Sequence record: OR352938.1
Reading direction: 5' to 3' (one strand)
DNA from: Escherichia phage AV108
Length of the DNA stretch: 64,000 nucleotides
In this document: one piece after another, positions 1 through 64,000 of the stretch
How positions within the stretch are numbered: position 1 is the stretch's first letter
How the letters are laid out: each line of letters starts with the position of its first letter
Program-made: the position numbers and the translations under genes
The notes under the pieces: generated by a model
What the model saw: only the letters and a program-made list of their open reading frames with translations
Told to the model about the DNA's origin: nothing
The model's database searches: none

Positions 1-3314
<3,314 letters not shown>

Positions 3315-3345
3315 CGATAATGCATAAAAAGATGAGGAAATTCTA

Positions 3346-5343
3346 ATGACTCTATTATCACCGGGTTTCGAAACGAAAGAAACTACTCTCTCCACTACCA
3401 TTGTGCAATCTGCGACTGGTCGCGCGGCGCTGGTAGGTAAATTTCAATGGGGTCCAGCTTTCCAGATTGTTCAAGTAACTAATGAAGTTGAATTAGTTAA
3501 TAAATTTGGTCAGCCGGATAATAACACCGCAGACTATTTCATGAGCGGGGCTAACTTCCTCCAGTATGGCAATGACCTGCGTGTTGTTCGTGTACTCAAT
3601 AAAGAAAAAGCAAAAAACGCAACTGTCCTAGCTGGTAACGTCGAGTTTGAAATCACAAACGAAGGTTCAAACTACAAAGTAGGCGATTCGATTAATGTAA
3701 AATACAACCGTCAGGAAGTTGAAACCGCTGGCAAAGTAACCAAAGTGGATGCCGAAGGTAAAATTAAAGGTATTTTCATCCCAACCGGGAAAATCATTGC
3801 TCTGGCTAAGTCCATTGGTGTTTACCCTAATCTGGATGGGTTTACCGCAGAAATCACTTCCGGCACTGGTAACTCAACTGCGGCGATCACCATTTCAAAA
3901 ATTGTTACCGATTCCGGTCTTCTCTTAACGGATCTGGAAACTTCCCGTGCCAATATCACAAATCAAACTTTCTTGACTAAACTCAAGAAGTATGATATGC
4001 CAGCAGTAAGCGCGATCTATGCTGGTGAGATCGGGGACTCTCTGGAAGTCGAGATCCTAGCACGTAGTGCGTTTAAGAACACCGCACCGGATCTGACAAT
4101 GTATCCTTACGGCGGTACTCGCACCGCAGCACGCAACCTGATTCCATATGCACCGCAGAATGATAATCAATATGCGTTTATTGTTCGTCGTGATGGTGTT
4201 GTGGTAGAATCCTATGTACTGTCTACTCTGAAAGGGGATAAAGACGTATACGGCAATTCTATCTATATGGACGACTTCTTTGCTCGTGGTTCTAGCCAGT
4301 ACATCTATGCAACCGCTCAGGGCTGGGTAGATGGTTTCAGTGGTATTATCTCTCTTGCTGGTGGTGTGTCTGCTAACGAAGCAACGATCGGTGGAGTTGG
4401 TGCTGATCCGTTCATCGGTGCGATGATGCAAGGTTGGGATCTGTTTGCTGAACGAGAATCTATTCACGTAAACCTGTTGATCGCTGGTGCATGTGCTGGC
4501 GAAGGCGATGCGTTCTCTACCGTACAGAAACATGCTGTTTCCATCGGTGATGAGCGTCAGGATTGCTTAGTAATGGTTTCTCCGCCGCGTAGCACTGTTG
4601 TTAATATTCCGGTGACTACTGCAATTGATAACCTGATTGCATGGCGCGAAGGTTCAGGAAACTATAATGAAAACAACATGAACATTAATACCACTTACGC
4701 GGTTATTGATGGTAACTACAAATATCAGTATGACAAATACAACGACGTAAACCGTTGGGTTCCGTTGGCTGCTGATATTGCTGGTTTGTGCGCTCGTACT
4801 GATGCTGTATCCCAGCCGTGGATGAGTCCGGCAGGTTATAACCGTGGTCAGATCATGAACGTGGTTAAACTGGCAATTGAGCCTCGCAAGGCGCACCGCG
4901 ATCGTCTGTATCAGGCCGCAATTAACCCGGTGATCGGTGCTGGTGGTGAAGGGTTTATCCTGATGGGTGATAAAACCGCTACGACTGTTCCTAGCCCGTT
5001 TGACCGCATTAACGTTCGTCGTCTGTTTAACATGCTGAAAAAGAATATCGGCGATTCAAGCAAATACAAACTGTTTGAAAACAATGATAACTTTACTCGC
5101 GCTTCCTTCCGTATGGAGGTTTCGCAATATCTCAGCACGATTCGCTCTCTGGGTGGCATTTATGACTTCCGAGTACAATGCGACACCACGAATAACACGC
5201 CGGATGTAATTGATCGTAACGAATTTGTTGCTAGTATGTTCATCAAACCAGCAAAATCGATCAACTATATCATGCTCAATTTCACTGCTGTTGCAACTGG
5301 TTCTGATTTTGACGAAATTATCGGTCCAGCTAACCAGGCATAA
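3346..5343 (+). CDS. 18: tail sheath protein (T4 gp18-like)
   Basis: 665-aa ORF, RBS GAGGAAA; size and position between 17 and 19 match T4 gp18 (659 aa). Confidence 0.9.
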   Translation: MTLLSPGFETKETTLSTTIVQSATGRAALVGKFQWGPAFQIVQVTNEVELVNKFGQPDNNTADYFMSGANFLQYGNDLRVVRVLNKEKAKNATVLAGNVEFEITNEGSNYKVGDSINVKYNRQEVETAGKVTKVDAEGKIKGIFIPTGKIIALAKSIGVYPNLDGFTAEITSGTGNSTAAITISKIVTDSGLLLTDLETSRANITNQTFLTKLKKYDMPAVSAIYAGEIGDSLEVEILARSAFKNTAPDLTMYPYGGTRTAARNLIPYAPQNDNQYAFIVRRDGVVVESYVLSTLKGDKDVYGNSIYMDDFFARGSSQYIYATAQGWVDGFSGIISLAGGVSANEATIGGVGADPFIGAMMQGWDLFAERESIHVNLLIAGACAGEGDAFSTVQKHAVSIGDERQDCLVMVSPPRSTVVNIPVTTAIDNLIAWREGSGNYNENNMNINTTYAVIDGNYKYQYDKYNDVNRWVPLAADIAGLCARTDAVSQPWMSPAGYNRGQIMNVVKLAIEPRKAHRDRLYQAAINPVIGAGGEGFILMGDKTATTVPSPFDRINVRRLFNMLKKNIGDSSKYKLFENNDNFTRASFRMEVSQYLSTIRSLGGIYDFRVQCDTTNNTPDVIDRNEFVASMFIKPAKSINYIMLNFTAVATGSDFDEIIGPANQA

Positions 5344-5377
5344 TCAGTAAATTAGCATAGATTAAAAGTTAAATCAA

Positions 5378-5396
5378 GCGGGGAGAAAATCCCCGC
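5378..5396 (+). other. intercistronic stem-loop GCGGGGAGAAAATCCCCGC
   Basis: Perfect 7-bp GC stem between genes 18 and 19; same module recurs at 5924 and, inverted, at 50002. Confidence 0.5.
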
Positions 5397-5416
5397 TCTA
5401 TTAAGGAATATCAATT

Positions 5417-5911
5417 ATGGCACTCGATTTGAATGATATTACACGCGGTTTCGAGTCTGGCGATTTTGCTCGTCCTAACCTGTTTGAAGTTGAGATCCCG
5501 TATCTGGGGCAAAACTTTAAGCTGATGTGTAAGGCTGCGACTGTCCCGGCTGCTACCGTAGAAAAAATTGCTATAGGCTATCAAAACCGTAAAATTAACA
5601 TCGCTGGCGACCGTGTATACGACGACTGGACCATCACTGTATTCAACGATGACGCACACAAGATCCGTGATGCTATCGTTGCATGGAGCGATCAGACACA
5701 CGGCACTGGTTCGGCGATCACGGGTGCAACTCCTGCACAATATAAGAAACAAGCTATTGTTCGTCAACTTAACCGTAACACCGAATCAACTAGCGAAAAA
5801 ACATTGTACGGTATTTTCCCGACCAACGTTGGTGAAGTAACCCTCGATTGGGAACAAAACAACGAAGTTGAAACGTTTGAAGTTACTTTTGCTATCGATT
5901 GGGTAGAATAA
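5417..5911 (+). CDS. 19: tail tube protein (T4 gp19-like)
   Basis: 164-aa ORF immediately after sheath gene; size and synteny match T4 gp19. Confidence 0.88.
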   Translation: MALDLNDITRGFESGDFARPNLFEVEIPYLGQNFKLMCKAATVPAATVEKIAIGYQNRKINIAGDRVYDDWTITVFNDDAHKIRDAIVAWSDQTHGTGSAITGATPAQYKKQAIVRQLNRNTESTSEKTLYGIFPTNVGEVTLDWEQNNEVETFEVTFAIDWVE

Positions 5912-5923
5912 ATATATTATCAT

Positions 5924-5942
5924 GCGGGGAGAAGTTCCCCGC
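5924..5942 (+). other. intercistronic stem-loop GCGGGGAGAAGTTCCCCGC
   Basis: Near-identical hairpin to 5378-5396, between genes 19 and 20. Confidence 0.5.
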
Positions 5943-5969
5943 CTAATTTCTCCCAATTCGAGGTGAATA

Positions 5970-7535
5970 ATGTTTAGTAGATTAAAAATGCTTGCGCGTT
6001 GGGCTGATTTTGACAACGACAAATACGAAGAACAAATTAAAGATAAAGCAGAGTCTATCGCCGCACCTAAAAACAATGATGGTGCTACGGAAGTAGAAAT
6101 TAATGATAATTTACCTGCTAGCGCGTGGAACTCTCTTACCCAGCAATTTTACAGCACCGACCAGAAAATCAGCACAACTAAGCAATTAGTTAACACATAT
6201 CGCGGTTTGATGAATAACCATGAAGTCGAAAACGCTGTACAAAATATCGTTAACGATGCGATTGTATTTGAAGAAGGTCATGAAGTTGTTTCATTAAATC
6301 TTGAGGCGACTGGCTTTAGTGAATCTGTAAAAGAGCGCATTCATGAAGAATTTAAAGATCTTTTAAACACTATCCAGTTTGATAGGCGCGGTCAGGATAT
6401 GTTCCGTCGCTGGTATGTCGATTCGCGTATTTTCTTCCATAAAATCATCGGCAAAAATCCAAAAGATGGTATCGTAGAATTACGCCAGCTTGACCCACGT
6501 AATCTTGAATACGTTCGAGAGATCATTACAGAAGACACACCGGAAGGTAAAATTTATAAAGCAACGAAAGAATATTTCATTTACACTGTAGGCAATAGCT
6601 CTTATTGCGCAGGTGGTCAAGTATTCTCTCCTAATAGTCGCGTTAAAATCCCGCGTAGTGCTATTACATACGCTCACAGCGGCTTGATGGATTGCGATGA
6701 TAAATATATCATTGGTTATTTGCATCGGGCTGTTAAGCCAGCAAACCAGCTTAAATTGTTGGAAGACGCAATGGTCGTTTATCGTATCACGCGTGCACCG
6801 GAACGCCGAGTGTTCTTTATTGATACCGGAAACATGAACAACCGCAAGGCTGCACAGCACATGAACTCAGTGGCACAGTCTTTTAAAAACCGCGTTGTTT
6901 ATGATGCATCGACTGGTAAACTTAAAAACCAGCAAGCAAATCTATCAATGACAGAGGACTACTGGTTACAGCGTCGAGATGGTAAAGCAATCACCGACGT
7001 TACTACTTTACCCGGTGCATCCGGTATGAGTGATATCGATGATATTCGCTACTTTAACCGTAAATTGTATGAAGCGTTGCGTGTACCATTGTCACGCAGT
7101 AATCTCTCCGATGCTAATATGGTGATCGGTGGTGACGGTTCAGAAATTACTCGCGATGAGTTGGAATTTTCGAAATTCATTAGAACTCTGCAATCACAGT
7201 TTTCGGAAGTATTGCGCGATCCTCTGAAATATAATCTGATTCTCAAAAATGTAATTACGGAAGACGATTGGGATCGTGAAATAAATAATATCAAGGTGGT
7301 TTTCCATCGGGACTCTTATTATACAGAAGTTAAAGACGCGGAAATTTTAGAACGTCGAATCGGTCTAATCGAACGTATTACACCTTACATTGGTAAATAT
7401 TTCTCTAACCAGACAGTGATGCGTGACATTCTGAAATATACCGATGACCAGATGGACACCGAGAAGAAACAGATCGAAGAAGAAGCGAACGATCCGCGCT
7501 TTAAACAAACTCCCGATGAAATAGAGGATTTTTAA
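5970..7535 (+). CDS. 20: portal vertex protein (T4 gp20-like)
   Basis: 521-aa ORF; size and position match T4 gp20 (524 aa). Confidence 0.9.
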   Translation: MFSRLKMLARWADFDNDKYEEQIKDKAESIAAPKNNDGATEVEINDNLPASAWNSLTQQFYSTDQKISTTKQLVNTYRGLMNNHEVENAVQNIVNDAIVFEEGHEVVSLNLEATGFSESVKERIHEEFKDLLNTIQFDRRGQDMFRRWYVDSRIFFHKIIGKNPKDGIVELRQLDPRNLEYVREIITEDTPEGKIYKATKEYFIYTVGNSSYCAGGQVFSPNSRVKIPRSAITYAHSGLMDCDDKYIIGYLHRAVKPANQLKLLEDAMVVYRITRAPERRVFFIDTGNMNNRKAAQHMNSVAQSFKNRVVYDASTGKLKNQQANLSMTEDYWLQRRDGKAITDVTTLPGASGMSDIDDIRYFNRKLYEALRVPLSRSNLSDANMVIGGDGSEITRDELEFSKFIRTLQSQFSEVLRDPLKYNLILKNVITEDDWDREINNIKVVFHRDSYYTEVKDAEILERRIGLIERITPYIGKYFSNQTVMRDILKYTDDQMDTEKKQIEEEANDPRFKQTPDEIEDF

Positions 7536-7775
7536 ATGAAACAATTTATCGAAGCAATTAAAACTCGCGATCTAACGCTGATCGAAAAAGAATTTGATAA
7601 GATCATGGAGGCTAAAAAAGCCCAGATCATCGAATCTCAGCGTGTCGAAATCGCATCCAGTATCATGATCGAAGGTGAAGAAGAAAAAGACCGCGATGAT
7701 GAAGATATGGAAGATGAGGACGACGAAGACGAAGATCGCAAAGACGATAAAAAAGACAAAGAAGACGACGAATAA
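7536..7775 (+). CDS. 67: prohead core protein (T4 gp67-like)
   Basis: 79-aa ORF with highly acidic C-terminus, directly after portal gene as in T4. Confidence 0.7.
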   Translation: MKQFIEAIKTRDLTLIEKEFDKIMEAKKAQIIESQRVEIASSIMIEGEEEKDRDDEDMEDEDDEDEDRKDDKKDKEDDE

Positions 7776-7787
7776 TAGGAAGCCAAC

Positions 7788-8195
7788 ATGATTAAAGATT
7801 TTACTCCTAAAGCTGACTTAGAAACTTTTCTGCCGGAAGCACAGGAAAAATTGGACATGTTGGCTATGTTTGAGTCAGAAGAACTATTGAAAATCGTTGA
7901 AGGTATCTCCGAGGATGAGCCGGAACTGGCGGTAGCAATGCTGTCTATCATCGACGGAATTACTGTAAATGAAGCAATGGTTAAACATGTAAACGCACGC
8001 GGGGAAGTTGCACGTAAGAAAGATCGCAAAACCCGTGAGCGTAATGCTTACATGACTACTGGCCTAAGCAAAGCTAAACGCCGTCAAATTGCCCGTCGTG
8101 CTGCAAAAACCAAACGTGCAAATCCATCTATCGAACGTCATGCGGAACGTAAGCGCAAAAAAGCAATGCGTAAACGTAAGGCGTTAGGATTATAA
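7788..8195 (+). CDS. 68: prohead core protein (T4 gp68-like)
   Basis: 135-aa ORF with basic C-terminus; synteny between 67 and 21. Confidence 0.68.
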   Translation: MIKDFTPKADLETFLPEAQEKLDMLAMFESEELLKIVEGISEDEPELAVAMLSIIDGITVNEAMVKHVNARGEVARKKDRKTRERNAYMTTGLSKAKRRQIARRAAKTKRANPSIERHAERKRKKAMRKRKALGL

Positions 8196-8206
8196 CAGGA
8201 AACAAC

Positions 8207-8902
8207 ATGGAAAAGAACGAATTACTGATCGAACAATGGGGCGTTCCTTGTGCTCGCGGTAGTTCGTCATTGCTTGAATCATTTGATGATAAGGCTACAG
8301 GAAATCTCTATATTCAAGGGATTTTCCTGCAAGCCGAAACAGTAAACCGTAATAAACGCTGGTATCCTCGCAGTGTTCTAGAAAATGCGGTTACTAAATA
8401 CATACATGAACAAGTTGAGACACATCAAGCTCTAGGCGAACTTAATCACCCAGCAAGAGCAATGCCAGATCCATCTAATGCTTGCATCATAATTGAAAAA
8501 TTATGGTGGGAAGGTAATAACGTGATGGGTAAAGCCCGTGTTATTGAAGGGGATAAAGGCGCAGGTGATAAACTTGCTGCACTGATTCGCGCTGGCTGGA
8601 TTCCTGGCGTTTCTTCCCGTGGATTGGGTCGTTTGAAAGACTCAGGTCGCGGATACAATATTGTACAGGAAGGTTTTGTGTTGACGGTTGGTGTTGATGT
8701 TGTATGGGGTCCAAGCGCACCAGATGCGTGGGTAACTCCGGTGGTTGAGTCAACGGATAGCGATTCTAGCGCGTCGGACGCACCAGAAAGCGATAAAACC
8801 GAAAAAGTGACTAACCCTACAGCCTCACAACAAAACATCGTAGAATCGAATAATAGCGCGTTTATGGCGCTCGCAGAAGCGTTATCTAAACGCTATAAAT
8901 AA
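8207..8902 (+). CDS. 21: prohead core scaffold protease (T4 gp21-like)
   Basis: 231-aa ORF in conserved position before 22; assignment from synteny and size. Confidence 0.85.
   Translation: MEKNELLIEQWGVPCARGSSSLLESFDDKATGNLYIQGIFLQAETVNRNKRWYPRSVLENAVTKYIHEQVETHQALGELNHPARAMPDPSNACIIIEKLWWEGNNVMGKARVIEGDKGAGDKLAALIRAGWIPGVSSRGLGRLKDSGRGYNIVQEGFVLTVGVDVVWGPSAPDAWVTPVVESTDSDSSASDAPESDKTEKVTNPTASQQNIVESNNSAFMALAEALSKRYK
8894..8901 (+). promoter_or_regulatory. T4-type late promoter (TATAAATA) for gene 22
   Basis: Exact TATAAATA inside the 3' end of gene 21, about 33 nt upstream of gene 22 ATG. Confidence 0.5.
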
Positions 8903-8933
8903 TAACGTCGTTATCAACAAGAAGGTTATAACC

Positions 8934-9728
8934 ATGCTTAAAGAAATGCTGCTCGAAGAAGCAAAACAGATCACCGTAGACGTTGCTCTCGATGACCTGT
9001 TTGAATCCGTCGAACTGTCGCCGGAAGTAAAAGAAAATTTTGGTACTATCTACGCTCAGGCGGTAAAAGCTAATGCTGTTGCTCTGGCAGAAAGCCACAT
9101 TGAAAAAATCGCCGCTAAAGCCGATGAACTGGTAGAATCAAAGGTCGAAGAAGCACGCACCGAGATTGAAACCAAACTGTACGAAGATGCAGATAAATTC
9201 CTGAATCACTTAGGCGCTAAATGGCTGGCAGAAAATAAAGAAGCCGTTACCCGTAATATTAAAGCGGATCTGTGCGAATCCCTGATTGGTTCTCTGAAAG
9301 ATGTTTTCGTTACTCACAATGTTGTAGTACCGGAAGAATCTGTAGACGTTGTTGCTGAACTTGACGAAGCACTCAAAGAAGAAAAAGAAAAAACCTCTGA
9401 ACTCTTTGATGCCAAACTGCAACTTGAAAGCGAAATTCGTGGCATGAAGCGCGAACAAGCGATCAATGAAAGCACTCGTGATCTTTCCGATACTCAGAAA
9501 GAAAAAGTAACCGCGCTGATTGAAGGTCTGGAATATAGCGAAACTTTCGATAAGAAATTAACTGCAATTGTCGAAATGGTTGCTAAAAAAGAAGACAAAC
9601 CAGCGAAGATTGAAGAATCACTAAATACTGATGCCGACAAGCTGAATGTTATTGCAGAAGCTGTCGAAGAATCAGAGAAAAAAGCAACTGTAGATTCCGG
9701 CGTATCTCGCTACCTGAATTTCATCTAA
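8934..9728 (+). CDS. 22: prohead core scaffold protein (T4 gp22-like)
   Basis: 264-aa acidic, Glu/Lys-rich coiled-coil-like ORF between 21 and 23. Confidence 0.85.
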   Translation: MLKEMLLEEAKQITVDVALDDLFESVELSPEVKENFGTIYAQAVKANAVALAESHIEKIAAKADELVESKVEEARTEIETKLYEDADKFLNHLGAKWLAENKEAVTRNIKADLCESLIGSLKDVFVTHNVVVPEESVDVVAELDEALKEEKEKTSELFDAKLQLESEIRGMKREQAINESTRDLSDTQKEKVTALIEGLEYSETFDKKLTAIVEMVAKKEDKPAKIEESLNTDADKLNVIAEAVEESEKKATVDSGVSRYLNFI

Positions 9729-9786
9729 TGCAATTCAAATCTACTAATAAATACTTTAGGTTAACAACAAACAAGGTTTAAAGAAC

Positions 9787-11370
9787 ATGAAAACTACCAA
9801 AGAACTGATGGAAAAATGGTCACCGCTGCTGGAAAACGAAAAACTGCCGGAAATCGCAACTGCGTCTAAGCAGAAACTGGTTGCTAAAATTCTGGAATCT
9901 CAGGAAGCGGATTTTGCTGTAGACCCGATCTATAAGGATGAAAAAGTTGTTGAAGCATTCGGTGGCTTTATCGCAGAAGCCGAAGTTGCTGGCGACCACG
10001 GTTATGACGCATCTAATATCGCGGCTGGTCAGACTACTGGTGCAATCACCAACGTAGGTCCGGCTGTTATCGGTATGGTTCGCCGTGCTATTCCTAACCT
10101 GATCGCATTTGATATTTGTGGCGTTCAGCCGATGAGCACTCCGACTAGCCAGATCTTTGCAATCCGTTCTGTATACGGTGGCGATCCGCTGAAATCCGAT
10201 GCTCGCGAAGCATTCCACCCGATGTTTGCGCCGGATGTATATCATAGCTCTCTTGCCGCTAAAGACGCAACCGCAAGCTCTCCGACTGGTACTGCATTCC
10301 AGAAACTGCAAAACAGCCAAGCAATCAACGAAGGTGATATTGTATATCACGTATTCGAACAGACTGGTATTGCATATCTGCAAAACGTTAAAGGTTCTAC
10401 CGTAACACCTACTCAGGCGGGAGATACCCTTGATGAATGCGTAATGAAGCTGATCGAAAAAGGCGAACTGGCTGAAATTGCTGCTGGTATGGCTACTTCC
10501 ATCGCTGAATTGCAGCAAGGGTTTAATGGTTCTCAGAATAACCCGTGGAACGAAATGTCAATGCGTATTGACAAACAGGTTGTTGAAGCGAAATCTCGCC
10601 AACTGAAAGCCCGTTATTCTATCGAAGTTGCGCAGGATCTGCGTGCTGTACACGGTATGGATGCTGATGCCGAACTGAATGCTATCCTGGCTAACGAAGT
10701 TCTGCTGGAAATCAACCGTGAAATCGTTGACGTTATCAACTTTACCGCACAGGTTGGTAAGACTGGTATGACTCAGACCGTTGGTTCTAAAGCTGGTGTA
10801 TTTGACCTGCAAGACCCGATCGATACTCGCGGTGCTCGTTGGGCTGGTGAATCCTTCAAATCTCTGATCTATCAGATCGACAAAGAAGCTGCTGAAATCG
10901 CTCGTCAGACTGGTCGCGGTGCTGGTAACTTTATTATCGCTTCCCGTAACGTTGTAAACATTCTGGCTTCTGCTGATCAGGGTATCAGTCTTGCTATGCA
11001 GGGTGCTGCAAAAGGTCTGAATACCGACACCACTAAAGCTGTTTTCGCTGGTGTTCTGGCTGGTAAGTACAAAGTATTCATCGACCAGTATGCTCGTCAA
11101 GACTACTTCACCGTAGGTTACAAAGGCGACAACGAAATGGATGCTGGTATCTACTATGCTCCGTATGTTGCTCTGACTCCGCTGCGTGCAACTGACCCGC
11201 AGTCTTTCCACCCGGTTCTGGGCTTCAAGACTCGCTATGGCATCGGCATTAACCCGTTTGCAGACAGCAAATCCCAGGCACCGTCCGCTCGCATCACCTC
11301 CGGTATGTTGAGCAAAGACAGCGTAGGTAAAAACGCATACTTCCGTCGTGTATGGGTTAAAGGTTGCTAA
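9787..11370 (+). CDS. 23: major capsid protein (T4 gp23-like)
   Basis: 527-aa ORF near-collinear with T4 gp23 as recalled (MVRRAIPNLIAFDICGVQPM, FKTRYGIGINPF, NAYFRRV). Confidence 0.95.
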   Translation: MKTTKELMEKWSPLLENEKLPEIATASKQKLVAKILESQEADFAVDPIYKDEKVVEAFGGFIAEAEVAGDHGYDASNIAAGQTTGAITNVGPAVIGMVRRAIPNLIAFDICGVQPMSTPTSQIFAIRSVYGGDPLKSDAREAFHPMFAPDVYHSSLAAKDATASSPTGTAFQKLQNSQAINEGDIVYHVFEQTGIAYLQNVKGSTVTPTQAGDTLDECVMKLIEKGELAEIAAGMATSIAELQQGFNGSQNNPWNEMSMRIDKQVVEAKSRQLKARYSIEVAQDLRAVHGMDADAELNAILANEVLLEINREIVDVINFTAQVGKTGMTQTVGSKAGVFDLQDPIDTRGARWAGESFKSLIYQIDKEAAEIARQTGRGAGNFIIASRNVVNILASADQGISLAMQGAAKGLNTDTTKAVFAGVLAGKYKVFIDQYARQDYFTVGYKGDNEMDAGIYYAPYVALTPLRATDPQSFHPVLGFKTRYGIGINPFADSKSQAPSARITSGMLSKDSVGKNAYFRRVWVKGC

Positions 11371-11454
11371 TATAAGCCATTCCGAAAAACTCCGGTCGGG
11401 TGCAATACCCGACTTATCATAAACCTTATGACAGTGTAAAGTGTTAATTCCAAA

Positions 11455-11483
11455 GGGAAGACTCGAAAGGGTCTTCCCTTTTT
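11455..11483 (+). terminator. rho-independent terminator after gene 23
   Basis: GGGAAGAC-loop-GTCTTCCC stem followed by TTTTT, 85 nt after gene 23 stop. Confidence 0.75.
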
Positions 11484-11499
11484 GCGTATTATATCTCGT

Positions 11500-11507
11500 T
11501 ATAAATA
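11500..11507 (+). promoter_or_regulatory. T4-type late promoter (TATAAATA)
   Basis: Exact TATAAATA just after the gene 23 terminator, upstream of two small + ORFs. Confidence 0.4.
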
Positions 11508-11699
11508 AGGTTGCAAGCCTATATTCTATTGGGAGCGAAAATAGATACACACAACAAAGACAGGAAGATGCAGAACATCGGGGGTCGTGAGCCTAAAATC
11601 CGGTGGCTATGATATGTGTAATTGCTTTTGATGCTGGATTTATTAAAACACAACAAACAATTCCACCAATTTTCGTAGTAACTGCATGACAAAGGACCA

Positions 11700-11837
11700 A
11701 TGAATGAAATGAGCGTTCATGTTGATATTGGGTCGGATAGATTTGGTAGATATACAGATCTGGTGTATGTCGACCTTGTTATGGCATTCCAGCGTGACGC
11801 TAGCGGTAATTTTTGGTTTTGGTACGCTGTTCCCTGA
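11700..11837 (+). CDS. hypothetical small protein (45 aa)
   Basis: Short ORF with weak AAGGA RBS close to ATG; below ORF-track size cutoff. Confidence 0.2.
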   Translation: MNEMSVHVDIGSDRFGRYTDLVYVDLVMAFQRDASGNFWFWYAVP

Positions 11838-11869
11838 ATTAACCCAAAATTCTCCATAAGGAGGAATGC

Positions 11870-12022
11870 ATGAGTAAGAAAGAAAACAGCTATGTTATGA
11901 CTCGTAAGGAATACAACGAATTGATGTTAGCATTAGCTTATGCAATTATTCGTTCTGATCATGCAATTAATATGGTAAACAAAGTTAACCGTAGCGTTGA
12001 TAATGTTTCTAGGAAGAAGTAA
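11870..12022 (+). CDS. hypothetical small protein (50 aa)
   Basis: ORF preceded by strong RBS TAAGGAGGA and followed by a terminator hairpin. Confidence 0.4.
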   Translation: MSKKENSYVMTRKEYNELMLALAYAIIRSDHAINMVNKVNRSVDNVSRKK

Positions 12023-12032
12023 GTTTATTTTT

Positions 12033-12060
12033 GGAATCCTTCGGATTCCTTTTTCTTTTT
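12033..12060 (+). terminator. rho-independent terminator
   Basis: GGAATCC-TTCG-GGATTCC stem followed by a T-run. Confidence 0.7.
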
Positions 12061-12061
12061 G

Positions 12062-12069
12062 TATAAATA
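12062..12069 (+). promoter_or_regulatory. T4-type late promoter (TATAAATA) for gene 24
   Basis: Exact TATAAATA 38 nt upstream of gene 24 ATG. Confidence 0.55.
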
Positions 12070-12106
12070 TGATATATCCATTAAGGCAAATACAGGATTC
12101 ATAAAC

Positions 12107-13348
12107 ATGACTCATATTTTTACTGAACTGTTGCGGGAATCTACTTCCTCAGTAGCTAACCAGACAGCGCGACCGCAACTATTATCATTAACTCGCGCGG
12201 TAAACAACCTGATTTTCTCTGATCTGGTAGCAATCCAGCCAACGGATCAACCAGTATCCGCATTGTACGGCCTACGTTATCTTAATCATGATGGTCAGAT
12301 GACTTTCCGAACTTCTGCAACCTACGGTGGCGCGGTTGGTGATCGCACAGAGATTGAAGAGTTTTCAAAAGAAAAATCTTATGACGAAGGCGCACTATTC
12401 AAATCAGGCGATGTTGTATACGAAGTTGTGACCGCTGGTACAGTCGGTGAAGATGCCGCAACTCCAGAAGCTGCGATCTTTAAAGGCGTAATGACAAACA
12501 AAATTCGTTTCTATAGCGATTGTGCATCGGTAGAATACTTTGAAGATAAAAACACCGAAATTGCGTCTACCTCTATGCAGTTTGACAAGTGGCAAGTTAA
12601 TGTAGGTTCTCGTAAACTGAAAACCTCGTTCACCACTGAATTAATGCAGGATCTTGAGGCAAGCCAAATCAACTCTGAAAACTCTGTAATTGATCTTCTG
12701 GCTACTGTTGCTTCCGAAGAGATCAACAAAGATATTATTCAGAAGTTGATCACTGTATCATCTCGCTATAAAATTAAAGGGATCACCCCTGATGGCGTAC
12801 TTTCTCTCGTTAGCGTTCAGGATGCACCAACACAAGCGCGTGAACTTTACCGCTATGCTTGCGAGATGAGCAATCAAATGTTGCGGACTTCCTCCTTTGC
12901 TGGTACATACGTTTTGGCGTCTTCTCGCGTGGTTGGCCTCCTGCAATCTTCCGGTTGGATGGAAGAAACCGACAATGCTCTAAGCGAAGGTCGTCTGCGT
13001 TGCGGTCTGGAAGTGTACGCAGACACGACAACACCTTTCGATTATATGCTCGTTGGTTGTAAGCACATGATCGGTGATATGGAGAGTGTAGGTTCTCTGT
13101 TCTACTCCCCATATACAGAAGCCGACGGCGCTGGCGCGTATAAGAGCGTAATTGACCCTAATAGCTTCCAGCATCATGTAGCTATTATGAATCGTTATTC
13201 ACTCTCTGTCAACCCATACACATCAAAAGTTGATCAGGAAGAACACCAGGTCATCAAGGGTGACGATTGGGGTAAAATGGCTGGACGTTCAGAAATGTCC
13301 TACATTTTAGGAATCGAACTGCCACCGCTTGAGATTGACAACGCTTAA
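12107..13348 (+). CDS. 24: head vertex protein (T4 gp24-like, gp23 paralog)
   Basis: ORF track starts at TTG 12059; ATG at 12107 with AGGA RBS gives 413 aa beginning MTHIFTELLREST, resembling the T4 gp24 N-terminus. Confidence 0.85.
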   Translation: MTHIFTELLRESTSSVANQTARPQLLSLTRAVNNLIFSDLVAIQPTDQPVSALYGLRYLNHDGQMTFRTSATYGGAVGDRTEIEEFSKEKSYDEGALFKSGDVVYEVVTAGTVGEDAATPEAAIFKGVMTNKIRFYSDCASVEYFEDKNTEIASTSMQFDKWQVNVGSRKLKTSFTTELMQDLEASQINSENSVIDLLATVASEEINKDIIQKLITVSSRYKIKGITPDGVLSLVSVQDAPTQARELYRYACEMSNQMLRTSSFAGTYVLASSRVVGLLQSSGWMEETDNALSEGRLRCGLEVYADTTTPFDYMLVGCKHMIGDMESVGSLFYSPYTEADGAGAYKSVIDPNSFQHHVAIMNRYSLSVNPYTSKVDQEEHQVIKGDDWGKMAGRSEMSYILGIELPPLEIDNA

Positions 13349-13936
13349 CTAAATATCTAACCAAGACAAGTCAGATCCGCCCAAGATTTTTTCGACGGCG
13401 GATCTATTTTCTTGATGATATAAGTTAAAACATGGTATCCCATGTCTACGGGCAACATAAACAGCAATTCGAGTTCCTCCCGAAACGATTCCATTAACTT
13501 CTTTCGCCCAGAATATCACACAATCTACAGGATCATCAAGTGTCTCACCTAAGACTTGAGCAACATTTCTAGAAAACAGATTTTGCATGTATAACGGTAT
13601 AGAACGAGGATTATCATAAACGTGTTCTAATTCATCCATCGCCAGATTTTTTTGTTCTAAGGTTTGCCATGCAATCACATCATGACCGTTATGCTTGTGG
13701 TCATAAAACTTCCAATTTGGAATGAAAATTTTTCTATAATCTGGATCGTAATACTTCATGAAAGCATTGTCCATACCGTAAGCCCCTCCAGAATGCGCTA
13801 CAACGCGATTTTCTGACAATACCCTCCCAATGGTACTAGCCATTATCAAAATGTCGCTAGGCGCTTTTCTAGAGCCGATTAAAGCACATCTACGAAGTGG
13901 TTTTACTCCAAATAGATCTTGTAACTGGTCAAACAT
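13349..13936 (-). CDS. SLOG/DprA-like Rossmann-fold protein (putative)
   Basis: 195 aa; GSRKAP...SGGAYGMD and ...VSGGTRIAVYVARRHGIPCF resemble DprA/Smf-LOG motifs; occupies the T4 rnlB position. Confidence 0.45.
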   Translation of the reverse strand: MFDQLQDLFGVKPLRRCALIGSRKAPSDILIMASTIGRVLSENRVVAHSGGAYGMDNAFMKYYDPDYRKIFIPNWKFYDHKHNGHDVIAWQTLEQKNLAMDELEHVYDNPRSIPLYMQNLFSRNVAQVLGETLDDPVDCVIFWAKEVNGIVSGGTRIAVYVARRHGIPCFNLYHQENRSAVEKILGGSDLSWLDI

Positions 13937-14090
13937 AATATTTCCTCCATAGAAAGCAATATCATACTACAAGTTAATAACAAATACAAGTATCCGCGTA
14001 GCGGAAGCGAGCACAGCGAGCAATAAAAACACTTCCAGTAATTGATTAATAAATGTTCGAAACAAATTTTTATTATTCTATAAGATAAGT

Positions 14091-14115
14091 CTTCGTTTTG
14101 ATCATAATTTAATCA
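14091..14115. repeat. direct repeat copy 1 (CTTCGTTTTGATCATAATTTAATCA)
   Basis: 25-bp exact repeat in the 414-bp non-coding region; second copy at 14240-14264; contains GATC. Confidence 0.8.
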
Positions 14116-14239
14116 TACATGTAAAAACTACACAAAAGGATATCGCTTCGCGAACTCCTACGGAGTATAACATTTGTGTTACAATATGTAGTGATTAATA
14201 ATTAACCAAAGATACATTTTCTATGTTCTAAAGATCTTT

Positions 14240-14264
14240 CTTCGTTTTGATCATAATTTAATCA
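14240..14264. repeat. direct repeat copy 2 (CTTCGTTTTGATCATAATTTAATCA)
   Basis: Identical to 14091-14115; flanks also similar. Confidence 0.8.
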
Positions 14265-14318
14265 AACAGTATTAATATTGTGCACATGTAAACTAAAATT
14301 ATGTTAATAACAGATACA

Positions 14319-14343
14319 AAAAAGCCGCCCCAAAGGACGGCTA
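14319..14343 (-). terminator. rho-independent terminator (minus strand)
   Basis: Minus-strand RNA forms AGCCGUCC / GGGCGGCU stem followed by U6; lies after the 14351-14788 gene stop. Confidence 0.6.
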
Positions 14344-14350
14344 ATGTTAA

Positions 14351-14788
14351 TTATTTGTTGATAACGATCTGATTTCGGCGAATGGTAACATTACTCTTAG
14401 AGATGATCAGATCATCCGGCACTACGTTAGTTTTGTATGGTTGGAAGCGAACAAGCATCTGATTGCGTTTAGACCCTTCCTTAATCTTGATTTCCATCTG
14501 GATATTGTTGCCCACGTGAGCAACCGCAATTTCACCTTTATTCTCATAGACCCACTTGCTGGTAACGTCTCCAGCAAAAGCCTTAATAACTTGCAATGCT
14601 TCGTCGTATGCGGTAGAGCTGTGAACTTTCAGAAGGCCAGCCGTAGCAAGACGTGAGCAGGTGATCGCCGGAGATTGCCAAACATCAACATTAATTTGCT
14701 CAATCAGAGTAACACCGCCCTGATCAACTGCTTTGAATGCTTCGAACATTGCCTTTTTCATTGCTACGTGGTTTTTACGGAATTTCAT
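14351..14788 (-). CDS. hypothetical protein (145 aa)
   Basis: ORF with ATG start; no recognised motif. Confidence 0.55.
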   Translation of the reverse strand: MKFRKNHVAMKKAMFEAFKAVDQGGVTLIEQINVDVWQSPAITCSRLATAGLLKVHSSTAYDEALQVIKAFAGDVTSKWVYENKGEIAVAHVGNNIQMEIKIKEGSKRNQMLVRFQPYKTNVVPDDLIISKSNVTIRRNQIVINK

Positions 14789-14834
14789 AATTAGTCACCT
14801 CTATTGATTAGTTATTCAGAATATTAATTACAAA

Positions 14835-15218
14835 TCAGGACATTGCCCGTTTGAATGCGTCCATTATAACAGTGTTATTTGGCTTGTCAACACGTTTTTG
14901 GACTTTATTTTTAATTTTTTTGTTGATGTGGTGTTTACGATAAACAACCTTTTCACGGTTGGCGTAAGCCTCGCGTGCGTCTTTTACCATCAACCATGCC
15001 TTAGCCGCATCTTGTCCGCTGATCCCGCCAATCTTCTTAGCAATATCAACAAAATTAAGACCGTGGTCTTCGCGTAGCATGTAAACCATTAACGCTGTTT
15101 TCTTGTCCATCACTTCGCCCCATTGACGATTAACAGGATAGTGATCAGCACCGGAAACTGGATCATTATAGTGCCAATAAACCGGATAAATGCATTTTCT
15201 GACTTCCACACATGACAT
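14835..15218 (-). CDS. hypothetical protein with possible HTH (127 aa)
   Basis: ORF with ATG start; helix-turn-helix-like stretch and basic C-terminus; own sigma70-like promoter upstream. Confidence 0.5.
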   Translation of the reverse strand: MSCVEVRKCIYPVYWHYNDPVSGADHYPVNRQWGEVMDKKTALMVYMLREDHGLNFVDIAKKIGGISGQDAAKAWLMVKDAREAYANREKVVYRKHHINKKIKNKVQKRVDKPNNTVIMDAFKRAMS

Positions 15219-15434
15219 GCGACTAGCTGATAGACCATTGTTGAAACCAGAACTAGGATATAAACCGAAAGCGGTGTAACTTCGATTAGTCGGGAAATCT
15301 CATTCATATTTCACCTCATACATTCATAAACACAACAACGAATAATACAGTAACAGTTATCAACGCCATTTTCAACCCCATATTCATAATATTTTCTTCG
15401 CCTCACTATGGACAGTAGCATGTCGATGCGTGCC

Positions 15435-15462
15435 ATTATAGGCATCTAAATCGCTCTGTCAA
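15435..15462 (-). promoter_or_regulatory. sigma70-like early promoter (TTGACA-16-TATAAT)
   Basis: Minus-strand reading gives TTGACA, 16-nt spacer, TATAAT, upstream of the 14835-15218 gene. Confidence 0.55.
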
Positions 15463-15465
15463 GCA

Positions 15466-15498
15466 CAAAAACAAAAAAAGCCACCCCGAAGGATGGCT
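15466..15498 (-). terminator. rho-independent terminator after hoc
   Basis: Minus-strand hairpin AGCCAUCC-UUCG-GGGUGGCU followed by a U-run. Confidence 0.65.
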
Positions 15499-15509
15499 GA
15501 TAGATTTCA

Positions 15510-16724
15510 TTAAGCAGGATGCGTTTCACGAATGCGTAGAACTCGCTCTAACGTCTCTCGGTCCAGTTTATGTAACTCTTTGGAATGATACATGAAACCA
15601 TTGCGAGATTCCATGCAAGTGCAATCACTATATTTTTCTTCCGCTGCCGCGATTGTCTCCAGATCTTTGGCGTACTTGCTGGTTGAATAAACTTCTCGAT
15701 CACGCCACTCTAACCCAGCCTCATTGAATTTAACAATCTCGTCAAATACCCACCATCCAATGTAGATAAATGAAGTTTTGCGCCACGGGATCGGGTGTAC
15801 GTAACGAAACATTTTAACAACTTCCATTGAACATTTTCGGCTTGTACTTGTTGCAACTTCTACTGTTTCATCTTCGATCTGTTGATATAGTTTAGCAACA
15901 CACCAGAATTTGGCTGTGTCATCGTAAGTAGCACTCTCTTTGAACAGATGACCGTCTGGCATGATAGAAAATCCTTCCAGTGCTTCGCCGACCTCACTAC
16001 CGATTAGAGTCGGTGACGGTTGCCCTTCGCGCTGCAAATACCAGTTATATTTGATCGTCAAATTAGGCATACCGCTAGAATCGCCTACAATGTCCTCTGA
16101 CACAACATAATTAAGTGATATCTCATTACCTAGTGCCACGGTCTTTGATTCCACCACATCCTGATCTACGTTCATTGTTGCCAGCATGATTTTAGTCGAT
16201 GCGCTAGCGGCTGAATTTTCCGACTCACCCCACACTTTTACAGTATACACGCCGTTTTTATCTGCTGTAAATTTTTGGATTGTAATATTCTGTTTTGTGT
16301 CTATAACTTCTTCGCCCTTACTCCAACTATAATGTAGTTCATAGTCGTCTGCTGGAGTCTTCCCACCCGAAAATTTTACTGTTGCATGTAATTCTACGTC
16401 TTTTTGTGATGATACGTAAAAATGCTGCGGTTCGGTGATATTTACGATTAATTCAGCTTCTTCCATGAGGAAAACGTCAGATTCTACTGATTCCATCGTA
16501 TCAGTATCTTGTACCGTTACTTTATAGCTACCCGCATTTTCACTTGTTGCACCTACTACAGATAGCGTAGCTGTGCTATTTTCATGCGGTTGGTCGTCTT
16601 TTGTCCATGTATATGTCAAATTGCTGGGTAATGGTTCGTCACCCGCTACAGTCGCCGTTAAGGTGAAACCATCTCCAGCAAGAAAACATCTTTTGTTAGA
16701 TTGTATTGATACTGTGAAAGCCAT
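15510..16724 (-). CDS. hoc: Hoc-like outer capsid protein with Ig-like repeats
   Basis: 404 aa; N-terminal tandem Ig-like segments (repeated T.T/Y.W/G.Y.V patterns) and distinct C-terminal domain; T4 hoc position. Confidence 0.7.
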   Translation of the reverse strand: MAFTVSIQSNKRCFLAGDGFTLTATVAGDEPLPSNLTYTWTKDDQPHENSTATLSVVGATSENAGSYKVTVQDTDTMESVESDVFLMEEAELIVNITEPQHFYVSSQKDVELHATVKFSGGKTPADDYELHYSWSKGEEVIDTKQNITIQKFTADKNGVYTVKVWGESENSAASASTKIMLATMNVDQDVVESKTVALGNEISLNYVVSEDIVGDSSGMPNLTIKYNWYLQREGQPSPTLIGSEVGEALEGFSIMPDGHLFKESATYDDTAKFWCVAKLYQQIEDETVEVATSTSRKCSMEVVKMFRYVHPIPWRKTSFIYIGWWVFDEIVKFNEAGLEWRDREVYSTSKYAKDLETIAAAEEKYSDCTCMESRNGFMYHSKELHKLDRETLERVLRIRETHPA

Positions 16725-16989
16725 ATAAAGCCACTCCCATCGAAAATCCGAATTTAATTAATTGAAATAGTTGATTGTCATCAACCAGATAACCATTGCG
16801 AGATTCCAATACATGAGTATTAGAATAGTGATGCAACGAGGCCGAAATAGTATCGATCTCGTCTGGGTATTTGTTCTGTTTGATGTAATACATTGATTTT
16901 GTTAGACATGTAGTATCCTCTTTTTAATTGCATAACGGAACTACAATTAAAATTATAACAAATATTTCACAACTTTTATCACCCAAAAA

Positions 16990-17715
16990 TTACTTGAGTG
17001 TGTGGAATTGGCTATGTTTAGTCTCTCGCACCTTGACAGACCCATCGCGTTTGATATAATAGATCAGTGACTTGAGGGTGTCGTGTACATACGCGTGCGG
17101 GAAACGCTCTGGATACTTCTTCCAATCTGGAGTATTAACGATCCAGTCGAAAATCCACCACGGGCAGGAGTAGTAACCACGACCGCCACCGATCAAGCAA
17201 ATGGTCGGACGGAAGCCAGTAAGATCGCAAAATGAATCAGTGTCATGTGCTGGGGAACGATGCTCTGCTTCGTTAGAGAAAATGTTGGCTACCGGAGATT
17301 CCACTTTAACTTCCGGTGCTTCTTCAACATCTGACTTAACTTCTTCGACCACTGGTTCAACTGCTGGAGATTCTTCTTTTGTTTCTTCAATGACGATCTC
17401 AGGTTCTTTCATTGCTTCAACCAGAGACGGATCAACTTCGTCGAATACTACTTTATCATCTGCGGTGTCTGCTGCCAGAATAAGATCGTTAATACTGGTT
17501 CCTTCTGCCGGAGTTTCTTCTTCCATTTCGGAAGCCAGTTTAGTTAATTCTGTTTCTACGAACTCGATCATGTTCTCTAGCGAGAGCGTCTTTTTGACCT
17601 TTATATCAAATTGTTTTGCGTAGTCCGCTAATTCTGTTTTAGCGGCTTTCTGTGATTCTTTGTCGTCGGACGCCGCAATAGCGCGGAGTTCTTCGAAATA
17701 TTCTTTATCAAACAT
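16990..17715 (-). CDS. hypothetical acidic protein at the T4 inh position (possible Inh-like)
   Basis: 241 aa with long Glu/Pro/Val-rich acidic linker and Cys/Trp-rich C-terminal domain; function assigned from synteny only. Confidence 0.35.
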   Translation of the reverse strand: MFDKEYFEELRAIAASDDKESQKAAKTELADYAKQFDIKVKKTLSLENMIEFVETELTKLASEMEEETPAEGTSINDLILAADTADDKVVFDEVDPSLVEAMKEPEIVIEETKEESPAVEPVVEEVKSDVEEAPEVKVESPVANIFSNEAEHRSPAHDTDSFCDLTGFRPTICLIGGGRGYYSCPWWIFDWIVNTPDWKKYPERFPHAYVHDTLKSLIYYIKRDGSVKVRETKHSQFHTLK

Positions 17716-17741
17716 GTTATTCTCCTGATTGGGGGTGTTTG

Positions 17742-17749
17742 TATAAATA
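17742..17749 (+). promoter_or_regulatory. T4-type late promoter (TATAAATA)
   Basis: Exact TATAAATA 39 nt upstream of the GIY-YIG gene ATG. Confidence 0.45.
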
Positions 17750-17787
17750 TTTGTATACTGTATTTATTGCATACGGAGATTTTTACT

Positions 17788-18519
17788 ATGGCTAAAAGAT
17801 TTCATTATGTTTATGAGATAAAGAATCTTGTAAACGGCAAACTGTATATAGGTAAACATTCTACTAACAATATGCATGATGGATATATGGGGTCTGGTGA
17901 CCTTCTTCGTGCTGCATTTGAAAAATATGGCATTGAGAACTTCGAGAAGCGCATATTAAAAATGTTTGATACCGAGCAAGATGCTTACCTATACGAAAAA
18001 GAACTTGTCACTGTTGACATTGTAAAAGATCCCAATTATTATAATGTAGTTACTGGCGGTCGTTATGACGGAGACCAAGTATACTCAGACTCTGTACGCG
18101 CTAAAATGTCTTCTTCTGCCAAAGAGCGCGTAGAACGTGATATGAAAACTGGAAAACTAAAAAAAGCCATAGTAGGTATGCGAGAGAGTGTTTCCGGTAG
18201 CTCATGGTACAATGACGGTGTTAAATCTATACGAGTTCGAGATGGAGAAACTCCACCTGACGGATTCGTCAAGGGTAATTTACATGCTGGATGGGACCAT
18301 ATAGAATGGACGGAGGAACGCAAAGCCGCTAACAGGGAAATGTGTCTAAGACAAGTCCAAAAGGATCGTGAGTCCGGTGCTCTCGCCGAGCGTGTAGCAA
18401 GGCTTAACGATTTTCATACTGGCAGTAAGTGGTATAACAACGGGGTAGTTAATAAGGTCGTGAAACGCGGCGATACCCCTCCTGATGGTTTTGTTCTTGG
18501 AAAACTTGTTAAAAGGTGA
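17788..18519 (+). CDS. GIY-YIG homing endonuclease (Seg-like)
   Basis: N-terminal FHYVYEIKNLVNGKLYIGKHS (GIY-YIG motif); occupies T4 segE position; ATG 17788 with GGAG RBS (track start is TTG). Confidence 0.75.
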   Translation: MAKRFHYVYEIKNLVNGKLYIGKHSTNNMHDGYMGSGDLLRAAFEKYGIENFEKRILKMFDTEQDAYLYEKELVTVDIVKDPNYYNVVTGGRYDGDQVYSDSVRAKMSSSAKERVERDMKTGKLKKAIVGMRESVSGSSWYNDGVKSIRVRDGETPPDGFVKGNLHAGWDHIEWTEERKAANREMCLRQVQKDRESGALAERVARLNDFHTGSKWYNNGVVNKVVKRGDTPPDGFVLGKLVKR

Positions 18520-18523
18520 TGTG

Positions 18524-20026
18524 ATGCAAGATATTCATGTGCATTTTATGAATTATAGTTTTGTTAAAATTGAATGTTCTGATTCAATATCTATGGAATT
18601 ACGAGACTATTTTTCTTTTGAGATTGAAGGTGCAAGATTTAATCCTCGTTATCGCTACGGGCAATGGGATGGGCGAATCCGGCTATTTACCTATGAAAAC
18701 ACTCTTCCTATCGGGCTGATCAAAACTTTGGGTATCTTTGCTAAGAATATGAGCTATTCTGTTTGGATTGATCCCCGTCTTCTGGAAAAGGAGAAAATCA
18801 CTAAAGAAGACATTGACAGTTGGATCGGTTCGTTGGAGATATATTCAGGCGCTAATAAGATCACCCCTCACTGGTATCAAAGTGAAGCCGTATTTCAGGG
18901 TATACACAATCGTCGTAGAATGTTAGTTTTGCCTACTTCTGCTGGTAAAAGTCTTATTGCTTGTTTATTATCTCGATGGTATCTGGAAAACTACGAGGGA
19001 AAGGTGCTAATCATTGTTCCAACTACTTCTCTTGTTCTCCAGATGCGTGATGACTTTATTGATTATAGACTATTCCCTTTTGAGGCTATCCATACAATGA
19101 TGAGTGGTAGCCAAAAACATCCAGGGGAACGCTTGATCACTGTTTCAACTTGGCAATCTGCGTGTAAGATGCCTAAAGAGTGGTTCCAGCAATACGGAAT
19201 GGTTATTGTCGATGAATGTCACAAAGCCACTGCTAAAAACCTTCAAAATATTGTAAATGATATGACTCATTGCCAATTTAAGATTGGTATGACTGGTTCA
19301 CCTCGTGACGGTAAGTGTAATGCTTTACAATATGTTGGATTATTTGGCGATATATCTAGGATCGTAAGTATTGATCGTCTTATGGATGAAGGACAAGTTA
19401 CAAAACTGAAAATCAACTGTCTATTCCTAAAATATACTGACGATGAATGCGCGTCGATTAGGGGGAAAGAATACGCGGAAGAGATCAAATATATAACTTC
19501 ACACGGTAGACGGAATAAGTTTGTGTGTAATTTGGCACTAAAACTAGCTAAGAAGAACGAAAACGTCTTTTTAATGTTTCGCAACACCAAACACGGAAAA
19601 ATGATGTGTGAAGCCTTACAGAAGGTTTATGATAAGGTTTATTACATTGATGGTGGTGTTAAAACTACAGAAAGGGATGAATTTAAAAAGATGGCAGAAG
19701 GAGAGACCGGGATCATTTGCGTCGCCTCATACGGCGTTTTCTCTACTGGCGTTTCTATCAAGAACTTACACCATGTAATTTTCGGTCATCCTGTCAAAGA
19801 GTCTACTATTGTTCGTCAAAGTATTGGTCGTGCATTGCGTAAGCATGGTTCTAAGGATATTGCTTATGTATGGGATATTATTGATTTGTTGGGTATAAAG
19901 ACAAAGAGTAAGACCGCTAAGAAGCAATATAGTCATCTCAATTACGCAACTAAGCACGGCCTAGAAAGGGTTCGAGTGTACAACGAAGATAAATTTGATT
20001 ATTCAACCAAAACAATCGAAATTTAA
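18524..20026 (+). CDS. uvsW: UvsW DNA/RNA helicase
   Basis: Collinear with T4 UvsW as recalled (PHWYQ, LPTSAGKS Walker A, DECH, GVFSTG.S.KNLHHV); ATG 18524 after AAAGGTGA RBS. Confidence 0.92.
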   Translation: MQDIHVHFMNYSFVKIECSDSISMELRDYFSFEIEGARFNPRYRYGQWDGRIRLFTYENTLPIGLIKTLGIFAKNMSYSVWIDPRLLEKEKITKEDIDSWIGSLEIYSGANKITPHWYQSEAVFQGIHNRRRMLVLPTSAGKSLIACLLSRWYLENYEGKVLIIVPTTSLVLQMRDDFIDYRLFPFEAIHTMMSGSQKHPGERLITVSTWQSACKMPKEWFQQYGMVIVDECHKATAKNLQNIVNDMTHCQFKIGMTGSPRDGKCNALQYVGLFGDISRIVSIDRLMDEGQVTKLKINCLFLKYTDDECASIRGKEYAEEIKYITSHGRRNKFVCNLALKLAKKNENVFLMFRNTKHGKMMCEALQKVYDKVYYIDGGVKTTERDEFKKMAEGETGIICVASYGVFSTGVSIKNLHHVIFGHPVKESTIVRQSIGRALRKHGSKDIAYVWDIIDLLGIKTKSKTAKKQYSHLNYATKHGLERVRVYNEDKFDYSTKTIEI

Positions 20027-20031
20027 TAAAT

Positions 20032-20055
20032 AGGGGCTATATGCCCCTTATTTTT
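20032..20055 (+). terminator. rho-independent terminator after uvsW
   Basis: AGGGGC-TATAT-GCCCCT hairpin followed by TATTTTT. Confidence 0.7.
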
Positions 20056-20068
20056 ACGGAGATTAAAA

Positions 20069-20305
20069 ATGATTAGTTTTAAACGATTCTTAGCCGAAGC
20101 CGTTATTGATGGTTTCATGAATAAAATCTATTCTTGTAATACTATGGAAGGTTTGGACGAGCTTGAAAAATATTATGAAAAGCGCAAGAAAGAGACCGAT
20201 CTCAAACCGTCGGATGATATCTCTATTCGTGATGCAATAGCAGGTCGGAGAAAACAGTTGGAGAGTGAAAACAAGCCGGGGGAGGAGCCGGAAGAGGATT
20301 TTTAA
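20069..20305 (+). CDS. uvsW.1: UvsW.1-like small protein
   Basis: 78-aa ORF directly after uvsW, as in T4. Confidence 0.65.
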   Translation: MISFKRFLAEAVIDGFMNKIYSCNTMEGLDELEKYYEKRKKETDLKPSDDISIRDAIAGRRKQLESENKPGEEPEEDF

Positions 20306-20326
20306 TAAATCAGCTGATACAAAAAA

Positions 20327-20345
20327 GCCCCATCATTGATGGGGC
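20327..20345. terminator. hairpin GCCCCATCA-T-TGATGGGGC between convergent genes
   Basis: Perfect 9-bp stem flanked by A-run (5') and short A-run (3'); likely terminates minus-strand transcription. Confidence 0.6.
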
Positions 20346-20383
20346 AAAATAAACCAATTAAAATCGGTTATCAACAAATTCCT

Positions 20384-20557
20384 TTAGAGAATCAAAGTAG
20401 TTTCTACCAGTTGTTCTTGTTCTTCTGCACTTGATTCGCTCAAATGATTCCGGTTTGCAAATTCTTCGCAATATCCCGGATGAACAACATGATTTTCGAT
20501 TTTAACAGCCAACGCCATTTCGACTGGCTGTTTACATACAGCACAAATACAAGTCAT
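20384..20557 (-). CDS. hypothetical small Cys-containing protein (57 aa; uvsY.-2 position)
   Basis: ORF below track cutoff; strong RBS AGGAGGAAGGA 5-8 nt upstream of ATG. Confidence 0.45.
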   Translation of the reverse strand: MTCICAVCKQPVEMALAVKIENHVVHPGYCEEFANRNHLSESSAEEQEQLVETTLIL

Positions 20558-20586
20558 AAATCCTTCCTCCTGCTATATTTAGTGTC

Positions 20587-20994
20587 TTACTTTCCAGATT
20601 CCAGCATACGCAACTCTATAGCATTCTTGATCGCGAATCCTCGTGATTTGATTATATCAAGAGCCTTGCCAGCAAAATCCATAACCATTTGATAATAAGA
20701 AATTTTTGTATCCAATGGTAGGATATCATCATCTGCCGCCATTACAACTTTCAACTCTGATGTTGCGTACTCAACTCTACACCACTCATCACTGCGATTA
20801 GTGTAAAAGTCAAGTTTATTTTTTGTGGCTTTCTTTTTCTTTGCTTCCAGCGCAATGATCTCGCGCTTTGCTTCACTATACACACGAAGCCATTTAGAGT
20901 AAACTACAGGGTTATTAAGTGCTTCCCATTGTAGCTTTGTTGCGTCGATCTTGACGTCAGCGTCAAGCTGGTCTTTAAGTTCATTCAGATCCAT
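20587..20994 (-). CDS. uvsY: UvsY recombination mediator
   Basis: Collinear with T4 UvsY as recalled (KLQ.EA.NN...YSKWL, IKSRGFAIK..ESGK); ATG at 20994 with GAGGTG RBS. Confidence 0.88.
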   Translation of the reverse strand: MDLNELKDQLDADVKIDATKLQWEALNNPVVYSKWLRVYSEAKREIIALEAKKKKATKNKLDFYTNRSDEWCRVEYATSELKVVMAADDDILPLDTKISYYQMVMDFAGKALDIIKSRGFAIKNAIELRMLESGK

Positions 20995-21009
20995 AATAAA
21001 ACACCTCAA

Positions 21010-21396
21010 TCATTTAGACAATCTAACTCTAAGTTGTTCTAACTCATCTGGATTGTCTATAACAGAAAAATAAACCGTTACGATAATCGAGTTCTCATCA
21101 TACTGCGGAGTGACGTCTACGTCAAGCCTTTTTACTCGTGGTTCGTAGTTTCTTATCGATTCGGTGATGTTCTTAGACAAGGTATCCACGGTCAATGGGT
21201 TGATGTTTTCGAATAGTGCGCGGTTTAGATCGCATCCAAAGTTCGGATCAAATGGGCGAGATCCCTTAGCCGTGGTTATGATCAGCAATATGGAATCTTT
21301 AACCGCTTTAATCCCTGTATTCTTTTTAATATCGTTGTTCCATGCTCGCTTAAACTCTAGGTTTAAGTCAGTGTACATCTGGTTAACTGTTGTCAT
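21010..21396 (-). CDS. 25: baseplate wedge protein (T4 gp25-like)
   Basis: 128-aa ORF; size and synteny next to uvsY and 26. Confidence 0.85.
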   Translation of the reverse strand: MTTVNQMYTDLNLEFKRAWNNDIKKNTGIKAVKDSILLIITTAKGSRPFDPNFGCDLNRALFENINPLTVDTLSKNITESIRNYEPRVKRLDVDVTPQYDENSIIVTVYFSVIDNPDELEQLRVRLSK

Positions 21397-21403
21397 AACT
21401 ACC

Positions 21404-22033
21404 TCAAAGGATCGTCAGAAATTCATTAAGACCCCTGATCGAATGAATACCGAACTCCCCGCAATCACACTTGATCGGTACTGCCAGTGTGATTTGTGGA
21501 CCTGTCAATTCATCGATGATAGTCTCTACGTGTTCTGTTGTCAACATACTTAGTATGGTGTCGAAGTCTTGTTCGTTTAGGTCATTAATATCAAATTCCT
21601 GATTATCAATGACAATATAATCAATACAAGCAATTACCATCTGCATGATATCGTCATCTTCTGTAAAAAGAGGAGGACGGAATTTAATTTTAACCCCTCC
21701 TAAGTCTAACATATATGGTTCTGTGTCTGGGATCTGAGTCCGTTCAACATTAAGATTATATTCTTTCTCTTTGTTACATACTCCACATACCCACGTAGAT
21801 TTGAAATTTTCTTTTGCTAGGCTATGACACCATAGCATAAGGAATAGGTATTCAGCCTCGCATTTCTCTAACTCTAATGCGTTAATTCCTGTGCATTCAT
21901 TGATAATGTCTAATACCGCTTCCTTAAGACGTCCGGTGCTCTTATATTCTACTAGTTTCTGAAATTCTTCATAGGTGAATGCTCTAGCGGTGATCGTCTT
22001 ATCACCTAACTTAATCTTGAAAATATGTTGCAT
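21404..22033 (-). CDS. 26: baseplate hub subunit (T4 gp26-like)
   Basis: Synteny opposite gene 51; ATG at 22033 with GAGGTG RBS (track start 22042 is GTG). Confidence 0.8.
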   Translation of the reverse strand: MQHIFKIKLGDKTITARAFTYEEFQKLVEYKSTGRLKEAVLDIINECTGINALELEKCEAEYLFLMLWCHSLAKENFKSTWVCGVCNKEKEYNLNVERTQIPDTEPYMLDLGGVKIKFRPPLFTEDDDIMQMVIACIDYIVIDNQEFDINDLNEQDFDTILSMLTTEHVETIIDELTGPQITLAVPIKCDCGEFGIHSIRGLNEFLTIL

Positions 22034-22074
22034 AGTATACACCTCTTATGATACATAGAAATTATTTAGTATTT

Positions 22075-22082
22075 TATAAATA
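22075..22082 (+). promoter_or_regulatory. T4-type late promoter (TATAAATA) for the 51-27-28-29-48-54 cluster
   Basis: Exact TATAAATA 21 nt upstream of gene 51 ATG in the divergent 26/51 intergenic region. Confidence 0.55.
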
Positions 22083-22102
22083 CCCGAAAGGGGGATTGTA
22101 TT

Positions 22103-22876
22103 ATGAATGTTATACGAATTAAAATGCCCGATGGCGGGGCTAAACGTTTTAAACCATTCACTGTAAAAGATTATCGTGATTTTCTTTTAGTCTCTGCTGA
22201 TATGAAAGGCAATCCATCGGAGGAACAACTGATTCTAGATGAATTGCTGGAGGAATTATACCCTGATGTGGACCCGATATTCCGAGAATATATTTTCCTG
22301 AACGTTTTTACTAGCTCAATAGGTAAAACAAAATTACCACTTTCTTTTAAGTGTCCGACCTGCGGTAAGGAAAAGCGAATATTGTTAAACCTTGCTGTTC
22401 CGGCACTGCAACCAATCGTCCTAGAAACGGCTGGGCTTAAAATTAAGTTTAAGTATGTGAAACCATCAACCGACTACGCAAAAACGTTTCTAGAAGCGAT
22501 TGAGAGCGTTTCTGATGGTGATAATGAGTATGCATGGACAGAATTGCCGGAGGAAGTGCGCGATCAGGTTATAGATTCGATATCCTTCTCAGAATTTGAA
22601 ACCATAGTAAAGAAAATGCACACCATTTTGATTGAGCAGAAGATCAAATGCTGTGATACACACGAATTAAGATATACCGATTTGTTGGGGTTATATAAAC
22701 TAATCCTTAATCCAGATGAGCTTTTTACTTTTTATAGGATTAATCATCTGCTTGTGAAAAGTAGTTATTCGTTTGGCGATCTAATGGATATGTTGCCAGT
22801 AGAAAGAAATATCGCCCTAACATTAGTAGAAAAAGACGTTAAAGAGGCAAATAATGCAAAGACCCGGATTTCCTAA
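22103..22876 (+). CDS. 51: baseplate hub assembly protein (T4 gp51-like)
   Basis: 257-aa ORF; synteny and size. Confidence 0.8.
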   Translation: MNVIRIKMPDGGAKRFKPFTVKDYRDFLLVSADMKGNPSEEQLILDELLEELYPDVDPIFREYIFLNVFTSSIGKTKLPLSFKCPTCGKEKRILLNLAVPALQPIVLETAGLKIKFKYVKPSTDYAKTFLEAIESVSDGDNEYAWTELPEEVRDQVIDSISFSEFETIVKKMHTILIEQKIKCCDTHELRYTDLLGLYKLILNPDELFTFYRINHLLVKSSYSFGDLMDMLPVERNIALTLVEKDVKEANNAKTRIS

Positions 22877-23963
22877 CGTCTCTATAAAGCTATATCAAGA
22901 TTATGAAGCATTTTTGGAAAATAGATTTGTTGAATTGGGTGCTACCTTCATTACAATGACATTACGTGATTCTCTTCGTGGTGTCAATGAAGGATTGTTA
23001 CAAATATATGATTCTAAGGCGCTTCATACGAAATTAGCAGGAACAGAGATTATACAAATTTCATTATCAACGGCTAATACTGAACAAGTATTCAACCGGA
23101 TATATGGTATCGCGCATAGTAATGTGACGGTTGACTCTAAGGCCGATAATATAATAACCTTCCAGTTAAAGAGCTACCATGAAACGCTGAATCTAAAGTT
23201 TTCTCGCGCTACCGACACTAACGCGGTGAATAACATAACCAGTATGATAGACGCGATCTATAAAAATGTTCCATTGTGGAAACCTGCCATTACGGGAGTA
23301 AACGTATTCATTCCTAAGTGTCCGTGGGTGAACACCGTTAACGATTATTTTGAATATGTGAGAACGCATGGTCAGAGTGTAGACAACGAATCGTTCGTTT
23401 ATTGTTGGGAGGACTTTGACGGGATCAAGATCACCGATCATAAACTACTGATGCAGGGTGATCCAATTCCTGCTATCGTCACCGAGCCTACCCTAACAGG
23501 ACAATTCATGGATATGAGCGAATATTTGATGGTGTTTAACTTTGAGTGGGATACTAAGAGTAATGCGGTAACAAAAAACTCATTCGCTAATGTCACTTAC
23601 ACAACAATTGATTTCATCACGAAGCAGTATAACAAGATTGTAGTGGGTAATGGTGATAACATAGCTCATTTTGCTCATGGTGGCGCTTATGGTAATTTGA
23701 CATATAAAAACGCGTATCTTGAAGGTTCTAAACTGGCAACTTTTGGACAATTTGATTCCTATGCCAGCGCGGTGTGTCATGGTAATTTCTCTCTACGTCC
23801 AGCACAAAAGCTAAGATTCTTTGATGCTAAACAGCAAATTCGCACCGATTTTATTGTCGATGAAGTTGTTCATGAAATTTGTCGAGAACAATCATTAACA
23901 CATATTCACATGTTTAGTCATAGTGAGATTTTGAAAGATGTACAATTTGAAGGTAAAATATGA
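22854..23963 (+). CDS. 27: baseplate hub subunit (T4 gp27-like)
   Basis: 369-aa ORF overlapping gene 51 end; synteny. Confidence 0.85.
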   Translation: MQRPGFPNVSIKLYQDYEAFLENRFVELGATFITMTLRDSLRGVNEGLLQIYDSKALHTKLAGTEIIQISLSTANTEQVFNRIYGIAHSNVTVDSKADNIITFQLKSYHETLNLKFSRATDTNAVNNITSMIDAIYKNVPLWKPAITGVNVFIPKCPWVNTVNDYFEYVRTHGQSVDNESFVYCWEDFDGIKITDHKLLMQGDPIPAIVTEPTLTGQFMDMSEYLMVFNFEWDTKSNAVTKNSFANVTYTTIDFITKQYNKIVVGNGDNIAHFAHGGAYGNLTYKNAYLEGSKLATFGQFDSYASAVCHGNFSLRPAQKLRFFDAKQQIRTDFIVDEVVHEICREQSLTHIHMFSHSEILKDVQFEGKI

Positions 23964-24481
23964 TGACTGATACTAAACCATCTCTAAAATTTGTTGTTCC
24001 TGTTAAAAATATTACCGTTAACGGGAAACATATCAAGATCCCTAAAATGGGGATCAAACAGCACAGATTATTAAAAGATGTTCGTAGCTGTGAAGATACT
24101 TTAAAAATTCTACTTGATTCCATTCACCCAGGACTAAATGCAGCCGAAGCAGAATATGTTATGCTTCACTTATGCTCTTTTAATGGCAAATGCCTAGAAG
24201 AAAAAGATGGTTTGCGATTGGATGATGTTTATATCTGTACAGAATCGGAGTTTGAATTTAATGGCGAGAAATTCAAGTTCACGCCTCCTATGCTCTCTTC
24301 TGAATATACACATGATGATGCAAATTTCCTAAGCAATCACTATCACGATCCTAGTGTAGACTTTCATAAATTCCCGGCGTTTATTATGAATTGGGCTACA
24401 GGATTAAGAAAAACCGTTGCCTTAGATACTCCAGAAGGTACTATCTATGGTGGCATTAACATATTGGATCGCCTATCATGA
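23960..24481 (+). CDS. 28: baseplate hub distal subunit (T4 gp28-like)
   Basis: 173-aa ORF, ATGA overlap with 27; synteny. Confidence 0.82.
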   Translation: MMTDTKPSLKFVVPVKNITVNGKHIKIPKMGIKQHRLLKDVRSCEDTLKILLDSIHPGLNAAEAEYVMLHLCSFNGKCLEEKDGLRLDDVYICTESEFEFNGEKFKFTPPMLSSEYTHDDANFLSNHYHDPSVDFHKFPAFIMNWATGLRKTVALDTPEGTIYGGINILDRLS

Positions 24482-26160
24482 ATGACACATTAACATCATT
24501 TCGCGGAATGCGTAAAGACGCAGAAAATGATCCGCTTGATAAATTAGAAAAATTGGACAAACTAGATTCTATTGATAATCTTCAAGCTGCAAGCGAATTG
24601 GTAGCAGAGACAGTAGAACAAAAATCTAATGAAGTTATTGGAGCGGTGGAGGATAACACCGCTGCCAACGAATTAACGGCAGAAAACACACAATCAACTG
24701 CTGGTAATACTCAAAAAACCTATGAAGAATTGCAGAAGTTGAACAGCTTTTCTTCTCAGATGAATGAGAAATTACGCGGTTTTGGTGTTATGATGGAACG
24801 TAGATTCAGCGTAGTTTCTAAGATCACCAGTGGTCTTGATGCAATTGAAAAGGCCATCAAGGATGAGAAACAGCCGGAACAAACTATGCCATCTCCGCAA
24901 CCAGTTTTGCCGACTGTACCGGAACAACAAAATAACGATAACTATCCTACGTTGCCTAAGAAGCCCAAAGACGATAAGAAAAAGAAAAAGAAAGATAAGA
25001 ATAGCGACCGTGACAATAATATGCAACTGCTAATCAAAGCGGTTCGCGGTGGATTTAAAGAGACTGTTGGTGTATCCAACAAGATATTCTCTATGCTGTT
25101 TAAAATGACAGTGACCGCAATGTTGGAAGTTGTCAAATGGGGAGCTATTCTTCTGGGGATCGTTGTTGCTGTTGATACTCTAATGATTCATTTTAGACAC
25201 TGGAGCACATTGTTTGACGAGAACTTTGGCGAGTTTATGAAGAAGTCCGGAAATTGGGGTTCTACATTAGATAAAGTTTTAACTTCCGTTGAAAGTATAC
25301 AAAACTATTGGGAAAATAAGGAGTATGGTGAACTTGTAACCGAGCTTGTTAGTGGTTTGGCTGATGTGTTGGTTGATGCGTTTTTTCAGCTTGATAGAAT
25401 AATAACTAAAGGGCTTGCGTCGGTGCTTCGTTCTATTCCTGGTATGGGTTCGTTGGCTGATACTCTGGAATATGGTGCTTTAAAACAAGCACAAGCGCGT
25501 AGTGGTGTTAAAATGGATGAACGAGAAAAAGAGTTGTACGCCCGTATGAAGAAAGAAGAAGAAATTCAGAAAGGTATGCAGACTCAAGCAAAACTTGCTA
25601 ATCAGCAATATAGCAGTATGGCAAGTATGCAAGTAGAGCCTATTTTAACTGAACAAGAAAAATATGAAGTTACTAGGATGAAAGAGCTAAAATCTGTTAG
25701 TGATGATGCCTATAGAAAGAGTAGCAATATCACTATTGACGTTGAGGGTGACATGGTTCGAAATATATCTATGTTAAAGACCGTAAAACCAGGGACTCGT
25801 CCAGATAAATTAGCTGCGCTTGATAAGGATGTTAATGAACAGCGTAAAGTGTTGGACAATCCAGACCTTCTTTCTACAGACAGACAGAAAATTAAAGAAC
25901 TTCTTGACCAATACGACAAGATTCGTATTACTAAGAACGCACCTGCTGTTACTCCACCGCCACCGGATGAAACCGATACAGCAAAACAAGCTAAGTCTAT
26001 AGAACAAGGTCAGCTACAAAATATTAGAAACGATAATACTGTTACTAATACTGCCAACGTTGCAAACACGCAGATCTATAACAATAATAGAACGGTTCAG
26101 ATAACCAGGCCTCAAACTAGTACACCTTCTCCCGGTCTATTACAGAAAGGAATAGTTTAA
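24478..26160 (+). CDS. 29: baseplate hub / tail length determinator (T4 gp29-like)
   Basis: 560-aa ORF with low-complexity Lys/Asp tract and coiled-coil regions; synteny. Confidence 0.85.
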   Translation: MNDTLTSFRGMRKDAENDPLDKLEKLDKLDSIDNLQAASELVAETVEQKSNEVIGAVEDNTAANELTAENTQSTAGNTQKTYEELQKLNSFSSQMNEKLRGFGVMMERRFSVVSKITSGLDAIEKAIKDEKQPEQTMPSPQPVLPTVPEQQNNDNYPTLPKKPKDDKKKKKKDKNSDRDNNMQLLIKAVRGGFKETVGVSNKIFSMLFKMTVTAMLEVVKWGAILLGIVVAVDTLMIHFRHWSTLFDENFGEFMKKSGNWGSTLDKVLTSVESIQNYWENKEYGELVTELVSGLADVLVDAFFQLDRIITKGLASVLRSIPGMGSLADTLEYGALKQAQARSGVKMDEREKELYARMKKEEEIQKGMQTQAKLANQQYSSMASMQVEPILTEQEKYEVTRMKELKSVSDDAYRKSSNITIDVEGDMVRNISMLKTVKPGTRPDKLAALDKDVNEQRKVLDNPDLLSTDRQKIKELLDQYDKIRITKNAPAVTPPPPDETDTAKQAKSIEQGQLQNIRNDNTVTNTANVANTQIYNNNRTVQITRPQTSTPSPGLLQKGIV

Positions 26161-26161
26161 T

Positions 26162-27220
26162 ATGAAAATTCAAATTTTGGATGATGCTAAAGACGCCTTT
26201 AAAAAAGGCGTCAAAGCGTCTGCTGGTTTTACTCAAAAACAAGACAAGTCAACTTTAACCGCTCAATTTCCATCTGAACGAGCTAGCGGCAATGATTCAT
26301 CTGGTATATACATAAATGACCTTTATAATAACGGTTTGTTGTTTACTGCCTATGATTATAAAAGTCGTGTTACCGACTCTCTACGAGATTTCAGAAATAA
26401 AGGAAACACGATCAAGGGGTTTGGTCTATCTATTTCTAATGGTGGTAAAGCAGAATATACGAGTAATAGGGGAGTTGGGTTTGATCGTGAGGCCGTTGCT
26501 AATATTCTACTTCCTCGTAGTCAATCAGATGTTGATGCGGTAAGTCACAAGTTTAATGATGTTGGTGAATCTCTCGTTACGCGTGGCGGTGGTACTATTT
26601 CTGGCGCATTATCTACTATGGCATCGACCGCAGTATTTGGTGGGTTGGAAAGTTTGACGGGTGGTTATCTTGCGGATAAAAACGAGCAAATCTATAATAC
26701 CGCTCGTAGCATGTATGCTGGGGCAGATCCTAGAACTAAAAACTATGTTTGGAACTTAACCCCACGCAGTATTGAAGACTTGCGAAATATCCTGATTATC
26801 TATGAGACGTTTGTAGAGTTATCTTATGGGTCTAGTGGTATTTCCAGTACCGCAAAACAATTAAAAGCGGAAGTTGACGCATGGTATAAAAAGACAATTC
26901 TTTCTAAAACGGTTCCAGAAGGTGCTGATACAACGGGTACTGTATTTGAGGGAATAACTGACTTTTTGACAAACGTAACCACTGTATCGAATCCTACTAT
27001 ATGGATGGTATCAAACTTTGGAAAACGTTCTGAATATGAGGGAAGAAGTGATGTTTTCGGACCAGCGCAAATTTCTAACGTAAGGCTTGATAAATCTCCG
27101 GATGGTAAATTTGGTGGACTTGCAATATCTCCTAATTTACCGAGCACTTTTGTTTTGGAAGTATCGTTCAGGGAGATTCTTACTCTTTCCCGTGGTACTG
27201 TATTTGGGAGTCAATTATAA
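26162..27220 (+). CDS. 48: baseplate tail tube cap (T4 gp48-like)
   Basis: 352-aa ORF; synteny. Confidence 0.85.
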   Translation: MKIQILDDAKDAFKKGVKASAGFTQKQDKSTLTAQFPSERASGNDSSGIYINDLYNNGLLFTAYDYKSRVTDSLRDFRNKGNTIKGFGLSISNGGKAEYTSNRGVGFDREAVANILLPRSQSDVDAVSHKFNDVGESLVTRGGGTISGALSTMASTAVFGGLESLTGGYLADKNEQIYNTARSMYAGADPRTKNYVWNLTPRSIEDLRNILIIYETFVELSYGSSGISSTAKQLKAEVDAWYKKTILSKTVPEGADTTGTVFEGITDFLTNVTTVSNPTIWMVSNFGKRSEYEGRSDVFGPAQISNVRLDKSPDGKFGGLAISPNLPSTFVLEVSFREILTLSRGTVFGSQL

Positions 27221-28149
27221 TGTTTGATTTAAACGATTTCAACGAACAAGCCGCTAATCTAGACTTCCAGCGTTCTAATCTATTTTCGGTGGCGTTTGCC
27301 ACCGTTCCTAGTAGCAAGACACAGCAAATTCTAGAAAATTTTGGTGGTGCTGTATATGATATTATACCAGGTAAACTAAATGATTATTTTGGTATTACTC
27401 GTGGGGATTATACTGACGCGGTAGCAAATCTTGCTATTGGTGGTGTGCGTAAAGCTGTTAGCTCGTCCGGTGTTAAAAAATATTTGTTGGGTGCAATGTC
27501 ATCACGAGTAGTTCAATCTCTTTTGGGACAATTTGAAGTTGGTACATATGTCATGGATTGGTTCAATATGGCATATAAGACAAGCGGTCTTCTGGTGTAT
27601 GCTGTTAAGGTTCCAGAAAACAGATTGAATTATGAAATGGACCGTAACCACAATGCGCCAAACATTCGAATTACTGGACGTGATTTTGATCCGCTTGTAT
27701 TGAGCTTTAGAATGGACGCTAGCGCATCAAATTACCGTGCGATGCAGGATTGGGTTAACTCAGTAGAAGACCCCGTTACAGGGCTTCGTGCGCTTCCTGT
27801 TGACGTTGAAGCCGATATTCAGGTCAACTTACATAACCGAATGGGTGTACCACATACAATTATGATGTTTAGTGGATGTATTCCAGTTGGTGTTAGTTCT
27901 CCTGAATTGAGTTATGAAAATAACAACGAGATCACAACATTCGATGTTACTTTTGCGTATAGGACTATGCAAACTGGTGCTGTAGGAGAGCAAGCCGCGC
28001 GAGAATGGATTGAGGATAAGGCAATAAATCTTATTCAAAATACTGTTGGTGAGGGTAAAAAAAGTTCGTTGACCTTTGCTGGTAGTGCATTGTCAAGATT
28101 ACAGGGTGTTGGTGGTAGGATAGTCAACTCTATTACTAGGTTATTCTAA
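27220..28149 (+). CDS. 54: baseplate tail tube initiator (T4 gp54-like)
   Basis: 309-aa ORF; synteny. Confidence 0.85.
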   Translation: MFDLNDFNEQAANLDFQRSNLFSVAFATVPSSKTQQILENFGGAVYDIIPGKLNDYFGITRGDYTDAVANLAIGGVRKAVSSSGVKKYLLGAMSSRVVQSLLGQFEVGTYVMDWFNMAYKTSGLLVYAVKVPENRLNYEMDRNHNAPNIRITGRDFDPLVLSFRMDASASNYRAMQDWVNSVEDPVTGLRALPVDVEADIQVNLHNRMGVPHTIMMFSGCIPVGVSSPELSYENNNEITTFDVTFAYRTMQTGAVGEQAAREWIEDKAINLIQNTVGEGKKSSLTFAGSALSRLQGVGGRIVNSITRLF

Positions 28150-28153
28150 ATGT

Positions 28154-28176
28154 AAAGGGGGATTATACCCCCTTTT
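28154..28176. terminator. bidirectional terminator hairpin AAAGGGGG-ATTATA-CCCCCTTT
   Basis: 8-bp stem with T-run, between convergent gene 54 and lipoprotein gene. Confidence 0.7.
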
Positions 28177-28177
28177 A

Positions 28178-28690
28178 TTATTTTAATAACTGTTCGCATT
28201 GTTTACGTAGCTTATAACGGTATTCTTTAGACCGCAGCATTTTAACTTTTTCGTAGTCTCCGTTATCATACGCACTATTAAGATCATCTTGATATGCTGC
28301 TTCCGTCCCGATTACACATACTCCAAATTGTCTACGACGGTCGGCATCTTCCATTGCTTTACGGTTCATTTCTTCAATTGAATTTTCACGACCATAATAA
28401 TATTCGTAAATGCGTTTCTTCTCTGCTTCTTTATCTGCCTTAATCTTTGCGATCTGTTCTGCTGATTCCTGTTGACGACCTAAACGCTGTAATGAGGCGT
28501 CTTTCTTTTCAAGGTAGTCAATCACGCAATCTTCAACGCTATTAAATGGAAAACGTGACTCTTTCTGCCATCGTTCACATGACCGTACAAACTCGTGTGT
28601 ATTCTTAGATGCCAGTGCCAGATCATGCACAGCACACCCATTAAGCATAGCAACCAAAGCCGCAAGACCAATCAGTTTAATCATTTTCAT
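28178..28690 (-). CDS. putative lipoprotein
   Basis: 170 aa; N-terminal signal peptide with lipobox (LIGLAALVAMLNGC); start overlaps upstream ART stop (ATGA). Confidence 0.6.
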   Translation of the reverse strand: MKMIKLIGLAALVAMLNGCAVHDLALASKNTHEFVRSCERWQKESRFPFNSVEDCVIDYLEKKDASLQRLGRQQESAEQIAKIKADKEAEKKRIYEYYYGRENSIEEMNRKAMEDADRRRQFGVCVIGTEAAYQDDLNSAYDNGDYEKVKMLRSKEYRYKLRKQCEQLLK

Positions 28691-29511
28691 TTAGTCACCT
28701 CACCGAAAATTGTAAATTGTCTACGATTCTCATCGCCGAAAGATTCTACTACGTCGTTTACCTTGACGCAAGTCCCTCGCGGTAAAATTACTTCACATTC
28801 GCAAGGGTTCCATGCAATTGACCCAACAACAAAACCTTTATGATCTTTTACGTCAATTACCCATGATACATTACAAGAATGTTGCATCTTTCCGGTCATT
28901 GATTCATATCGATTCTCACAATAAAGGCTAGTGCTGTTTGATAGCCATCCTCCAAAGATGATCGGTGTCATGCTGGTAGATACAAAGTTTTTAAAGGTAA
29001 ACTCCTTATCTTCAATGATACGCTCTATTGTCTGAATGTCAAGATGTTGACCTCGATAAAGAGTACCGTTTAACTTTTCGGTTTTATCCATGACACAATC
29101 CATCAAATCAACAATCTCTGATATCTCATCGGTCATGTCTTCTTCCCCTAAGAGAGCACCATTTACCCATTCGTATTGTTCAGACACATAATCACAGATT
29201 GCATTATATTCTGCTGGGGTTATGTTGTTATGTTTGTAATGTTTGAATACATTATCTCCAAAGTCTTCGGAGTGTACTTCATACATCACATTAATGATTT
29301 TCTTGACAAATCCATAATCTTGTGTCTCGCGCTCAAGGAAGCGGATAACCTTCACATAATCATCAAAGTTAATCTGATCGCTGATCATCTCAGTGATCAT
29401 GTAACCATTAATCCCCTCAATGTCATATGTTTCGATGTAATTATCCATACGTTCCATCATTGATTCGCGTGATTCTTCTGAAAGACGAAAATCCTGTAAT
29501 TTCTTGAACAT
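28687..29511 (-). CDS. ADP-ribosyltransferase, Alt/Mod-like (R-S-E type)
   Basis: 274 aa; LYRG...FVSTS...PCECEVILPRG matches the Alt C-terminal catalytic core (YRG, STS, E-x-E). Confidence 0.72.
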   Translation of the reverse strand: MFKKLQDFRLSEESRESMMERMDNYIETYDIEGINGYMITEMISDQINFDDYVKVIRFLERETQDYGFVKKIINVMYEVHSEDFGDNVFKHYKHNNITPAEYNAICDYVSEQYEWVNGALLGEEDMTDEISEIVDLMDCVMDKTEKLNGTLYRGQHLDIQTIERIIEDKEFTFKNFVSTSMTPIIFGGWLSNSTSLYCENRYESMTGKMQHSCNVSWVIDVKDHKGFVVGSIAWNPCECEVILPRGTCVKVNDVVESFGDENRRQFTIFGEVTK

Positions 29512-29525
29512 TTTAAACCTCCCAT

Positions 29526-29563
29526 ATAACAGAAAACGGGGCTAGTATAAAACTAGTCCCCGT
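29526..29563 (-). terminator. rho-independent terminator after alt
   Basis: 11-bp stem ACGGGGCTAGT / ACTAGTCCCCGT; minus-strand RNA followed by a U-rich tract. Confidence 0.7.
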
Positions 29564-29589
29564 TTGAGTCAACCATTATTTCTTAAAAA

Positions 29590-31641
29590 TTACATTTTAA
29601 ATTTATCTGGCATTGCGTCTACAGATACCAGATCAGCGATAAGCTGACGTAGAGTTGCCTTATCTGCTTTCTTACGTTCGGTTTTAGCTTCGCTAATGAA
29701 GCTGGAGAAAGACAGGTCAGAAGCAGGTTTAATAACACCTTCACGGATGAATGCATCACCGTCCGCGATCATTTCGCCAGATTCTTGTAATGCTGCCAGT
29801 TCATTTTTGTTCATAATATGTGCCTCAATGTAATAAGTTTCTTGTGAATCCGTTGATGCCGTAGCACGAGTTACCGTATCAAAGGATAACACAACACCGC
29901 GAGGAAGTAAAATCTCGCATTCTTTGTAAGCAAATGCTTTGTTACCTACTGGCAAGACAGGGATGTTTTCCGCGCCAGCAATGGAGAAAGCAACATTAGC
30001 GCCACCTTCACCGCGAGAGCCAGCCATAGAATCAACACCAGCAACGGCACTAGCCACGTTTGCATTCCAGCCGCCAAAAATGTTAGGTGCAAGGGAAGTG
30101 CTCACATAGTTTTTAAAGTAAAACGCTTTTTGCTTACGTGCAGTTTCCCACATTTGCGACCGGAAGTCCATACCACGATACAGAATAGTACCCGGATCAA
30201 GTTTAACGCCATAGTTGGAGAAGGCATTATCCAGTGCATCGCACATCTTGACCAATTCTTCTGGATCTGCGATGCCTTCAAACTCTTCCAGCTTACGATC
30301 AGTTAGGAAGTTGTTCATATTGATGTATGCTGCATCGGCATATTCGCTCAACACAAAACCTTCCGCGCCTGGCAGATCAAGATCAATATCTGCCATCATT
30401 TCACCCATGTTACTAGCAATTGCTTCAAACATACCGGAAGCAACATTACGTAGGGCATCGGTTTTAATCTGGGTGATATGACTACGCAGCATTTCAGCTT
30501 TTACATCTGCTGGCATAGACTGGTCTACTCGATCCATTGCTAGGGCGGTGATCTTGTTTTCGAATACTTCCTCGCTCATGATTTCTTTTAAGCGTTTGAT
30601 TGATGCTGCGATAACTTCCGCAGACAACGGATCATATTGATCCTGAACTTTTACCAGTTCGCTTACTGCGTATTTTGCATCGGCTTCGCTTTCAAAAATA
30701 GTACGCATGAAACCATAGCGAGTGATAATATCACTTGTCCAGTCATTCAGAGAACGGGCGGTTGAACGTTCTAAGGCTTGACGGTCAATCAGAGTATTAA
30801 ACTGTTTCTTAGGTTCTGCTTCGGTGATATCTTCTTCCGGTTTAAGATTAATTTTTTCTGGATGATTCACATAGTCGCTGTTATAGGTCGCTTGAGTTTT
30901 CAGCATTTCTTCTTTAGTCAAACGAGATTTAGCCGCTACGCGTTGTTCCGCTTCCGCGTTTCGTTCTTCTTCTGACACAAGACTAGCCGCATACGCTTCA
31001 TCTTTAGTCAGAGATTCACCAGTAGCCTTAGATACCCAGCGATCACCTAAATCACTTTCTACTTTAGTGAACAAGGAATCATCAAGTTTAATCCCTTTAA
31101 TCTTATCAATCGCCATACCGCGACGCTTGACAACAACTAAAGCGATCTTTTTGCTGGTCATTACTTCCTGCTGGAATACTTCAAACTTCGGTGTACGACG
31201 CACCAAACGCTCTATAACGCGCTTAACCAGTTCGGTCTTACCTTTCATGCGGGATACGTTAAAACGGAACATAACAGCGTCTAGTTGCGCTTTACGGGCT
31301 GTTTCCATAACCACATCAAAAGCACTTGACATAACTGCAATCGGGTTATCGCCTAGACCATTTTTAAGCTGTACAATACGACCGCTTTTGTTCATTTCGC
31401 ACAGTACAACATGTGCGGTCTTGTCACCCAGACGAATGATTTTAGGTGTTTTGTTGGTGAAGTTACAAAGACGGACAATCACATCTTTATCGCGTGTCTG
31501 TACTGCAAAAAGCTGTTTAGGATTCTGCTTAGGCTTTAAGCACTGTACCGGAGCAATACTACCAAAGTTTTCTTCCTCTTCCGTCAACAGCCATTTCTCG
31601 AAAGATTCAATCATTAGATCGTCGATTTCTAAGTTAAACAT
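29590..31641 (-). CDS. alt: Alt ADP-ribosyltransferase (injected internal head protein)
   Basis: 683 aa (T4 Alt 682); C-terminal ILYRG...YVSTS...YKECEILLPRG catalytic motifs. Confidence 0.85.
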   Translation of the reverse strand: MFNLEIDDLMIESFEKWLLTEEEENFGSIAPVQCLKPKQNPKQLFAVQTRDKDVIVRLCNFTNKTPKIIRLGDKTAHVVLCEMNKSGRIVQLKNGLGDNPIAVMSSAFDVVMETARKAQLDAVMFRFNVSRMKGKTELVKRVIERLVRRTPKFEVFQQEVMTSKKIALVVVKRRGMAIDKIKGIKLDDSLFTKVESDLGDRWVSKATGESLTKDEAYAASLVSEEERNAEAEQRVAAKSRLTKEEMLKTQATYNSDYVNHPEKINLKPEEDITEAEPKKQFNTLIDRQALERSTARSLNDWTSDIITRYGFMRTIFESEADAKYAVSELVKVQDQYDPLSAEVIAASIKRLKEIMSEEVFENKITALAMDRVDQSMPADVKAEMLRSHITQIKTDALRNVASGMFEAIASNMGEMMADIDLDLPGAEGFVLSEYADAAYINMNNFLTDRKLEEFEGIADPEELVKMCDALDNAFSNYGVKLDPGTILYRGMDFRSQMWETARKQKAFYFKNYVSTSLAPNIFGGWNANVASAVAGVDSMAGSRGEGGANVAFSIAGAENIPVLPVGNKAFAYKECEILLPRGVVLSFDTVTRATASTDSQETYYIEAHIMNKNELAALQESGEMIADGDAFIREGVIKPASDLSFSSFISEAKTERKKADKATLRQLIADLVSVDAMPDKFKM

Positions 31642-31681
31642 TTTATATCCTCTAGTTGATAACCTATAAACCTATATTTAT

Positions 31682-31702
31682 GAAAAAGGGGCTTAACGCC
31701 CC
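31682..31702 (-). terminator. rho-independent terminator (GGGGC-TTAAC-GCCCC)
   Basis: Hairpin with minus-strand U-run, after the 31709-31921 gene. Confidence 0.6.
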
Positions 31703-31708
31703 CATTTA

Positions 31709-31921
31709 TTATAATGCACCATCGAGCAATTGCTCTAAGGTGTATCCTGAATAGTCTTTTTCAATCAGGGTATATTTTCCTACTCGTTTAATCCAGCCAC
31801 GCATTTCAACGTATTCTTCGTAGTTGATGGTGCGAGTTGTTCCATCTTCCAGTAATGCAGTACCGATTTCGTTAATGCGGTCATAAGTTACGTCGGTAAT
31901 GATGATTTCGATGTTAGCCAT
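31709..31921 (-). CDS. hypothetical protein (70 aa)
   Basis: ORF with ATG and GGAG RBS; own promoter upstream. Confidence 0.5.
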   Translation of the reverse strand: MANIEIIITDVTYDRINEIGTALLEDGTTRTINYEEYVEMRGWIKRVGKYTLIEKDYSGYTLEQLLDGAL

Positions 31922-31957
31922 TTGATACTCCTTAGTAGTTCGTTTCGGTATGGGTGT

Positions 31958-31986
31958 ATTATGATATACACCATCTGTTATGTCAA
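31958..31986 (-). promoter_or_regulatory. sigma70-like early promoter (TTGACA-17-CATAAT)
   Basis: Minus-strand -35 TTGACA and -10 CATAAT upstream of 31709-31921. Confidence 0.5.
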
Positions 31987-31992
31987 CAACTT

Positions 31993-32172
31993 TTAGAACA
32001 TTTTTGAAATTAATTCTGCTTTGATTTCGCAGAGAACATCTAAAGATTTCTCGTCACCCGCTTTTGCTGCTTCTGCTTGCATTTTTGAAATGGCTTCAAT
32101 GTCAGTGCAATTATAAGCCGCTTGAACTTTAGCTATTGCGATGATTGCCGATTCGATGGTTAAGTGTTTCAT
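31993..32172 (-). CDS. hypothetical small protein (59 aa)
   Basis: ORF with GGAGAA RBS; below track cutoff. Confidence 0.4.
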   Translation of the reverse strand: MKHLTIESAIIAIAKVQAAYNCTDIEAISKMQAEAAKAGDEKSLDVLCEIKAELISKMF

Positions 32173-32204
32173 GTTTGATTCTCCTTTCGTTTCGGTATGT
32201 GTGC

Positions 32205-32234
32205 ATTATAGGGGATCACCGATCCCCCTGTCAA
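32205..32234 (-). promoter_or_regulatory. sigma70-like early promoter with palindromic spacer (PeSL-type)
   Basis: TTGACA - GGGGGATCGGTGATCCCC - TATAAT on minus strand; spacer is an inverted repeat with two GATC. Confidence 0.65.
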
Positions 32235-32241
32235 CAATTTT

Positions 32242-32760
32242 TTAGTTATTTTTTAATTGCTCATCTTGCAATAGGGCAATCACATGCTGGCGATGTTCTT
32301 CCGATTGAGGCACACCGAAAAAGTTTGTTTTGTAGAAATACTCTAATCGGTCTTCTCGTGTGCTCTCTTCCATCATGATCGCGGGTAGTCCGAGATTTCG
32401 GAAACGTCGCTTTTCTGCTGGCGTAAAATCACTGTAATACAACATAGAATCATCATTACAAGCAATGCTAAACTCATCCTTCATAAAGGAGAATATTGCG
32501 TTTAAACGCTGTTTACCGTCCACGATTTCGATCTCATAGCGAGAGCCATCATCAATCTTAGCCATTGCGATAGCACCAACCGGAAAATCATTAATCAGGT
32601 TTTCGATAAACATACGTTTGTTTTCGGTGTCCCATACTAAAGGACGCTGATAATCTGGGTTCATGTTGATATAGCCATCTTCTAACCATGCATCATAAAC
32701 AGAGATGACAAAGTTTTTAGTATTGGTATAGTAACGGCGTTTAGGCGTTAAACGGTTCAT
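32242..32760 (-). CDS. DUF262 / ParB-like nucleotide-binding domain protein
   Basis: 172 aa from ATG 32760 (AGGAG RBS); PDYQRPLVW and IVDGKQRLNAIF match the DUF262 (GmrS-like) signature. Confidence 0.6.
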   Translation of the reverse strand: MNRLTPKRRYYTNTKNFVISVYDAWLEDGYINMNPDYQRPLVWDTENKRMFIENLINDFPVGAIAMAKIDDGSRYEIEIVDGKQRLNAIFSFMKDEFSIACNDDSMLYYSDFTPAEKRRFRNLGLPAIMMEESTREDRLEYFYKTNFFGVPQSEEHRQHVIALLQDEQLKNN

Positions 32761-32761
32761 G

Positions 32762-33094
32762 TTATAGTCTCCTGAATGGATCATCACGTAAATCAATATC
32801 TTTTAAGAACTCAACCCATGAATGCCGGATATTGTTCTTAATTCTCCAGATAAGCGCAGGGATTGAACGCTCTCCCATCTGGAAGTATGGATCATATGAT
32901 CCGTATGCCCAATATGCTACTACAATTCCACAATCAGCGCAATAGTATTCTATTTCACTTGCTGGCGACCAAAGTCCATCAATATGATCGGTGATCTTGC
33001 TTTCGATGTTATGGCTATGACAATCAGGGCAACGGATGCAATGACCTTGTTTATCGTAATTTGACGTTAGCGAATACTTAAACAATCTCATCAT
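32762..33094 (-). CDS. Cys-rich zinc-ribbon-like protein
   Basis: 110 aa with CIRCPDC...CADCG; start overlaps the MTase-like gene stop as ATGA. Confidence 0.55.
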   Translation of the reverse strand: MMRLFKYSLTSNYDKQGHCIRCPDCHSHNIESKITDHIDGLWSPASEIEYYCADCGIVVAYWAYGSYDPYFQMGERSIPALIWRIKNNIRHSWVEFLKDIDLRDDPFRRL

Positions 33095-33807
33095 AGATCC
33101 TTATTGGCTTCAAATACTGCCTTTGCGAATCCTCGCGGGGTAAGTGACCTTATAGTCTTTGTTTTCGTTCCTTTCCCGCCTAGCTTAGAATGCTGTTTAC
33201 TGTACCCTTTATTAATCTGCAACGGTTTCTTTTCTGGCATTATAAAGCCTTGTCCGGTCCATAAGCAAGTCTTTTTCGGGTACATATCACGGGCGGCGAT
33301 ATACTCAGGAAAAGTAGGATGTTTATCATCTTCCGGCAAATAACCGCCATATTCCCACGGATGGAACATGTAATCAGGCTTACGCCACATACTAGAGATA
33401 ACGCTTACAGGATTCTCTATCATGTAGGGAACTCCTAGCCATTCACCCAAATAAGCGGTTATTTTAGCTGCCCTTACATCATGAACTTGAATCAATGGTC
33501 CTTGTTCTAGTTTCTTTCGTTCAAAGTGCGCAGCGCCACTAACAGCTAAATTGGTGCACGGTGGGAATGCAAAGATAATATCCGGTTTCCCCCATTCAAG
33601 GTCCATTGCTCTTTCCAGCCAATTCAAATCAATCCATGTGTTTACATAGGTAATGTTTGGATGTTCAAATCTGGTATTATACTTTTTGTATGTACCGTGG
33701 TCGGCGTCATCCGCATTAAAGCAGACTACCTTATGACCTGCTTTAGCCCATTCTAGCCCCATTATCCCCGATCCGTCAAAGTTGCAGAATATTAATTTTT
33801 GTTTCAT
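33091..33807 (-). CDS. minimal C5-cytosine methyltransferase-like protein
   Basis: 238 aa; motif I-like FCNFDGSG, motif IV-like FPPC..LAVSGA, motif VI-like ENP, C-terminal RSLTPRG; no room for a normal target-recognition domain. Confidence 0.55.
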   Translation of the reverse strand: MKQKLIFCNFDGSGIMGLEWAKAGHKVVCFNADDADHGTYKKYNTRFEHPNITYVNTWIDLNWLERAMDLEWGKPDIIFAFPPCTNLAVSGAAHFERKKLEQGPLIQVHDVRAAKITAYLGEWLGVPYMIENPVSVISSMWRKPDYMFHPWEYGGYLPEDDKHPTFPEYIAARDMYPKKTCLWTGQGFIMPEKKPLQINKGYSKQHSKLGGKGTKTKTIRSLTPRGFAKAVFEANKDL

Positions 33808-34049
33808 ATACGACCCTTTAACCCAGCACAGATTTTAGTCGGTTCTTTACCGTGCCACATTAAGTAAAGTCCGTTAATGCGACCTTGTTTTGTGTGTGAT
33901 TCTTTTCTGATCTTCTTATAGTGTCGTGCTTCCTCAACTGATTGTTTAGAATACCAATCATAAAGGAAGAGGCACAAAGGCCAACCATTAGCGGCCTTAA
34001 TGCAGTTATTAAGAAATTCCTTATTGCGTTTAATTAATTTTCTTTTCAC
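33804..34049 (-). CDS. hypothetical basic protein (81 aa)
   Basis: GTG start overlapping upstream stop (GTGA); coupled to MTase-like gene (ATGA). Confidence 0.45.
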   Translation of the reverse strand: MKRKLIKRNKEFLNNCIKAANGWPLCLFLYDWYSKQSVEEARHYKKIRKESHTKQGRINGLYLMWHGKEPTKICAGLKGRI

Positions 34050-34297
34050 GCTGCCCCCATTGGTTTGATAGTAACAGAATCTAAAAGACCTTTGTTAGCC
34101 AGTTCTCGGCAAGTTTTCAGATCCGCAACTTCCCAGCCAGCCGCAATCAGGTTATCAATCAGGCTGTTAGCAACTTCTTCGCTCATGAAAGAGCACTGTT
34201 TGCCGATGGTGTAGCGCACACGCTGTAATTTCAGTTTACGGAAGCCTTTAACGTTCAGGTCTTTAGCGATTTTCTTTGCGGTTTCGATGTTAACCAT
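34046..34297 (-). CDS. hypothetical protein (83 aa), first gene of coupled operon
   Basis: ATG with GGAGAA RBS directly downstream of a PeSL-type promoter. Confidence 0.5.
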   Translation of the reverse strand: MVNIETAKKIAKDLNVKGFRKLKLQRVRYTIGKQCSFMSEEVANSLIDNLIAAGWEVADLKTCRELANKGLLDSVTIKPMGAA

Positions 34298-34337
34298 TGT
34301 TTGATTCTCCTAAGTGGTATCTCGTCTTGATGGTTGT

Positions 34338-34366
34338 ATTGTAGGGGAGTTATCCTCCCCTGTCAA
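34338..34366 (-). promoter_or_regulatory. sigma70-like early promoter with palindromic spacer (PeSL-type)
   Basis: TTGACA - GGGGAGGATAACTCCCC - TACAAT on minus strand. Confidence 0.6.
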
Positions 34367-34380
34367 CACTTTTTATAAAA

Positions 34381-34548
34381 TTATTTGTTAATTTCTGGTG
34401 CGTTGCTAGGATAGTAACCTTCTTTAACTCCGAGGTATTTCGCAACCATCCCTACAATCTTCTGTGCTACTACAATGTCAAATTTAAGATAATCTTCGCC
34501 GTGGGTTTCAATGATATATGCTTCACATGCTGCTTTAGTCTCGAACAT
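34381..34548 (-). CDS. hypothetical small protein (55 aa), paralog of 37663-37830
   Basis: Almost identical at protein level to the 37663-37830 ORF (EAYI...HGEDYLKFDIVVAQKI.GMVAKYLGVKEGYYPSNAPEINK). Confidence 0.5.
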   Translation of the reverse strand: MFETKAACEAYIIETHGEDYLKFDIVVAQKIVGMVAKYLGVKEGYYPSNAPEINK

Positions 34549-34581
34549 TTTGATTCTCCTATTTAGTTTCGTTATGTGTGC

Positions 34582-34610
34582 ATTATAGGGGATCTCCCGA
34601 TCCCCGTCAA
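34582..34610 (-). promoter_or_regulatory. sigma70-like early promoter with palindromic spacer (PeSL-type)
   Basis: TTGACG - GGGATCGGGAGATCCCC - TATAAT on minus strand. Confidence 0.6.
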
Positions 34611-34624
34611 CAACTTTTTTAAAA

Positions 34625-34906
34625 TTATTCGTGATTAGTTTCGATGTTGTGTATTTTGCACCAGTTCAGCCAATCGCCAAGATCCTGATAGTTGATGCTT
34701 TTATCTGCTGCCATCGTTTTTGTCTTGATACCCATATGTGCGTTATGGGTAAGCATTTTTACAGTGAACTCAATTTTATCGCCTTTAGCTTTAACATCAA
34801 CCAGTTTGGTCCACTGGCTACCAGCGCCTCGAATGTTCATACCAACGATGTTTCCGATGTATGCTTCTTTGTTTTTCAGGATTTCGGTTGCTTTGATGAA
34901 TTTCAT
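34625..34906 (-). CDS. hypothetical protein (93 aa)
   Basis: ORF with GGAGAA RBS downstream of promoter 34940-34968. Confidence 0.5.
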   Translation of the reverse strand: MKFIKATEILKNKEAYIGNIVGMNIRGAGSQWTKLVDVKAKGDKIEFTVKMLTHNAHMGIKTKTMAADKSINYQDLGDWLNWCKIHNIETNHE

Positions 34907-34939
34907 TTTTGATTCTCCAGTTCGTTTCGGTATGGGTGT

Positions 34940-34968
34940 ATTATGCTATGTTCTTACTTTGGTGTCAA
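34940..34968 (-). promoter_or_regulatory. sigma70-like early promoter (TTGACA-17-CATAAT)
   Basis: Minus-strand -35/-10 pair upstream of 34625-34906. Confidence 0.55.
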
Positions 34969-34976
34969 CAACTTTT

Positions 34977-35246
34977 TTAGATATTTTCAGAAATAAATTT
35001 TAAAACTTGACGTAAATGTTTCTCATCTTTGATAGTCGCCGGAAGTTCTTCTTTTACTTCCTGTGCAAGATAGATATTTCCGTTCCAAGTGAAAGATCCG
35101 TCTTCGTTTACGCGATAGCTGAACATCCACTCGCAATCATTTTCGATTTCATATACACACAGAAGGGTGTAATCGTTAAAGCTATTGATTTCAAGGTCGA
35201 AGCCGTGACGTTTTGCAAAGTTGGTAGTGGTTTTAGTCAGCGCCAT
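34977..35246 (-). CDS. hypothetical protein (89 aa)
   Basis: ORF with GGAGAA RBS downstream of promoter 35287-35315. Confidence 0.5.
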   Translation of the reverse strand: MALTKTTTNFAKRHGFDLEINSFNDYTLLCVYEIENDCEWMFSYRVNEDGSFTWNGNIYLAQEVKEELPATIKDEKHLRQVLKFISENI

Positions 35247-35286
35247 TGTTTGATTCTCCTAAGTGGTATCTCGTTTCGATGGGTGT

Positions 35287-35315
35287 ATTATGCTATAGGC
35301 GTGATCTGGTGTCAA
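35287..35315 (-). promoter_or_regulatory. sigma70-like early promoter (TTGACA-17-CATAAT)
   Basis: Minus-strand -35/-10 pair. Confidence 0.55.
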
Positions 35316-35340
35316 CAACTTTTTTAATTTTTTGGAAATA

Positions 35341-35363
35341 AAAAAGCCGACACTAAGGTCGGC
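35341..35363 (-). terminator. rho-independent terminator (GCCGAC-loop-GTCGGC)
   Basis: Hairpin with minus-strand U5, after the 35372-35680 gene. Confidence 0.6.
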
Positions 35364-35371
35364 TAATAAAA

Positions 35372-35680
35372 TCATTTAGACAAATAATCATTCAGTGCAA
35401 TCCGGTCGGCGTATGCTGGTGTTACGTCAATCGCAATCACTTTAACGCGTGCTTTCTTGCGACCTGGGTTTTCTCGTAACCAGTGCTCATGACCGTGAAC
35501 ATTTTTATACTTTGATGCTTCTTCAAATGTACGGATCGGACCTGGATAATCTGCGTAAAGGATCTCTAGGTCTTCGGTGATGTAAAAATATACATCATAA
35601 TTACTGTTCTCTAGTTTAAGCAGAGACTTTCTGAACATTGGGAGATTTTCGCGGGTAAATTCAAAGATATTATCTTTCAT
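35372..35680 (-). CDS. small early protein, HxHW paralog family member 1
   Basis: 102 aa; C-terminal HGHEHWL...VIAIDV shared with five neighbouring ORFs. Confidence 0.55.
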   Translation of the reverse strand: MKDNIFEFTRENLPMFRKSLLKLENSNYDVYFYITEDLEILYADYPGPIRTFEEASKYKNVHGHEHWLRENPGRKKARVKVIAIDVTPAYADRIALNDYLSK

Positions 35681-35704
35681 AGTATTATCCTCAATAGTTT
35701 GATG

Positions 35705-35728
35705 AAAAGGGGTGGGGCTTAACGCCCC
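35705..35728 (-). terminator. rho-independent terminator (GGGGC-TTAAC-GCCCC)
   Basis: Same hairpin as at 31688; minus-strand U-run follows. Confidence 0.55.
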
Positions 35729-35733
35729 GTATA

Positions 35734-36021
35734 TTAAAACAGTCCTTCCTGTACACCGTAGTAGAGTTCATCGCTGATAATTTCATTAATGCGACGGTGT
35801 GCATATTCCTGATTTGCGAAGTTATCAGCAAGTTCTACTTTAGTTTCGCCGTCATGAGTCCATTTAGTGATAACTTTACCATCTGCAAATTTGAAGTTGA
35901 ACTCTTTAGCTACTGCATCACGTACCAGACGTGCGAACTTGTTGTTACGGATTGCATTATCGGTTTCGTGTGCAGCGTGAGCGAATTTATTAACTTTCAG
36001 AGTGATAGTAATGTATGCCAT
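35734..36021 (-). CDS. hypothetical protein (95 aa)
   Basis: ORF with GGAGAA RBS downstream of promoter 36068-36096. Confidence 0.5.
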   Translation of the reverse strand: MAYITITLKVNKFAHAAHETDNAIRNNKFARLVRDAVAKEFNFKFADGKVITKWTHDGETKVELADNFANQEYAHRRINEIISDELYYGVQEGLF

Positions 36022-36067
36022 AAGTTGATTCTCCTAGTTAGAAAGTGTATCTCGTTTCGATGGGTGT

Positions 36068-36096
36068 ATTATGCTATACACCCGATCTTATGTCAA
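36068..36096 (-). promoter_or_regulatory. sigma70-like early promoter (TTGACA-17-CATAAT)
   Basis: Minus-strand -35/-10 pair. Confidence 0.55.
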
Positions 36097-36102
36097 CACT
36101 TT

Positions 36103-36381
36103 TTATAAAATAATTTTTTGATATTTTTCTATGATGTTTGTGTAGGTCACGTCAACCGCTAGCACCGTTGCTTCGAATCCACCGTTTAACCAATGGCTAT
36201 GATCATGATCGTGAAAGAAACCTAGACCAGTACGAAGACCTTCTTTATATTCGGAGCGTACATTTAGATCATCATCGATAAACAGATAAAACCATGAATT
36301 TTTACTAGGATTGATGATACAACCTTTCAGATTAGGGAGAATATCACGACTAAGAATAAACTTATCACCTACTTTGAGCAT
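36103..36381 (-). CDS. small early protein, HxHW paralog family member 2
   Basis: 92 aa from ATG 36381 (GAGG RBS); HDHDHSHWL...VLAVDV. Confidence 0.5.
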   Translation of the reverse strand: MLKVGDKFILSRDILPNLKGCIINPSKNSWFYLFIDDDLNVRSEYKEGLRTGLGFFHDHDHSHWLNGGFEATVLAVDVTYTNIIEKYQKIIL

Positions 36382-36404
36382 AATATTTTCCTCACTTATA
36401 AAGT

Positions 36405-36704
36405 TTAACTGTTGTTTTTCTCGTAATGCTGAATGCGTGCTTGATCTGCTTCCGCTGGTGATAGATTCCATGCAACCACTACAACTTCTGACGCATCGTC
36501 ATCCGTTTTTGATACCCAATGATTGTGATTCATACAGTTATTTGCTATCGAGTGAGCAAATGATTTCATCACTGGAGACGTATAATCATAGTAACGGATT
36601 TTCAGATTTTCATCAACGTACAAATAGATCGTATAAGGTTTATATTCAGTAACCAGTAACAGACAGTTACGCAATTCTGGGAAAATCTTTTTAGTTAATT
36701 TCAT
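36405..36704 (-). CDS. small early protein, HxHW paralog family member 3
   Basis: 99 aa from ATG 36704 (GAGGA RBS); NHNHWV...VVVVAW. Confidence 0.5.
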   Translation of the reverse strand: MKLTKKIFPELRNCLLLVTEYKPYTIYLYVDENLKIRYYDYTSPVMKSFAHSIANNCMNHNHWVSKTDDDASEVVVVAWNLSPAEADQARIQHYEKNNS

Positions 36705-36705
36705 T

Positions 36706-36924
36706 TTATAATCCTCGGTCGCGGCTATAGTACACGGTACGCCATACAATTTCATGTTTCGTGTCGCTCCAGCACACGATCTCATTTACTCTTAAATCTT
36801 TGTTATCAACAAAAGATGAACATTGTGACGCTTCTTTCATCATTTTATCTGCTGTTTTCTCATCAAATACAGCACAGATTTCTTTATACACTCGATAATC
36901 TTTGAATTGACTCTGGATACCCAT
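36706..36924 (-). CDS. hypothetical small protein, paralog of 36884-37147
   Basis: Shares FK.Y..Y.......F.EKMM..AS.C.SF pattern with the adjacent ORF; start codon uncertain. Confidence 0.4.
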   Translation of the reverse strand: MGIQSQFKDYRVYKEICAVFDEKTADKMMKEASQCSSFVDNKDLRVNEIVCWSDTKHEIVWRTVYYSRDRGL

Positions 36925-37147
36925 AATTAACACCATTCCAACCAATTGTTTTTGAGAAAACGTTTATCCACTGTTGAGTGTAGCATGTTTCTTTCCATGA
37001 TACAATACGAGTAGAATAATGGTTTTTGTTTCCAGAAAAGGACGGGCATTTTGATGCATCTTCCATCATCTTTTCGGCGAACTCTGGTGCGTATACTCGC
37101 AGGATCTGTTGATATGCTTTGTATTCTTTAAATTTGCTCATAATCAT
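36884..37147 (-). CDS. hypothetical small protein, paralog of 36706-36924
   Basis: 87 aa; overlaps neighbours at both ends; boundaries uncertain. Confidence 0.4.
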   Translation of the reverse strand: MIMSKFKEYKAYQQILRVYAPEFAEKMMEDASKCPSFSGNKNHYSTRIVSWKETCYTQQWINVFSKTIGWNGVNYGYPESIQRLSSV

Positions 37148-37406
37148 TCACTACCTTATCAGCTTCTTTTGTTGTTTTTACATCAACTGCGATAACTCGT
37201 AAAGGTTCGTCATGGTTCCACCAGTGGTCATGAATATCAGCTTGTGATTTATCACCAAAGGAATCACGAATATCATTTTTACATTTATAGCTAATGTGAC
37301 CTTCATAGTCAACATAAAGGTAATTATCGAAAATCGGCGTTTTTAAGATCATACCGAAAAATCTTTCTTTGTGTGTCTTATCCAGCGTTGCAGTAATTCG
37401 CATCAT
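37128..37406 (-). CDS. small early protein, HxHW paralog family member 4
   Basis: 92 aa; IHDHWW...VIAVDV. Confidence 0.5.
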   Translation of the reverse strand: MMRITATLDKTHKERFFGMILKTPIFDNYLYVDYEGHISYKCKNDIRDSFGDKSQADIHDHWWNHDEPLRVIAVDVKTTKEADKVVNDYEQI

Positions 37407-37418
37407 AATATATTCCTC

Positions 37419-37598
37419 TTAGAAAGGGATGGTCATTTCTTGAGCTTGTACATTCTCGTTAGGATTAAACTTCATCCAACCGATATTGTCTACCAGCATA
37501 TGCACATTTTTATCATATCCTACGTGGGTAGTCAATACTGTATGTGCTTTACCTTCAATGATGAGTTCCATGTACTTCTGAACTTCGATAGCTTTCAT
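37419..37598 (-). CDS. hypothetical small protein (59 aa)
   Basis: ORF with GGAGAA RBS downstream of promoter 37631-37659. Confidence 0.4.
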   Translation of the reverse strand: MKAIEVQKYMELIIEGKAHTVLTTHVGYDKNVHMLVDNIGWMKFNPNENVQAQEMTIPF

Positions 37599-37630
37599 TT
37601 TGATTCTCCGTTTGTTGTCTTGATGGGAGT

Positions 37631-37659
37631 ATCTTACTACTCCCTTTAATCATTGTCAA
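37631..37659 (-). promoter_or_regulatory. sigma70-like early promoter with palindromic spacer (weaker -10)
   Basis: TTGACA then GGGAGTAGTAAGATACTCCC palindrome with TAAGAT as -10. Confidence 0.4.
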
Positions 37660-37662
37660 CTA

Positions 37663-37830
37663 TTATTTGTTAATTTCTGGTGCGTTGCTCGGATAGTAAC
37701 CTTCTTTAACACCAAGATATTTTGCAACCATTCCGGTGATCTTCTGTGCTACTACGATATCGAATTTCAGGTAGTCTTCACCGTGGTTTGCTACAATGTA
37801 CGCTTCGCATTCTGCTTTAGTCTGGAACAT
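37663..37830 (-). CDS. hypothetical small protein (55 aa), paralog of 34381-34548
   Basis: ATG at 37830; about 85 percent nucleotide identity to the 34381-34548 copy by eye. Confidence 0.5.
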   Translation of the reverse strand: MFQTKAECEAYIVANHGEDYLKFDIVVAQKITGMVAKYLGVKEGYYPSNAPEINK

Positions 37831-37864
37831 TTTTGATTCTCCTATATCTCGTTGGTATGTGTGC

Positions 37865-37893
37865 ATTATAGGGGATCGGTGATCCCCTGTCAA
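37865..37893 (-). promoter_or_regulatory. sigma70-like early promoter with palindromic spacer (PeSL-type)
   Basis: TTGACA - GGGGATCACCGATCCCC - TATAAT on minus strand. Confidence 0.65.
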
Positions 37894-37898
37894 CAACT

Positions 37899-38192
37899 TT
37901 ATAATGCTTTATATGCGTATTTCATAAATTTGTCTGCCACTTCATTGGCATGTTCAGATTCTACGCCTGATTCGAGAACAATAGCTAGGTCGGTTTCGTC
38001 ATTCCCGCCGTACCAATGATTTGATGTTCGATTTTTTTCAATTGGAAATTGGTCACTTTTATCTGTGCGACAAAATACATCTAAATGCTCGTCGATGTAA
38101 AAGATCCAATCTTCATAAAGAATAACGGTATTAGCAAGATTTTTATTGCCTTCAACGAAAGGTTCGGCTACAAACAAATTAGTATGTTCCAT
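37899..38192 (-). CDS. small early protein, HxHW paralog family member 5 (divergent)
   Basis: 97 aa from ATG 38192 (GAGG RBS); SNHWYGG...AIVLE. Confidence 0.45.
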   Translation of the reverse strand: MEHTNLFVAEPFVEGNKNLANTVILYEDWIFYIDEHLDVFCRTDKSDQFPIEKNRTSNHWYGGNDETDLAIVLESGVESEHANEVADKFMKYAYKAL

Positions 38193-38208
38193 AGTATTTT
38201 CCTCAAAA

Positions 38209-38400
38209 TTATACAGCTTCGTAAACTTCCCAATGTCCAACACCAGCACGCTTAACGAAAAGGTTTTCTTTGATGTTATTCATAAACGTCTGGATGGATT
38301 TAATGCGATTTGAAGGTTTCCAGTCTTCGTTGGCATTGCGTCGATACATCATAACATTACCAGTTCGCTTATATTCAGCAACCATTTTAAGACCACACAT
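38209..38400 (-). CDS. hypothetical protein (63 aa)
   Basis: ORF in compact minus-strand array. Confidence 0.35.
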   Translation of the reverse strand: MCGLKMVAEYKRTGNVMMYRRNANEDWKPSNRIKSIQTFMNNIKENLFVKRAGVGHWEVYEAV

Positions 38401-38457
38401 AATATTATCCTCAATTTGTGGGAGAGTATTACCCCTCCCAATGATTGTTATGTTATA

Positions 38458-38778
38458 TCACACAAAATGGCGTGTCAATGCTTCTTTTGCGGTTCCGCTA
38501 AGACTTTCGATCTCTCCTGGCATAACATCAACCGCCAGAACTTCTACAACATCCTCGGACCCTAACCAGTGAGTATGACCTTTGTAGAACTTAATAACCA
38601 GACTACCTTCCTCGTCCCATTTAACGCTATCGCTAGCCCACCACACATCACCGTCGATAAAGTTGATGTAAAGCACACTACGCCACATTGAATTAATTAC
38701 TTTCAATACTGCGCCTTTCATCTCTTCCACGGTATGGTCTTCCATTTTGAAGACCTCACCTACCTGAACTTTTGCCAT
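38458..38778 (-). CDS. small early protein, HxHW paralog family member 6
   Basis: 106 aa; GHTHWL...VLAVDV. Confidence 0.5.
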   Translation of the reverse strand: MAKVQVGEVFKMEDHTVEEMKGAVLKVINSMWRSVLYINFIDGDVWWASDSVKWDEEGSLVIKFYKGHTHWLGSEDVVEVLAVDVMPGEIESLSGTAKEALTRHFV

Positions 38779-38795
38779 TTAGTCACCTCTCTTTA

Positions 38796-38975
38796 TTACA
38801 TAACAATCACGCCAGCCGTTGAAAGTTGATGTTTCAACTGAGCATTTTCTGCTACCGTCAAATCAATGATTTCTTGTGACGCTGCAATCATATAGCCATT
38901 GGTGATATTGTTTTGCATCAGTTCAATGGTTTCTTCGTTGTAGCGGATTTTAGCGATGATTTCGTTGAAGTTCAT
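38796..38975 (-). CDS. hypothetical small protein (59 aa)
   Basis: ORF with GGAGAA RBS downstream of promoter 39010-39038. Confidence 0.4.
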   Translation of the reverse strand: MNFNEIIAKIRYNEETIELMQNNITNGYMIAASQEIIDLTVAENAQLKHQLSTAGVIVM

Positions 38976-39009
38976 AATTGATTCTCCTAGTTCGTTTCGG
39001 TATGTGTGT

Positions 39010-39038
39010 AGTATAGGGGATCACCGATCCCCTGTCAA
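39010..39038 (-). promoter_or_regulatory. sigma70-like early promoter with palindromic spacer (PeSL-type)
   Basis: TTGACA - GGGGATCGGTGATCCCC - TATACT on minus strand. Confidence 0.6.
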
Positions 39039-39050
39039 CAACTTTTTGAA

Positions 39051-39527
39051 TTATTTTTCTTGATGCTCGCGATCGTACTTTTCGAAATAAAATTCTACTG
39101 GCTGGTCGTGGATTGACAGCAAGCCAAAGCGTTTAGCCGCTCGCAATCCCATATTGCGCTGAATGTACTTCTGGAAGTTCTCGCGTATACACTTACGCCA
39201 GGATTCTAAGCCCATGCAGCTTTTATAAAGATTGCATTGCACACATGCCGGATTCATGTTATCAAGTATATCATGCTCCGGTTTATGCATTCCTACAACC
39301 TTATACTTCCACGATCCATCATCATTACGGGCAATTCGTCCATTTTCATCATAGACAACCTTTGAGCGTCGTAATACTGGTTTGATATGGTCTGCGTGCC
39401 AGCGATCCCCTAGTTCCTCGCCACAATAGGCACAACGTCCACCGTATTTCATTTTCAGGATCTGACGTTGCTCTTTCTTTGACAATTTTTTAGGTTTAGG
39501 GGCTTTCGCCCCTTCATTATCACACAT
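39051..39527 (-). CDS. HNH endonuclease
   Basis: CAYCG...HADHIKP...N...CVQCN fits the HNH Cys/His signature; start overlaps ligase stop by 8 nt; true start may be an internal Met. Confidence 0.65.
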   Translation of the reverse strand: MCDNEGAKAPKPKKLSKKEQRQILKMKYGGRCAYCGEELGDRWHADHIKPVLRRSKVVYDENGRIARNDDGSWKYKVVGMHKPEHDILDNMNPACVQCNLYKSCMGLESWRKCIRENFQKYIQRNMGLRAAKRFGLLSIHDQPVEFYFEKYDREHQEK

Positions 39528-41016
39528 CGAATACCTCTTTTACTGTATTTGCAGCGGTCTTGTCGTAGCGAATACGTTTGATGATCGGGAGAAATAAAGA
39601 GAACTCCGGTTCATCTTCTTTACGTGATTTGCTGCGAATGTACCCGTTGCATGTCATCTCGATGACTTTTCCAATCAGGTTATGACGGTCAGCCCATAAC
39701 ATTTCTCGGTCAAGTTCATTTCGACGATCGAACGGAATTACACGTTCGATACCATCATCACCTTTTTCGGTTGTAGTGTCGGTTAATCCCGATCCGGTGT
39801 TAGTCATCATTCGTCCACACGCACTACGGACAGTAAAACCGCCTACCTTATTGGGGTCTTTACTATGCGGATATACATCAACAATTTCCGCGTCGAAGTC
39901 AATCACTTCTTTAAATTTAACCTGATCTTTACTACGGCGATCTTCAAATACACCATGTAAATTTTTAAGGATAATACCTTCTAAGCCCATGTTGACATAA
40001 CGATGATATACTTCGCGAGCTTCATCGATATTGTTAACTACAGTGTTTTCGATGATCTGAACACGAGGATCGTTAAGTTCTTCAACAATCTGTTTTAGTT
40101 CTTCAAATCGATCTTTATATTGCTTCGTTGCTTTCTCGTTTCCGTAGTACACATCACGGTCGATAACATCCCAGACAGTGTAAACAATACATTGGGCTTC
40201 TTCTTTTGGAATAGTTCCTTTCAGTGATTTGTTGAGGATACCATTTCCGGTCTGACGGTCTGCAACAACGGATTCTTTCACTGCTTCCGCTACTGGCGTT
40301 AATGGCATTTCCTCTTCTTCAAATATCCATGACAGAGTACCATCATAAACGCTCTCAACGAAGTTCTGCGCTGGTGTTTGCGAAAGGGTAGGCATATATA
40401 CCAATTCACCATCTAGAACAATTCCACGGCCTCGTAGACGCTCTAAAACCGCAAACAAATCATCAAGTCCTTGATAGGTATTACCTGAGCGGGTATAGAT
40501 TGCTAATGTTTCCCCGTCAATATCAGCCATACCACGAGCGCCATCGCTTTTAAGTTGTGCATACGCCGGATACTTGATATTAGCAATAGTCTTATCAGAA
40601 CATGACGATGCAAGGTGACACGGTTGCTGGGGGATCAGTTTCTTCCATACCTTGTTTGCAGTGGTAGCGGAACAACCACATTCCAGATCACGATTCAGGA
40701 CCATCATTGCAACTTTAGCATCATCTTCTGACAAGCAAGTCAGAGTATCGGTAACTAGCTGTAATGCTGCGTTACCAGTTACTTGACGCGTGGCAAGTTT
40801 ATTTTTAAAGACCTGTAATGCACCGGATAAAGACAATACAGACGAATAGCGAGATGGTTTATCGTATTTCTTTACGCCAAACGTAACCTGTTTGCAATAT
40901 GCCAGATAAAAGCATTCTTTCAGTGTTTCATTGCTTGCAGATTCTTTCAGGATCTTTTCTTTCAGCGATGTTTTGTCGGTCGCTGCAAGCTGGTTAATGA
41001 TATTAAGAATTGACAT
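39520..41016 (-). CDS. 30: ATP-dependent DNA ligase (T4 gp30-like)
   Basis: KSDG adenylation motif (AQLKSDGARGM) and collinearity with T4 ligase as recalled; ATG at 41016 (track start 41022 is GTG). Confidence 0.88.
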   Translation of the reverse strand: MSILNIINQLAATDKTSLKEKILKESASNETLKECFYLAYCKQVTFGVKKYDKPSRYSSVLSLSGALQVFKNKLATRQVTGNAALQLVTDTLTCLSEDDAKVAMMVLNRDLECGCSATTANKVWKKLIPQQPCHLASSCSDKTIANIKYPAYAQLKSDGARGMADIDGETLAIYTRSGNTYQGLDDLFAVLERLRGRGIVLDGELVYMPTLSQTPAQNFVESVYDGTLSWIFEEEEMPLTPVAEAVKESVVADRQTGNGILNKSLKGTIPKEEAQCIVYTVWDVIDRDVYYGNEKATKQYKDRFEELKQIVEELNDPRVQIIENTVVNNIDEAREVYHRYVNMGLEGIILKNLHGVFEDRRSKDQVKFKEVIDFDAEIVDVYPHSKDPNKVGGFTVRSACGRMMTNTGSGLTDTTTEKGDDGIERVIPFDRRNELDREMLWADRHNLIGKVIEMTCNGYIRSKSRKEDEPEFSLFLPIIKRIRYDKTAANTVKEVFDV

Positions 41017-41482
41017 TTTCACCTCGTTTTGTTAAACGTTCACGAATATCATTGAGGATACTACAAAATTCCGATTCAGTCAATATAGTCTTTAACGGAT
41101 CAGTTCCACCTATGCTATGACGCAATTTCTTATTTCCGGTAGCGAGTAATGCTTTACAAAATTCTGGGTTATTCCGTGCCATCGTAACAAATGCCAGATG
41201 TACCAGTCTGTAATAATGCTCACTCATTCGATGAATAGGGCGACCCTGAAAATATAACATGTGATTCTCAATCTTTTCAGTTCTTCCGGTTCTTTTTGCT
41301 TTGCCACCGTGCATCAAAAAGATTTCTCTTTGTCTCTGAGGGTTCTTAAATCTTAGCCCCTGTAAAAATCCTTCTGTGCTGTTAATATCGCAACCAAATA
41401 GACGGAATGGTCTTTTATTGAAATTACTCAATTCACCCGATGGATAAGGTCCACCCGCATAGATATCAATTTCAGAAGTCAT
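41003..41482 (-). CDS. NADAR (YbiA-like) domain protein, putative
   Basis: 159 aa; GELSNF, STEGFLQGLRF, ALLATGNKKL.HS parallel the YbiA/NADAR pattern as recalled. Confidence 0.5.
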   Translation of the reverse strand: MTSEIDIYAGGPYPSGELSNFNKRPFRLFGCDINSTEGFLQGLRFKNPQRQREIFLMHGGKAKRTGRTEKIENHMLYFQGRPIHRMSEHYYRLVHLAFVTMARNNPEFCKALLATGNKKLRHSIGGTDPLKTILTESEFCSILNDIRERLTKRGENVNS

Positions 41483-41636
41483 TGAAACTAATCTCGCTAA
41501 TCAGAGAGAACGGATCATAATCGTCATTAGGAATATCGATAGTAATCGAATGAGGGTTTACCCATACACCAAACTGGTCTTCTTCGGTTAATACTTCGGT
41601 ATGGATTTCGTGGATGTTTACATTCATAGTTTTCAT
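41472..41636 (-). CDS. hypothetical small protein (54 aa)
   Basis: Short ORF between gp31 terminator and NADAR-like gene; weak evidence. Confidence 0.25.
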   Translation of the reverse strand: MKTMNVNIHEIHTEVLTEEDQFGVWVNPHSITIDIPNDDYDPFSLISEISFNDF

Positions 41637-41679
41637 AATAAAATTTCCTTAATAATCAATAACTTACAAAATCATATAG

Positions 41680-41708
41680 TCAAAATATAGGCGGGATTAT
41701 TTCCCGCC
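41680..41708 (-). terminator. rho-independent terminator after gene 31
   Basis: GGCGGGA-loop-TCCCGCC hairpin; minus-strand U-rich tract. Confidence 0.6.
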
Positions 41709-41719
41709 GTTTAAAATCA

Positions 41720-42043
41720 TTAACCGTAAACTACCACAATATTCTGTTTGTGTGTTACAGTCCATTTCAGGTCGATCTCTTCTTCCTTCTTAACGCCGTT
41801 AATAACGTCTGGATGAGGAACTTTATTCATCTTGCCATGTGGCAGTAGAACAGTTTTACCCAGCAATTCTTTATCTACAGTCTCGCCAATATCAATAATC
41901 TTACCTACCAGCGGAATCTCACCCATAGTGCGCTTTTGCTCAATAATGATCCCCATAGAGCTTTTTACTTCGGTCCCTGCGCTTTCTGCTTTCGCTTCGA
42001 TAATTACATAATCACCAAGTGCTTTAGGAGTTTTAACGGTCAT
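41720..42043 (-). CDS. 31: GroES-like co-chaperonin for capsid folding (T4 gp31-like)
   Basis: 107 aa; size, GroES-like Gly/Val-rich beta pattern and position near cd and ligase. Confidence 0.75.
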   Translation of the reverse strand: MTVKTPKALGDYVIIEAKAESAGTEVKSSMGIIIEQKRTMGEIPLVGKIIDIGETVDKELLGKTVLLPHGKMNKVPHPDVINGVKKEEEIDLKWTVTHKQNIVVVYG

Positions 42044-42084
42044 AATTTTATTACCTCTTCAAATCAATACAGTTTAACGATGAA

Positions 42085-42399
42085 TTATTTATAAATTTCG
42101 ACGATCTGCGCTGGAGTCAGCCCGTCCACATTAATCAGACTATCAAGCCCAAAACTACGGAAACCTTCAACTGCAATTTCATATACTGGCAAAGATGTTT
42201 CTGATTCTTTACGCGGTTTTTCAACATTCGGAACTAACCACTTTTCGTATGTTTCGAAAGGCATCAGTGCCGGATCTCGCGTGGCGATCATCTCGCGGAC
42301 AGTACCATCTTTCTTAGTAAACTGCAAAGAGTGAGTACCAACCGAAAACATTTTCTTTAGTGCTTCACGAAGTGCGATATTATCAATTTGTTCGGTCAT
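42085..42399 (-). CDS. hypothetical protein (104 aa)
   Basis: ATG at 42399 (track start 42405 is TTG); no motif recognised. Confidence 0.5.
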   Translation of the reverse strand: MTEQIDNIALREALKKMFSVGTHSLQFTKKDGTVREMIATRDPALMPFETYEKWLVPNVEKPRKESETSLPVYEIAVEGFRSFGLDSLINVDGLTPAQIVEIYK

Positions 42400-42898
42400 T
42401 ATCAATACCCTTCAAATCTGTCAATAATGCTTTTGGAATACGCGTGATCGTAATATCTGCATTATTCAGAATATCAGCCCAATCACGCCCACCATTTCGA
42501 TCATATGTGTCGCAATAGTATAGATATTTAATTCCACTGTTTGCAATTGCTTTAGCGCAATCTGGACACGGTGAAGCAGTACACCACATACTAGCGCCTT
42601 CAATCGATACACCGCTACGGGCAGCAAACAAAATAGCATTTAATTCAGCGTGGATCTCGTTTTTCTGTGACCATGCACTATGCTCTGGTCGTTTTTCTGG
42701 GATCATTTTGCCGTCATCATCCAGCCAACCGTTTTTATGTGCATGACAGCTACAATTTACTTGCCCTGCTGGAGTTCCGTTAAATCCAGTAGAAATGATT
42801 CGCCCGTCTTTTTCGATCAGTGCGCCTACCTTCCACGAAACACATTTAGAGTTCTTTGCGATCAGATAGGCGATCTGCATGTAAGTTTGTGACAACAT
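42383..42898 (-). CDS. cd: dCMP deaminase
   Basis: Zinc-binding HAE (IHAELNAI) and PCxxC (SPCPDCAKAI) motifs of the cytidine/dCMP deaminase family. Confidence 0.85.
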   Translation of the reverse strand: MLSQTYMQIAYLIAKNSKCVSWKVGALIEKDGRIISTGFNGTPAGQVNCSCHAHKNGWLDDDGKMIPEKRPEHSAWSQKNEIHAELNAILFAARSGVSIEGASMWCTASPCPDCAKAIANSGIKYLYYCDTYDRNGGRDWADILNNADITITRIPKALLTDLKGIDNDRTN

Positions 42899-42919
42899 AA
42901 TATAATCCTCACATATTAA

Positions 42920-43123
42920 TTAACCGTATACGCGAAAGTATTCTACTGATCCGTCGCTATACTGTTTTACATTGAATGTATTCACACCATGATTATTTCT
43001 CATGATGACATATACACTGCGACGTTCATCGCTAAACGGCATAACTGGCGCTGGTTCAATATCAACACTAAAACCACGTTTAGCAAGTGCTTCGCCTAAT
43101 TGCTTGAGTTTATCGGTAAACAT
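42920..43123 (-). CDS. hypothetical protein (67 aa)
   Basis: ORF whose ATG overlaps the pseT stop (TAATG). Confidence 0.45.
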   Translation of the reverse strand: MFTDKLKQLGEALAKRGFSVDIEPAPVMPFSDERRSVYVIMRNNHGVNTFNVKQYSDGSVEYFRVYG

Positions 43124-44001
43124 TAAAATTCTCCGTAGTTAACCTGAAAACATTCTACACCAATTGAGCGGTACATGTCAACCACTTGATCACGGTCATC
43201 TACCGCCAAAACAACATGATAACGCGGTGCAATTTCAGAGAAGAAGATCTCTTTCTTCACTTCATGATCAGGACGACGATCATTAGTTTCACGTTGAAAG
43301 TGATCACTAGGTTCAATACCCTGTTCACGCAACCATTGCAGAGTATCTTCTTCGCAAACATCTTCGCGTCCTGAGCATGTAATGATACGATAACCATTAT
43401 CACGATACAGTTTAAGCATTTCGATCACTTGCGGACGCGGTTTATCTTCTTTGACCTTTGTCCAGTCAAACGGATGACGACCGCCCTTATCCGCTAATGT
43501 TCCATCAATATCAAAGATCACTGCCTTCGGCAGCATGGTATTCGGTTTGTATACTTCTTGACCCATATATTCCTGCATCAGATAAAATTGGTTGCGCAAA
43601 TGAGAAAGTGGGATTGCTTTCTCTCCGCGATAGAAATTACGTTTCTTTAGTGTCTCAAATGATTCATTGAACACTTGTTCAGTATACACCGCGTTAAATT
43701 CTTTTGCAAGTTCTTTGTAGAATACACGATGTTTTTCTTTCAGGTTAGTATCAGAGATAATGATACTAAATCCGCGTGATAGAGTCTCACGAGCAATCAT
43801 TCTCTGAATAGACTCTACCAGCTTTTCTTTTTCCTTAGTATACTTGTATTTCAAATGTGAGTCAACACCAAACAACATAAGACGAAGATCATCACGATTC
43901 ACATTACGATAATTACTAAACCGTTTACATGTTTCCATAGCCCATGTAGTTTTACCAGACCCAGAACAACCAACGGTTAAAATCACTTCACATTTCGGCA
44001 T
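43123..44001 (-). CDS. pseT: polynucleotide 5'-kinase / 3'-phosphatase
   Basis: Walker A GCSGSGKTT near the N-terminus and HAD motif VIFDIDGTL; ATG at 44001 with AGGAGA RBS (track start is GTG). Confidence 0.88.
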   Translation of the reverse strand: MPKCEVILTVGCSGSGKTTWAMETCKRFSNYRNVNRDDLRLMLFGVDSHLKYKYTKEKEKLVESIQRMIARETLSRGFSIIISDTNLKEKHRVFYKELAKEFNAVYTEQVFNESFETLKKRNFYRGEKAIPLSHLRNQFYLMQEYMGQEVYKPNTMLPKAVIFDIDGTLADKGGRHPFDWTKVKEDKPRPQVIEMLKLYRDNGYRIITCSGREDVCEEDTLQWLREQGIEPSDHFQRETNDRRPDHEVKKEIFFSEIAPRYHVVLAVDDRDQVVDMYRSIGVECFQVNYGEF

Positions 44002-44453
44002 TATTTCTCCTTCGGTTTGCACCGTTCCTCATTAATTTCTTTTCGATAATAACACATGATCAACTTACTTTCAAGTGTATATCTCTTAATATCCGCAAGC
44101 CAGACTCTGAATTTTTGGGAGTCCTCCCACGACATAGAAACTCTAGGTTTACCGTCTATTGTATCCACTTTCAGGTCAATGTCAACTTTTTCTATTGGTG
44201 CTGGTAGTGGAGGATGTAATTTCGGTTCCTGTGAATAATGGTCCATTGTACACGAAGAAAGCGCAAATACAATAGGCACAGCGAAGACGTGGATTATGGC
44301 GGTCTGGAAATTCTTATGTGCTTTCTTAAACATCCAGTGTATCACGAAAATTGAAAACACCATCAGGATAATAATGCTTGCACCTATCCACAGATAATCA
44401 ACCAGATTAAAATTGCTTATCTGCTCTTGTGTAGGCAATATTTCTATGCTCAT
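44001..44453 (-). CDS. putative outer-membrane spanin-like lipoprotein (boundaries uncertain)
   Basis: Hydrophobic segment then KK...AVPIVFALSSC lipobox and PPLPAP proline-rich region; perfect RBS AAGGAGG at the 44453 start. Confidence 0.4.
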   Translation of the reverse strand: MSIEILPTQEQISNFNLVDYLWIGASIIILMVFSIFVIHWMFKKAHKNFQTAIIHVFAVPIVFALSSCTMDHYSQEPKLHPPLPAPIEKVDIDLKVDTIDGKPRVSMSWEDSQKFRVWLADIKRYTLESKLIMCYYRKEINEERCKPKEK

Positions 44454-44773
44454 TTAGTAGCCTCCTTTAATTCTTCGGTAAACTCCTTAAATGAGTCATT
44501 AAGCTGTTTCTCTACCAACTTGGGTTTTTGTGCTACTACATAGCCTCGTGTAGCGTCTTTCATTGCTTTGTTTTGTTCTTCCGCAAACTTAGTTCTTATT
44601 CCATACATCTCCTTTTGTAGTGAGTCTACGACCTTCATCTTTTCATCGGTCTTTTTCTTATACTCTGTAAATTCCTGATTCAGTCGATCTACCTCCTTTT
44701 TATTTTCCCACCACATATTACCACCTACCCCTAGCAACACAGAGATGATAACAATGTATATCAGCTTTGACAT
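44450..44773 (-). CDS. putative inner-membrane spanin-like protein
   Basis: ATG 44773; N-terminal TM helix (LIYIVIISVLLGVGG) then charged coiled-coil periplasmic domain. Confidence 0.45.
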   Translation of the reverse strand: MSKLIYIVIISVLLGVGGNMWWENKKEVDRLNQEFTEYKKKTDEKMKVVDSLQKEMYGIRTKFAEEQNKAMKDATRGYVVAQKPKLVEKQLNDSFKEFTEELKEATK

Positions 44774-44780
44774 ATTACCC

Positions 44781-44811
44781 CCAACGACAAAAGGCGGGGA
44801 ACTAGCCCCGC
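44781..44811 (-). terminator. rho-independent terminator after rnlA
   Basis: GCGGGG-AACTAG-CCCCGC hairpin; minus-strand U-rich tract. Confidence 0.6.
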
Positions 44812-44817
44812 TTATTA

Positions 44818-45987
44818 TTACCAATCAATCTTATCAGCCGGAATAAGTTTCTTATAATTCCGTAGATAGTAAGTTTTCATTGAATCCAGAATACGGTCAT
44901 AATCAAGACCATCAAATGCAATCATCAGACACATGAAAATATATGCTTGTGCATCACCATGTTTACGTGATTCGATAGTCGCATTGGATGCATATGTCTT
45001 TCTGTCTTCTCCCGCGTGTGCGTTATAAAATTCTGTTGCTGTCGTGAAGGCATTGCGAAGAATAGACCTGAATGCTTCCTCGAATAGCTCGATTCGTTCC
45101 AGTGCTTCCGGTTCGCCTTCATATGCAGCACGCAAATCATCGGTTTCGCTTTCTACGACATAGTAGATCAGGTTATTAGGAAACATCGATGTGTTTTTAA
45201 TGTTATGCACACCAATATACCATTCACTCTTCACTTTGAACATTTGACCGTCTTTAGTGCGTGCAACAATTCCTTCGATACCTTCTGCGGTCCGAACTTC
45301 ATCAAGAATATTGCTAAAACGCGCTGAATCAACCTGTAACGCATTTACCAGATGAGAACGTAGGATTGCGTCAGCAAATAGCATTTGATGCGGTACGTAC
45401 TCTCCTGTGACGTTATGGCGTACATTCAGAAGTGTTAGCGACGGTTCAGAATATTCTACAACAATTCGGTTGCTGGGCGCTGTATATTCAAAGTTGAAAG
45501 TATAATCAGACCCAATATCAGCAATCTTAGCGCGTAGATCCGCATACTTCTCTGAATACAGAAGACCGTTTGCTCTCTCTGCCTGGCTTGAGTACAAGGC
45601 CGCTTTAGACTTCAACTGAACATAGCCGTTATCAATGTAGGTGCTTACTAGACTACCGTCCATTTTGTCCATGACCATTTCCACATCTTCCGGCTTAAAG
45701 CGAGCGCGATCATTCTCGCCTAAATTAAAAAACTTCTCCATAGGACGAGATGCAATGCGGACCGGACGACCTTTATCGTCAATTTCAAACATGATCCCGC
45801 GACACTCTAACGCATCTGGTTTATTCCACATTTCCGGTTTGCTCAAGTACAGATAACTAAAAATGCGCATACGGGTTTGCATCGCCGTAATTTCATCTTT
45901 GTAATAGAACGTATCAGATCCGTCACATAGTGCCATCAGATTTTTGAACAATGCTAAAACTTTTTTGTTGTTTTCTTTTGTTGACAT
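44818..45987 (-). CDS. rnlA: RNA ligase 1
   Basis: KxDG adenylation motif (MDKMDGSLVSTY) and collinearity with T4 Rnl1 as recalled (ECRGIMFE, ASRPMEKFFNL). Confidence 0.88.
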   Translation of the reverse strand: MSTKENNKKVLALFKNLMALCDGSDTFYYKDEITAMQTRMRIFSYLYLSKPEMWNKPDALECRGIMFEIDDKGRPVRIASRPMEKFFNLGENDRARFKPEDVEMVMDKMDGSLVSTYIDNGYVQLKSKAALYSSQAERANGLLYSEKYADLRAKIADIGSDYTFNFEYTAPSNRIVVEYSEPSLTLLNVRHNVTGEYVPHQMLFADAILRSHLVNALQVDSARFSNILDEVRTAEGIEGIVARTKDGQMFKVKSEWYIGVHNIKNTSMFPNNLIYYVVESETDDLRAAYEGEPEALERIELFEEAFRSILRNAFTTATEFYNAHAGEDRKTYASNATIESRKHGDAQAYIFMCLMIAFDGLDYDRILDSMKTYYLRNYKKLIPADKIDW

Positions 45988-46384
45988 AATTTGTGTTCCA
46001 TTCTGGTTTAAATTTGGTGATCAAAACAGGTTCTTCGATATCGGCAGTGCTTATAATATCCTTACCCGTTGGATTCTCGATGTACAACTCAAAGCACTGT
46101 CGGTAATAGAATGTTACTGTCTTACCTTCCTCTAGCGCCTTATGAATATTCTTACTCTTGCGAGTATCCGCTGTTGGTGTTTGTCTGTTAATGCTAGTCC
46201 GGTAATAATTGATCCGCTTTCTGAGATTGACAGTCTGACCAATGTATACCAGTTCATCATCAACAACAATAGCGTAAAGAACATTTAAACGGTTCTTCTG
46301 AGGCGGCAGAATCACATCACCATCTTTACACTCTAAACATGAATATTTAACGAATCCATAGTTTTCTATTAGCTCATTAATCAT
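45923..46384 (-). CDS. denA: endonuclease II (GIY-YIG family)
   Basis: NVLYAIVVDDELVYIGQTVNLRKRINYYRT closely parallels T4 DenA as recalled; 3' end overlaps rnlA start by about 65 nt. Confidence 0.85.
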   Translation of the reverse strand: MINELIENYGFVKYSCLECKDGDVILPPQKNRLNVLYAIVVDDELVYIGQTVNLRKRINYYRTSINRQTPTADTRKSKNIHKALEEGKTVTFYYRQCFELYIENPTGKDIISTADIEEPVLITKFKPEWNTNYVNKRKQQKSFSIVQKSDGTM

Positions 46385-46400
46385 TATCCTTTCCTCACGT

Positions 46401-46427
46401 CACAACAAAGGCGGGATTTCTCCCGCC
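46401..46427 (-). terminator. rho-independent terminator
   Basis: GGCGGGA-TTTC-TCCCGCC hairpin; minus-strand U-run. Confidence 0.6.
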
Positions 46428-46434
46428 CACCTTA

Positions 46435-46833
46435 TTAACTTTCCAGAATATCGCGAGCTTCGTTACGCTCCTTGATGATTTTCAGGACAAATTCCAGTTT
46501 TTCTTTGTTCAGCGTTCCATTTTCCATTGCTTCTTTGACGGTAAACACTCCGCCACCTTGCCCGTATACAGTGACAGTGATTTCACCTAACATCGTGGTA
46601 TGAAAACCGCCAATTTTCGGTGATTCGAAAGAAACAATTACCTCGCGAACAGTATTACCGTCGTTGATTTCTGAGAGGGTAATGTCGTTTTTGTAGGCGG
46701 TTGCTTTAACCATACGGATCAGCATAGTCTGATCTGGGGAGATGGTCATTTTGTCCATTGCATGTTGCAATGCAGCGTAACCGAAAACTTTAACGAAGTC
46801 CAGAACATCTTTGCGAGTTTGAAATTTAATCAT
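46435..46833 (-). CDS. hypothetical protein (132 aa)
   Basis: ORF with ATG; no recognised motif. Confidence 0.5.
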   Translation of the reverse strand: MIKFQTRKDVLDFVKVFGYAALQHAMDKMTISPDQTMLIRMVKATAYKNDITLSEINDGNTVREVIVSFESPKIGGFHTTMLGEITVTVYGQGGGVFTVKEAMENGTLNKEKLEFVLKIIKERNEARDILES

Positions 46834-46903
46834 CTTGATACTCCTTAGTTGTTTTGGTATGGGAGTATCTTACTAAGTATCTTACTACTCCCCAACTGCT
46901 TTT

Positions 46904-47053
46904 TTATGCAACCGCAAACATCAACATTTGAACATTCTTGGCTGTCTGGCTTTCAAAGTTCTGACATTCTTTGATAATGTCCTCTACTTTCTCGCCGGAG
47001 ATCTCCGCGTAAGTTTCGATTGCCATTTTCAGTACCGCGTCAAAGTTGTTCAT
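46904..47053 (-). CDS. hypothetical small protein (49 aa)
   Basis: ORF with GGAGAA RBS downstream of promoter 47085-47114. Confidence 0.35.
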   Translation of the reverse strand: MNNFDAVLKMAIETYAEISGEKVEDIIKECQNFESQTAKNVQMLMFAVA

Positions 47054-47084
47054 TTGATTCTCCTTTGTTTCGTTTCGATGGGGG

Positions 47085-47114
47085 TATATTAATACCCCCG
47101 TTATTCAGTGTCAA
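47085..47114 (-). promoter_or_regulatory. sigma70-like early promoter with palindrome over the -10
   Basis: TTGACA then 18 nt then TAATAT; palindrome GGGGGTATATTAATACCCCC spans the -10. Confidence 0.45.
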
Positions 47115-47121
47115 CTACTTT

Positions 47122-47340
47122 TTACTTGTTGTATTCATTCCACCATTGGGTGAGCTTATCAATTATTTTTGTGTTTCTATCCAACTTATCCCACCGTTTT
47201 CGAGGGTTTATCAACCGTAATAGGTAAGGTGTACTTGTTAAGTGAACTCGGTCAATATAGTGATTGATGTACTGTTTTTCGATTCTAAGTTTCATCTTTT
47301 TACGATGAAAATATGCAATGACTTGTTCTTCTGTTTCCAT
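47122..47340 (-). CDS. hypothetical protein (72 aa)
   Basis: ATG at 47340 with GGAGG RBS (track start 47394 lies inside the promoter). Confidence 0.45.
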   Translation of the reverse strand: METEEQVIAYFHRKKMKLRIEKQYINHYIDRVHLTSTPYLLRLINPRKRWDKLDRNTKIIDKLTQWWNEYNK

Positions 47341-47362
47341 ATGTTCCTCCGTTTCGATGTGT

Positions 47363-47391
47363 ATTATGCTATGGCAAGATCCGATTGTCAA
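47363..47391 (-). promoter_or_regulatory. sigma70-like early promoter (TTGACA-17-CATAAT)
   Basis: Minus-strand -35/-10 pair. Confidence 0.55.
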
Positions 47392-47438
47392 CACCCAATA
47401 ACAAAAAAGTCGCCACTATGGGCGACTTTGAACAAACA

Positions 47439-47915
47439 TTAATCATGACCGTGATTTGCAATGTCCGCTCGCGTCTTATCTTTGTGATTTCCTACGTCAA
47501 AGACACGATAACCATTTTCACGCAAAACTTTAATCACTTCTGGGTTATCCTCAAAGACTCCGACAACTTCATCTTTATCAAAGGATTTAATTACCTCTAA
47601 TTTGATGTGATAGTCTTTACGGGAATCGGTACGGCCTCTCATAAAGATTTTATCAAAACACACCCCGTTAGAAATTAACCAATCAATTGTTTCCATGTAA
47701 GCATGTGAACTTCGTCCGGTGAGGATGTAAATCAAATGCCCGTTGTCGGAAAGAGCATTAATAACACGAATTACATCGTAAATGGGGGAATCTCCCCCAC
47801 ATGCCTTGTTATATTCGATCCATGACTCGACTTTATCAAGATTTTCGGTTGGCATCTTTGCTAGTCGATGTGTTGGATCTGTGATCGTAAAATCTAAATC
47901 GACAAAATATATCAT
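47439..47915 (-). CDS. HAD-superfamily hydrolase (putative nucleotidase/phosphatase)
   Basis: N-terminal VDLDFTIT (DxDxT) motif; 158 aa. Confidence 0.5.
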   Translation of the reverse strand: MIYFVDLDFTITDPTHRLAKMPTENLDKVESWIEYNKACGGDSPIYDVIRVINALSDNGHLIYILTGRSSHAYMETIDWLISNGVCFDKIFMRGRTDSRKDYHIKLEVIKSFDKDEVVGVFEDNPEVIKVLRENGYRVFDVGNHKDKTRADIANHGHD

Positions 47916-49078
47916 AGATATTTCCCGAATCGGTTGTAGTCGTCATCTGTTAAATCGGTATTAACCTGAGATACCAGATACATAATCTCTACTTCCTGCG
48001 CTGCATTCTGTACTTCGTCAGAGTTCAACCATTTACGCATCCACGGTAACGGATGACGACGAACACTAAACGGGCTTTTCAGTCCGGCAGCACGCATACG
48101 GGAATCTGCCAGGTATTCTACATAGGTTTTCAGAATTTCCGGTGACAGGTTAGGAATTGCCCCCATTGCGAATAGGTGGTCTACCCATTCTTTTTCTTGC
48201 TCGACAACATCCAGAAAGATTTTCGTTGCTTCGCCTTCAAGTTCTTCCGCAATCTGTTTCCACTCATCACCATCAACCCCCGTTTGCCATTGACGAATAA
48301 TGTATTGTGTGCCTTTTAAGTGAAGTTGTTCATCACGCGCAATAAATTTCATGATCTTCGCGTTACCTTCCAGTAAACCACGTTCGGCAAAGCTGAAAGT
48401 ACATGCAAAGGACACATAAAAACGAATTGCTTCCAGTGCATTGACGCAGTGTGCACACAGATAAATCGAAGCCATCAGATCTCGTTTTGTATCTTCAAAA
48501 AATCTTCTTGCATCATCTAATGCTGTCTGGTCGTCTCGTTCTTCCCAATAGCGGAGATCTTCTTTTGCATTCTCATACTTACGAATCCAATAAAGAACAT
48601 CATCATAATATTTCCCGATAGATTCCGCTCGCTTCATGATAGCAGGGTTATCGATGATCTGGTCGAACTCACTAGCCGGATCAATGAAACAGTTACGCAT
48701 AATGTGTGTATAGCTTCGGCTATGAATCGTTTCGCTGAATGTCCATGTTTGCAACCATGTATCGAGAGTTGGATCAGATACAATTGGACCAAATGCTGCG
48801 GACGGTGCGCGACCTTGAATAGAATCAAGTAATGTCTGATACTTCAAGTTTTCAGTAAAGAAACGCTTTTCAACGTCACCCATATTAAGATATTGAATAC
48901 GGTCGGTTGCAAGTGAAATTTCTTCGGGGCGCCAAAAAAATGACAGAGATTTTTCAATTAGTTCTTCAAATACTTGATGACGCTGAATGTCATAACGAGC
49001 GATACCTAAACCGCTACCCAGAAACATCGGTTCATTCATAATATCAACGTGTTCACGATTAAATACCGTATTTCCCAT
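47912..49078 (-). CDS. nrdB: ribonucleotide reductase small subunit
   Basis: 388 aa (T4 NrdB about 388); adjacent to nrdA; continuous ORF with no intron. Confidence 0.85.
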   Translation of the reverse strand: MGNTVFNREHVDIMNEPMFLGSGLGIARYDIQRHQVFEELIEKSLSFFWRPEEISLATDRIQYLNMGDVEKRFFTENLKYQTLLDSIQGRAPSAAFGPIVSDPTLDTWLQTWTFSETIHSRSYTHIMRNCFIDPASEFDQIIDNPAIMKRAESIGKYYDDVLYWIRKYENAKEDLRYWEERDDQTALDDARRFFEDTKRDLMASIYLCAHCVNALEAIRFYVSFACTFSFAERGLLEGNAKIMKFIARDEQLHLKGTQYIIRQWQTGVDGDEWKQIAEELEGEATKIFLDVVEQEKEWVDHLFAMGAIPNLSPEILKTYVEYLADSRMRAAGLKSPFSVRRHPLPWMRKWLNSDEVQNAAQEVEIMYLVSQVNTDLTDDDYNRFGKYL

Positions 49079-49753
49079 TCACATATTCCTCATTTTACAG
49101 TTATCAAAGTGCCATCGTAGAGCATTGCCTTTATTGGTAATTTTACCGCAATGCGGACAAGGATCTGCCACTGTTGCTTCCTTTGTCCTTTGTGCAATCA
49201 GCTTTATCATTTCCTCGCTATGTGGTATTCCTTTAGTTGGCGATGGTTTCCCAAACATAGGATTTTTACTTCCCATTCTAGCTTTTGAAATGTTTAACGC
49301 GTGCTCCTTTGTTTTTGGCTTACGCATTTTAGCTTTTGTCTCTTCTGATTTCAACACACCTTTCGAAGATTCGCTAATCTTTCTTCGCGTTTCTTCTTTC
49401 ATCGGCTTGCCCTTTCTTTGTTCAGAGATAAGTACCCTAGCTTGTTCATATACCCTAGACGAAACAATATAATCTCTTTTATTGGTCTTCGCATTTTTTG
49501 CTAAACACATCATACCAAATGCTTGTGCCATAGGTCCACCATGAATTTTTGCTAGCAGATGATGAATCACGAAATGTTCTTTTGCTGTCAAATCAATCAG
49601 GTTATCAACTTCATCACCGCCACCCATAGATCTCGGTAAAATATGATGTGTTTCCTTATATCCTTCAACGGTTCCTCTTATCTTTGCTTTTTCTATGATT
49701 GCGTCATGTAATTTTTGTAAGTTCATGAATAAATCCTCGTTTCTGTATACCAT
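49079..49753 (-). CDS. HNH homing endonuclease with NUMOD-like repeats (MobE-like position)
   Basis: HHILPRSMGGGDEVDNLIDLTAKEHFVIHH (HNH) plus repeated basic KG.P...ET..KIS motifs; sits between nrdA and nrdB; start may be Met10 (49726). Confidence 0.7.
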   Translation of the reverse strand: MVYRNEDLFMNLQKLHDAIIEKAKIRGTVEGYKETHHILPRSMGGGDEVDNLIDLTAKEHFVIHHLLAKIHGGPMAQAFGMMCLAKNAKTNKRDYIVSSRVYEQARVLISEQRKGKPMKEETRRKISESSKGVLKSEETKAKMRKPKTKEHALNISKARMGSKNPMFGKPSPTKGIPHSEEMIKLIAQRTKEATVADPCPHCGKITNKGNALRWHFDNCKMRNM

Positions 49754-49823
49754 TATTTATCAGGTATCCAGAAGAAGGATTAATTCACCTCACCATTATC
49801 CTACAACCTCAAAACATTTATCA

Positions 49824-49964
49824 TCAGGAAGAATCGCCCATTCTACAACCGTATTCATCCTCGACGTAGTAGCAAGTCCCATCATGTCGAGCATCATATT
49901 CATCACCAACAACAAAGCTATCAGCTAGCTCAAAATCTACAGCAACACATTTTAATTTGGTCAT
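49824..49964 (-). CDS. hypothetical small protein (46 aa)
   Basis: ATG 49964 with GAGG RBS, downstream of promoter 49996-50024. Confidence 0.35.
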   Translation of the reverse strand: MTKLKCVAVDFELADSFVVGDEYDARHDGTCYYVEDEYGCRMGDSS

Positions 49965-49995
49965 AATAAAATCCTCACTTGTTTTTGATGGTTGT

Positions 49996-50024
49996 ATTAT
50001 AGCGGGGATTTCTCCCCGCGTCAA
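49996..50024 (-). promoter_or_regulatory. sigma70-like early promoter with palindromic spacer (PeSL-type)
   Basis: TTGACG - CGGGGAGAAATCCCCGC - TATAAT on minus strand; spacer is the same hairpin module as after genes 18 and 19. Confidence 0.6.
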
Positions 50025-50032
50025 CACTTATT

Positions 50033-52276
50033 TTACAGCTTGCAAGATGAGCACTCGCTAGCGTCTTCCGTACCATCAGCACCGTCGCGAACGTTCGCAT
50101 AATACAGGGTTTTCAGACCGTAATATTGAGCAAACAACATATCATCTAACACATCAGCAATATCGACTTTACCAGTCTTATAAGTGCTTGGATCGTATGA
50201 TGTATTGGAACTAATCGCCTGATCCACAAACTTCTGCATGATCGCTGCCAGTGTCAGATAAGGCTTGTTACCTTTCTTGATCAGTGTCCAAAGCAGGTCA
50301 ATAACATCAGCATTATTCTCTACGTTCGGAATAACCTGATTAAATTGCCCTTCTTTCGATCCTTTAACCGATACAATACCGCGAGGCGGTTCAATACCGT
50401 TTGTGCTGTTAGATACCTGAGAAGACGACTCACAAGGCATCAGAGCCGAAAGCGTACTGTTACGAATGCCATATTTTTTCAGGTCTTCGCGCAGTTCTTC
50501 CCAATCCATCTCATATACCGGATCAACCAGTTCATCTACTGTCTTTTTGTACCAGTCGATAGGCAGTTCACCGCGTCCATAACGTGTTTCGTGCATCAGT
50601 TCGCAAGCACCCTTCTCTTTAGCCAGTTGCACACTAGCCTTAATCAGAGCATATTGCAAGCGTTCAAACGTTTTATGCGTAAACTCGTTAGCGTCTTCAT
50701 ATGTGAAGAAATTATCCGCGAGATACGATGCAAAGTTAGTCACCCCAACACCCAGAGAGCGACGTTTTTTGGATGTCAGAGCTTGCTCTACAGGATAATC
50801 CTGGTAATCTAACAGGTTGTCAAGTGCACGCACCATAACCATAGCAATGCGTTCTACTTCTTCCATATTTTCGATATCAAAGTTTCCTAAAACATATGCT
50901 GCCAAAGTACATAGGCTGATCTCTGAATCATCACGACCCATCGGTTTTGTAGGCAGAGCAATTTCACAACACAGGTTGGATTGTTTAATCGGTGCTACAT
51001 TACGAATAAACGCCCCGTGATTGTTCATGTTGTCTGTGAACGTTGGGTAGATTCGACCAGTGTTAAAACGTTCAATTGCCACCGCTAAAAACAGGTCTTC
51101 GGCTTTAACACGAGTTTTACGAACACTCGGATCTTTTTCCAGTTTTTCGTAAAGCTGGCGGAAACCTTCCTCATCTCGGAAGTATAGATCCCACAACAAG
51201 CCACCTGCAACATCTGGACTAAACAGAGTAATGTAATCCCGTTTAAGGAATCGCTCTACCATCAGGTTATTAATCTGTACGCCGTAATCAAGATGACGAA
51301 TGCGGTTATCTTCCACCCCCTTATTGTTCTTTAACACAATCAGACTTTCAAACTCTAAATGCCACATTGGGTAATAGAGAGTCGCCGCCCCGCCACGAAT
51401 ACCGCCTTGTGAGCATGACTTAACGGCAGTCTGAAAATGTTTCCAGAATGGGATAACGCCAGTATGACGAACTTCACCATGCCCGATCTTAGATCCTTCC
51501 GCGCGAATCATGCCAGCGTTGATACCGATACCAGCACGCTTGCTAATATACTTGATGATTGCATTTGCTGTTTCGTTGATGCCCTGCAATGAGTCATCAC
51601 TTTCAATCACCACACACGAACTAAATTGGCGTGTTGGGGTACGCACACCTGCCATAATCGGAGTAGGCAGAGAGATTTGCTTATTCGCAACAGCATTATA
51701 AAAATCAATCACATGTTCAAGTCTATTTTCGGTCTCTTCTTGATGCAAGCACATACCGATCAGCATATACGCAAATTGCGGTGTTTCGATGATTTTCTTA
51801 GTGCTGCGATCCTGAACAAGATATTTCTCTTTTAACTGCATCGCACCAGCATAGGTCATTTTAAAATCAAGTTTATGGTCGATGAATTTCTCCAGATATT
51901 CCACTTCTTCACGGGAATACTTTTGCAGAATTTCGCGATCATATTTTCCGATTGCAATATTACGCTCAATATGGCTATAAAAATCAATAGGTTGGAATTG
52001 ACCGTATACTGATTTACGAAGCGCGAACATTGCAAGGTTACTTGCTACATATTGATAATCGGGTGTTTCTACCGTGATGTTATCTGCGGCGACCTTAATC
52101 AATACTTTCTGGATATCATTGGTAGACATACCTTCTGTCAGAAGTGGTTCAACCATATCAAACAATTCATATGGATCAACGTTATGACCTTCGGCTGCCG
52201 CTTCCAGAATTTTCATTACTTTTTCTTTTTCAAACGGAACAGTCAGACCGGAAGACTTAACAACATTTTTAATCAT
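50033..52276 (-). CDS. nrdA: ribonucleotide reductase large subunit
   Basis: 747 aa (T4 NrdA about 754); N-terminal ATP-cone-like region; neighbour of nrdB. Confidence 0.88.
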   Translation of the reverse strand: MIKNVVKSSGLTVPFEKEKVMKILEAAAEGHNVDPYELFDMVEPLLTEGMSTNDIQKVLIKVAADNITVETPDYQYVASNLAMFALRKSVYGQFQPIDFYSHIERNIAIGKYDREILQKYSREEVEYLEKFIDHKLDFKMTYAGAMQLKEKYLVQDRSTKKIIETPQFAYMLIGMCLHQEETENRLEHVIDFYNAVANKQISLPTPIMAGVRTPTRQFSSCVVIESDDSLQGINETANAIIKYISKRAGIGINAGMIRAEGSKIGHGEVRHTGVIPFWKHFQTAVKSCSQGGIRGGAATLYYPMWHLEFESLIVLKNNKGVEDNRIRHLDYGVQINNLMVERFLKRDYITLFSPDVAGGLLWDLYFRDEEGFRQLYEKLEKDPSVRKTRVKAEDLFLAVAIERFNTGRIYPTFTDNMNNHGAFIRNVAPIKQSNLCCEIALPTKPMGRDDSEISLCTLAAYVLGNFDIENMEEVERIAMVMVRALDNLLDYQDYPVEQALTSKKRRSLGVGVTNFASYLADNFFTYEDANEFTHKTFERLQYALIKASVQLAKEKGACELMHETRYGRGELPIDWYKKTVDELVDPVYEMDWEELREDLKKYGIRNSTLSALMPCESSSQVSNSTNGIEPPRGIVSVKGSKEGQFNQVIPNVENNADVIDLLWTLIKKGNKPYLTLAAIMQKFVDQAISSNTSYDPSTYKTGKVDIADVLDDMLFAQYYGLKTLYYANVRDGADGTEDASECSSCKL

Positions 52277-52323
52277 ATTACCTCACTTCATATTTTAGCA
52301 GGAACAAGTTTATCCTCCATATT

Positions 52324-52339
52324 GGGGGCTTTCGCCCCC
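52324..52339. other. hairpin GGGGGC-TTTC-GCCCCC between td and nrdA
   Basis: GC stem with T-run on the plus side only; role unclear. Confidence 0.4.
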
Positions 52340-52344
52340 TTTGT

Positions 52345-53577
52345 TTATACTGCCATTTGAGCGGTGATCGCTGGATGGCTTTGATAGTTGTGAATTTTAA
52401 AGTCTTTCGGAGTCTTTGTCAATACCTCATCTAAAGATTTAAATTCCGGCAACTCAATTGTTGGTTTATCAAACGGAACACGGCTTAACTGTTCCATAAC
52501 TTGATCAAAGTGGTTTTTGTAAATGTGAGTATCTCCACCAGAGAAAATCAGTTCTCCTACCTCAAGATCACACATTTTCGCTATGATGTGAGTTAACAGC
52601 GCATAGCTGGCAACATTAAAGGGCAAGCCCAAAAAGCTGTCTACGCTTCGCTGAAACCACATACAAGACAGTTTACCTTCATTGACGTAGAATTGCACGA
52701 AAGGATGACATACACCCAATACAGCATTATGTGTTCCTTGTACGTTCCATGAGTCAATAATGATCCGGCGATCCGTTGGATTGTTTTTAATTTGTTCAAT
52801 CACGTTTTGTAACTGGTCTTCCCAAATCTTCGGGCGATAGACATATTCTTCATCGTCTTTAGTGCTCGATGTGTCTACGTCCATACTAGCAAAGATCGTG
52901 GTATCTGGTGCTAAAATATCCCCACCCAGATAATCACTATCAAGTAGATAACCGAAATAACCATCATCTACCCATTCCTGGAATCCCCACAAGCAATATG
53001 CATCATTAACAAAATTAGATTGAGTCTTCCAGTGATCTGCTACTAAGAATTGATTATATTCAGAATCAAACTCTTCATAACGCATACCACGCCAGATAGC
53101 ACATAAACGGTCTTCTGTGTCGTTGGTTGGCGTAAAGTCTTCTACCCACGGGTGCTTAAATGTATGTGCATATTTGCTCTTAACGCGCTTAATTTTGATT
53201 TCACCGTGTGGATGAATCGGTTTGCGTCGCCATGCCATACCATACATATTGCCGACATTATAACCATTGAATCGCAAAGGATTCTTTTCTTTCATATCAA
53301 GACAGTTGCCGCGCCAAATGTCGAAGGCTTCTTCGTCAAACTTACCGCGTGTAATTTCCTGTAAGCGACGGCGGTCAAGTGATCCCTCCATAAACCATAG
53401 CAATTCGCCAATTACAGAGGCTGTAGCCATCTTTTTAGTGGTCAGTAATGGGAAACCCTTGCTTAAATCAATTCGCATCTCTGCGCCGAATTTAGAGAGC
53501 GTACCTACCCCCGTGCGGTCTTCACGAGGCCAGCCATTATCAAGAACATCACGCAACAGTTTCAAATATTCTTTCAT
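52345..53577 (-). CDS. td: thymidylate synthase (ThyA-type) with expanded insertion domain
   Basis: DRTGVGT, LLWF, catalytic VCH, KLSC..FQRS.D.FLGLPFN, GGDTHIY as in ThyA/T4 Td as recalled; 410 aa versus 264-286 aa. Confidence 0.8.
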   Translation of the reverse strand: MKEYLKLLRDVLDNGWPREDRTGVGTLSKFGAEMRIDLSKGFPLLTTKKMATASVIGELLWFMEGSLDRRRLQEITRGKFDEEAFDIWRGNCLDMKEKNPLRFNGYNVGNMYGMAWRRKPIHPHGEIKIKRVKSKYAHTFKHPWVEDFTPTNDTEDRLCAIWRGMRYEEFDSEYNQFLVADHWKTQSNFVNDAYCLWGFQEWVDDGYFGYLLDSDYLGGDILAPDTTIFASMDVDTSSTKDDEEYVYRPKIWEDQLQNVIEQIKNNPTDRRIIIDSWNVQGTHNAVLGVCHPFVQFYVNEGKLSCMWFQRSVDSFLGLPFNVASYALLTHIIAKMCDLEVGELIFSGGDTHIYKNHFDQVMEQLSRVPFDKPTIELPEFKSLDEVLTKTPKDFKIHNYQSHPAITAQMAV

Positions 53578-53812
53578 CCCACATCCCCTTTTTCTTTGCT
53601 TTCTTACGCAGTTTTGCTACTGTCTCGCTAATGTTAATAAAAATATCGTCTGGACCGAATACAGTAACAGGTCTTGATATATCGCTATTTTCTTGTACAG
53701 GAAACCATGACGCTTTCGATTCATCATAGAGATATTGCAACCCGTAAAGATCTTCTGCTACTGCGTAGTTTTCATTGGTTGCCGACCATAATCGAATAAT
53801 ACTGATTTTCAT
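53549..53812 (-). CDS. hypothetical protein (87 aa)
   Basis: ATG at 53812 overlapping upstream stop (TAATG); 3' end overlaps td start. Confidence 0.4.
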   Translation of the reverse strand: MKISIIRLWSATNENYAVAEDLYGLQYLYDESKASWFPVQENSDISRPVTVFGPDDIFINISETVAKLRKKAKKKGMWDERIFETVA

Positions 53813-53904
53813 TATTGTTCCCGTCCGCAGTGTAAACACCGACTACCAGCAAACATCAAAGATTCACCACAATGTTTGCACTCATAATCTGTCAGAATTT
53901 TCAT
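53812..53904 (-). CDS. hypothetical zinc-ribbon mini-protein (30 aa)
   Basis: CKHCG...CLHCG two CxxC pairs; tightly packed between frd stop and next start. Confidence 0.35.
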   Translation of the reverse strand: MKILTDYECKHCGESLMFAGSRCLHCGREQ

Positions 53905-53905
53905 G

Positions 53906-54487
53906 TTACGCCTTCTTACGTTCTAAAATTTGTTCGCTGATCAGGTAATCATCAAGGAAGTAATTATGTTCTTCTTTTGTTGTAAAATCAAAATATAATT
54001 CCTGAATCATTTCCTTAGAGATGCCAACATCATATTCAAACGGATCATTAATTCCTGATCGTTGAACATACGTTAACACAATACGGTCCGCAAAGTCAAC
54101 TGCTTTTTCAATCAGGGAAGGTCCGCCAATAACGCTTACCAAACCTTGCAATTTCTCTATGACTTCTAATAATTCCTTCAATCCACCATCATTAGTAATC
54201 GCGGTATACACATCTGGTTGGTCGCCGTTTTTTGCTTTCGGTGCTGGCTTACTGGTATCGGTGCTAACAACCACATTCACACGACCTTCCAGTGCTTTAG
54301 GGAGACTTTCAAAGGTATTACGTCCCATTACAACCGCCGCAAGATCAACATCTCCCATAGTGCGCATTTTAAAGTTTTCCATGTCCTTTTTGATTGGACG
54401 TCCCCACGGTAAACCGCCTTTAAAACCAAAAGCCCAATTTTCATCTGACATTTTAGTGTCACCAATCGCAAATACACATTGAATCAT
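53906..54487 (-). CDS. frd: dihydrofolate reductase
   Basis: 193 aa (as T4 Frd); DHFR signature GGLPW and next to td. Confidence 0.85.
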   Translation of the reverse strand: MIQCVFAIGDTKMSDENWAFGFKGGLPWGRPIKKDMENFKMRTMGDVDLAAVVMGRNTFESLPKALEGRVNVVVSTDTSKPAPKAKNGDQPDVYTAITNDGGLKELLEVIEKLQGLVSVIGGPSLIEKAVDFADRIVLTYVQRSGINDPFEYDVGISKEMIQELYFDFTTKEEHNYFLDDYLISEQILERKKA

Positions 54488-54502
54488 AATATAAATCTCC
54501 CA

Positions 54503-54832
54503 TCAAATCAGTTTGAAATAGTTTTCGTTTACATTTTCTTCTGTGATTGCTGTCTTAAATTCTTGACCGTTATCCTGTGTGATGAAATAACGGTCAGAAT
54601 AATCACGAAAACGTTTTAAGTGAGATACCCCAACATTAACACCATTTTCCCAGAAACGAAAGGTAATCATTTTTGGTTCATATCGATAGTCGCTGGTTAA
54701 CACAGTACCATCCCCGCGACGGGCTTCATAAACCGTAATACATTCACGATTAGCGGCTTTAAGGCATTCTTCAATAGTGCCGCACGAGATAATACTTACT
54801 TTTTCATCTACGATTTGTTCTACAGTCCACAT
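54503..54832 (-). CDS. hypothetical protein (109 aa)
   Basis: ATG 54832 with AGAGGA RBS, downstream of promoter 54864-54891. Confidence 0.45.
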   Translation of the reverse strand: MWTVEQIVDEKVSIISCGTIEECLKAANRECITVYEARRGDGTVLTSDYRYEPKMITFRFWENGVNVGVSHLKRFRDYSDRYFITQDNGQEFKTAITEENVNENYFKLI

Positions 54833-54863
54833 AATATAATCCTCTCTTTGTTTCGATATGTGC

Positions 54864-54891
54864 ATTATACACTATTGCGTTACGCTGTCAA
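54864..54891 (-). promoter_or_regulatory. sigma70-like early promoter (TTGACA-16-TATAAT)
   Basis: Minus-strand -35/-10 pair overlapping the 3' end of the upstream ORF. Confidence 0.5.
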
Positions 54892-56058
54892 CTCTTTTTC
54901 AAAAGATTTTACGATATACATGATGGTGCTCAATTCGGACGGCGCTACTGTCTCTGTGTAGCCATCCGGCATATCTTCTTTCGAGATATAGGAAGTTTTA
55001 CCTTTCATTACTTCCTTGATTTTGTTCTCTAATTCTAAGATCTTTTGACCGTCTTGTAAAGTCAATTCATAAAAGATCTCATGATCGAACTTTGAAACAC
55101 GAGATTGGTTTCTCATGCGCTCATGTGTTTCTTTGTTTGTTATTCCAAATTTCACGCCAACAAAGGAATCATTGTTGGTTAATTTCTGTATATAAAGAGT
55201 TCCTGTCTTTAATGCCTGATAACCATGCTTAGAACACAACGGGCAGCGTGTTCCGCGATTAACAAAATTATCAATAGTTACATCCCATTCATGGTTACGT
55301 TCGCATGTCAGAAGTATTCTTGTTAATGCACCTTTCCACTTTCCTGAAATCCCAATAAATTTTAGTCTGTTGGTTTCGCATATTTTTTCAATTTGTTTTA
55401 ATCGGTCACTTTTTGTTATTGGTGCTGTTCCGCTACATTTGCGACACCGACGACCTAGTTTGAACTTATCATAACTTTGTTCGTAAATGTGATTATTAGG
55501 ACACTCAAATTTAAGTTTAGTTTTTGTTCCTCTCCATTCCCCAATTATACCCAAAAATTTATAATCTCCTTTATTTTCATTTATATAAGATAAGGAATCT
55601 TCTTTATCATGCATCTTGCCCCCGTTACATAAAGGACATCTTGTTTTTTGATGAATGAAATCTGTATATGTTGGTTGGTATGTGTGTCCGTTTGTACAGT
55701 TCATAATGAGTCTTGTTCTGCTATTTTTATACTCCCCACCAACAAAACCAACAAATACATCGTTTGTTTCTTGTTTTATTCTTTCTATCACATTGTTTGG
55801 GTTTAATCTTTGAGAATCAACCACACATTTCTTACACGAAACGTTTTTCCTGATATTTGCTAGAGTTGATGTGTATTCATGCTTGTTATTACATAATATA
55901 AGAGCTTTTGTTTTGAGACCAGACCATTCTCCAACAAACCCCATGAAAGAATAACCAACTTCCAAACATGAATTTTTTACAACATTTTCCCAATAGAAGG
56001 GAGTTTTCGTGTTTCCTTTTATTTCTATACTAATCTCATGTGCTTGACGTACTAACAT
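54880..56058 (-). CDS. protein with four tandem Cys4 zinc-ribbon repeats and C-terminal GIY-YIG-like (T5orf172-type) domain; putative homing-endonuclease-like
   Basis: Four ~65-aa repeats each F.G..GEW.G..T...C...H.Y......F.....C..C; C-terminus LYIQKL...FVGVKFGIT; ATG 56058 with GGAGG RBS. Confidence 0.5.
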   Translation of the reverse strand: MLVRQAHEISIEIKGNTKTPFYWENVVKNSCLEVGYSFMGFVGEWSGLKTKALILCNNKHEYTSTLANIRKNVSCKKCVVDSQRLNPNNVIERIKQETNDVFVGFVGGEYKNSRTRLIMNCTNGHTYQPTYTDFIHQKTRCPLCNGGKMHDKEDSLSYINENKGDYKFLGIIGEWRGTKTKLKFECPNNHIYEQSYDKFKLGRRCRKCSGTAPITKSDRLKQIEKICETNRLKFIGISGKWKGALTRILLTCERNHEWDVTIDNFVNRGTRCPLCSKHGYQALKTGTLYIQKLTNNDSFVGVKFGITNKETHERMRNQSRVSKFDHEIFYELTLQDGQKILELENKIKEVMKGKTSYISKEDMPDGYTETVAPSELSTIMYIVKSFEKELTA

Positions 56059-56088
56059 ATTTTTATCCTCCGTTGTTTCGATGATTGT

Positions 56089-56116
56089 ATTATACATTAC
56101 CACATCAGCATGTCAA
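56089..56116 (-). promoter_or_regulatory. sigma70-like early promoter (TTGACA-16-TATAAT)
   Basis: Minus-strand -35/-10 pair upstream of the zinc-ribbon repeat gene. Confidence 0.5.
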
Positions 56117-56140
56117 TACATTTTCATAAAATTTTAGGCA

Positions 56141-56168
56141 ATAAAAAAAGCCTTCCCGAAGGAAGGCT
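56141..56168 (-). terminator. rho-independent terminator after gene 32
   Basis: AGCCTTCC-CGAA-GGAAGGCT hairpin followed by minus-strand U-run. Confidence 0.7.
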
Positions 56169-56178
56169 TTAAAATTCA

Positions 56179-57147
56179 TTACATCCCTAACAGAGCGTCA
56201 AGATCATCCAGATCAGAAGCGGAGGAAGTACCGCCACCCAGGTCCAGAGATGCCATCAGGTCATCAGCGGAAGAATCTAACGCCGTGCTAGCTGCGTTAA
56301 TACCAACTACAGTGCTAGCTGCGGTAGTACCAGCGTCGAATGCATTCATCTGTGCGTCAAAATCATCAAGCTGGCTGTTAATCGCTGCCGCAGCACTGGA
56401 AGCCGCAGCACCAGCTACCATAGAAACGCCCATAGTTTTCTTAAATTTGGTTTCCAGTTCATCGAACGGTTTAAACTGGCTAGGCGCTACAATCTCACTC
56501 AGATCAACCATGTTTTCCATCAGATATTTCTGATATGCTTCGTCTTCAATTTTCGGAAGCTGTGATTGCTGCATGAAACGAGAATCATCATAGTTCTGGT
56601 GTTTATCAACCTTCTTAGCTTTCAGGAGGAAGTTAGCACCGGAGAACACACAAGTTACATCTACCGGAACTTCGCCCATGTCGGTATTCACGTTCACCAT
56701 TGCAACGATCTTATCATAAATTTTCTGACCGAAGCGGAATTTGAATACCTTACCTTCATTTTCTGGTGCTTGAGGATCTTTCAGTACCAGAATGTTTGCG
56801 TAGTAAGACGCTTTACGCTTAATCAGTTGCCATTCGGTTTTATCGGTATTGTATAGGTCTTTTTCGTTAATATATTTGCACACAGGGCAAGAATCAAAAT
56901 CACCGTGGGTGCTGGAGCAGTTTTCCCAATACCATTTACCATTAACTTTGAAGGAATGGTTTACCAGTTTCACAATCGGCAGACCGTCTTCTGTCTTAGA
57001 CGGCAGGAAGCGAATCAGGGCTTCACCGTTACCTGCTGCATCAGTCTTAATCTTCCACTCTTTCGGATCTTCTTTGGAGAAACCGTTGCCACCTTTCAGT
57101 GCGGCCAGTTGAGCTTGTAGTTTGGAAGAATCTTGGCGTTTAAACAT
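56179..57147 (-). CDS. 32: single-stranded DNA-binding protein (T4 gp32-like)
   Basis: MFKR...[13 protein letters not shown]...[15 protein letters not shown] and acidic Ala/Ser/Asp-rich C-terminus as in T4 gp32; ATG at 57147. Confidence 0.9.
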
Positions 57148-57183
57148 ATTCACTATTCCTTCTTTTGATTGATTTACTAGACT

Positions 57184-57211
57184 ATTATACAGATTTAAGT
57201 TTACTTGTCAA
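57184..57211 (-). promoter_or_regulatory. sigma70-like promoter upstream of gene 32
   Basis: TTGACA-16-TATAAT on minus strand within the 3' end of gene 59. Confidence 0.5.
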
Positions 57212-57888
57212 CTATTTGTTTCTGCTTTTAATTGAGATATTTCTTTACACTCTTTAACTACTTTAACAAATAATGCTCTTGCTTTTGCGGCGTCAATAAC
57301 AAGTAGTTTCTTGTACGCCTTCATTTTAACACTATAAGTTTGCCAAATCAAGTCTTTGGCTACCTTGTCGTGTTCGTCGATTATATTTAGAAAGCTATCT
57401 AACAACATAAACGACTCAAACGATATAATCCGATTTTGCAGTAGTTTAAAGATACCGCTAGTTTCGGTTGCGGGATTATATGTAATTAGCTCTTTAAGAG
57501 TAACCCCGCGTTTCTCTGAGAAGTATACAAGACTTTTAATGTCATCGTCAAATCGTGTTGCCGCATCAGTGATTTTACCGATGTACTCCATGTAAAACCC
57601 GTATGCGTCAACATCGGTGATTTCACCTACCCATGCATCGGTATTAGCTACCAGATTGCTTAAGAATAGGAAGTATAATTCTCTTAGATTGTACTTTTCC
57701 GCTAATTTTGCGAAATAATACTTATCTCTGCGTTTATTGAATGCGGCATCAGACAACCGCATCCTCCAATTGTATTTTACGCAATCATAACGCCCGTTCA
57801 TATGAGCTTTCATCATGCAATATAACATATACACAGATTTAGCATTAATTCGCATATCTGGATCTGGAGGAAGACGGTTTCTGATCAT
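57208..57888 (-). CDS. 59: helicase loader (T4 gp59-like)
   Basis: Collinear with T4 gp59 as recalled (GKSVY.LY.M.K.HMNG.YD..KYNW.MR.SDAA..KRRDKY.F, NLVAN.DAW.G). Confidence 0.88.
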   Translation of the reverse strand: MIRNRLPPDPDMRINAKSVYMLYCMMKAHMNGRYDCVKYNWRMRLSDAAFNKRRDKYYFAKLAEKYNLRELYFLFLSNLVANTDAWVGEITDVDAYGFYMEYIGKITDAATRFDDDIKSLVYFSEKRGVTLKELITYNPATETSGIFKLLQNRIISFESFMLLDSFLNIIDEHDKVAKDLIWQTYSVKMKAYKKLLVIDAAKARALFVKVVKECKEISQLKAETNS

Positions 57889-57897
57889 ACATACCCC

Positions 57898-58167
57898 TTA
57901 AATATCGAGAGTGTTGGTCGGTTCGTCGATCACTCCCTTCCTGAGCGTTCTATTTACTATACATTCTTGTGTGATCTTGTCAATGATGGACACCGGAATA
58001 TATTTCTGATAGTGACCATATTCTATAGAGTTTTCCTCTACAAACTGAGTTGTCGCTTCAAGATAAGTCAATCCCTCTTCAACAACCAGTTTTTCGATTG
58101 CAAGACCGTTTGCTGTTTTATTCGCGGCTTTTACCGCATGTTCATTAAGCATTGAACACCCGATCAT
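57898..58167 (-). CDS. 33: late transcription co-activator (T4 gp33-like)
   Basis: 89 aa; EK.VEE.G..YLEATT.F.EENSI resembles T4 gp33; synteny with 59 and dsbA. Confidence 0.75.
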   Translation of the reverse strand: MIGCSMLNEHAVKAANKTANGLAIEKLVVEEGLTYLEATTQFVEENSIEYGHYQKYIPVSIIDKITQECIVNRTLRKGVIDEPTNTLDI

Positions 58168-58420
58168 AGAGTTCTACTGCTTCATCGCGTTCTGCTTCGA
58201 AGGTTTCGCGCTGTTGCTGGTGATACAGTTTAAACAGAATGCCCCACATTTTACCATCTACGCCTAATTCTTCTTTAGCACGCTGTTTGATCTCTTTGAT
58301 CTTATCGCCGTATGCTTCTTGAATGGTTTTCTGATCGCTGGCTTCTTTAATCAGTTGTGCCAGGGTATTTCCGTGTACATTTTCATCGAATACTACTTTT
58401 TCTTTTTTCTGTTCAGTCAT
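58145..58420 (-). CDS. dsbA: DsbA-like dsDNA-binding late transcription protein
   Basis: 91-aa ORF in the T4 dsbA position; assignment mostly by synteny. Confidence 0.6.
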   Translation of the reverse strand: MTEQKKEKVVFDENVHGNTLAQLIKEASDQKTIQEAYGDKIKEIKQRAKEELGVDGKMWGILFKLYHQQQRETFEAERDEAVELYDRVFNA

Positions 58421-58425
58421 AATAT

Positions 58426-59025
58426 TTAACCCTCTTTCGTCATTAATTGAAAACCACGTTCAGCTTTTGAAATTTCGCTAGGACTTAAATCGTCACCAAC
58501 ATATTCTAGCATCATTTCTCGGATAATGTCAAGTGCTTTTTCATCACCTGATTTTAACTCGAACTCAAGTTCATAATGAGCAGTGTTTCCCAATCCTTCG
58601 CCTACTTTGCCATAATAGAAAGTGTCTTTGCACATTTCCACTATACCACAACCCATATCTAGAGTCAATGACTTGCGATATGTCATTACTTGCATTATTG
58701 CAGTGATATAGTCGGAGTTTACCCCTAGACTATCAATAAAATGGACGAACTCATCCCAATTTGAAAATGTCATTTCCTCGCGGTTGAATAGTCCAGATTC
58801 ATTATCACCCATTTTGACCATGATCTCTGATTTTCTACAGTCAAGTCGTGCATAAATTCCTTTTTGACGTAGCGCATGATCTTCGGTATCATAATAAAAT
58901 TCGTGTTTTAATATGTTATCTCGGTCTAAGAGATTGTACCCGTCATACATTGCCACCCACAAATCACAGATGGTTTCGACGCCAATTTGTGAGTGTGCAT
59001 AGTATTTTAATTCAAGTTCTTTCAT
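58426..59025 (-). CDS. CYTH-like (triphosphate tunnel metalloenzyme) domain protein, putative
   Basis: N-terminal ELELK (ExExK), YYDTED..L...G...R, and later YELEFELK (ExExE) match the CYTH signature; lies between dsbA and rnh. Confidence 0.5.
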   Translation of the reverse strand: MKELELKYYAHSQIGVETICDLWVAMYDGYNLLDRDNILKHEFYYDTEDHALRQKGIYARLDCRKSEIMVKMGDNESGLFNREEMTFSNWDEFVHFIDSLGVNSDYITAIMQVMTYRKSLTLDMGCGIVEMCKDTFYYGKVGEGLGNTAHYELEFELKSGDEKALDIIREMMLEYVGDDLSPSEISKAERGFQLMTKEG

Positions 59026-59035
59026 GTGTCAACCC

Positions 59036-59983
59036 TTAGAACTCACCAATTTTCTGTAACATTTTAACTAACGCATTTGTTACAAAATAGTTATAAATTT
59101 TACCGCGTGGTGCTGGTTTAGATTTTTCCCATGCTAACAAAATTTCATATTCGATGTTATCAGGAATAAATTCAAAATCAATAAGTTCGCGGTTTTCGTC
59201 AAAGCGTCGTGCTTCTTCCTCTGTCATCAAAGACTTTGGATCTTCGGCATCGAAAATTTGCTCTAACCATTTGGTTGCAATTGGTTTAGCTCGTTCTCCT
59301 TCCAGTCGTGAGATAATGAAATCACTACGGCACTTGATAGAAGCTACACCGTCTTTTGCGTCACCCTTAACACATTTTACCATAAGGTCTTTGTAAGGGC
59401 TACCATATTTGCATTTCTTCCACGCTTTCTGTACTGGCGACCACTGTTTCACGTTTTTGTATTTGTGCAACTGTGTGTAGTCACCATCGCCGGAGTTGAT
59501 TAGCACCTGGCGACCTTCTACAGAAAACTTTTTAGTTAATACAGCGATTATATCATCCGCTTCAACTTTGTCAACCTTAATAACGTGATAAGGCATGTTC
59601 TCTTTAAACTCTTCGGTGATCTTATTGATCGCAGCAAAGATCATCTCCCAATCACGCGGATCTGCGTCTCGTTTTTCTTTACGGTTGCGTTTATAGTAAG
59701 GTGCGATATCACGTCGCCAGTAACCTTTGCTTGAATCAAAGGCAAGTACCGTAATTGGGTATTGCTCTTTGAATTTTGTCATATTATAACGCATGGTGTC
59801 AAGGATAAGATGACGGATCATACCTTCATTAATAGGATCTTCCGGTTTAAAGGTATGTGAGATAGTAGCAATCATAAGCTGCGACATATCAATCAAATGC
59901 ACACCTTCCGGCAGTTTATCTTCTGGATCATCGAAGAAATCATTAAGTGTAGCGGTCGTTTTTGTAAATGGGTTATACGTCAT
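59036..59983 (-). CDS. rnh: RNase H / 5'-3' flap exonuclease
   Basis: Collinear with T4 RNase H as recalled (GYWRRD, YYKRNR, INSGDGDYTQLHKY.NVKQWSP, PRGKIY.YFV). Confidence 0.9.
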   Translation of the reverse strand: MTYNPFTKTTATLNDFFDDPEDKLPEGVHLIDMSQLMIATISHTFKPEDPINEGMIRHLILDTMRYNMTKFKEQYPITVLAFDSSKGYWRRDIAPYYKRNRKEKRDADPRDWEMIFAAINKITEEFKENMPYHVIKVDKVEADDIIAVLTKKFSVEGRQVLINSGDGDYTQLHKYKNVKQWSPVQKAWKKCKYGSPYKDLMVKCVKGDAKDGVASIKCRSDFIISRLEGERAKPIATKWLEQIFDAEDPKSLMTEEEARRFDENRELIDFEFIPDNIEYEILLAWEKSKPAPRGKIYNYFVTNALVKMLQKIGEF

Positions 59984-59985
59984 AA

Positions 59986-60171
59986 TTAAGTTCTCTCCAC
60001 TCTCACAACAACATATTCGCCAAACGAGTTAGATACTTCACGGTCATACCCGTACTTCTCCATAACTCGCAGAATTGCATTGTTTAATTCGGCGCGGAAA
60101 TAATTGTAATCCTTATCAGGGATTCTGTCAACTACCCATTTTGCACCTTCTGACAAATCAACTTTAACCAT
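59986..60171 (-). CDS. hypothetical protein (61 aa)
   Basis: ORF with ATG immediately upstream of rnh on the minus strand. Confidence 0.4.
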   Translation of the reverse strand: MVKVDLSEGAKWVVDRIPDKDYNYFRAELNNAILRVMEKYGYDREVSNSFGEYVVVRVERT

Positions 60172-60209
60172 AATATATCATCCTCTTTTGTTTCTATCAA
60201 GCCTTATTT

Positions 60210-60217
60210 TATAAATA
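60210..60217 (+). promoter_or_regulatory. T4-type late promoter (TATAAATA) for gene 34
   Basis: Exact TATAAATA 29 nt upstream of gene 34 ATG, followed by AAAGGAGA RBS. Confidence 0.55.
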
Positions 60218-60245
60218 TGAACATACTATAAAAGGAGACCCAATA

Positions 60246-63200
60246 ATGGCAGATTTTTCTCAACATTTCAAGGCCACATTTGGCTTTGACGCTGGTAATG
60301 AAAAGGTCGTCAATGTAGCATACGCAGATAAAAACACATCAACGGATGCGGTCAACGTTGAATTTTTCAATTACCATAATGGCATTACTCAGTATGACAC
60401 AACTCGCGGTTATGATCAATACGGAACTACAATCTATCAAAACCGTCCGTATTATGCAAAAGAAGATATCACAAAGCCAGCAGGTGATTTTGACCCGACT
60501 AAATGGCAAGCACTGCGCACGGACCCACGTTGGGATTATATTGCAGCAACTTCCGGTGATACTCCTTTACAGTCTGGTGATTATATCGCAGCAGATGGTC
60601 AATTTGCAAACTTGACTTTCTCTATGCCAACTAAACCAGCAGAGGGAGACACTATAACAGTAAAAGATATCGGTGGCAAGTGTGGTGTTAACGAATTATC
60701 GTTCTTGAGTACAGGACATGAGTTTTACCATAACGGTAATGTGTACAACCGAAAATGGTATTGCACTACCCCGTATGCAATGAACTATTTCATCTTTGTT
60801 CGTAATCGTTGGCATGTTTATCAGACAGGAACAGAGCCACGCGGTGTGTACGCACAGCCAGCGATTGATGCTATTCAAATGCAGAATGGTGATCAGGTAT
60901 TTCGTCGTAGTTCGTTGGGTAATATTACCTTAGTGCTTCCTAAGTTTGCCAACAATGGCGACATGATCCAGACTACAGACCTTGACGGATTAACCGCAAC
61001 CAACCACGTTACGGTTAAAGTTCATGAGCACGCAGAAGAACAATCAATTGGCACGTCCGGTCTAAAAGAGATTATCGGTAAGCGTAGCGGTCATGGTGTA
61101 TTCATCTTTGACAAGACGGAAAACTTATGGCGTTTGTGGGATGGTGATCAGTCTGTTCGTCTTAAACCGATCATCGATGACACTCGCTTGCAACCTAATA
61201 GCTATGTTGCTGTATTTGGTGATCGTGATGTTACTCTGACGCTGCCGACCAATGTCGAGCCGGGTGATCGTATTCAAGTTTCTATGCAGTATATGAACGG
61301 AAACCAGAATTGCCGTATTATCGCCGCCACAGAGGATACAAAAATCCTTATGCAGAAAAACATGGTTCAGTTTCCTAAGCGTAGCGAGTACCCATTCAAT
61401 GGGACCGATACATGGACGGGAGTATCTGAATTGTCTTTCAACGCTGCAAATGATTATGTACCTTATCTGGAGTTCTCTTATTCAGAAGGTGATGATGGTA
61501 AGAAATACTGGTTGGTGGCACATGCTCACCCGATTGTAGAACGAGTAGATCCGACTCGTAAAGATCGTGTTGGTGTAATTGCACTGGCTACCCAAACTGA
61601 AACGAATAAAAACCATGAAGAGAATCCTAGCGACGAAGTTGCAGTAACACCAAAAATGCTGGCTAATAAAACCGCCAACGAAACTCGACGCGGTATTGCT
61701 CGCATTGCGACTCAAGCGGAAACGCATCAAGATACTGGTTCCAACTTCCTGGATGATGTTATCGTTACGCCTAAAAAGTTAAATGACTGTGTTGCTACCG
61801 AAGCCCGTCGTGGTGTGATGGAAATTGCAACCCAGCACGAAACCAATGAAGGTTTAGACGATACCCGCGCTATTACTCCTAAGAAATTAGAAGAACGTCG
61901 CGCTTCCGAAGATCTCGCTGGTATTGCTGAAATTGTTCAGGCTGGCGGCAGTGCTGCCGCTCGACGTGGCGAAGCTGGTACAGGGATCTATAACATCAAT
62001 GACCATGCTAAAATTGTTACGCCAAAAAACATCAACGAAGTCAAGGCGACCGAAACTTCCCGTGGTGTTGGCTATCTGGCAACTGACGCGGAAGTGCAAG
62101 GGGCTACAGAATCAACCCCGCAAGATGCTTTACTCATCACGACTCGCACGCTAACGAAACGTACTGCTACCGAATCGCGCACTGGTATCGCTGAAATTGC
62201 AACTCAGGAAGAAACAAACTTAGGTCAAAGTGATAACCATATCATCACGCCTAAAAAGTTGCATACTCGCCGCGCAACGGAAACTTTACACGGTTTAGCA
62301 GAAATTGCAACTCAGCCGGAATTTGACGCAGGTCGTGACGATGATCGCATTTCTACCCCATTGAAGATTAAAACCTTCTTTGAGAATGCACAGCGTTTGA
62401 AAGTAGATCCGACTCAGGGGCTTAACCTTACTGGTGATTTGTGGCAAGGTATCATGATCAGCGGTCTGGATGCAACCGAAGATACAAAAGGTGTCGCTAA
62501 AGTTGCGACTACTCAGCTTACTGACGCTGGTCAAGATGATACTACAATCATCACGCCTAAAAAGCTGCAAGGCAAAAAGGCCACCGAAGGTAAAGAAGGT
62601 ATTATCCGAGTTGGTACTCAAGCCGAAACCGTGGCTGGTATTATGGACAATGTAGCAATTTCTCCGAAGAACTTCAAATATGTTGTTCAGACAGAGGATA
62701 CATGGAAAGCAACCGAAGCGCGTCGTGGATTCTTGAAAGTTGCTACTCAGGAAAACTGTTTTGTTGGTGATAATCTGCAAGGTTCTACTCAAGAACTAGG
62801 AAACTACCAGCATGACGGAATTGCTGTTACCCCTAAAGGATTAAACTACGCACTTGCTAATTTCTTACCTAAGATGGCAACCGCTCAGAATAGTTTGAAA
62901 TTGGGTAACGTAGAGGCCTCTAAATGGGCGCGTAGAGACATTGATCAGACCATAGAGAGCAATTACACGTTTAATAAAAACGTTAACGTGAAGGGCGATT
63001 TAGAGTGCTTAAAATCAGGTTCCTTTGAAACTCTGTCTGTGACTAAGAACTCGACCGATGTTCCGAGTAATGGTCATCTGGTGTTGGGTGAGCGTGGAGT
63101 TGACGGTCACACCGGAATTACTCTGCATGGCACAACCGCATCGGAAGGCATGAAAAACTCTTGGTCTATTATCGTTGGTGGTACTGGAACAGCGCAAGTT

Positions 63201-63986
63201 GTTGATAGTGATGCTATCGCTTTCGGTAAAATCAATGATGGTGGAGTCGTTGAGCATTACGCCTTTGCTATGAAACACAATGGCGACGCGACAGCATATA
63301 GAGACTTTATTGCAGGTCGTAACCTGTATGCGAAACAAGGCGGTTTATACATTGTTGACCAGTCTAATCCGGCAATGACTCGTTCCTCAGATGGTATGCT
63401 GAATATCGGTCACGGTGGAAGTGTTAACATCAAGGCAGGTCATCAAACGTTAACTACAGAGATCGCCGGACAGAAATATCAGATCGTACACGCAGGAAAC
63501 GCCGACGAAGTTCTTAACCGTCAGTTTGTTAAGAATGCTGGCGATACAATGGTCGGTAAGCTGACTATGGATAATGCGCCTATTGTTTCTGTTAAGCATG
63601 AAGCTAGCGCGGCAACCGCTCCGGCAATCGGTAACATCGGTTTCTGGAATATGCGAGTTACTACCCAGAACATCAAAGAAACTTATCCAGAGAAGAAAAA
63701 CGGTACTCTGATGCAATGGGGTACTGACGCGGACGGGCTTACCCAGCTTTGGTCCCCTGATGGTACTCATAAACATTATATCCGTTCCGGTACTGGTGGT
63801 CAATGGACCGCATGGGGTGAAATTTACACCAAACAGAATAAGCCTACCGCTCAGGAAATCGGGGCAGTAGTTGCAGAAGGTGGTTTAATGAACTCTATGA
63901 CGGTTCGTGATTGGATCAAAGTTGGTAATGTTAAAATCATCGCCAATAATCTGACTCGTACCGTAGACTTTATCTGGGAAGACTAA
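60246..63986 (+). CDS. 34: long tail fibre proximal subunit (T4 gp34-like)
   Basis: 1246 aa; internal repeated motif R.G.A.IATQ.E.. (at least 9 copies); position after rnh as in T4. Confidence 0.85.
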   Translation: MADFSQHFKATFGFDAGNEKVVNVAYADKNTSTDAVNVEFFNYHNGITQYDTTRGYDQYGTTIYQNRPYYAKEDITKPAGDFDPTKWQALRTDPRWDYIAATSGDTPLQSGDYIAADGQFANLTFSMPTKPAEGDTITVKDIGGKCGVNELSFLSTGHEFYHNGNVYNRKWYCTTPYAMNYFIFVRNRWHVYQTGTEPRGVYAQPAIDAIQMQNGDQVFRRSSLGNITLVLPKFANNGDMIQTTDLDGLTATNHVTVKVHEHAEEQSIGTSGLKEIIGKRSGHGVFIFDKTENLWRLWDGDQSVRLKPIIDDTRLQPNSYVAVFGDRDVTLTLPTNVEPGDRIQVSMQYMNGNQNCRIIAATEDTKILMQKNMVQFPKRSEYPFNGTDTWTGVSELSFNAANDYVPYLEFSYSEGDDGKKYWLVAHAHPIVERVDPTRKDRVGVIALATQTETNKNHEENPSDEVAVTPKMLANKTANETRRGIARIATQAETHQDTGSNFLDDVIVTPKKLNDCVATEARRGVMEIATQHETNEGLDDTRAITPKKLEERRASEDLAGIAEIVQAGGSAAARRGEAGTGIYNINDHAKIVTPKNINEVKATETSRGVGYLATDAEVQGATESTPQDALLITTRTLTKRTATESRTGIAEIATQEETNLGQSDNHIITPKKLHTRRATETLHGLAEIATQPEFDAGRDDDRISTPLKIKTFFENAQRLKVDPTQGLNLTGDLWQGIMISGLDATEDTKGVAKVATTQLTDAGQDDTTIITPKKLQGKKATEGKEGIIRVGTQAETVAGIMDNVAISPKNFKYVVQTEDTWKATEARRGFLKVATQENCFVGDNLQGSTQELGNYQHDGIAVTPKGLNYALANFLPKMATAQNSLKLGNVEASKWARRDIDQTIESNYTFNKNVNVKGDLECLKSGSFETLSVTKNSTDVPSNGHLVLGERGVDGHTGITLHGTTASEGMKNSWSIIVGGTGTAQVVDSDAIAFGKINDGGVVEHYAFAMKHNGDATAYRDFIAGRNLYAKQGGLYIVDQSNPAMTRSSDGMLNIGHGGSVNIKAGHQTLTTEIAGQKYQIVHAGNADEVLNRQFVKNAGDTMVGKLTMDNAPIVSVKHEASAATAPAIGNIGFWNMRVTTQNIKETYPEKKNGTLMQWGTDADGLTQLWSPDGTHKHYIRSGTGGQWTAWGEIYTKQNKPTAQEIGAVVAEGGLMNSMTVRDWIKVGNVKIIANNLTRTVDFIWED

Positions 63987-64000
63987 TTAAAGGGGGCGAA

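Follow-up and report, generated by a model that had tools for sequence, protein, structure and literature searches.

The closest described counterpart of the gene analyzed here is mobE of phage T4, which lies between nrdA and the first exon of nrdB. T4 MobE is inherited at high frequency, and in phage T2 nrdB a nick that depends on MobE and is confined to one strand falls at nt 122 to 126, at codon 42 (Wilson and Edgell 2009, PMC2790892). This codon is AAG in all phages lacking mobE (PMC2790892). In the proposed mode of recognition, the nrdB codons for FFWRPEE are bound by the DNA-binding module, and the polymorphic nt 114 to 131 are read by the HNH domain (PMC2790892). Deletion of the HNH motif of T4 MobE abolished nicking, and the protein has never been shown to be active in vitro (PMC2790892). 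Among other phage endonucleases, I-HmuI is a nicking enzyme, and a design combining a late promoter with an RNA hairpin is known for I-TevI, I-TevII, I-TevIII, segB, and mobE of phage Aeh1 (PMC2988022). Two mob-like HNH genes have been counted in phage JSE and none in RB49 and phi1 (Petrov et al. 2010, PMC2993671).

We analyzed a 64,000-nucleotide stretch of DNA from Escherichia phage AV108 (sequence record OR352938.1; hereafter, the window), in which an initial annotation had noted an endonuclease gene between the two ribonucleotide reductase (RNR) genes. Judged from its sequence, domain architecture, position, and population pattern, this gene is a member of the MobE family.

Gene order and start codon

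On the minus strand of the window, the open reading frame (ORF) list between 47.9 and 53.6 kb gives, in order, td (positions 52345 to 53577; 410 amino acids [aa]; Pfam thymidylate synthase), nrdA (50033 to 52276; 747 aa; Pfam ATP-cone and RNR large-chain N and barrel domains), a small ORF, the endonuclease ORF, and nrdB (47912 to 49078; 388 aa; Pfam RNR small chain). The annotated placement of the endonuclease gene between nrdA and nrdB is thus borne out by the coordinates. Over 5 kb around the gene, identity is 99.1% with Escherichia phage FL15 and 98% with phage JSE, two members of the genus Krischvirus (RB49/JSE-like T4-type phages), to which the window also belongs.

The span first given for the gene, 49079 to 49753 on the minus strand, corresponds to the longest reading of the frame (224 aa). 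Its lower boundary stands, and its start probably does not: the second ATG, at 49726, is preceded by a GAGGA Shine-Dalgarno (SD) sequence 7 nt upstream, the alignment with T4 MobE starts at the Met of this codon, and the corresponding 648-nt version of the gene is annotated in three of the five relatives examined (i.e., JSE, PTE-Eco09, and phiS). The true start is therefore probably 49726, giving a MobE-type, free-standing HNH endonuclease gene of 215 aa (49079 to 49726, minus strand). Its stop codon abuts the nrdB start directly (TGAATG), and the nrdB SD sequence (GAGGAA) lies within its last codons.

The small ORF downstream of nrdA (49824 to 49964, minus strand) is a homolog of RB49p233 (phrog_16302) that the alignment shows to be frameshifted in the window. 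One extra T at about 49847 to 49848, relative to all 12 other Krischvirus sequences, alters its last 8 residues and reduces its length from 55 to 46 aa; this may be a real frameshift or a sequencing error.

Family and domains of the endonuclease

The protein matches T4 MobE over its full length (BLASTP, 48% identity, 215/232 residues aligned, E value of 9e-76; tblastn against T4, 1e-62) and PHROG 655, "homing endonuclease" (2.7e-56). The gene occupies the same nrdA-nrdB position as its T4 homolog, in agreement with the annotated parallel to the T4 mob-type niche. The nrdA-nrdB interval also contains homologs of 50 to 53% identity in Mosigvirus LF82-33, Acinetobacter phage Morttis, and two metagenomic T4-like contigs.

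Three regions can be distinguished in the protein. The HNH catalytic core, residues 23 to 58 (YKETHHILPRSMGGGDEVDNLIDLTAKEHFVIHHLL; 49553 to 49660, minus strand), is delimited by invariant residues, a profile match to McrA, and an AlphaFold2 model (mean pLDDT of 90.4 for the whole protein), in which it forms strands 25 to 28 and 43 to 46 followed by helix 48 to 62, a beta-beta-alpha arrangement with a pLDDT of about 96. In the model, the core is followed by a string of helices and then by a small C-terminal knuckle. The helices 111 to 121, 128 to 135, 140 to 150, and 171 to 185 fall in the region of NUMOD3-type helical repeats, the presumed DNA-binding module (residues about 105 to 183; 49178 to 49414, minus strand), which Pfam NUMOD3 (PF07460) matches in up to four stretches (35.9 bits, E value of 6.8e-9; gathering threshold, 20.4 bits). 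The third region is a C-terminal CCHC zinc knuckle (CPHCGK...RWHFDNC; 49097 to 49159, minus strand), a motif also present in T4 MobE, and this region gave weak profile matches to zinc-finger and zinc-ribbon proteins.

The assignment of the core to the HNH nucleases required more than the Pfam models. Pfam HNH (PF01844) scored 15.7 bits (E value of 0.017), under its gathering threshold of 21.4 bits, and HNH_5 was also below threshold. Fold searches with the AlphaFold2 model, which is extended in shape, returned no significant match, with HNH domains among the best specific ones, and a single-sequence search of the PDB gave marginal HNH matches only, such that a profile search was needed. The Pfam and fold-search results would fit a NUMOD3/zinc-finger DNA-binding protein with a chance HNH-like motif rather than a nuclease. 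We consider this explanation barely credible, for in an alignment of 49 homologs, down to about 34% identity, the motif residues E25, H27, H28, P31, H51, H55, and L58 are invariant and N42 is nearly so (at least 90% conserved), as are, without exception, the C-terminal residues C190, C193, H206, and C210. Moreover, the family profile matches three unrelated solved HNH domains (Escherichia coli McrA, 3.4e-4; Cas8-HNH, 2.4e-3; and a group II intron maturase, 5e-3), each aligned on the catalytic residues, and loss of nicking upon deletion of the motif in T4 MobE (PMC2790892) also speaks against a chance resemblance. Several homologs pass Pfam HNH in precomputed annotation; on this evidence, the family is at the edge of the Pfam HNH model, not outside the HNH fold. 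We therefore accept HNH membership on the grounds of motif, profile, and homology, not of the Pfam threshold. The description of the gene as a free-standing HNH/NUMOD endonuclease is upheld; in profile searches, the kind of evidence that the initial annotation had named as capable of refuting it, the family profile finds HNH domains and the Pfam HNH model stays below threshold.

Introns and the thymidylate synthase insert

The initial annotation also stated that nrdB and td are uninterrupted and that the genome carries the endonuclease but not the group I introns. We found nrdA, nrdB, and td to be continuous ORFs, unlike T4 nrdB, which is split in two pieces, and the endonuclease ORF is not embedded in an intron. 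At Rfam gathering thresholds, neither a group I intron nor any other family was found in the whole 64-kb window. This statement is limited to the window and does not extend to the genome, because a putative intron has been reported in gene 43 of the close relative JSE (PMC2993671), and gene 43 lies outside the window. A MobE homolog without an nrdB intron also occurs in Mosigvirus LF82-33 and is not unusual.

The td gene is free of introns but is not of simple structure. Td owes its 410 aa to an in-frame insertion domain of ~130 aa (at about 52830 to 53220), located where the "small domain" lies, between YGMAWR and DQLQ. No Pfam family matches this insert, which all Krischvirus Td proteins share with the ThyA proteins of the jumbo phages UE-S1 and KP13-7 (34% identity) and with the 477-aa ThyA of Vibrio phage D69, a protein misannotated as "HNH endonuclease." The idea that the insert is a fossil HNH endonuclease was set aside: the D69 match gives no evidence of a nuclease origin, as that protein is itself a thymidylate synthase into which the same domain is inserted.

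A 712-nt cassette at the nrdB start codon

Copies of the gene with at least 95% identity are found in only seven phage records, i.e., FL15, PTE-Eco09, JSE (two records), phiS, SSG23, and SFHK24; the next best match is at 52%. The encoded protein is 98 to 99% identical in JSE (YP_002922309), FL15, PTE-Eco09, phiS, and SSG23/SFHK24, with the same position and flanks, and the copies in JSE, FL15, PTE-Eco09, phiS, and SSG23 are annotated as "homing endonuclease." Two residues differ between the window copy and that of FL15. A scan of IMG/VR with the protein added no carrier loci, returning only distant or partial relatives with at most 33% identity over the full length. In most Krischvirus records the site is empty (dozens of empty sites): the flanks are matched at ~98% and ~700 nt are missing in RB49, Phi1, kvi, kaaroe, Sf20, MIZ4, Delraymugoa, and many others.

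The comparative alignment of the nrdA-nrdB junction suggested in the initial annotation was carried out with 6 carriers and 7 RB49-type noncarriers (13 phages) and revealed a clean cassette at the nrdB start codon. Relative to the RB49-type empty sites, the inserted cassette measures 712 nt (49067 to 49778, minus strand) and comprises a 5' leader, the endonuclease ORF, and a new nrdB start. The sequence common to both groups ends with ...GAGGTGAATTAAT and restarts with GTATTTAA...; the intervening sequence is 4 nt in RB49 (the G of ATG plus AGC) and 712 nt in the carriers. PTE-Eco09 is longer than RB49 by 708 nt over the same stretch. The cassette gives nrdB three extra or changed codons (MGNTVF in place of MSVF). 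Its precise loss would harm nrdB expression, because the cassette now supplies the SD sequence and start codon of nrdB.

In RB49-type phages, nrdA and nrdB are separated by three small ORFs. Since PTE-Eco09, phiS, and SSG23 keep all three and carry the endonuclease gene in addition, the element is, on this comparison, a pure insertion. JSE and FL15 resemble the window in lacking 340 bp at this place (junction, 49793/49794), with the loss of two small ORFs (RB49p232 and RB49p231). These two ORFs are paralogous, both starting with MAT(V/L)WLL, and are kept in the other carriers and in all noncarriers; the 340-bp stretch lies at about 2297 to 2637 in loci L045, L046, and L047.

Other differences were seen in the neighborhood. 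In Delraymugoa (L048, 2165 to 3004) and Aragogtheria, nrdA is closely followed by a DNA methyltransferase gene, SSG23 (L047, 5128 to 5430) has an extra 100-aa ORF between td and nrdA, and nrdB of phiS contains a 27-nt in-frame insertion. A 407-aa ORF of the window (54880 to 56103, minus strand) encodes four CapR-homology domains plus a treble-clef zinc finger; its PHROG match is phrog_681, "endonuclease" (2e-100). Beside gene 32, at the equivalent location, an "endonuclease" gene is present in RB49 and absent from JSE; the ORF may be another variable endonuclease-like gene. The GIY-YIG protein encoded at 45923 to 46384 (minus strand; phrog_1111, 2e-52) corresponds to denA (endonuclease II) of RB49 and JSE and is not a homing endonuclease.

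Predicted leader hairpin and putative promoters

Folding of the leader RNA predicted a hairpin of 77 nt (49717 to 49793, minus strand) that pairs both the SD sequence (49734 to 49738) and the AUG (49724 to 49726) of the endonuclease gene. Its minimum free energy is -27.8 kcal/mol (z score of -4.98), and none of 200 shuffled sequences folds as well. The same hairpin is predicted in all six distinct carriers (-27.8 to -33.1 kcal/mol), with sequence variation too low to show covariation. The 5' arm (49779 to 49793) derives from what serves as the nrdB translation-initiation region in empty-site phages (GTGAGGTGAATTAAT). The hairpin loop contains GATAAATA (49754 to 49761, minus strand), which pattern search matched to the T4 late-promoter consensus TATAAATA with one mismatch and which is a speculative late promoter. 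Transcripts initiated just downstream of GATAAATA are predicted to lack the 5' arm and to leave the SD sequence unpaired (-4.3 kcal/mol). From these features we infer a late promoter and a translational switch in the endonuclease leader.

A sigma-70-type promoter-like site, TTGACG-17-TATAAT (49996 to 50024, minus strand), matches the consensus at 11 of 12 positions just downstream of the nrdA stop codon. It has a GC hairpin in its spacer, is conserved in carriers and noncarriers in the alignment, and likely gives rise to transcripts that extend across the small ORF, the endonuclease gene, and nrdB. In such transcripts, the ribosome-binding site (RBS) and start codon of the endonuclease would be locked in the hairpin and expression probably restrained, and GATAAATA might yield late transcripts without the inhibitory arm. 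We looked for a T4-like internal terminator in the 5' part of the endonuclease gene and found none. Sigma-70-like hexamers within the gene (49326 to 49354) are not claimed as an nrdB promoter, as 6 such matches were found versus 4.9 expected by chance.

The tight coupling of the gene to nrdB at the TGAATG junction raises another explanation, namely, that the protein now serves another role and that homing has become secondary or been lost; it could be a DNA-binding regulator of nrd expression or a weapon that excludes rival Krischvirus genomes (marker exclusion). In T4, endonucleases encoded in introns also act as autorepressors, and marker exclusion can be caused by free-standing endonucleases (PMC2988022). 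We nevertheless regard co-option as quite improbable: the sequence gives no pointer beyond the standard role, and marker exclusion is no separate mechanism but the same biochemical activity viewed from the side of the host phage.

The nrdB 5' tract and the presumed target allele

In the alignment of the 13 phages, the 5' end of nrdB (48946 to 49078, minus strand) shows elevated divergence between carriers and noncarriers and is a candidate co-conversion or immunity tract. Divergence between the 6 carriers and 7 noncarriers reaches 18.4% in 49000 to 49099 and 11.5% in 48900 to 48999, compared with 0.1 to 5.9% elsewhere across nrdB and nrdA and at most 3.7% within either group in the same two intervals. 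Fixed differences in homologous sequence are all located within nrdB nt 4 to 133 (49075 to 48946) and end in a dense cluster at 48959 to 48946. "Fixed differences" reported from the MAFFT alignment within 49083 to 49727 were discarded, as nonhomologous sequence had been aligned there.

A codon alignment with T4, RB49, LF82-33, and contig L060 identified the counterpart of the MobE target in nrdB as the codons for E-K-S-L-S-F-F-W-R-P-E-E (48920 to 48955, minus strand). The position homologous to the T2 nick (nt 122 to 126) is 48950 to 48954, and the cluster of Krischvirus differences falls at the codons homologous to the T2 nick-site region. Here, carriers have GAA AAA TCT CTG TCA TTT TTT TGG, whereas RB49-type phages have GAA AAG CAA TTG TCA TTT TTC TGG. 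The form AAA TCT CT(G/C) is also found in the mobE-positive LF82-33 and L060, and we presume that AAA TCT CTG is an uncleavable nrdB allele.

A wider search with a 139-nt tract matched exactly the seven carrier records at 97.8% or more and about 21 further records at 90 to 95%. AAA TCT CTG occurs in every carrier and is not restricted to carriers: PHB13 (L061) and KFS-EC (L062) have the RB49-type empty site and start codon yet carry this allele, and PHB13 shows four further carrier-type single-nucleotide polymorphisms nearer the nrdB start, a mosaic pattern. Because the allele is present in these phages without the gene, part of the divergence tract may be older polymorphism rather than co-conversion. 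The pattern in PHB13 and KFS-EC is consistent with empty sites that are resistant or that descend from a loss, both of which a homing cycle should generate. Import of the carrier nrdB 5' tract from a T-even donor was considered and rejected, the tract being only 3 to 5 percentage points closer to T4/LF82-33 than that of RB49.

A proposed homing cycle at the nrdA-nrdB junction

We consider it probable (roughly 80%) that the locus carries a functional gene for a MobE-type free-standing homing endonuclease, the mechanism being modeled on that of T4 MobE. By this analogy we infer nicking, the exact target, immunity through AAA TCT CTG, and late-only translation. The NUMOD3 and zinc-knuckle module would bind the conserved nrdB sequence encoding FFWRPEE, and, a few codons upstream of it, the N-terminal HNH domain would nick the noncoding strand where RB49-type phages lacking the gene have the allele AAG CAA TTG. 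During mixed infection, repair templated by the carrier genome would copy the 712-nt cassette and, with it, the nrdB segment of roughly 130 nt that separates the insertion point from the nick. The carrier genome itself would be protected because its own nrdB has AAA TCT CTG at the nick position.

The same population data raise the question of whether the gene still homes. A stranded or decaying copy, persisting only by carrying the nrdB RBS and start codon, would account for the small number of carriers (only seven records) and for the location of the nrdB translation signals inside the cassette; the presumed resistant allele is common in noncarriers (the approximately 21 records in the 90 to 95% band), leaving fewer targets, and a defunct endonuclease, I-TevIII, is known from the same locus in T4 (PMC2790892). 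Yet the ORF is intact in all six distinct carriers, with no catalytic or zinc ligand altered. Among these six copies, 31 variable codons have synonymous changes only and 10 have nonsynonymous changes (about 3:1), a pattern that argues for purifying selection on the endonuclease protein itself and not just on the 3' end of its gene. A stranded copy is thus unlikely in our view, although less so than co-option, and a functional homing endonuclease is the reading that we retain.

At this one locus, Krischvirus may present the homing cycle in each of its three stages: empty and cleavable sites (AAG CAA TTG; RB49, Phi1, kvi, and others), empty and resistant sites (AAA TCT CTG; PHB13, KFS-EC, and others), and occupied sites (the seven carrier records). 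The element may, in addition, have built a translational switch for itself by pairing its RBS with what is left of the recipient's nrdB initiation region. The codons conferring resistance would be identical to those of mobE-positive T-even-type phages of other genera. We put this wider scheme forward tentatively, at somewhat less than even odds; if true, it provides a natural population in which to follow directly how a phage homing endonuclease is gained, resisted, and lost.

Comparison with known systems

The element is ordinary and already known both in kind and in instance, since the JSE copy is annotated as "homing endonuclease" and the mob-like HNH genes of JSE were counted in 2010 (PMC2993671). 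What the present analysis adds are the cassette borders, the nrdB tract ending at the position of the T2 nick, the shared AAA TCT CTN allele, and the leader hairpin; the empty-site phages with the same allele are also part of its comparative value. Together, these yield a specific and testable prediction of target site and immunity for a MobE relative. They also draw attention to JSE-like therapeutic phages as potentially able to convert RB49-like phages in cocktails.

The closest likeness is to T4 MobE. The two share the architecture of HNH, NUMOD3, and CCHC regions, the niche between nrdA and nrdB, a gene end that abuts nrdB directly, a polymorphic region just upstream of the nrdB FFWRPEE codons, and presence or absence among close relatives. 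They differ in their expression signals. T4 mobE overlaps the nrdA stop codon, is promoterless, and has an internal intrinsic terminator, with a middle promoter for nrdB. In contrast, a promoter-like site and between one and three small ORFs lie between nrdA and the gene described here, which has its own SD sequence in a predicted sequestering hairpin, without an internal terminator. In addition, MobE mobilizes the T4 nrdB intron in trans, whereas the window nrdB has no intron.

Endonucleases of the I-HmuI/I-TevIII type likewise join an HNH nuclease domain to an extended DNA-binding region. I-HmuI was not among the sequence or fold matches of the window protein, and these enzymes are encoded within group I introns, unlike the free-standing gene described here. 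The mobE gene of the Aeromonas phage Aeh1 (Gibb and Edgell 2007, 2009, via PMC2988022) also encodes an RNR-associated mob-type HNH endonuclease; it is inserted in nrdA, splitting that gene, whereas the window gene is intergenic. Aeh1 mobE is controlled by an RBS-sequestering RNA hairpin and a late promoter, and the predicted leader of the window gene suggests the same design. In this respect, the leader hairpin resembles control of the Aeh1 mobE/I-TevI type rather than that of the T4 mobE type.

Follow-up and report, generated by a model that had tools for sequence, protein, structure and literature searches.

How did the thymidylate synthase (TS) of an Escherichia phage come to hold more than a hundred residues that E. 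coli ThyA and T4 Td do without, and what are these residues? The question is raised by the td gene of phage AV108, located in the window analysed here, i.e. the whole stretch of 64,000 nucleotides (OR352938.1), which is almost identical in sequence to Shigella phage Sf20 (genus Krischvirus, RB49 group of T4-like phages). The initial annotation had seen in the extra residues a simple protein-level domain gain. This reading did not withstand the analysis, as homologues of the insert form a family of phage modules that behaves as a mobile cassette in other phages. The insert is probably a fixed, nuclease-dead and eroded remnant of an in-frame homing-endonuclease-like module, borne by an ordinary TS.

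The td gene and its enzyme core

The gene and the two parts of its enzyme core are located as follows:

52345..53577, minus strand: td, ThyA-type thymidylate synthase, 410 aa, stop codon included (ORF list; Pfam PF00303, E=1e-84; PDB ThyA matches; td annotation in RB49, Phi1, JSE and Sf20)
53227..53577, minus strand: N-terminal part of the TS core, aa 1-117, ending in GNMYGMAWR, where Y112 corresponds to E. coli Y94 (alignments)
52345..52818, minus strand: C-terminal part of the TS core, aa 254-410 plus stop, with R270/R271, C290-H291, R310, D313, N321, H351 and Y353 (alignments)

The ORF list confirmed a single uninterrupted frame of 410 aa, as first described, and placed it on the minus strand, a point absent from the initial annotation. 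The Pfam family Thymidylat_synt (PF00303) matches Td with 284 bits, against a cut-off of 24.3, in two stretches with the insert in between. The profile of PHROG 160 also matches (4e-101), and residues 1-82 and 254-410 align with E. coli ThyA structures from the PDB. As originally claimed, no catalytic element of ThyA is missing: the alignment gives R21, E58, W88, Y112, R270/R271, C290-H291, R310-S311, D313, N321, H351 and Y353, together with the conserved C-terminus (..AQMAV). N321 is the equivalent of Asn177, which is consistent, as had also been noted, with specificity for dUMP and not dCMP. By its sequence, the window td is an ordinary, catalytically complete TS, predicted to be active, and the gene order frd-td-nrdA is that of T4-type phages. 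A second, smaller excess of about 19 residues, upstream of the insert (aa ~70-108), is shared with T4 Td.

The length of Td is the standard of the genus and not an assembly artefact, since the same td was found in 58 out of 58 independent sequenced Krischvirus genomes, with 406-411 aa, 91-99.8% identity and the plain annotation td. The initial annotation had allowed for a frameshifted duplication or another sequencing or assembly error, which is thereby excluded, and for relatives that share this length as a standard feature, which is what every Krischvirus displays.

A group I or group II intron was also considered and rejected, in agreement with the earlier reading: no Rfam match was obtained at E<=1 between positions 51800 and 54200, the ORF is continuous, and the dN/dS of the insert is well below 1.

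Position and predicted structure of the insert

The insert and its parts were delimited as follows:

52819..53226, minus strand: insert, probable degenerate homing-endonuclease-like module, aa 118-253, 136 aa (alignment boundaries; profile of 63 free-standing non-TS proteins)
53188..53226, minus strand: apparent outgoing stalk beta-strand, aa 118-130, RKPIHPHGEIKIK (AF2 strand 118-130, pLDDT >90)
52846..53187, minus strand: globular part, probable relic, aa 131-244, with predicted helices 153-169, 181-184, 186-193 and 199-204 and strands 210-213 and 228-231; net charge -18 (AF2, charge, module alignment)
52885..52950, minus strand: degenerate beta-hairpin of a putative His-Me finger, aa 210-231, YLLDSDYLGGDILAPDTTIFAS (motif table, alignments)
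52819..52845, minus strand: apparent returning stalk beta-strand, aa 245-253, YVYRPKIWE (AF2 strand 245-254; V.RP.I motif)

According to the alignments, 136 residues sit between YGMAWR and DQL of Td, vs. 10 in E. coli (AWPTPDGRHI) and five in T4-type Td. The excess is thus ~126-131 aa, close to the ~125 first estimated. The assignment of these residues to the variable small-domain site was not upheld: the classical insertion of L. casei TS lies before the YG..WR motif, whereas the Td insert follows WR. The loop that receives the insert is itself length-variable in ordinary TS (5-34 residues). At the edges of the insert, the linker PHG..I.RK is common to many TS inserts, although weaker in the Bacillus-phage and P0028/P0029 versions, and the V.RP.I motif at the returning strand is kept in most of them.

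The AlphaFold model of the whole Td has a pLDDT of 93.1 and a pTM of 0.91, and the insert is modelled with the same confidence as the core, except for one loop at aa ~171-180. In this model, a long strand (118-130) leads out of the enzyme to four helices and a beta-hairpin (210-213, 228-231), and a second long strand (245-254) leads back. Judging from the secondary structure, the two long strands look like a paired, two-stranded beta stalk, and the orientation of the insert on Td is apparently fixed. Among Krischvirus, td codons 171-177 (53047-53067, minus strand; within the 171-180 block) display a 4-codon indel, SEYN being present or absent, in the only low-confidence loop of the insert.

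Homology of the insert to a phage module family

The homology of the insert was tested independently of TS proteins, with a profile built from 63 free-standing non-TS phage proteins. This profile matched the window Td at aa 126-248 (E~1e-12, 34 bits, profile positions 54-184 of 248), whereas the best of 1000 shuffled inserts reached 6.6 bits, and the td insert was its only match in the six-frame translated window. Because TS proteins are excluded from the profile, other TS inserts are not needed to establish the homology to the free-standing modules, which is direct. With tblastn, the insert matched same-site insertions in the TS of jumbo coliphages and Klebsiella phages (UE-S1, KP13-7, phiKp_21; 517 aa), as well as in three Vibrio phages whose 477-aa TS is labelled 'HNH endonuclease'. 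In a word-indexed homologue search, the 136-aa insert alone gave no match and the 245-aa insert of UE-S1 only four proteins.

Compared with PHROGs, the 245-aa UE-S1 insert matched three families labelled HNH endonuclease (4e-32, 7e-25 and 8e-21); the homologous PHROG families of the module are 2081, 953 and 374. The three profiles are each matched at a different position, from which it appears that the module behaves as a shuffled unit. The module was located at 1951 places, spread over 1365 phage genomes; most of them are small genes that stand alone, such as those of Bacillus phage SPG24 (gp030, between nrdB and thioredoxin), Vibrio phage D258 (D258_0038, between primase and DNA polymerase) and Lactococcus phage AM11 (AM11_125, among nrd genes). 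When 1.84 billion representative proteins were searched exhaustively by profile, the family grew to 16,812 clusters at E<=1e-3. Among the best 127 of these clusters, 39 are thymidylate synthases and seven have NUMOD-like domains, while none matches a canonical HNH model. C-terminal NUMOD-like helices of the I-HmuI type occur in some module proteins, and where members bear a name, which few do, PHROGs and several depositors call them homing or HNH endonucleases.

Through its homology to these endonuclease-annotated phage modules, the insert is predicted to be of endonuclease ancestry. The earlier statement that it has neither endonuclease nor intein motifs consequently needs dividing: the intein half stands (Pfam, junctions; see below), but the endonuclease half falls with this homology to modules called HNH or homing endonucleases.

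As a whole, a full-length module (~190-285 aa) combines an SH3-like beta unit with a GxGYLG linker, a helical region, a putative beta-beta-alpha core and a NUMOD-like tail. Its near-invariant residues are D-K-D in the first strand, a Tyr in the loop, a Cys in the second strand and an Asn in the helix, without any His. The alignment of the module with the Td insert reveals a shared core, with W..M..R, W..F.NF..D and LD.D..TxxF. When a full-length module (245 aa) was modelled (pLDDT 92.1), three further elements appeared: a beta unit at the N-terminus, a helix that follows the hairpin to give strand-strand-helix, and a strand-helix part at the C-terminus.

Structure searches with the module gave 51 significant viral matches in BFVD, the top one being another phage TS and the others mostly unnamed phage proteins, of which the few with a name are homing endonucleases. 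Foldseek against the PDB returned nothing significant: the N-terminal beta unit alone was matched, with low probability, by SH3/Tudor-like structures. In structural comparison, the full-length module came closest to PacI (PDB 3m7k), a nuclease of the His-Me finger type in which the catalytic His is missing and a Tyr of the inter-strand loop is used (PMC5714182). Since the module is also devoid of His and has a conserved inter-strand Tyr, it is a reasonable hypothesis, by analogy, that it may be a PacI-like, His-less nuclease. We infer nuclease activity for the parent module.

As for curated models and databases, Pfam detected no family in the insert or in the long inserts, even at E<=10; no Pfam HNH model matched the insert, the long inserts or the 127 family representatives, and none from NCBIfam did, so that among the family models only HNH-labelled PHROGs matched; and no PDB sequence matched the module by sequence or profile search. 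A literature search retrieved no biochemical study of DNA cleavage by the D-K-D module family.

The module in other phage TS genes

About 60 diverse phage TS clusters carry the module at exactly the site of the Td insert, with full-length copies of 190-285 aa. These insert-bearing TS are scattered over unrelated phages of enterobacteria, Vibrio, Bacillus and Tenacibaculum, and the site is always identical.

Two comparisons are between close relatives with and without the insert. The TS of Bacillus phage 015DV002 has 564 aa with the insert, vs. 294 aa without it in the sister phage 015DV004; several further sister phages also have no insert. The two td genes are ~97-100% identical up to a junction after YGAQWGSWG, beyond which 015DV002 has an in-frame insert of ~810 nt, followed by ~135-150 nt of TS sequence in which identity falls to 58-75%, before it returns to ~100%. 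Between the jumbo coliphages UE-S1, with the insert, and 121Q, identity is 95-100% except in TS codons ~83-460, a segment which in UE-S1 comprises the insert and foreign TS sequence, mostly downstream of it.

Sporadic presence or absence at one conserved site, together with co-conversion of the flanks, is thus what the long-insert relatives display, as in homing. In Krischvirus, by contrast, the insert is fixed and only a recombinant patch adjoins it. Because the insertion is precise and the co-conversion tract one-sided, the pattern is that expected of double-strand-break repair begun near the site. We infer that homing is the mechanism by which the module is transferred.

Several individual records deserve a mention. 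Vibrio phage D69 (as well as D181 and D148) has a 477-aa gene (locus 2641-4074) labelled 'HNH endonuclease' that is in fact a TS (Pfam 1.9e-47) with a 196-aa module; the label looks like a mis-annotation caused by the insert, and some database records of insert-bearing TS genes wrongly read 'HNH endonuclease' or 'hypothetical protein'. In Tenacibaculum phage PTm5 (locus 1608-3191), a 527-aa 'thymidylate synthase and pyrimidine hydroxymethylase' carries the module with D-K-D, Y, T-C and N intact, which extends the host range of the cassette to phages of Bacteroidota. Concerning Bacillus phage KKP_4048, its td (locus 3001-4183) is split into two CDSs ~290 nt apart at a site that differs from that of the module, and no Rfam family was detected there at gathering score.

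Erosion and constraint of the Krischvirus copy

The lengths of the TS inserts form a series from 285 down to 127 aa. The set D-K-D, Y, T-C, N is kept in nearly all long-insert TS and lost in every TS of 401-418 aa. In the window copy, the same set reads D-S-D, L, T-T, D, so that four of the six near-invariant residues (K, Y, C and N) are gone, and the motif table and alignments indicate that the helix with the conserved Asn is deleted. Both end subdomains are also missing, i.e. the N-terminal SH3-like beta unit, the GxGYLG linker, the post-hairpin helix and the C-terminal NUMOD-like part. The globular part of the window insert has a net charge of -18, vs. about +2 on average for the cores of long-insert TS and about 0 for free-standing modules. 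Because these residues are lost, the subdomains gone and the surface acidic, it is very unlikely that the window insert would bind or cleave DNA.

The insert is nevertheless confidently folded and under purifying selection: its dN/dS within Krischvirus is about 0.18 (range 0.05-0.27, from small counts), well below 1.

Shorter copies exist elsewhere. The insert of the P0010 TS has 127 aa and only 11 bits to the module profile. A short-insert lineage formed by P0014 and P0017 (144-145 aa) has deletion boundaries unlike those of Krischvirus, which suggests an independent reduction to a minimal foldable core. In total, at least two short-insert lineages with differing deletion boundaries hold a core of 127-145 aa in which LWGFQEWVD and PDT.IF are kept.

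A T4-like phage contig of 169 kb from a metagenome (ERZ27275846, k141_68074) has the synteny gp32 ... frd-td-nrdA-nrdB. Its td (locus 5001-6206) codes for 401 aa that are 52% identical to the window Td, with a more eroded, 127-aa relic.

Sequence around the insert

Three features of the window adjoin the insert or flank td:

52528..52806, minus strand: recombination patch directly 3' of the insert, td codons ~258-350 (Krischvirus td comparison)
53906..54487, minus strand: frd, dihydrofolate reductase, upstream neighbour of td (Pfam DHFR_1, Sf20 annotation)
50033..52276, minus strand: nrdA, ribonucleotide reductase large subunit, downstream neighbour of td (ORF list, Sf20 annotation)

The patch (~280 nt) exists in Krischvirus as two haplotypes that have diverged by ~32% at the nucleotide level, whereas the rest of td is ~98% identical. 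It begins five codons past the insert and includes G317|L318, the homologue of the T4 td intron site. A search of the phage collection with both haplotypes found no donor closer than ~74%.

Two other ORFs were observed nearby. The end of a 96-aa ORF (53549-53839, minus strand), without a Pfam match, overlaps the td start by 29 nt; relatives annotate there a shorter CDS of ~89 aa as a hypothetical protein (Phi1 gp236-like). Between frd and gene 32, a 407-aa ORF (54880-56103, minus strand) has, according to Pfam, four CapR-homology repeats and a treble-clef zinc finger, followed by a C-terminal part (..GTLYIQKL..VKFGIT..) with no Pfam match. Its counterpart in Sf20 has only 281 aa and the annotation 'putative endonuclease activity', so that the gene at this place is variable and possibly homing-endonuclease-like.

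Origin and fate of the insert

The probable course of events would be the following. The module exists as thousands of small free phage genes and, in many phages, as an in-frame cassette at one site of thyA, the surface loop that links the YG..WR motif to the DQ helix, where an apparent two-stranded beta stalk keeps it at a distance from the enzyme. In other phages, the cassette seems to have been transferred recently by gene conversion, the TS sequence just downstream being co-converted. Such a homing-endonuclease-like cassette would have entered an ancestral T4-like td in frame and become fixed, after which the Krischvirus element would have shed its two end subdomains and putative catalytic residues, to leave a compact, very acidic and well-folded appendage. 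Presumably, with neither RNA nor protein splicing, this insert stays in the mature Td. Purifying selection on it would be most simply explained by misfolding that would cripple an essential enzyme, and the relic itself would then be functionless.

Alternatively, the Krischvirus relic could have been exapted for a new job, such as an acidic protein-contact surface, for instance in a T4-type dNTP-synthesising complex, DNA mimicry or target-site immunity; in this last version, the insert might interrupt the target of related active elements and so shield the td allele. Several observations fit such a role: fixation in all 58 Krischvirus genomes and presence in the distinct T4-like contig, the low dN/dS (~0.18), a confident and compact fold in an apparently fixed orientation (pTM 0.91), a net charge (-18) unlike that of its relatives, and the 127-145-aa core retained by two or more short-insert lineages. 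The constraint is, however, explained equally well by the need not to misfold an essential enzyme, erosion is still under way in P0010 (127 aa, 11 bits), and T4-type Td functions without any insert, so that we consider exaptation unlikely.

A lineage-specific, protein-level expansion of the TS variable small domain, unrelated to mobile elements, would agree with the length variability of the loop in ordinary TS (5-34 residues) and with the lack of Pfam matches in the insert. It is made highly improbable by the direct profile homology to free-standing non-TS phage proteins, by the same module at the same site in the TS of unrelated Bacillus, Vibrio, Tenacibaculum and enterobacterial phages, and by its presence or absence between near-identical phages, with foreign flanking tracts.

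Just as improbable is an intein, mini-intein or other self-excising element that would leave a mature Td of normal size. The insert is in frame, sporadic and located in a conserved region of a nucleotide-metabolism enzyme, and a Cys lies close to the N-junction of many long inserts (PC.PHG), but this Cys is missing from the window, UE-S1 and Bacillus inserts, and in the AF2 model the insert is a stable domain carried by a stalk. The window Td and the insert-bearing TS proteins scanned with Pfam contain only Thymidylat_synt and no Hint or intein domain. At the junctions, which read WR|RKPI...KIWE|DQ in the window and WG|EGET...YALP|VNQ in 015DV002, neither a position-1 nucleophile, nor a C-terminal His-Asn, nor a +1 Cys/Ser/Thr was found, the residue after the insert being D or N.

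The least probable explanation is that the insert codes for the real endonuclease in another frame and that its in-frame reading is only tolerated as read-through, for which a phage methylase with the ShiLan domain offers a precedent (PMC11855218): the in-frame translation is itself a conserved homologous protein, and no alternate-frame ORF overlapping the insert exceeds 79 aa in UE-S1 or 70 aa in the window.

Beyond the window, the TS modules may represent a new kind of homing element, namely an endonuclease-like internal TS domain that is translated in frame, borne on a beta stalk and left unspliced, of which the Krischvirus insert would be the decayed end-state; we put this forward tentatively, as a possibility of somewhat less than even weight. 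In such an element, the TS dimer might serve to pair two nuclease domains.

Significance

Homing endonuclease genes are not known to persist inside essential genes except within introns or inteins, and otherwise sit between genes. The TS element appears to take another route, being translated within the host enzyme and tolerated since it protrudes from a permissive loop. The series from 285 to 127 aa, across ~60 TS clusters, displays invasion, fixation and decay in a single gene family, and natural pairs of phages with and without the insert exist. If the full-length modules are active, they would make up a family of compact nucleases that lack a His, with over 16,000 clusters and not one curated model in Pfam or NCBIfam, as well as an example of a mobile element that supplies enzymes with ready-made domain insertions. 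For the window itself, the practical point is smaller: td of the RB49 group is an ordinary TS with what is probably a relic appendage, which illustrates the dead end-state only. The td gene is already known and annotated, whereas the origin of its insert and the wider phenomenon appear to be new. In the literature searched, neither the insert of RB49-group Td nor TS-embedded endonuclease modules were found described, and the reported TS inteins are in ThyX, not ThyA.

Comparison with known systems

With the ThyA proteins (E. coli ThyA, T4 Td; PF00303), the window Td shares the fold-defining motifs and catalytic residues, and with T4-type phages the order frd-td-nrdA. It differs by its WR-DQ loop, which holds 136 residues vs. 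5-10 in the E. coli and T4 enzymes. The T4-type td is, in addition, split by a group I intron at G183|L184, which corresponds to G317|L318 of the window, where td is intron-free. That intron and its endonuclease I-TevI resemble the TS module as a mobile element in the same host gene, with co-conversion of flanking td sequence; unlike the module, they occupy codon 317/318 and not 117/118 (window numbering), belong to the GIY-YIG family and are spliced as RNA.

The free-standing modules of PHROG 2081, 953 and 374 have a core homologous to the window insert (E~1e-12), whereas the window copy is embedded in an enzyme, highly acidic and without the SH3-like unit, GxGYLG linker and NUMOD-like tail. 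PacI-type His-Me finger nucleases (3m7k; group 20, Jablonska et al. 2017, PMC5714182) resemble the module by the lack of a catalytic His, the Tyr in the inter-strand loop and the helical region that precedes it.

Inteins and mini-inteins are also in-frame, mobile and located at conserved sites of essential enzymes, and their endonuclease likewise decays after fixation to a smaller remnant; they differ by a Hint splicing domain and junction residues, both lacking in the TS inserts. The nearest precedent was described in 2025 by Arsenault, Gosselin and Gogarten: the ShiLan domain of actinophage DNA methylases (PMC11855218). Like the TS module, it is a stop-free, in-frame insertion in a phage enzyme of nucleotide or DNA metabolism, neither intron nor intein, that is predicted to loop out of its host protein and evolves in a homing-like manner (PMC11855218). 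The two differ in where the endonuclease is encoded: out of frame, as an HNH endonuclease, in ShiLan, whereas in TS it is the in-frame product itself that is endonuclease-like.

Follow-up and report, generated by a model that had tools for sequence, protein, structure and literature searches.

A putative free-standing endonuclease with CapR-type zinc fingers and a T5orf172-like nuclease domain beside gene 32 of a Krischvirus

Escherichia phage AV108, an RB49-like coliphage of the Krischvirus genus, carries beside gene 32 what is most likely (at a probability of about 70%) a free-standing homing endonuclease gene of the T5orf172 class. Its 392-aa product has four CapR-type zinc fingers followed by a C-terminal T5orf172-like nuclease domain; other phages are known to have proteins of this design, to which it adds a new example rather than a new kind. 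Below, we describe the domain composition, fold, and residue conservation of this protein together with the promoter arrangement and the polymorphism of its locus among close relatives.

Results

All features are listed in Table 1 with their positions in the window, i.e., the whole stretch of 64,000 nt of the AV108 genome (OR352938.1) that was analyzed. The reading frame could alternatively start at a GTG at 56103, but this is unlikely because that codon lies upstream of the −10 box of the gene's promoter. The product matches phrog_681 ("endonuclease"; E 1.9e-100), and a protein of phage GoldenSnicker that is annotated as "endonuclease" is 100% identical to it. No second copy of the family was found in the window by tblastn. 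A search of the protein against NCBIfam returned noise only, and neither phmmer with the protein nor hmmsearch with a profile of its C-terminus found anything meaningful among PDB sequences. The AF2 model of the full-length protein has a mean pLDDT of 89.4, and Foldseek found nothing significant for it in the PDB (best E 0.014, unrelated); since a model with several domains and repeats is unsuited to fold searches, the C-terminal domain was also modeled separately.

Table 1. Features of the endonuclease locus in the AV108 window. The zinc-finger rows are based on motif search, repeat alignment, Pfam CapR/DUF4379, and the AF2 model.
Feature	Position	Strand	Details
Gene 32, ssDNA-binding protein	56179..57153	minus	upstream neighbor; annotation in relatives; essential, conserved
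Stem-loop terminator of gene 32	56147..56170	minus	with the promoter, PeSL-type cassette
Sigma-70 consensus early-type promoter for the endonuclease gene	56089..56116	minus	TTGACA-16-TATAAT; 12/12 match
Ribosome-binding site GGAGGA	56066..56071	minus	7 nt 5' of ATG; by reading the sequence
Putative endonuclease gene	54880..56058	minus	ORF, 392 aa; ATG at 56058, TAA at 54880-54882
Zinc-finger repeat 1, aa ~18-83	55810..56007	minus	ligands C56, H60, C75, C78
Zinc-finger repeat 2, aa ~84-148	55615..55809	minus	ligands C121, H125, C141, C144
Zinc-finger repeat 3, aa ~149-212	55423..55614	minus	ligands C186, H190, C205, C208
Zinc-finger repeat 4, aa ~213-279	55222..55422	minus	ligands C252, H256, C272, C275
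T5orf172/MUG113-like nuclease domain, aa 280-392 (113 aa)	54883..55221	minus	GIY-YIG superfamily
3' segment common to the RB49 allele at nucleotide level	54880..55194	minus	blastn vs RB49
Second consensus promoter, serving the 109-aa gene downstream	54864..54891	minus	12/12 match
Conserved 109-aa ORF	54503..54832	minus	no assigned function; between the endonuclease gene and frd

The four repeats of about 65 residues that an earlier note on this DNA had described are recovered by motif search and repeat alignment, and all four carry the motif F-x-G-x(2,3)-G-E/K-W/Y ... T-K/R ... C-x3-H ... C-x2-C with eight invariant columns (F, G, G, T, C, H, C, and C). Each repeat holds four zinc ligands in two pairs that are spaced by roughly 15 to 25 residues, and each forms a beta-beta-beta-alpha unit in the AF2 model. 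The repeats are far beyond chance because the Pfam model CapR (PF21817) matches them in 4 stretches with E 7.7e-29 and 100.1 bits (cut-off 24.2), with its best stretch in repeat 4 spanning aa 221-276. DUF4379 (PF14311, "probable treble clef zinc finger") also scores above its threshold (E 1.8e-11; 44.5 bits versus a cut-off of 24.5). The note's view of the repeats as zinc-finger modules therefore holds, but Pfam classifies them as the CapR-homology/DUF4379 treble-clef type and not as the classical zinc ribbons that it had proposed. With a pairwise identity of 25% to 39%, the repeats appear to be old, and no DNA-level repeat was found among the four fingers beyond chance-like matches of 17 to 25 nt. 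For CapR, electrophoretic mobility shift assays (EMSA) with Cys-to-Ser mutants showed that the zinc-finger cysteines are needed for DNA binding in vitro (PMC8096241). By analogy, the four fingers of the AV108 protein would bind DNA in a zinc-dependent and sequence-specific manner, though their first ligand pair is C-x3-H while CapR has C-x-x-C.

The C-terminal region contains both motifs, LYIQKL and VKFGIT, by which it had been likened to T5orf172-type domains of GIY-YIG-like fold. On its own, this region does not reach the T5orf172 or MUG113 models (PF10544 and PF13455): no Pfam family scores above threshold, PF10544 gives no match, and the best score is that of MUG113 (E 0.087; 13.8 bits versus 22.3). 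Across the family, T5orf172 is matched by 22 of 121 representatives and MUG113 by 26 of 121 (10 and 16 of 55 relatives, respectively, in a smaller set), and one relative, P0059, passes the cut-off. The nuclease-like domain that profile or structure comparisons had been expected to reveal was found by hhalign and by fold search. The former aligns the C-terminus with the T5orf172 domain of gp179 of T5-like phage JLBYU43 (E 1.6e-5, probability 79%), which itself scores 36.7 bits on PF10544 (cut-off 20). The C-terminal domain modeled alone gave a high-confidence model with 98 matches in BFVD at E ≤ 1e-3; those with names are mostly CapR-homology proteins, with single matches named "GIY-YIG domain-containing", "Homing endonuclease", and "T5 Orf172". 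This model has a predicted fold of the GIY-YIG type, comprising a beta hairpin with the two motifs, a helix with the arginine, a third strand, and a helix with the glutamate.

The conserved residues of the domain are Y289, K303-F304-G305, R314, E344-N345, and G366-x-T368-E369-T370, and three family alignments show Y289, K303-F304-G305, R314, and E344 as invariant or almost invariant; the second tyrosine of the GIY-YIG motif is a phenylalanine (K-F-G) in the AV108 protein. Together with the fold search, the hhalign result, and the Pfam matches across the family, these invariant residues place the C-terminus in the T5orf172/MUG113 branch of the GIY-YIG superfamily, as a divergent subgroup that the Pfam models of both families mostly miss. 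The motif around the catalytic glutamate of I-TevI is ERENFWIKE, and the AV108 helix LELENKIKE looks similar. E344 may be read as the counterpart of I-TevI E75 and Odn E180 from its motif and helix position. By analogy with Odn, the protein would cleave DNA in a metal-dependent manner.

The nuclease domain is C-terminal in essentially all of the 150 best family representatives. The earlier note had called this domain order unusual, but DNA-binding-first is the rule in the family, as work on ICP1 has described (Netter 2021; Barth 2021, 2023), and is reversed only relative to I-TevI and the T4 Seg enzymes. Some relatives have the same fingers joined to a different C-terminal domain with only sub-threshold hints of the restriction-endonuclease-like families RAP, PvuRts1I-like_N, or DUF2726; this suggests, but does not establish, a swappable nuclease slot.

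The gene had been placed between frd and gene 32, which is correct for the side of gene 32, but the conserved 109-aa ORF intervenes on the side of frd. The upstream boundary is a complete PeSL-type cassette of terminator (56170..56147), consensus early promoter (56116..56089), and Shine-Dalgarno sequence. A promoter is thus indeed present as proposed, but the gene did not bring it in, as spacer alignment pairs it with the promoter that is already resident at the empty site of phage JSE. The downstream cassette consists of promoter and leader and is about 72% identical to the upstream one over about 83 bp; it is without a stem-loop because it overlaps coding sequence. Specifically, the −35 box TTGACA of the second promoter is formed by the Leu-Thr codons in the end of the endonuclease (...E-L-T-A-stop).

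Among Krischvirus genomes, the allele of the AV108 gene is present in 7 of 65 records. The same site is empty in JSE (121-bp spacer), holds a frameshifted copy in MIZ4, and is occupied by other alleles in RB49 (485 aa), JEP8 (541 aa), FL38 (460 aa), Whisky (486 aa), and Sf20 (281 aa), plus one of 266 aa, with the number of zinc motifs across alleles ranging from 1 to 6 fingers. The gene is therefore sporadically present, absent, or replaced at one homologous spacer site beside a conserved gene among phages that are >90% identical, a distribution characteristic of free-standing homing endonuclease genes, which agrees with what the earlier note had anticipated.

Outside the 3' segment shared at nucleotide level (Table 1), the RB49 allele differs from that of AV108. 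The last ~210 nt of the gene are 90% to 100% identical in the RB49, JEP8, and FL38 alleles (30-nt identity profile), the last 30 nt are 97% to 100% identical, and all alleles end with ...KSFEKELTA/V. The shared segment marks a recombination boundary inside the nuclease domain. The finger arrays are 30% to 60% identical between alleles. We considered that these arrays might be simple deletion or duplication variants of each other and rejected this, with finger-by-finger identities of mostly 20% to 48% and at most 61%.

The flanks of the gene are mosaic with breakpoints near the gene ends, and their mismatch profiles per 50 nt do not co-vary with the allele; neither do the two allelic forms of the 109-aa ORF. 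A comparison of 4 carriers with 8 non-carriers over about 1 kb on each side found no position that was fixed in the former and missing from the latter, so carrier-specific differences point to no target or immunity site.

Discussion

Proteins with one or often several N-terminal CapR fingers and a C-terminal T5orf172 domain have been published for ICP1, T5-like, and other phages (PMC8096241, PMC8263062, PMC10448857). The ICP1-type genes (ICP1 gp165 and gp174; VPBG_00042 of Vibrio phage Helene) share this plan with the AV108 gene and are likewise free-standing, adjoin essential genes, and exchange DNA-binding and nuclease parts modularly. The Helene protein matches ours by BLASTP over the last fingers and the nuclease domain (E 8e-20), and ICP1 gp165 is matched by tblastn and has 4 CapR stretches. 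What differs is the carrier, here a lineage of T4-type coliphages; a 2023 survey found T4 itself to be without T5orf172 genes and named other lineages as enriched (Barth/Dunham/Seed 2023). PLE CapR, the namesake of PF21817, has the zinc-dependent DNA-binding module in common with the AV108 fingers but is a stand-alone repressor, whereas the AV108 protein combines four fingers with a nuclease domain. The CapR-domain proteins of ICP1 carry a C-terminal T5orf172 domain, and CapR aligns only with their N-terminal domains (PMC8096241).

Similar to the AV108 protein, ICP1 Odn (Gp88) has its DNA-binding domain first and T5orf172 last with conserved arginine and glutamate residues; it cuts DNA in vitro, and mutation of the conserved glutamate abolishes this activity (PMC8263062). 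In the literature searched, we found no T5orf172 member besides Odn for which in vitro cleavage has been combined with a knockout of this glutamate. Unlike the zinc fingers of the AV108 protein, the DNA-binding part of Odn is a RepA_N domain from its satellite target, and its role is anti-satellite defense and not homing.

T4 Seg proteins and I-TevI have the same nuclease superfamily fold as the AV108 C-terminal domain but in the opposite order, with the nuclease N-terminal, and with DNA-binding parts other than a zinc-finger array. This classical architecture (N-terminal PF01541, linker, C-terminal DNA-binding modules of the NUMOD/HTH type) is not that of the AV108 protein, which has no match to Pfam GIY-YIG PF01541 over its 392 aa. 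In T4, the spacer between genes 32 and 59 contains segG, whose product cleaves gene 32 (PMC2988022). Both segG and the AV108 gene are free-standing in an intergenic spacer beside gene 32, which by analogy makes gene 32 a candidate target region. Moreover, segG and other seg/mob genes have a resident upstream promoter and an embedded promoter of the downstream gene as seen here, while the endonuclease-specific promoters of T4 are middle or late and that of the AV108 gene is early-type (PMC2988022).

Like the PeSL cassettes known from RB49-like phages (Arbiol et al. 2010; Comeau et al. 2014), the upstream boundary of the AV108 gene combines terminator, early promoter, and Shine-Dalgarno sequence, while downstream there is a similar promoter and leader; the shuffling reported for PeSL cassettes concerned small ORFans. 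In the part of the PeSL paper drawn on here, the homing endonucleases named are of HNH and Seg type only, and the RB49 allele of the AV108 gene is not among them (PMC2839356). A table of homing endonucleases from 2010 lists two HNH-type genes only for RB49 and has no T5orf172/CapR category (PMC2993671).

As a homing endonuclease, the protein would use its four CapR-type fingers like beads on a string to jointly read a long, specific DNA sequence, and its T5orf172-like GIY-YIG-fold domain would cut nearby with Y289 as the GIY tyrosine, R314 as the catalytic arginine, and E344 as the metal-binding glutamate. The resident early-type promoter that follows the terminator of gene 32 would drive its expression, and in a mixed infection the enzyme would cut related Krischvirus genomes lacking the allele at or near the junction of gene 32 and the 109-aa ORF. 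Recombinational repair from the carrier would then fill the break with the gene and part of its flanks. With the promoter of the downstream gene supplied by the last codons of the endonuclease gene, insertion would not be polar and deletion would be costly. DNA binding, cleavage, the target, and homing are inferred here. The pattern of presence and absence is no proof of homing because PeSL cassettes shuffle genes without a nuclease (PMC2839356), and we found no report of homing by any T5orf172 gene in the literature searched. The sub-threshold Pfam score of the C-terminal domain, the phenylalanine in place of the second GIY-YIG tyrosine, and the flanks without carrier-specific differences also speak against this reading.

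It seems unlikely to us that the protein is instead an active site-specific nuclease that serves as a weapon against co-infecting phages or satellites (marker exclusion), with its gene moving by ordinary recombination between the flanking PeSL promoter cassettes. Such a role would fit the shared domain plan with the anti-satellite nuclease Odn (PMC8263062), the documented PeSL-PeSL recombination and mini-circles of RB49 and phi1 (PMC2839356), the two similar consensus promoter cassettes around the gene, flanks without carrier-specific polymorphism, and the combination of a constant nuclease end with many divergent finger arrays, which resembles diversifying target recognition. However, all alleles lie at one locus beside an essential gene, which is homing-like and not required of a weapon. 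PADLOC defense models do not match the protein, Krischvirus phages have no known satellite or competitor target, and homing and exclusion can coexist as in the seg genes of T4 (PMC2988022).

Less plausible still is a decaying passenger, i.e., an intact reading frame without remaining activity or target that is kept only for its overlap with the downstream promoter. Edgell et al. argue that overlaps like the −35 box in the last codons favor gene retention (PMC2988022), the MIZ4 allele is frameshifted, and all 4 differences from the GEC-3S copy are non-synonymous. Yet this overlap needs only about 12 nt and not 1.2 kb, and the carrier copies examined all have an intact reading frame, with no change in any of the 16 zinc ligands or the conserved nuclease residues. 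The dN/dS values versus the Skers and Makalu copies (about 0.1 to 0.4) point the same way but, with 4 to 19 substitutions among copies of the allele, are uninformative.

Finally, we consider it very improbable that the protein has been domesticated into a sequence-specific DNA-binding regulator without catalytic activity, which might act at neighboring promoters in the manner of the CapR repressor or of I-TevI in its autorepression. In favor of this, CapR as founder of the finger family is a repressor that binds a −35 region (PMC8096241), the gene sits between two strong promoters, a phenylalanine replaces the second GIY-YIG tyrosine, and T5orf172 was originally predicted to bind DNA. Against it, the tyrosine, arginine, and glutamate important for GIY-YIG catalysis are invariant in >100 diverse relatives, and T5orf172 domains normally have K-F/I-G at this motif. 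Moreover, the nuclease domain is kept here, whereas the alignment of CapR with the ICP1 proteins is confined to their N-terminal domains, and sister phages would not be expected to lack a core-gene regulator (JSE), carry it frameshifted (MIZ4), or have unrelated finger arrays in its place.

The homing endonuclease that we favor would leave current concepts unchanged and add the T5orf172/CapR-finger class to the inventory of mobile elements in T4-type coliphages. Its locus is a clean example of how a selfish gene avoids doing harm and resists deletion by providing the promoter of the next gene from its last codons, and it shows recombination inside the nuclease domain that exchanges DNA-binding arrays. 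Krischvirus phages offer ready partners for a homing test on E. coli K-12, comprising the carriers GEC-3S and GoldenSnicker, JSE with its empty site, and at least 6 alternative alleles at this site. A bolder and rather doubtful idea is that the allelic series in the gene 32/frd spacer, with its near-invariant T5orf172 3' end and differing CapR arrays, reflects an arms race still under way, with arrays being exchanged or evolved anew so that cleavage among co-infecting phages is redirected. Were this true, and if each finger read a few base pairs modularly, the series would reveal a recognition code from which programmable monomeric nucleases of a new class might be derived, and this in an E. 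coli phage system that is tractable.

Genomic setting

The best explanation for the 392-aa gene downstream of gene 32 in phage AV108 is that it encodes a free-standing, active homing endonuclease of the T5orf172 class whose DNA-binding array consists of four CapR-type fingers (probability about 0.7). The surrounding region shares 99% identity with Escherichia phages FL15 and GoldenSnicker and 94% to 98% with GEC-3S, RB49, Phi1, and JSE; judged by sequence, the window belongs to the genus Krischvirus of T4-type phages. The minus-strand order is 59, 32, the endonuclease gene, a resident 109-aa ORF, frd, two small ORFs, td, and nrdA, so that gene 32 adjoins the endonuclease gene but frd, the other neighbor named in the earlier note, does not.

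Coordinates of features around the endonuclease gene
Feature	Position	Strand	Remarks
nrdB	47912..49078		
224-aa ORF between nrdB and nrdA	49079..49753	minus	NUMOD3 motifs in 2 stretches, Pfam E 6.8e-9
nrdA	50033..52276		
Thymidylate synthase, 410 aa	52345..53577	minus	Pfam match split into two stretches
Second perfect promoter	54891..54864	minus	serves 109-aa ORF
Endonuclease ORF, 392 aa	54880..56058	minus	ATG start, GGAGGA ribosome-binding site 7 nt upstream
Leader ATCGAAACAA	between promoter 56116..56089 and endonuclease ribosome-binding site	minus	
Perfect promoter TTGACA-16-TATAAT	56116..56089	minus	follows gene 32 terminator
Gene 32 terminator	56170..56147	minus	heads the elements that lead up to the endonuclease gene
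Third perfect promoter	57184..57211	minus	12/12 sigma-70 consensus

The 224-aa ORF, in the place that mobE has in T4, is probably a further homing endonuclease gene of the free-standing kind. The split match of thymidylate synthase suggests a large in-frame insertion in its N-terminal half; since the RB49 enzyme is annotated at equal length, this extra segment looks lineage-wide, and it may be a domain or a mobile-element remnant.

Finger array and nuclease domain

The ORF is real, and a longer version from a GTG at 56103 was dismissed because this start sits upstream of the -10 box. As described from the sequence before, its four repeats (64 to 67 aa; 25% to 39% pairwise identity) all carry one motif, with F, G, G, T, C, H, C, and C invariant. 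The Pfam CapR homology domain hits the array in four stretches (E 7.7e-29), and DUF4379 ("probable treble clef zinc finger") is a further match. The repeats are ancient, and none is left at the DNA level. By PHROGs, the full-length protein belongs to phrog_681 "endonuclease" (E 1.9e-100).

The last 114 to 116 aa alone give only a sub-threshold match, to MUG113 (E 0.087), so the earlier call of a T5orf172-like C terminus needed testing. Among 55 homologues, 16 match MUG113 and 10 match T5orf172 (E < 0.1). A profile of the domain collected 121 more distant representatives, of which 26 match MUG113 and 22 T5orf172 (E < 0.01), one passes the curated cut-off, and 106 carry CapR fingers. Using hhalign, the profile aligns to the T5orf172 domain of gp179 of T5-like phage JLBYU43 (itself at 36.7 bits for PF10544 against a cut-off of 20) with E 1.6e-5, and the full proteins match by BLASTP with E 8e-14. 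Three alignments of rising diversity show Y289 (in L-Y-I), K303-F304-G305, R314, E344, and G366-x-T-E-T as invariant or almost invariant. These independent lines concur in supporting the assignment. We read E344 as the putative metal-binding glutamate since its surroundings "LELENKIKE", on the helix that follows the third strand, resemble the stretch around catalytic E75 of I-TevI ("ERENFWIKE"); this reading draws on motif likeness and helix place, not superposition. In vitro DNA cleavage is established for one T5orf172 enzyme, ICP1 Odn, and mutation of the equivalent glutamate abolishes its activity (PMC8263062).

In homologues P0041, P0042, P0043, P0050, and P0053, the same CapR/DUF4379 arrays are joined to another C-terminal domain that bears an "IEYDG..H"-like motif and has faint matches only to restriction-endonuclease-like RAP, PvuRts1I-like_N, and DUF2726, which hints that the slot behind the fingers may take alternative nuclease modules.

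The domain order had been called the reverse of the usual, but a C-terminal nuclease is the norm: among the best 150 of 1765 cluster representatives found with the domain profile (E <= 1e-3), it ends no more than a few residues from the C terminus in essentially all. The order is reversed only in comparison with I-TevI and T4 Seg proteins. ICP1 proteins combine N-terminal CapR-like zinc fingers with a C-terminal T5orf172 domain (Netter et al. 2021; PMC8096241), and among 229 homing endonuclease genes of the T5orf172 type, 87% contain CapR, DUF723, or a related third zinc-finger Pfam domain (named DUF4397 and DUF4379 at different places of that paper), often repeated as "beads on a string" (Barth et al. 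2023; PMC10448857). One of their examples, the endonuclease of Vibrio phage Helene, matches our protein with E 8e-20. The architecture is already published, and GenBank labels the protein "endonuclease" or "GIY-YIG nuclease family protein" in sister phages.

Promoter cassettes and insertion sites

Within 2.4 kb, three 12/12 sigma-70 promoters with 16-nt spacers share the leader ATCGAAACAA. They are early promoter cassettes of the PeSL type that recur between consecutive genes; those flanking the endonuclease gene are PeSL elements of RB49-like phages. The upstream promoter, previously credited to the gene itself, is the resident one, as alignment with JSE identifies terminator, promoter, and leader as the cassette of the empty site and puts the insertion between leader and 109-aa ORF ribosome-binding site. 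The second promoter is predicted to restore expression of the 109-aa ORF. Its -35 box TTGACA provides the Leu-Thr codons of the C-terminal E-L-T-A-stop, and because of this double use all alleles end in ...KSFEKELTA (one in ...ELTV). Several T4 seg and mob genes likewise use upstream promoters and embed that of the next gene, which is thought to favor retention of the endonuclease gene (PMC2988022); unlike T4's endonuclease-specific promoters, the one used here is early-type.

T4 segG lies on the opposite side of gene 32, which it cuts (PMC2988022). At that position, between 32 and 59, a homing endonuclease gene of the HNH type (198 aa) is present in Skers (L007 3902-4498) and MIZ4 (L010 3543-4139). 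It is absent from the window, where spacer 57154..57207 corresponds to it. Gene 32 therefore has an endonuclease insertion site on each side, the two being independent.

Alleles and mobility

The case for a mobile endonuclease gene is strongest in how the locus behaves. In JSE, a spacer of just 121 bp separates gene 32 from the 109-aa ORF, and the 392-aa allele occurs in 7 of 65 matching records. Other alleles have five or six fingers (RB49, 485 aa; FL38, 460 aa; Whisky, 486 aa; JEP8, 541 aa) or fewer (Sf20, 281 aa; a 266-aa allele on a mislabelled contig). In G5211, an unrelated 109-aa ORF occupies the site alone (L009 1577-1906), and in Makalu it lies between the endonuclease gene and the resident ORF (L008 1577-1906); it has its own PeSL-type promoter, and its stop codon overlaps the next promoter's -35 box. 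The mislabelled contig (JAJTNU010000033.1 of GCA_022359775.1, 4.4 kb, labelled Bacillus atrophaeus) has the order gp32, endonuclease, 109-aa ORF, DHFR, td, which identifies it as a Krischvirus fragment, presumably a contaminant of the bacterial assembly.

Compared one by one between alleles, fingers are mostly 20% to 48% identical (maximum 61%), so DNA specificities should differ. The last ~210 nt of our allele are 90% to 100% identical to those of RB49, JEP8, and FL38, and the last 30 nt are 97% to 100% identical in all alleles, which places a recombination boundary inside the nuclease domain. The 109-aa ORF comes in two versions whose distribution does not follow that of the endonuclease alleles, consistent with the picture that nuclease genes sit at boundaries of genetic exchange (Barth et al.; PMC10448857).

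Sporadic presence and replacement are expected of the free-standing homing endonuclease proposed earlier, but this pattern is no proof of homing since PeSL elements recombine mutually, release ORFs as mini-circles, and reshuffle genes with no nuclease involved (PMC2839356). That our gene encodes an Odn-like weapon, moved by PeSL recombination, is unlikely. A decaying passenger kept for its embedded promoter is quite improbable; in MIZ4, the Sf20 allele carries two 1-nt indels, both in A-runs, from either decay or sequencing error. A domesticated regulator is slightly less probable still. For a homing endonuclease, a local target would probably span the junction broken by insertion; no position fixed in carriers and absent from non-carriers was found within ~1 kb on each side, which leaves no candidate for a target or immunity site. 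The most useful by-product is the series of alleles at a single locus, in an E. coli phage system that is easy to work with.

Follow-up and report, generated by a model that had tools for sequence, protein, structure and literature searches.

The 64,000-nucleotide stretch of Escherichia phage AV108 DNA analyzed here (the window) comes from a Krischvirus, an RB49/Phi1-like "pseudo-T-even" phage, and encodes a CYTH protein, or triphosphate tunnel metalloenzyme (TTM), on its minus strand at 58426..59025. Sequence, profile, and predicted structure support the assignment of this ATG-initiated open reading frame of 199 codons to the CYTH/triphosphate-tunnel proteins with an intact catalytic motif set. 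The product is probably a stand-alone, catalytically competent triphosphohydrolase of the YgiF lineage, accessory to Krischviruses, whose default substrate would be tripolyphosphate or very short polyphosphate. Its similarity to CYTH proteins and YgiF is already known at the level of annotation, and the family has been noted since 2003-2006. The AV108 gene is orthologous to RB49p245 and phi1p245; the RefSeq entry of RB49 describes RB49p245 as "similar to P45267, P30871, HI1598, ygiF", and RB49ORF244c has been listed as a CYTH-domain match with E = 0.0026 (Nolan et al. 2006). What is new here is that the cyclase labels attached to some members are unsupported, that the YgiF-type catalytic set is complete, that a YxRxD motif is specific to this clade, and that the gene contains a variable cassette in which the tunnel lining is conserved.

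The Pfam CYTH family (PF01928) matches the protein with 29.5 bits (E = 8e-7) against a gathering cut-off of 23.2. Its AF2 model (pLDDT 92.9) is a tunnel formed by an antiparallel beta-barrel of eight strands, with a C-terminal plug helix (residues 187-196) closing it, and the top structural match to this model is YgiF. Matching YgiF by sequence required the family profile; a single-sequence search against PDB sequences gave nothing significant (YgiF at E = 1.2), and NCBIfam contains no match at E <= 0.01. By sequence and structure together, the nearest relatives are YgiF and other PPPase-type CYTH proteins. The closest known systems are the tunnel domain of YgiF, an inorganic triphosphatase (PDB 5a60/5a61), and stand-alone proteobacterial CYTH proteins of about 200 residues. 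YgiF also has a C-terminal CHAD domain, whereas the 199-residue phage protein consists of the CYTH domain only, as do many cellular relatives of about 200 residues. YgiF is only 22% identical to the phage protein, and the nearest cellular proteins, which occur in uncultured Gammaproteobacteria, are about 30% identical; on these values a recent capture of the host ygiF gene was rejected. The sequence-only reading had proposed a CYTH-like protein inserted, relative to T4, in the gap between dsbA and rnh, and had named structure prediction as a check; the tunnel fold and its match to YgiF bear this out, as do sequence and profile.

Active-site residues were compared in an alignment of 43 phage-clade sequences, 214 cellular homologues, and YgiF. 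In the cellular set, conservation is at least 98% at eighteen positions (E4, E6, K8, Y40, D42, R56, R58, K69, R81, E83, R126, E139, D143, E158, E160, E162, K191, and G195 in YgiF numbering); 17 of these are retained in the phage clade (E3, E5, K7, Y44, D46, R60, K71, R82, E84, R117, E130, D134, E152, E154, E156, K187, and G191). The ExExK motif lies at codons 3-7 (59005..59019, minus strand), where E3, E5, and K7 correspond to E4, E6, and K8 of YgiF. It is invariant (E3-L-E5-L-K7) in all family members compared (18/18), and its conservation among cellular homologues is 98%. By analogy, E3 and E5 are putative ligands of metal site 2 and K7 is a putative phosphate-binding lysine. The acidic strand ELEFELK occupies codons 152-158 (58552..58572, minus strand); its E152, E154, and E156 are invariant, with E154 equivalent to the metal 1 ligand E160 of YgiF and E156 to the metal 2 ligand E162. 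Both motifs had been singled out from the sequence as KELELK and YELEFELK, and both align to YgiF as expected of a CYTH protein. The plug helix begins with SKAERG at codons 186-191 (58453..58470, minus strand), which corresponds to SKAARG at 190-195 of YgiF, and its residues S186, K187, E189, R190, and G191 are invariant among family members.

In YgiF, E160 completes metal site 1, while E4, E6, and E162 hold metal 2 and place the attacking water; R56 is the catalytically important arginine, and K69 binds substrate and orients E4 (Martinez et al. 2015). The position of the catalytic arginine (R60) is 100% conserved in the phage clade and the cellular set alike. Since all YgiF metal ligands and this arginine are invariant, the phage protein is most likely an active two-metal triphosphohydrolase, and with 17 of 18 positions kept and the catalytic machinery complete, an active enzyme is the most economical reading. 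Under a two-metal TTM mechanism, the barrel would hold a triphosphate-metal complex, bound by E154 (metal 1) together with five basic residues (K7, R60, K71, R82, and R117). The terminal phosphate would then be released, and the products would be Pi and diphosphate.

The single exception among the 18 positions is R58 of YgiF, which is Arg in 99% of cellular homologues and Asp (D62) in 100% of the phage sequences. It lies in the strand Y-A-R-L-D (codons 58-62; 58840..58854, minus strand), where R60 corresponds to YgiF R56. The paired tunnel arginines of the RxR motif (YgiF R56 and R58) therefore do not occur in the phage clade, which has R60 followed by D62. In AtTTM3, R54, the equivalent of this neighboring arginine of YgiF, is not essential for catalysis (Martinez et al. 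2015). Position 58 differs as well: it is Tyr in 95% of phage sequences and mainly Ala (74%) or Gly (11%) in cellular ones, with G54 in YgiF. Several other conserved tunnel-side residues of the cellular set are replaced in the phage clade (T67 to M69, F124 to T115, T122 to V113, and E/N85 to T86). Together with D62, these replacements argue that substrate or metal stoichiometry may differ from that of YgiF. All these changes suggest such a difference and do not pin down the substrate.

An aromatic residue at position 58 is reminiscent of thiamine triphosphatase (ThTPase), whose W/YxRxR signature includes an aromatic that stacks on the thiazole ring of the substrate, whereas other CYTH subfamilies have a small residue there (Vogt et al. 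2021). In an approximate alignment to a ThTPase sequence, W53, R55, and R57 correspond to Y58, R60, and D62, such that the aromatic and the first arginine are present and the second arginine is replaced. The phage protein differs from the mammalian 25-kDa enzyme (PDB 3bhd, 5a64) by an Asp in place of the second Arg of WxRxR, and it is less similar overall to that enzyme than to YgiF.

Four GenBank records name the protein "inorganic triphosphatase" or "adenylate cyclase", and the remainder call it hypothetical; PHROGs places it in phrog_14893 (E = 4e-133), which is labeled function unknown. The "adenylate cyclase" product name is found in two of these records (phages KMB43 and PHB13). It would imply a class IV (CyaB-type) adenylate or nucleotidyl cyclase that manipulates the host by synthesizing cAMP or some other cyclic nucleotide. 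CyaB does belong to the CYTH superfamily, the tunnel fold and ExExK are common to CyaB/YpAC-IV (PDB 2fjt, 3n10) and the phage protein, and the fold matches include class IV cyclase structures. Class IV adenylate cyclases have an HF motif four residues before ExExK (HFxxxxExExK), a small residue in place of the first Arg of xRxR, and an Ala in place of the second Glu of ExE (Vogt et al. 2021). All three signatures are absent from the phage protein. Its ExExK begins at residue 3, which leaves no room for an HF motif, and, contrary to the cyclases, it retains both the first xRxR arginine (R60) and the second ExE glutamate (E156) as invariant residues. The cyaB equivalog TIGR00318 also gave no match in the NCBIfam search (E <= 0.01). 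These absences exclude the cyclase annotation and make a class IV adenylate or nucleotidyl cyclase scarcely credible. The GenBank "adenylate cyclase" labels are consequently unsupported and ought not be propagated, and the earlier suggestion that the enzyme might cyclize nucleoside triphosphates is not supported.

For an active hydrolase, homology points to inorganic tripolyphosphate (PPPi) or very short polyphosphate as the default substrate, although with Y58 and D62 specific to the clade, a shifted preference or an organic triphosphate as substrate is a real possibility. In E. coli, PPPi is hydrolyzed efficiently, mostly by inorganic pyrophosphatase with only a marginal contribution from YgiF, and PPPi is undetectable in cells (Kohn et al. 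2012). A coliphage would thus seem to have little need of a plain PPPase, and this redundancy, combined with the Y58/D62 signature, keeps in play a TTM hydrolase that acts in the cell on an organic triphosphate and not on PPPi. Candidates would include NTPs or dNTPs (including non-canonical ones such as dITP), pppGpp, thiamine or adenosine thiamine triphosphate, and RNA 5'-triphosphate ends. The role would lie in host takeover or counter-defense, with conflict with the host driving diversification of the protein surface. We regard such a substrate as possible but rather doubtful. Every close cellular relative is of the PPPase type, as is the closest structure; the ThTPase motif is matched only in part (YxRxD, not YxRxR), and in P0121, a deep member of the family, position 58 is Val and not Tyr.

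The CYTH gene is embedded in a T4-type replication and late-transcription cluster. Its upstream neighbor is rnh, for T4 RNase H/5'-3' exonuclease (59036..59983, minus strand; Pfam RNaseH_C and 5_3_exonuc_N), and its downstream neighbor is dsbA, for the dsDNA-binding late transcription protein (58145..58420, minus strand; Pfam Phage_DsbA, E = 5e-22). The same-strand cluster continues past dsbA with gene 33 (57898-58167), gene 59 (57208-57888), and gene 32 (56179-57153), giving the minus-strand order 61-aa ORF, rnh, CYTH gene, dsbA, gene 33, gene 59, gene 32. Gene 34 (from 60246) is divergent from this cluster. Over the 2.5 kb around the CYTH gene, identity is 99.9% with Escherichia phage FL37 and 99.6% with phage kvi. 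The 61-aa ORF between gene 34 and rnh (59986-60171, minus strand; phrog_3594, function unknown) is found in all compared Krischviruses at 92-100% identity and is not in T4 or RB14, which makes it a second small genus-specific insertion beside the CYTH gene.

In a tblastn search of 50,697 phage records, the CYTH gene was found in 58, all of them Krischviruses and always between rnh and dsbA; for comparison, rnh occurs in 1,740 and dsbA in 1,403. A search of 5.8 billion proteins found 44 relatives, nearly all from this phage clade, and an exhaustive profile search over the representatives of 1.8 billion clusters recovered 3,301 CYTH proteins with only three clusters at E <= 1e-30. Scanning IMG/VR with the family alignment gave three Krischvirus-like loci only and no wider phage distribution. 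One relative with 47% identity (P0043) is encoded on a metagenomic contig and occupies the rnh-CYTH-dsbA-33 slot there too, which indicates that the insertion is old and belongs to a lineage wider than the named genus. The protein would provide an accessory function, of presumed benefit to the phage, that is specific to Krischviruses and a few uncultured relatives. A gene that is dispensable in T4 and kept by every Krischvirus has a role open to simple deletion.

The nearest cellular homologue (P0045, 31% identity) is a stand-alone CYTH protein of 196 residues from an uncultured gammaproteobacterium, and its relatives are named inorganic triphosphatases in the sources. Its gene is transcribed divergently from those for a PhoU-like protein and a PHO4-type phosphate transporter, in a housekeeping neighborhood and not a defense island. 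Unlike ygiF, the phage gene is part of a replication cluster and evolves as a mosaic cassette. Other large phages carry scattered, uncharacterized accessory CYTH genes (Aeromonas phages 65.2, D3, and Aeh1 ORF004c, Klebsiella phage Eowyn, and uncultured phages), and CYTH triphosphatases of jumbo phages have been noted (Iyer et al. 2021). These proteins are remote from that of AV108 (Foldseek E = 1e-3 to 6e-8, TM <= 0.5); they are not orthologues and lie outside the rnh-dsbA slot. Cet1-type and viral RNA 5'-triphosphatases share the tunnel fold and metal-dependent hydrolysis of the gamma-phosphate, and those of mimivirus and vaccinia are the only well-studied virus-encoded TTMs. To our knowledge, no phage CYTH/TTM enzyme has been characterized, and our literature search found no experimental work on this CYTH family.

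Among Krischviruses, the CYTH protein is 57-97% identical while its neighbors are 95-100% identical. Relative to phage Skers, dsbA and gp33 products are 100% identical, gp59 99%, and rnh 96.5%, compared to 57% for the CYTH protein, which is the third most divergent of the 81 shared genes in the window (median 96.8%). Sliding 60-nt windows of DNA identity confine this divergence to a variable cassette at codons ~12-152 (58571..58990, minus strand). Within it, identity to other Krischviruses is 47-58% (Skers) or 72-85% (RB49 type), and both flanks are 97-100% identical. At least four or five allele classes exist, represented by the Phi1/AV108 type, the RB49 type, P0034, P0042, and the Skers type. 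Nei-Gojobori comparison with Skers gives pS 0.77 and pN 0.39 for codons 21-148 and a pS of only 0.03 for codons 149-199. Saturated synonymous sites and sharp boundaries imply allele replacement by intragenic recombination, not simply fast protein evolution, and for these reasons simple positive selection was rejected as the main cause of the divergence. In these replacements, the conserved ExExK end and the ExExE/plug-helix end act as homology arms.

Conservation within the cassette is structured. When strand positions are assigned as inward or outward by strand parity anchored on known tunnel residues, tunnel-facing positions are much more conserved than outward-facing ones (0.80 versus 0.56; Mann-Whitney p = 9e-6). 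A conserved tunnel with a divergent surface fits purifying selection on an enzyme whose exterior is free, or is pushed, to vary. This contrast does not by itself demonstrate an arms race. With dN/dS of the CYTH gene at 0.13-0.43 (0-0.2 in its neighbors), values below 1 and a divergence imported largely by recombination, rather than shown positive selection, also count against an organic triphosphate substrate whose role is conflict with the host.

The upper part of this range (0.3-0.43) could instead point to a non-catalytic protein that soaks up triphosphate or polyphosphate, or to a passenger gene that the phage can do without and is gradually losing. In addition, the match in one record (G2494) is split into two pieces, each labeled a hypothetical protein, and truncated versions occur among the database proteins (P0041, 130 aa, and P0046, 105 aa). 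We nonetheless consider a binder or passenger very unlikely. E3, E5, and E156, which serve catalysis and not binding, are invariant across alleles only 47-57% identical, conservation is selective for the tunnel lining, essentially all 58 genomes carry an intact gene, and a distant relative has it in the same slot.

A second small mosaic segment occurs about 100 bp upstream of the CYTH cassette, near the 3' end of rnh (59111-59170, minus strand). This 60-bp patch has 68-72% DNA identity in 4/6 Krischvirus comparisons, and the rest of rnh has 90-100%. Endonuclease genes are found at different points within this cluster in related phages. PTE-Eco09 has a homing endonuclease gene between gene 34 and the 61-aa ORF (2679-3242 of L020), Skers and FL20 (L002/L007) have an HNH gene between genes 59 and 32, and T4 has SegG in the latter position. 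Gene conversion driven by such endonucleases could be one source of the mosaicism around the CYTH gene.

Signals read from the sequence suggest that the CYTH gene is expressed along with its neighbors. A Shine-Dalgarno sequence, AAGGG (59033..59037, minus strand), lies 7 nt upstream of the CYTH ATG and overlaps the rnh stop codon, an arrangement that indicates tight coupling to rnh. A scan for the sigma-70 consensus, which yields pattern matches only, found a candidate early promoter inside rnh, upstream of the CYTH gene (TTGACA-16-TATAAT with TG, 12/12 consensus; 59547..59574, minus strand). A second sigma-70-like site (TTGACA-18-TAGAAT with TG, 11/12; 58503..58532, minus strand) is located in the 3' end of the CYTH gene facing dsbA, in a segment that is 97-100% identical across all compared phages. 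The coding (minus) strand of 57800-60400 has 18 near-consensus sites, compared to 8.6 expected from shuffled sequence; these include matches within coding regions, such as 59032-59004 over the CYTH start and 57983-57956 in gene 33. This enrichment may reflect dense early-promoter usage in the cluster. The consensus matches and the coupling to rnh suggest early co-expression with the replication genes, in which the CYTH gene would be read through from rnh and probably also transcribed from early-type promoters.

The sequence-only reading had further speculated that the enzyme might degrade a host immune signaling nucleotide, and the records that we searched lend this idea no direct support. PADLOC gave no match to the CYTH protein, and no paper was found that links CYTH/TTM proteins to phage counter-defense or assigns a function to a phage TTM; an organic triphosphate substrate thus gains nothing from this quarter. 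Literature on dGTPase defenses, which release PPPi, makes no mention of a phage PPPase, and the one triphosphate immune signal considered, Kongming dITP, is countered by a dNMP phosphatase and not by a triphosphatase. The only paper that our searches found on ygiF and phage describes a Pseudomonas resistance mutant, for which the LPS/calcium explanation is speculative. The remodeled tunnel (Y58, D62) and the unusually high divergence are the only hints of conflict, and they are indirect. A more specific proposal is that Y58 and D62 have retooled the Krischvirus TTM from a PPPase into a hydrolase of an organic triphosphate in phage-host conflict, with cassette swaps evading recognition. Its targets would be, for example, a non-canonical dNTP or an immune or stress signal that bears a triphosphate (dITP, pppGpp, thiamine or adenosine-thiamine triphosphate), or a flood of PPPi from dNTP-triphosphohydrolase defenses. 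We consider this unlikely; if true, it would constitute the first TTM-fold counter-defense enzyme.

The substrate of the probable YgiF-lineage triphosphohydrolase matters in either case. A signaling or non-canonical nucleotide would mean a new enzyme fold for phage counter-defense, and PPPi would mean a genus-specific phosphate or polyphosphate problem during infection. The protein is a compact target of 199 residues that is predicted to be well folded, and YxRxD versus the cellular A/GxRxR is a natural two-residue signature of a possible specificity switch, open to direct testing.

Other variable loci are present in the window. A 407-aa protein encoded directly downstream of gene 32 (54880-56103, minus strand) has four CapR-homology repeats and treble-clef zinc ribbons (Pfam CapR, E = 1e-29, and DUF4379). 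It corresponds to the RB49p240 "endonuclease" and the Skers "GIY-YIG nuclease family protein", and it gave no PADLOC match. Only 43% identity to the RB49 copy marks its gene as another highly variable locus, and it is probably a mobile nuclease. Two further genes have no counterpart in RB49 or Skers: one encodes a GIY-YIG SegE-like endonuclease of 243 aa (17788-18519, plus strand) and the other a NUMOD3-motif protein of 224 aa (49079-49753, minus strand). Both are likely to be homing endonucleases of the free-standing kind that are peculiar to this phage lineage. The other region strongly divergent from RB49 and Skers is the baseplate-hub and tape-measure block at 20384-28690. Within it, a member of the T4 tape-measure family (24478-26160) is 53% identical to RB49 and Skers, and a 170-aa protein without a Pfam match (28178-28690) is 33% identical.
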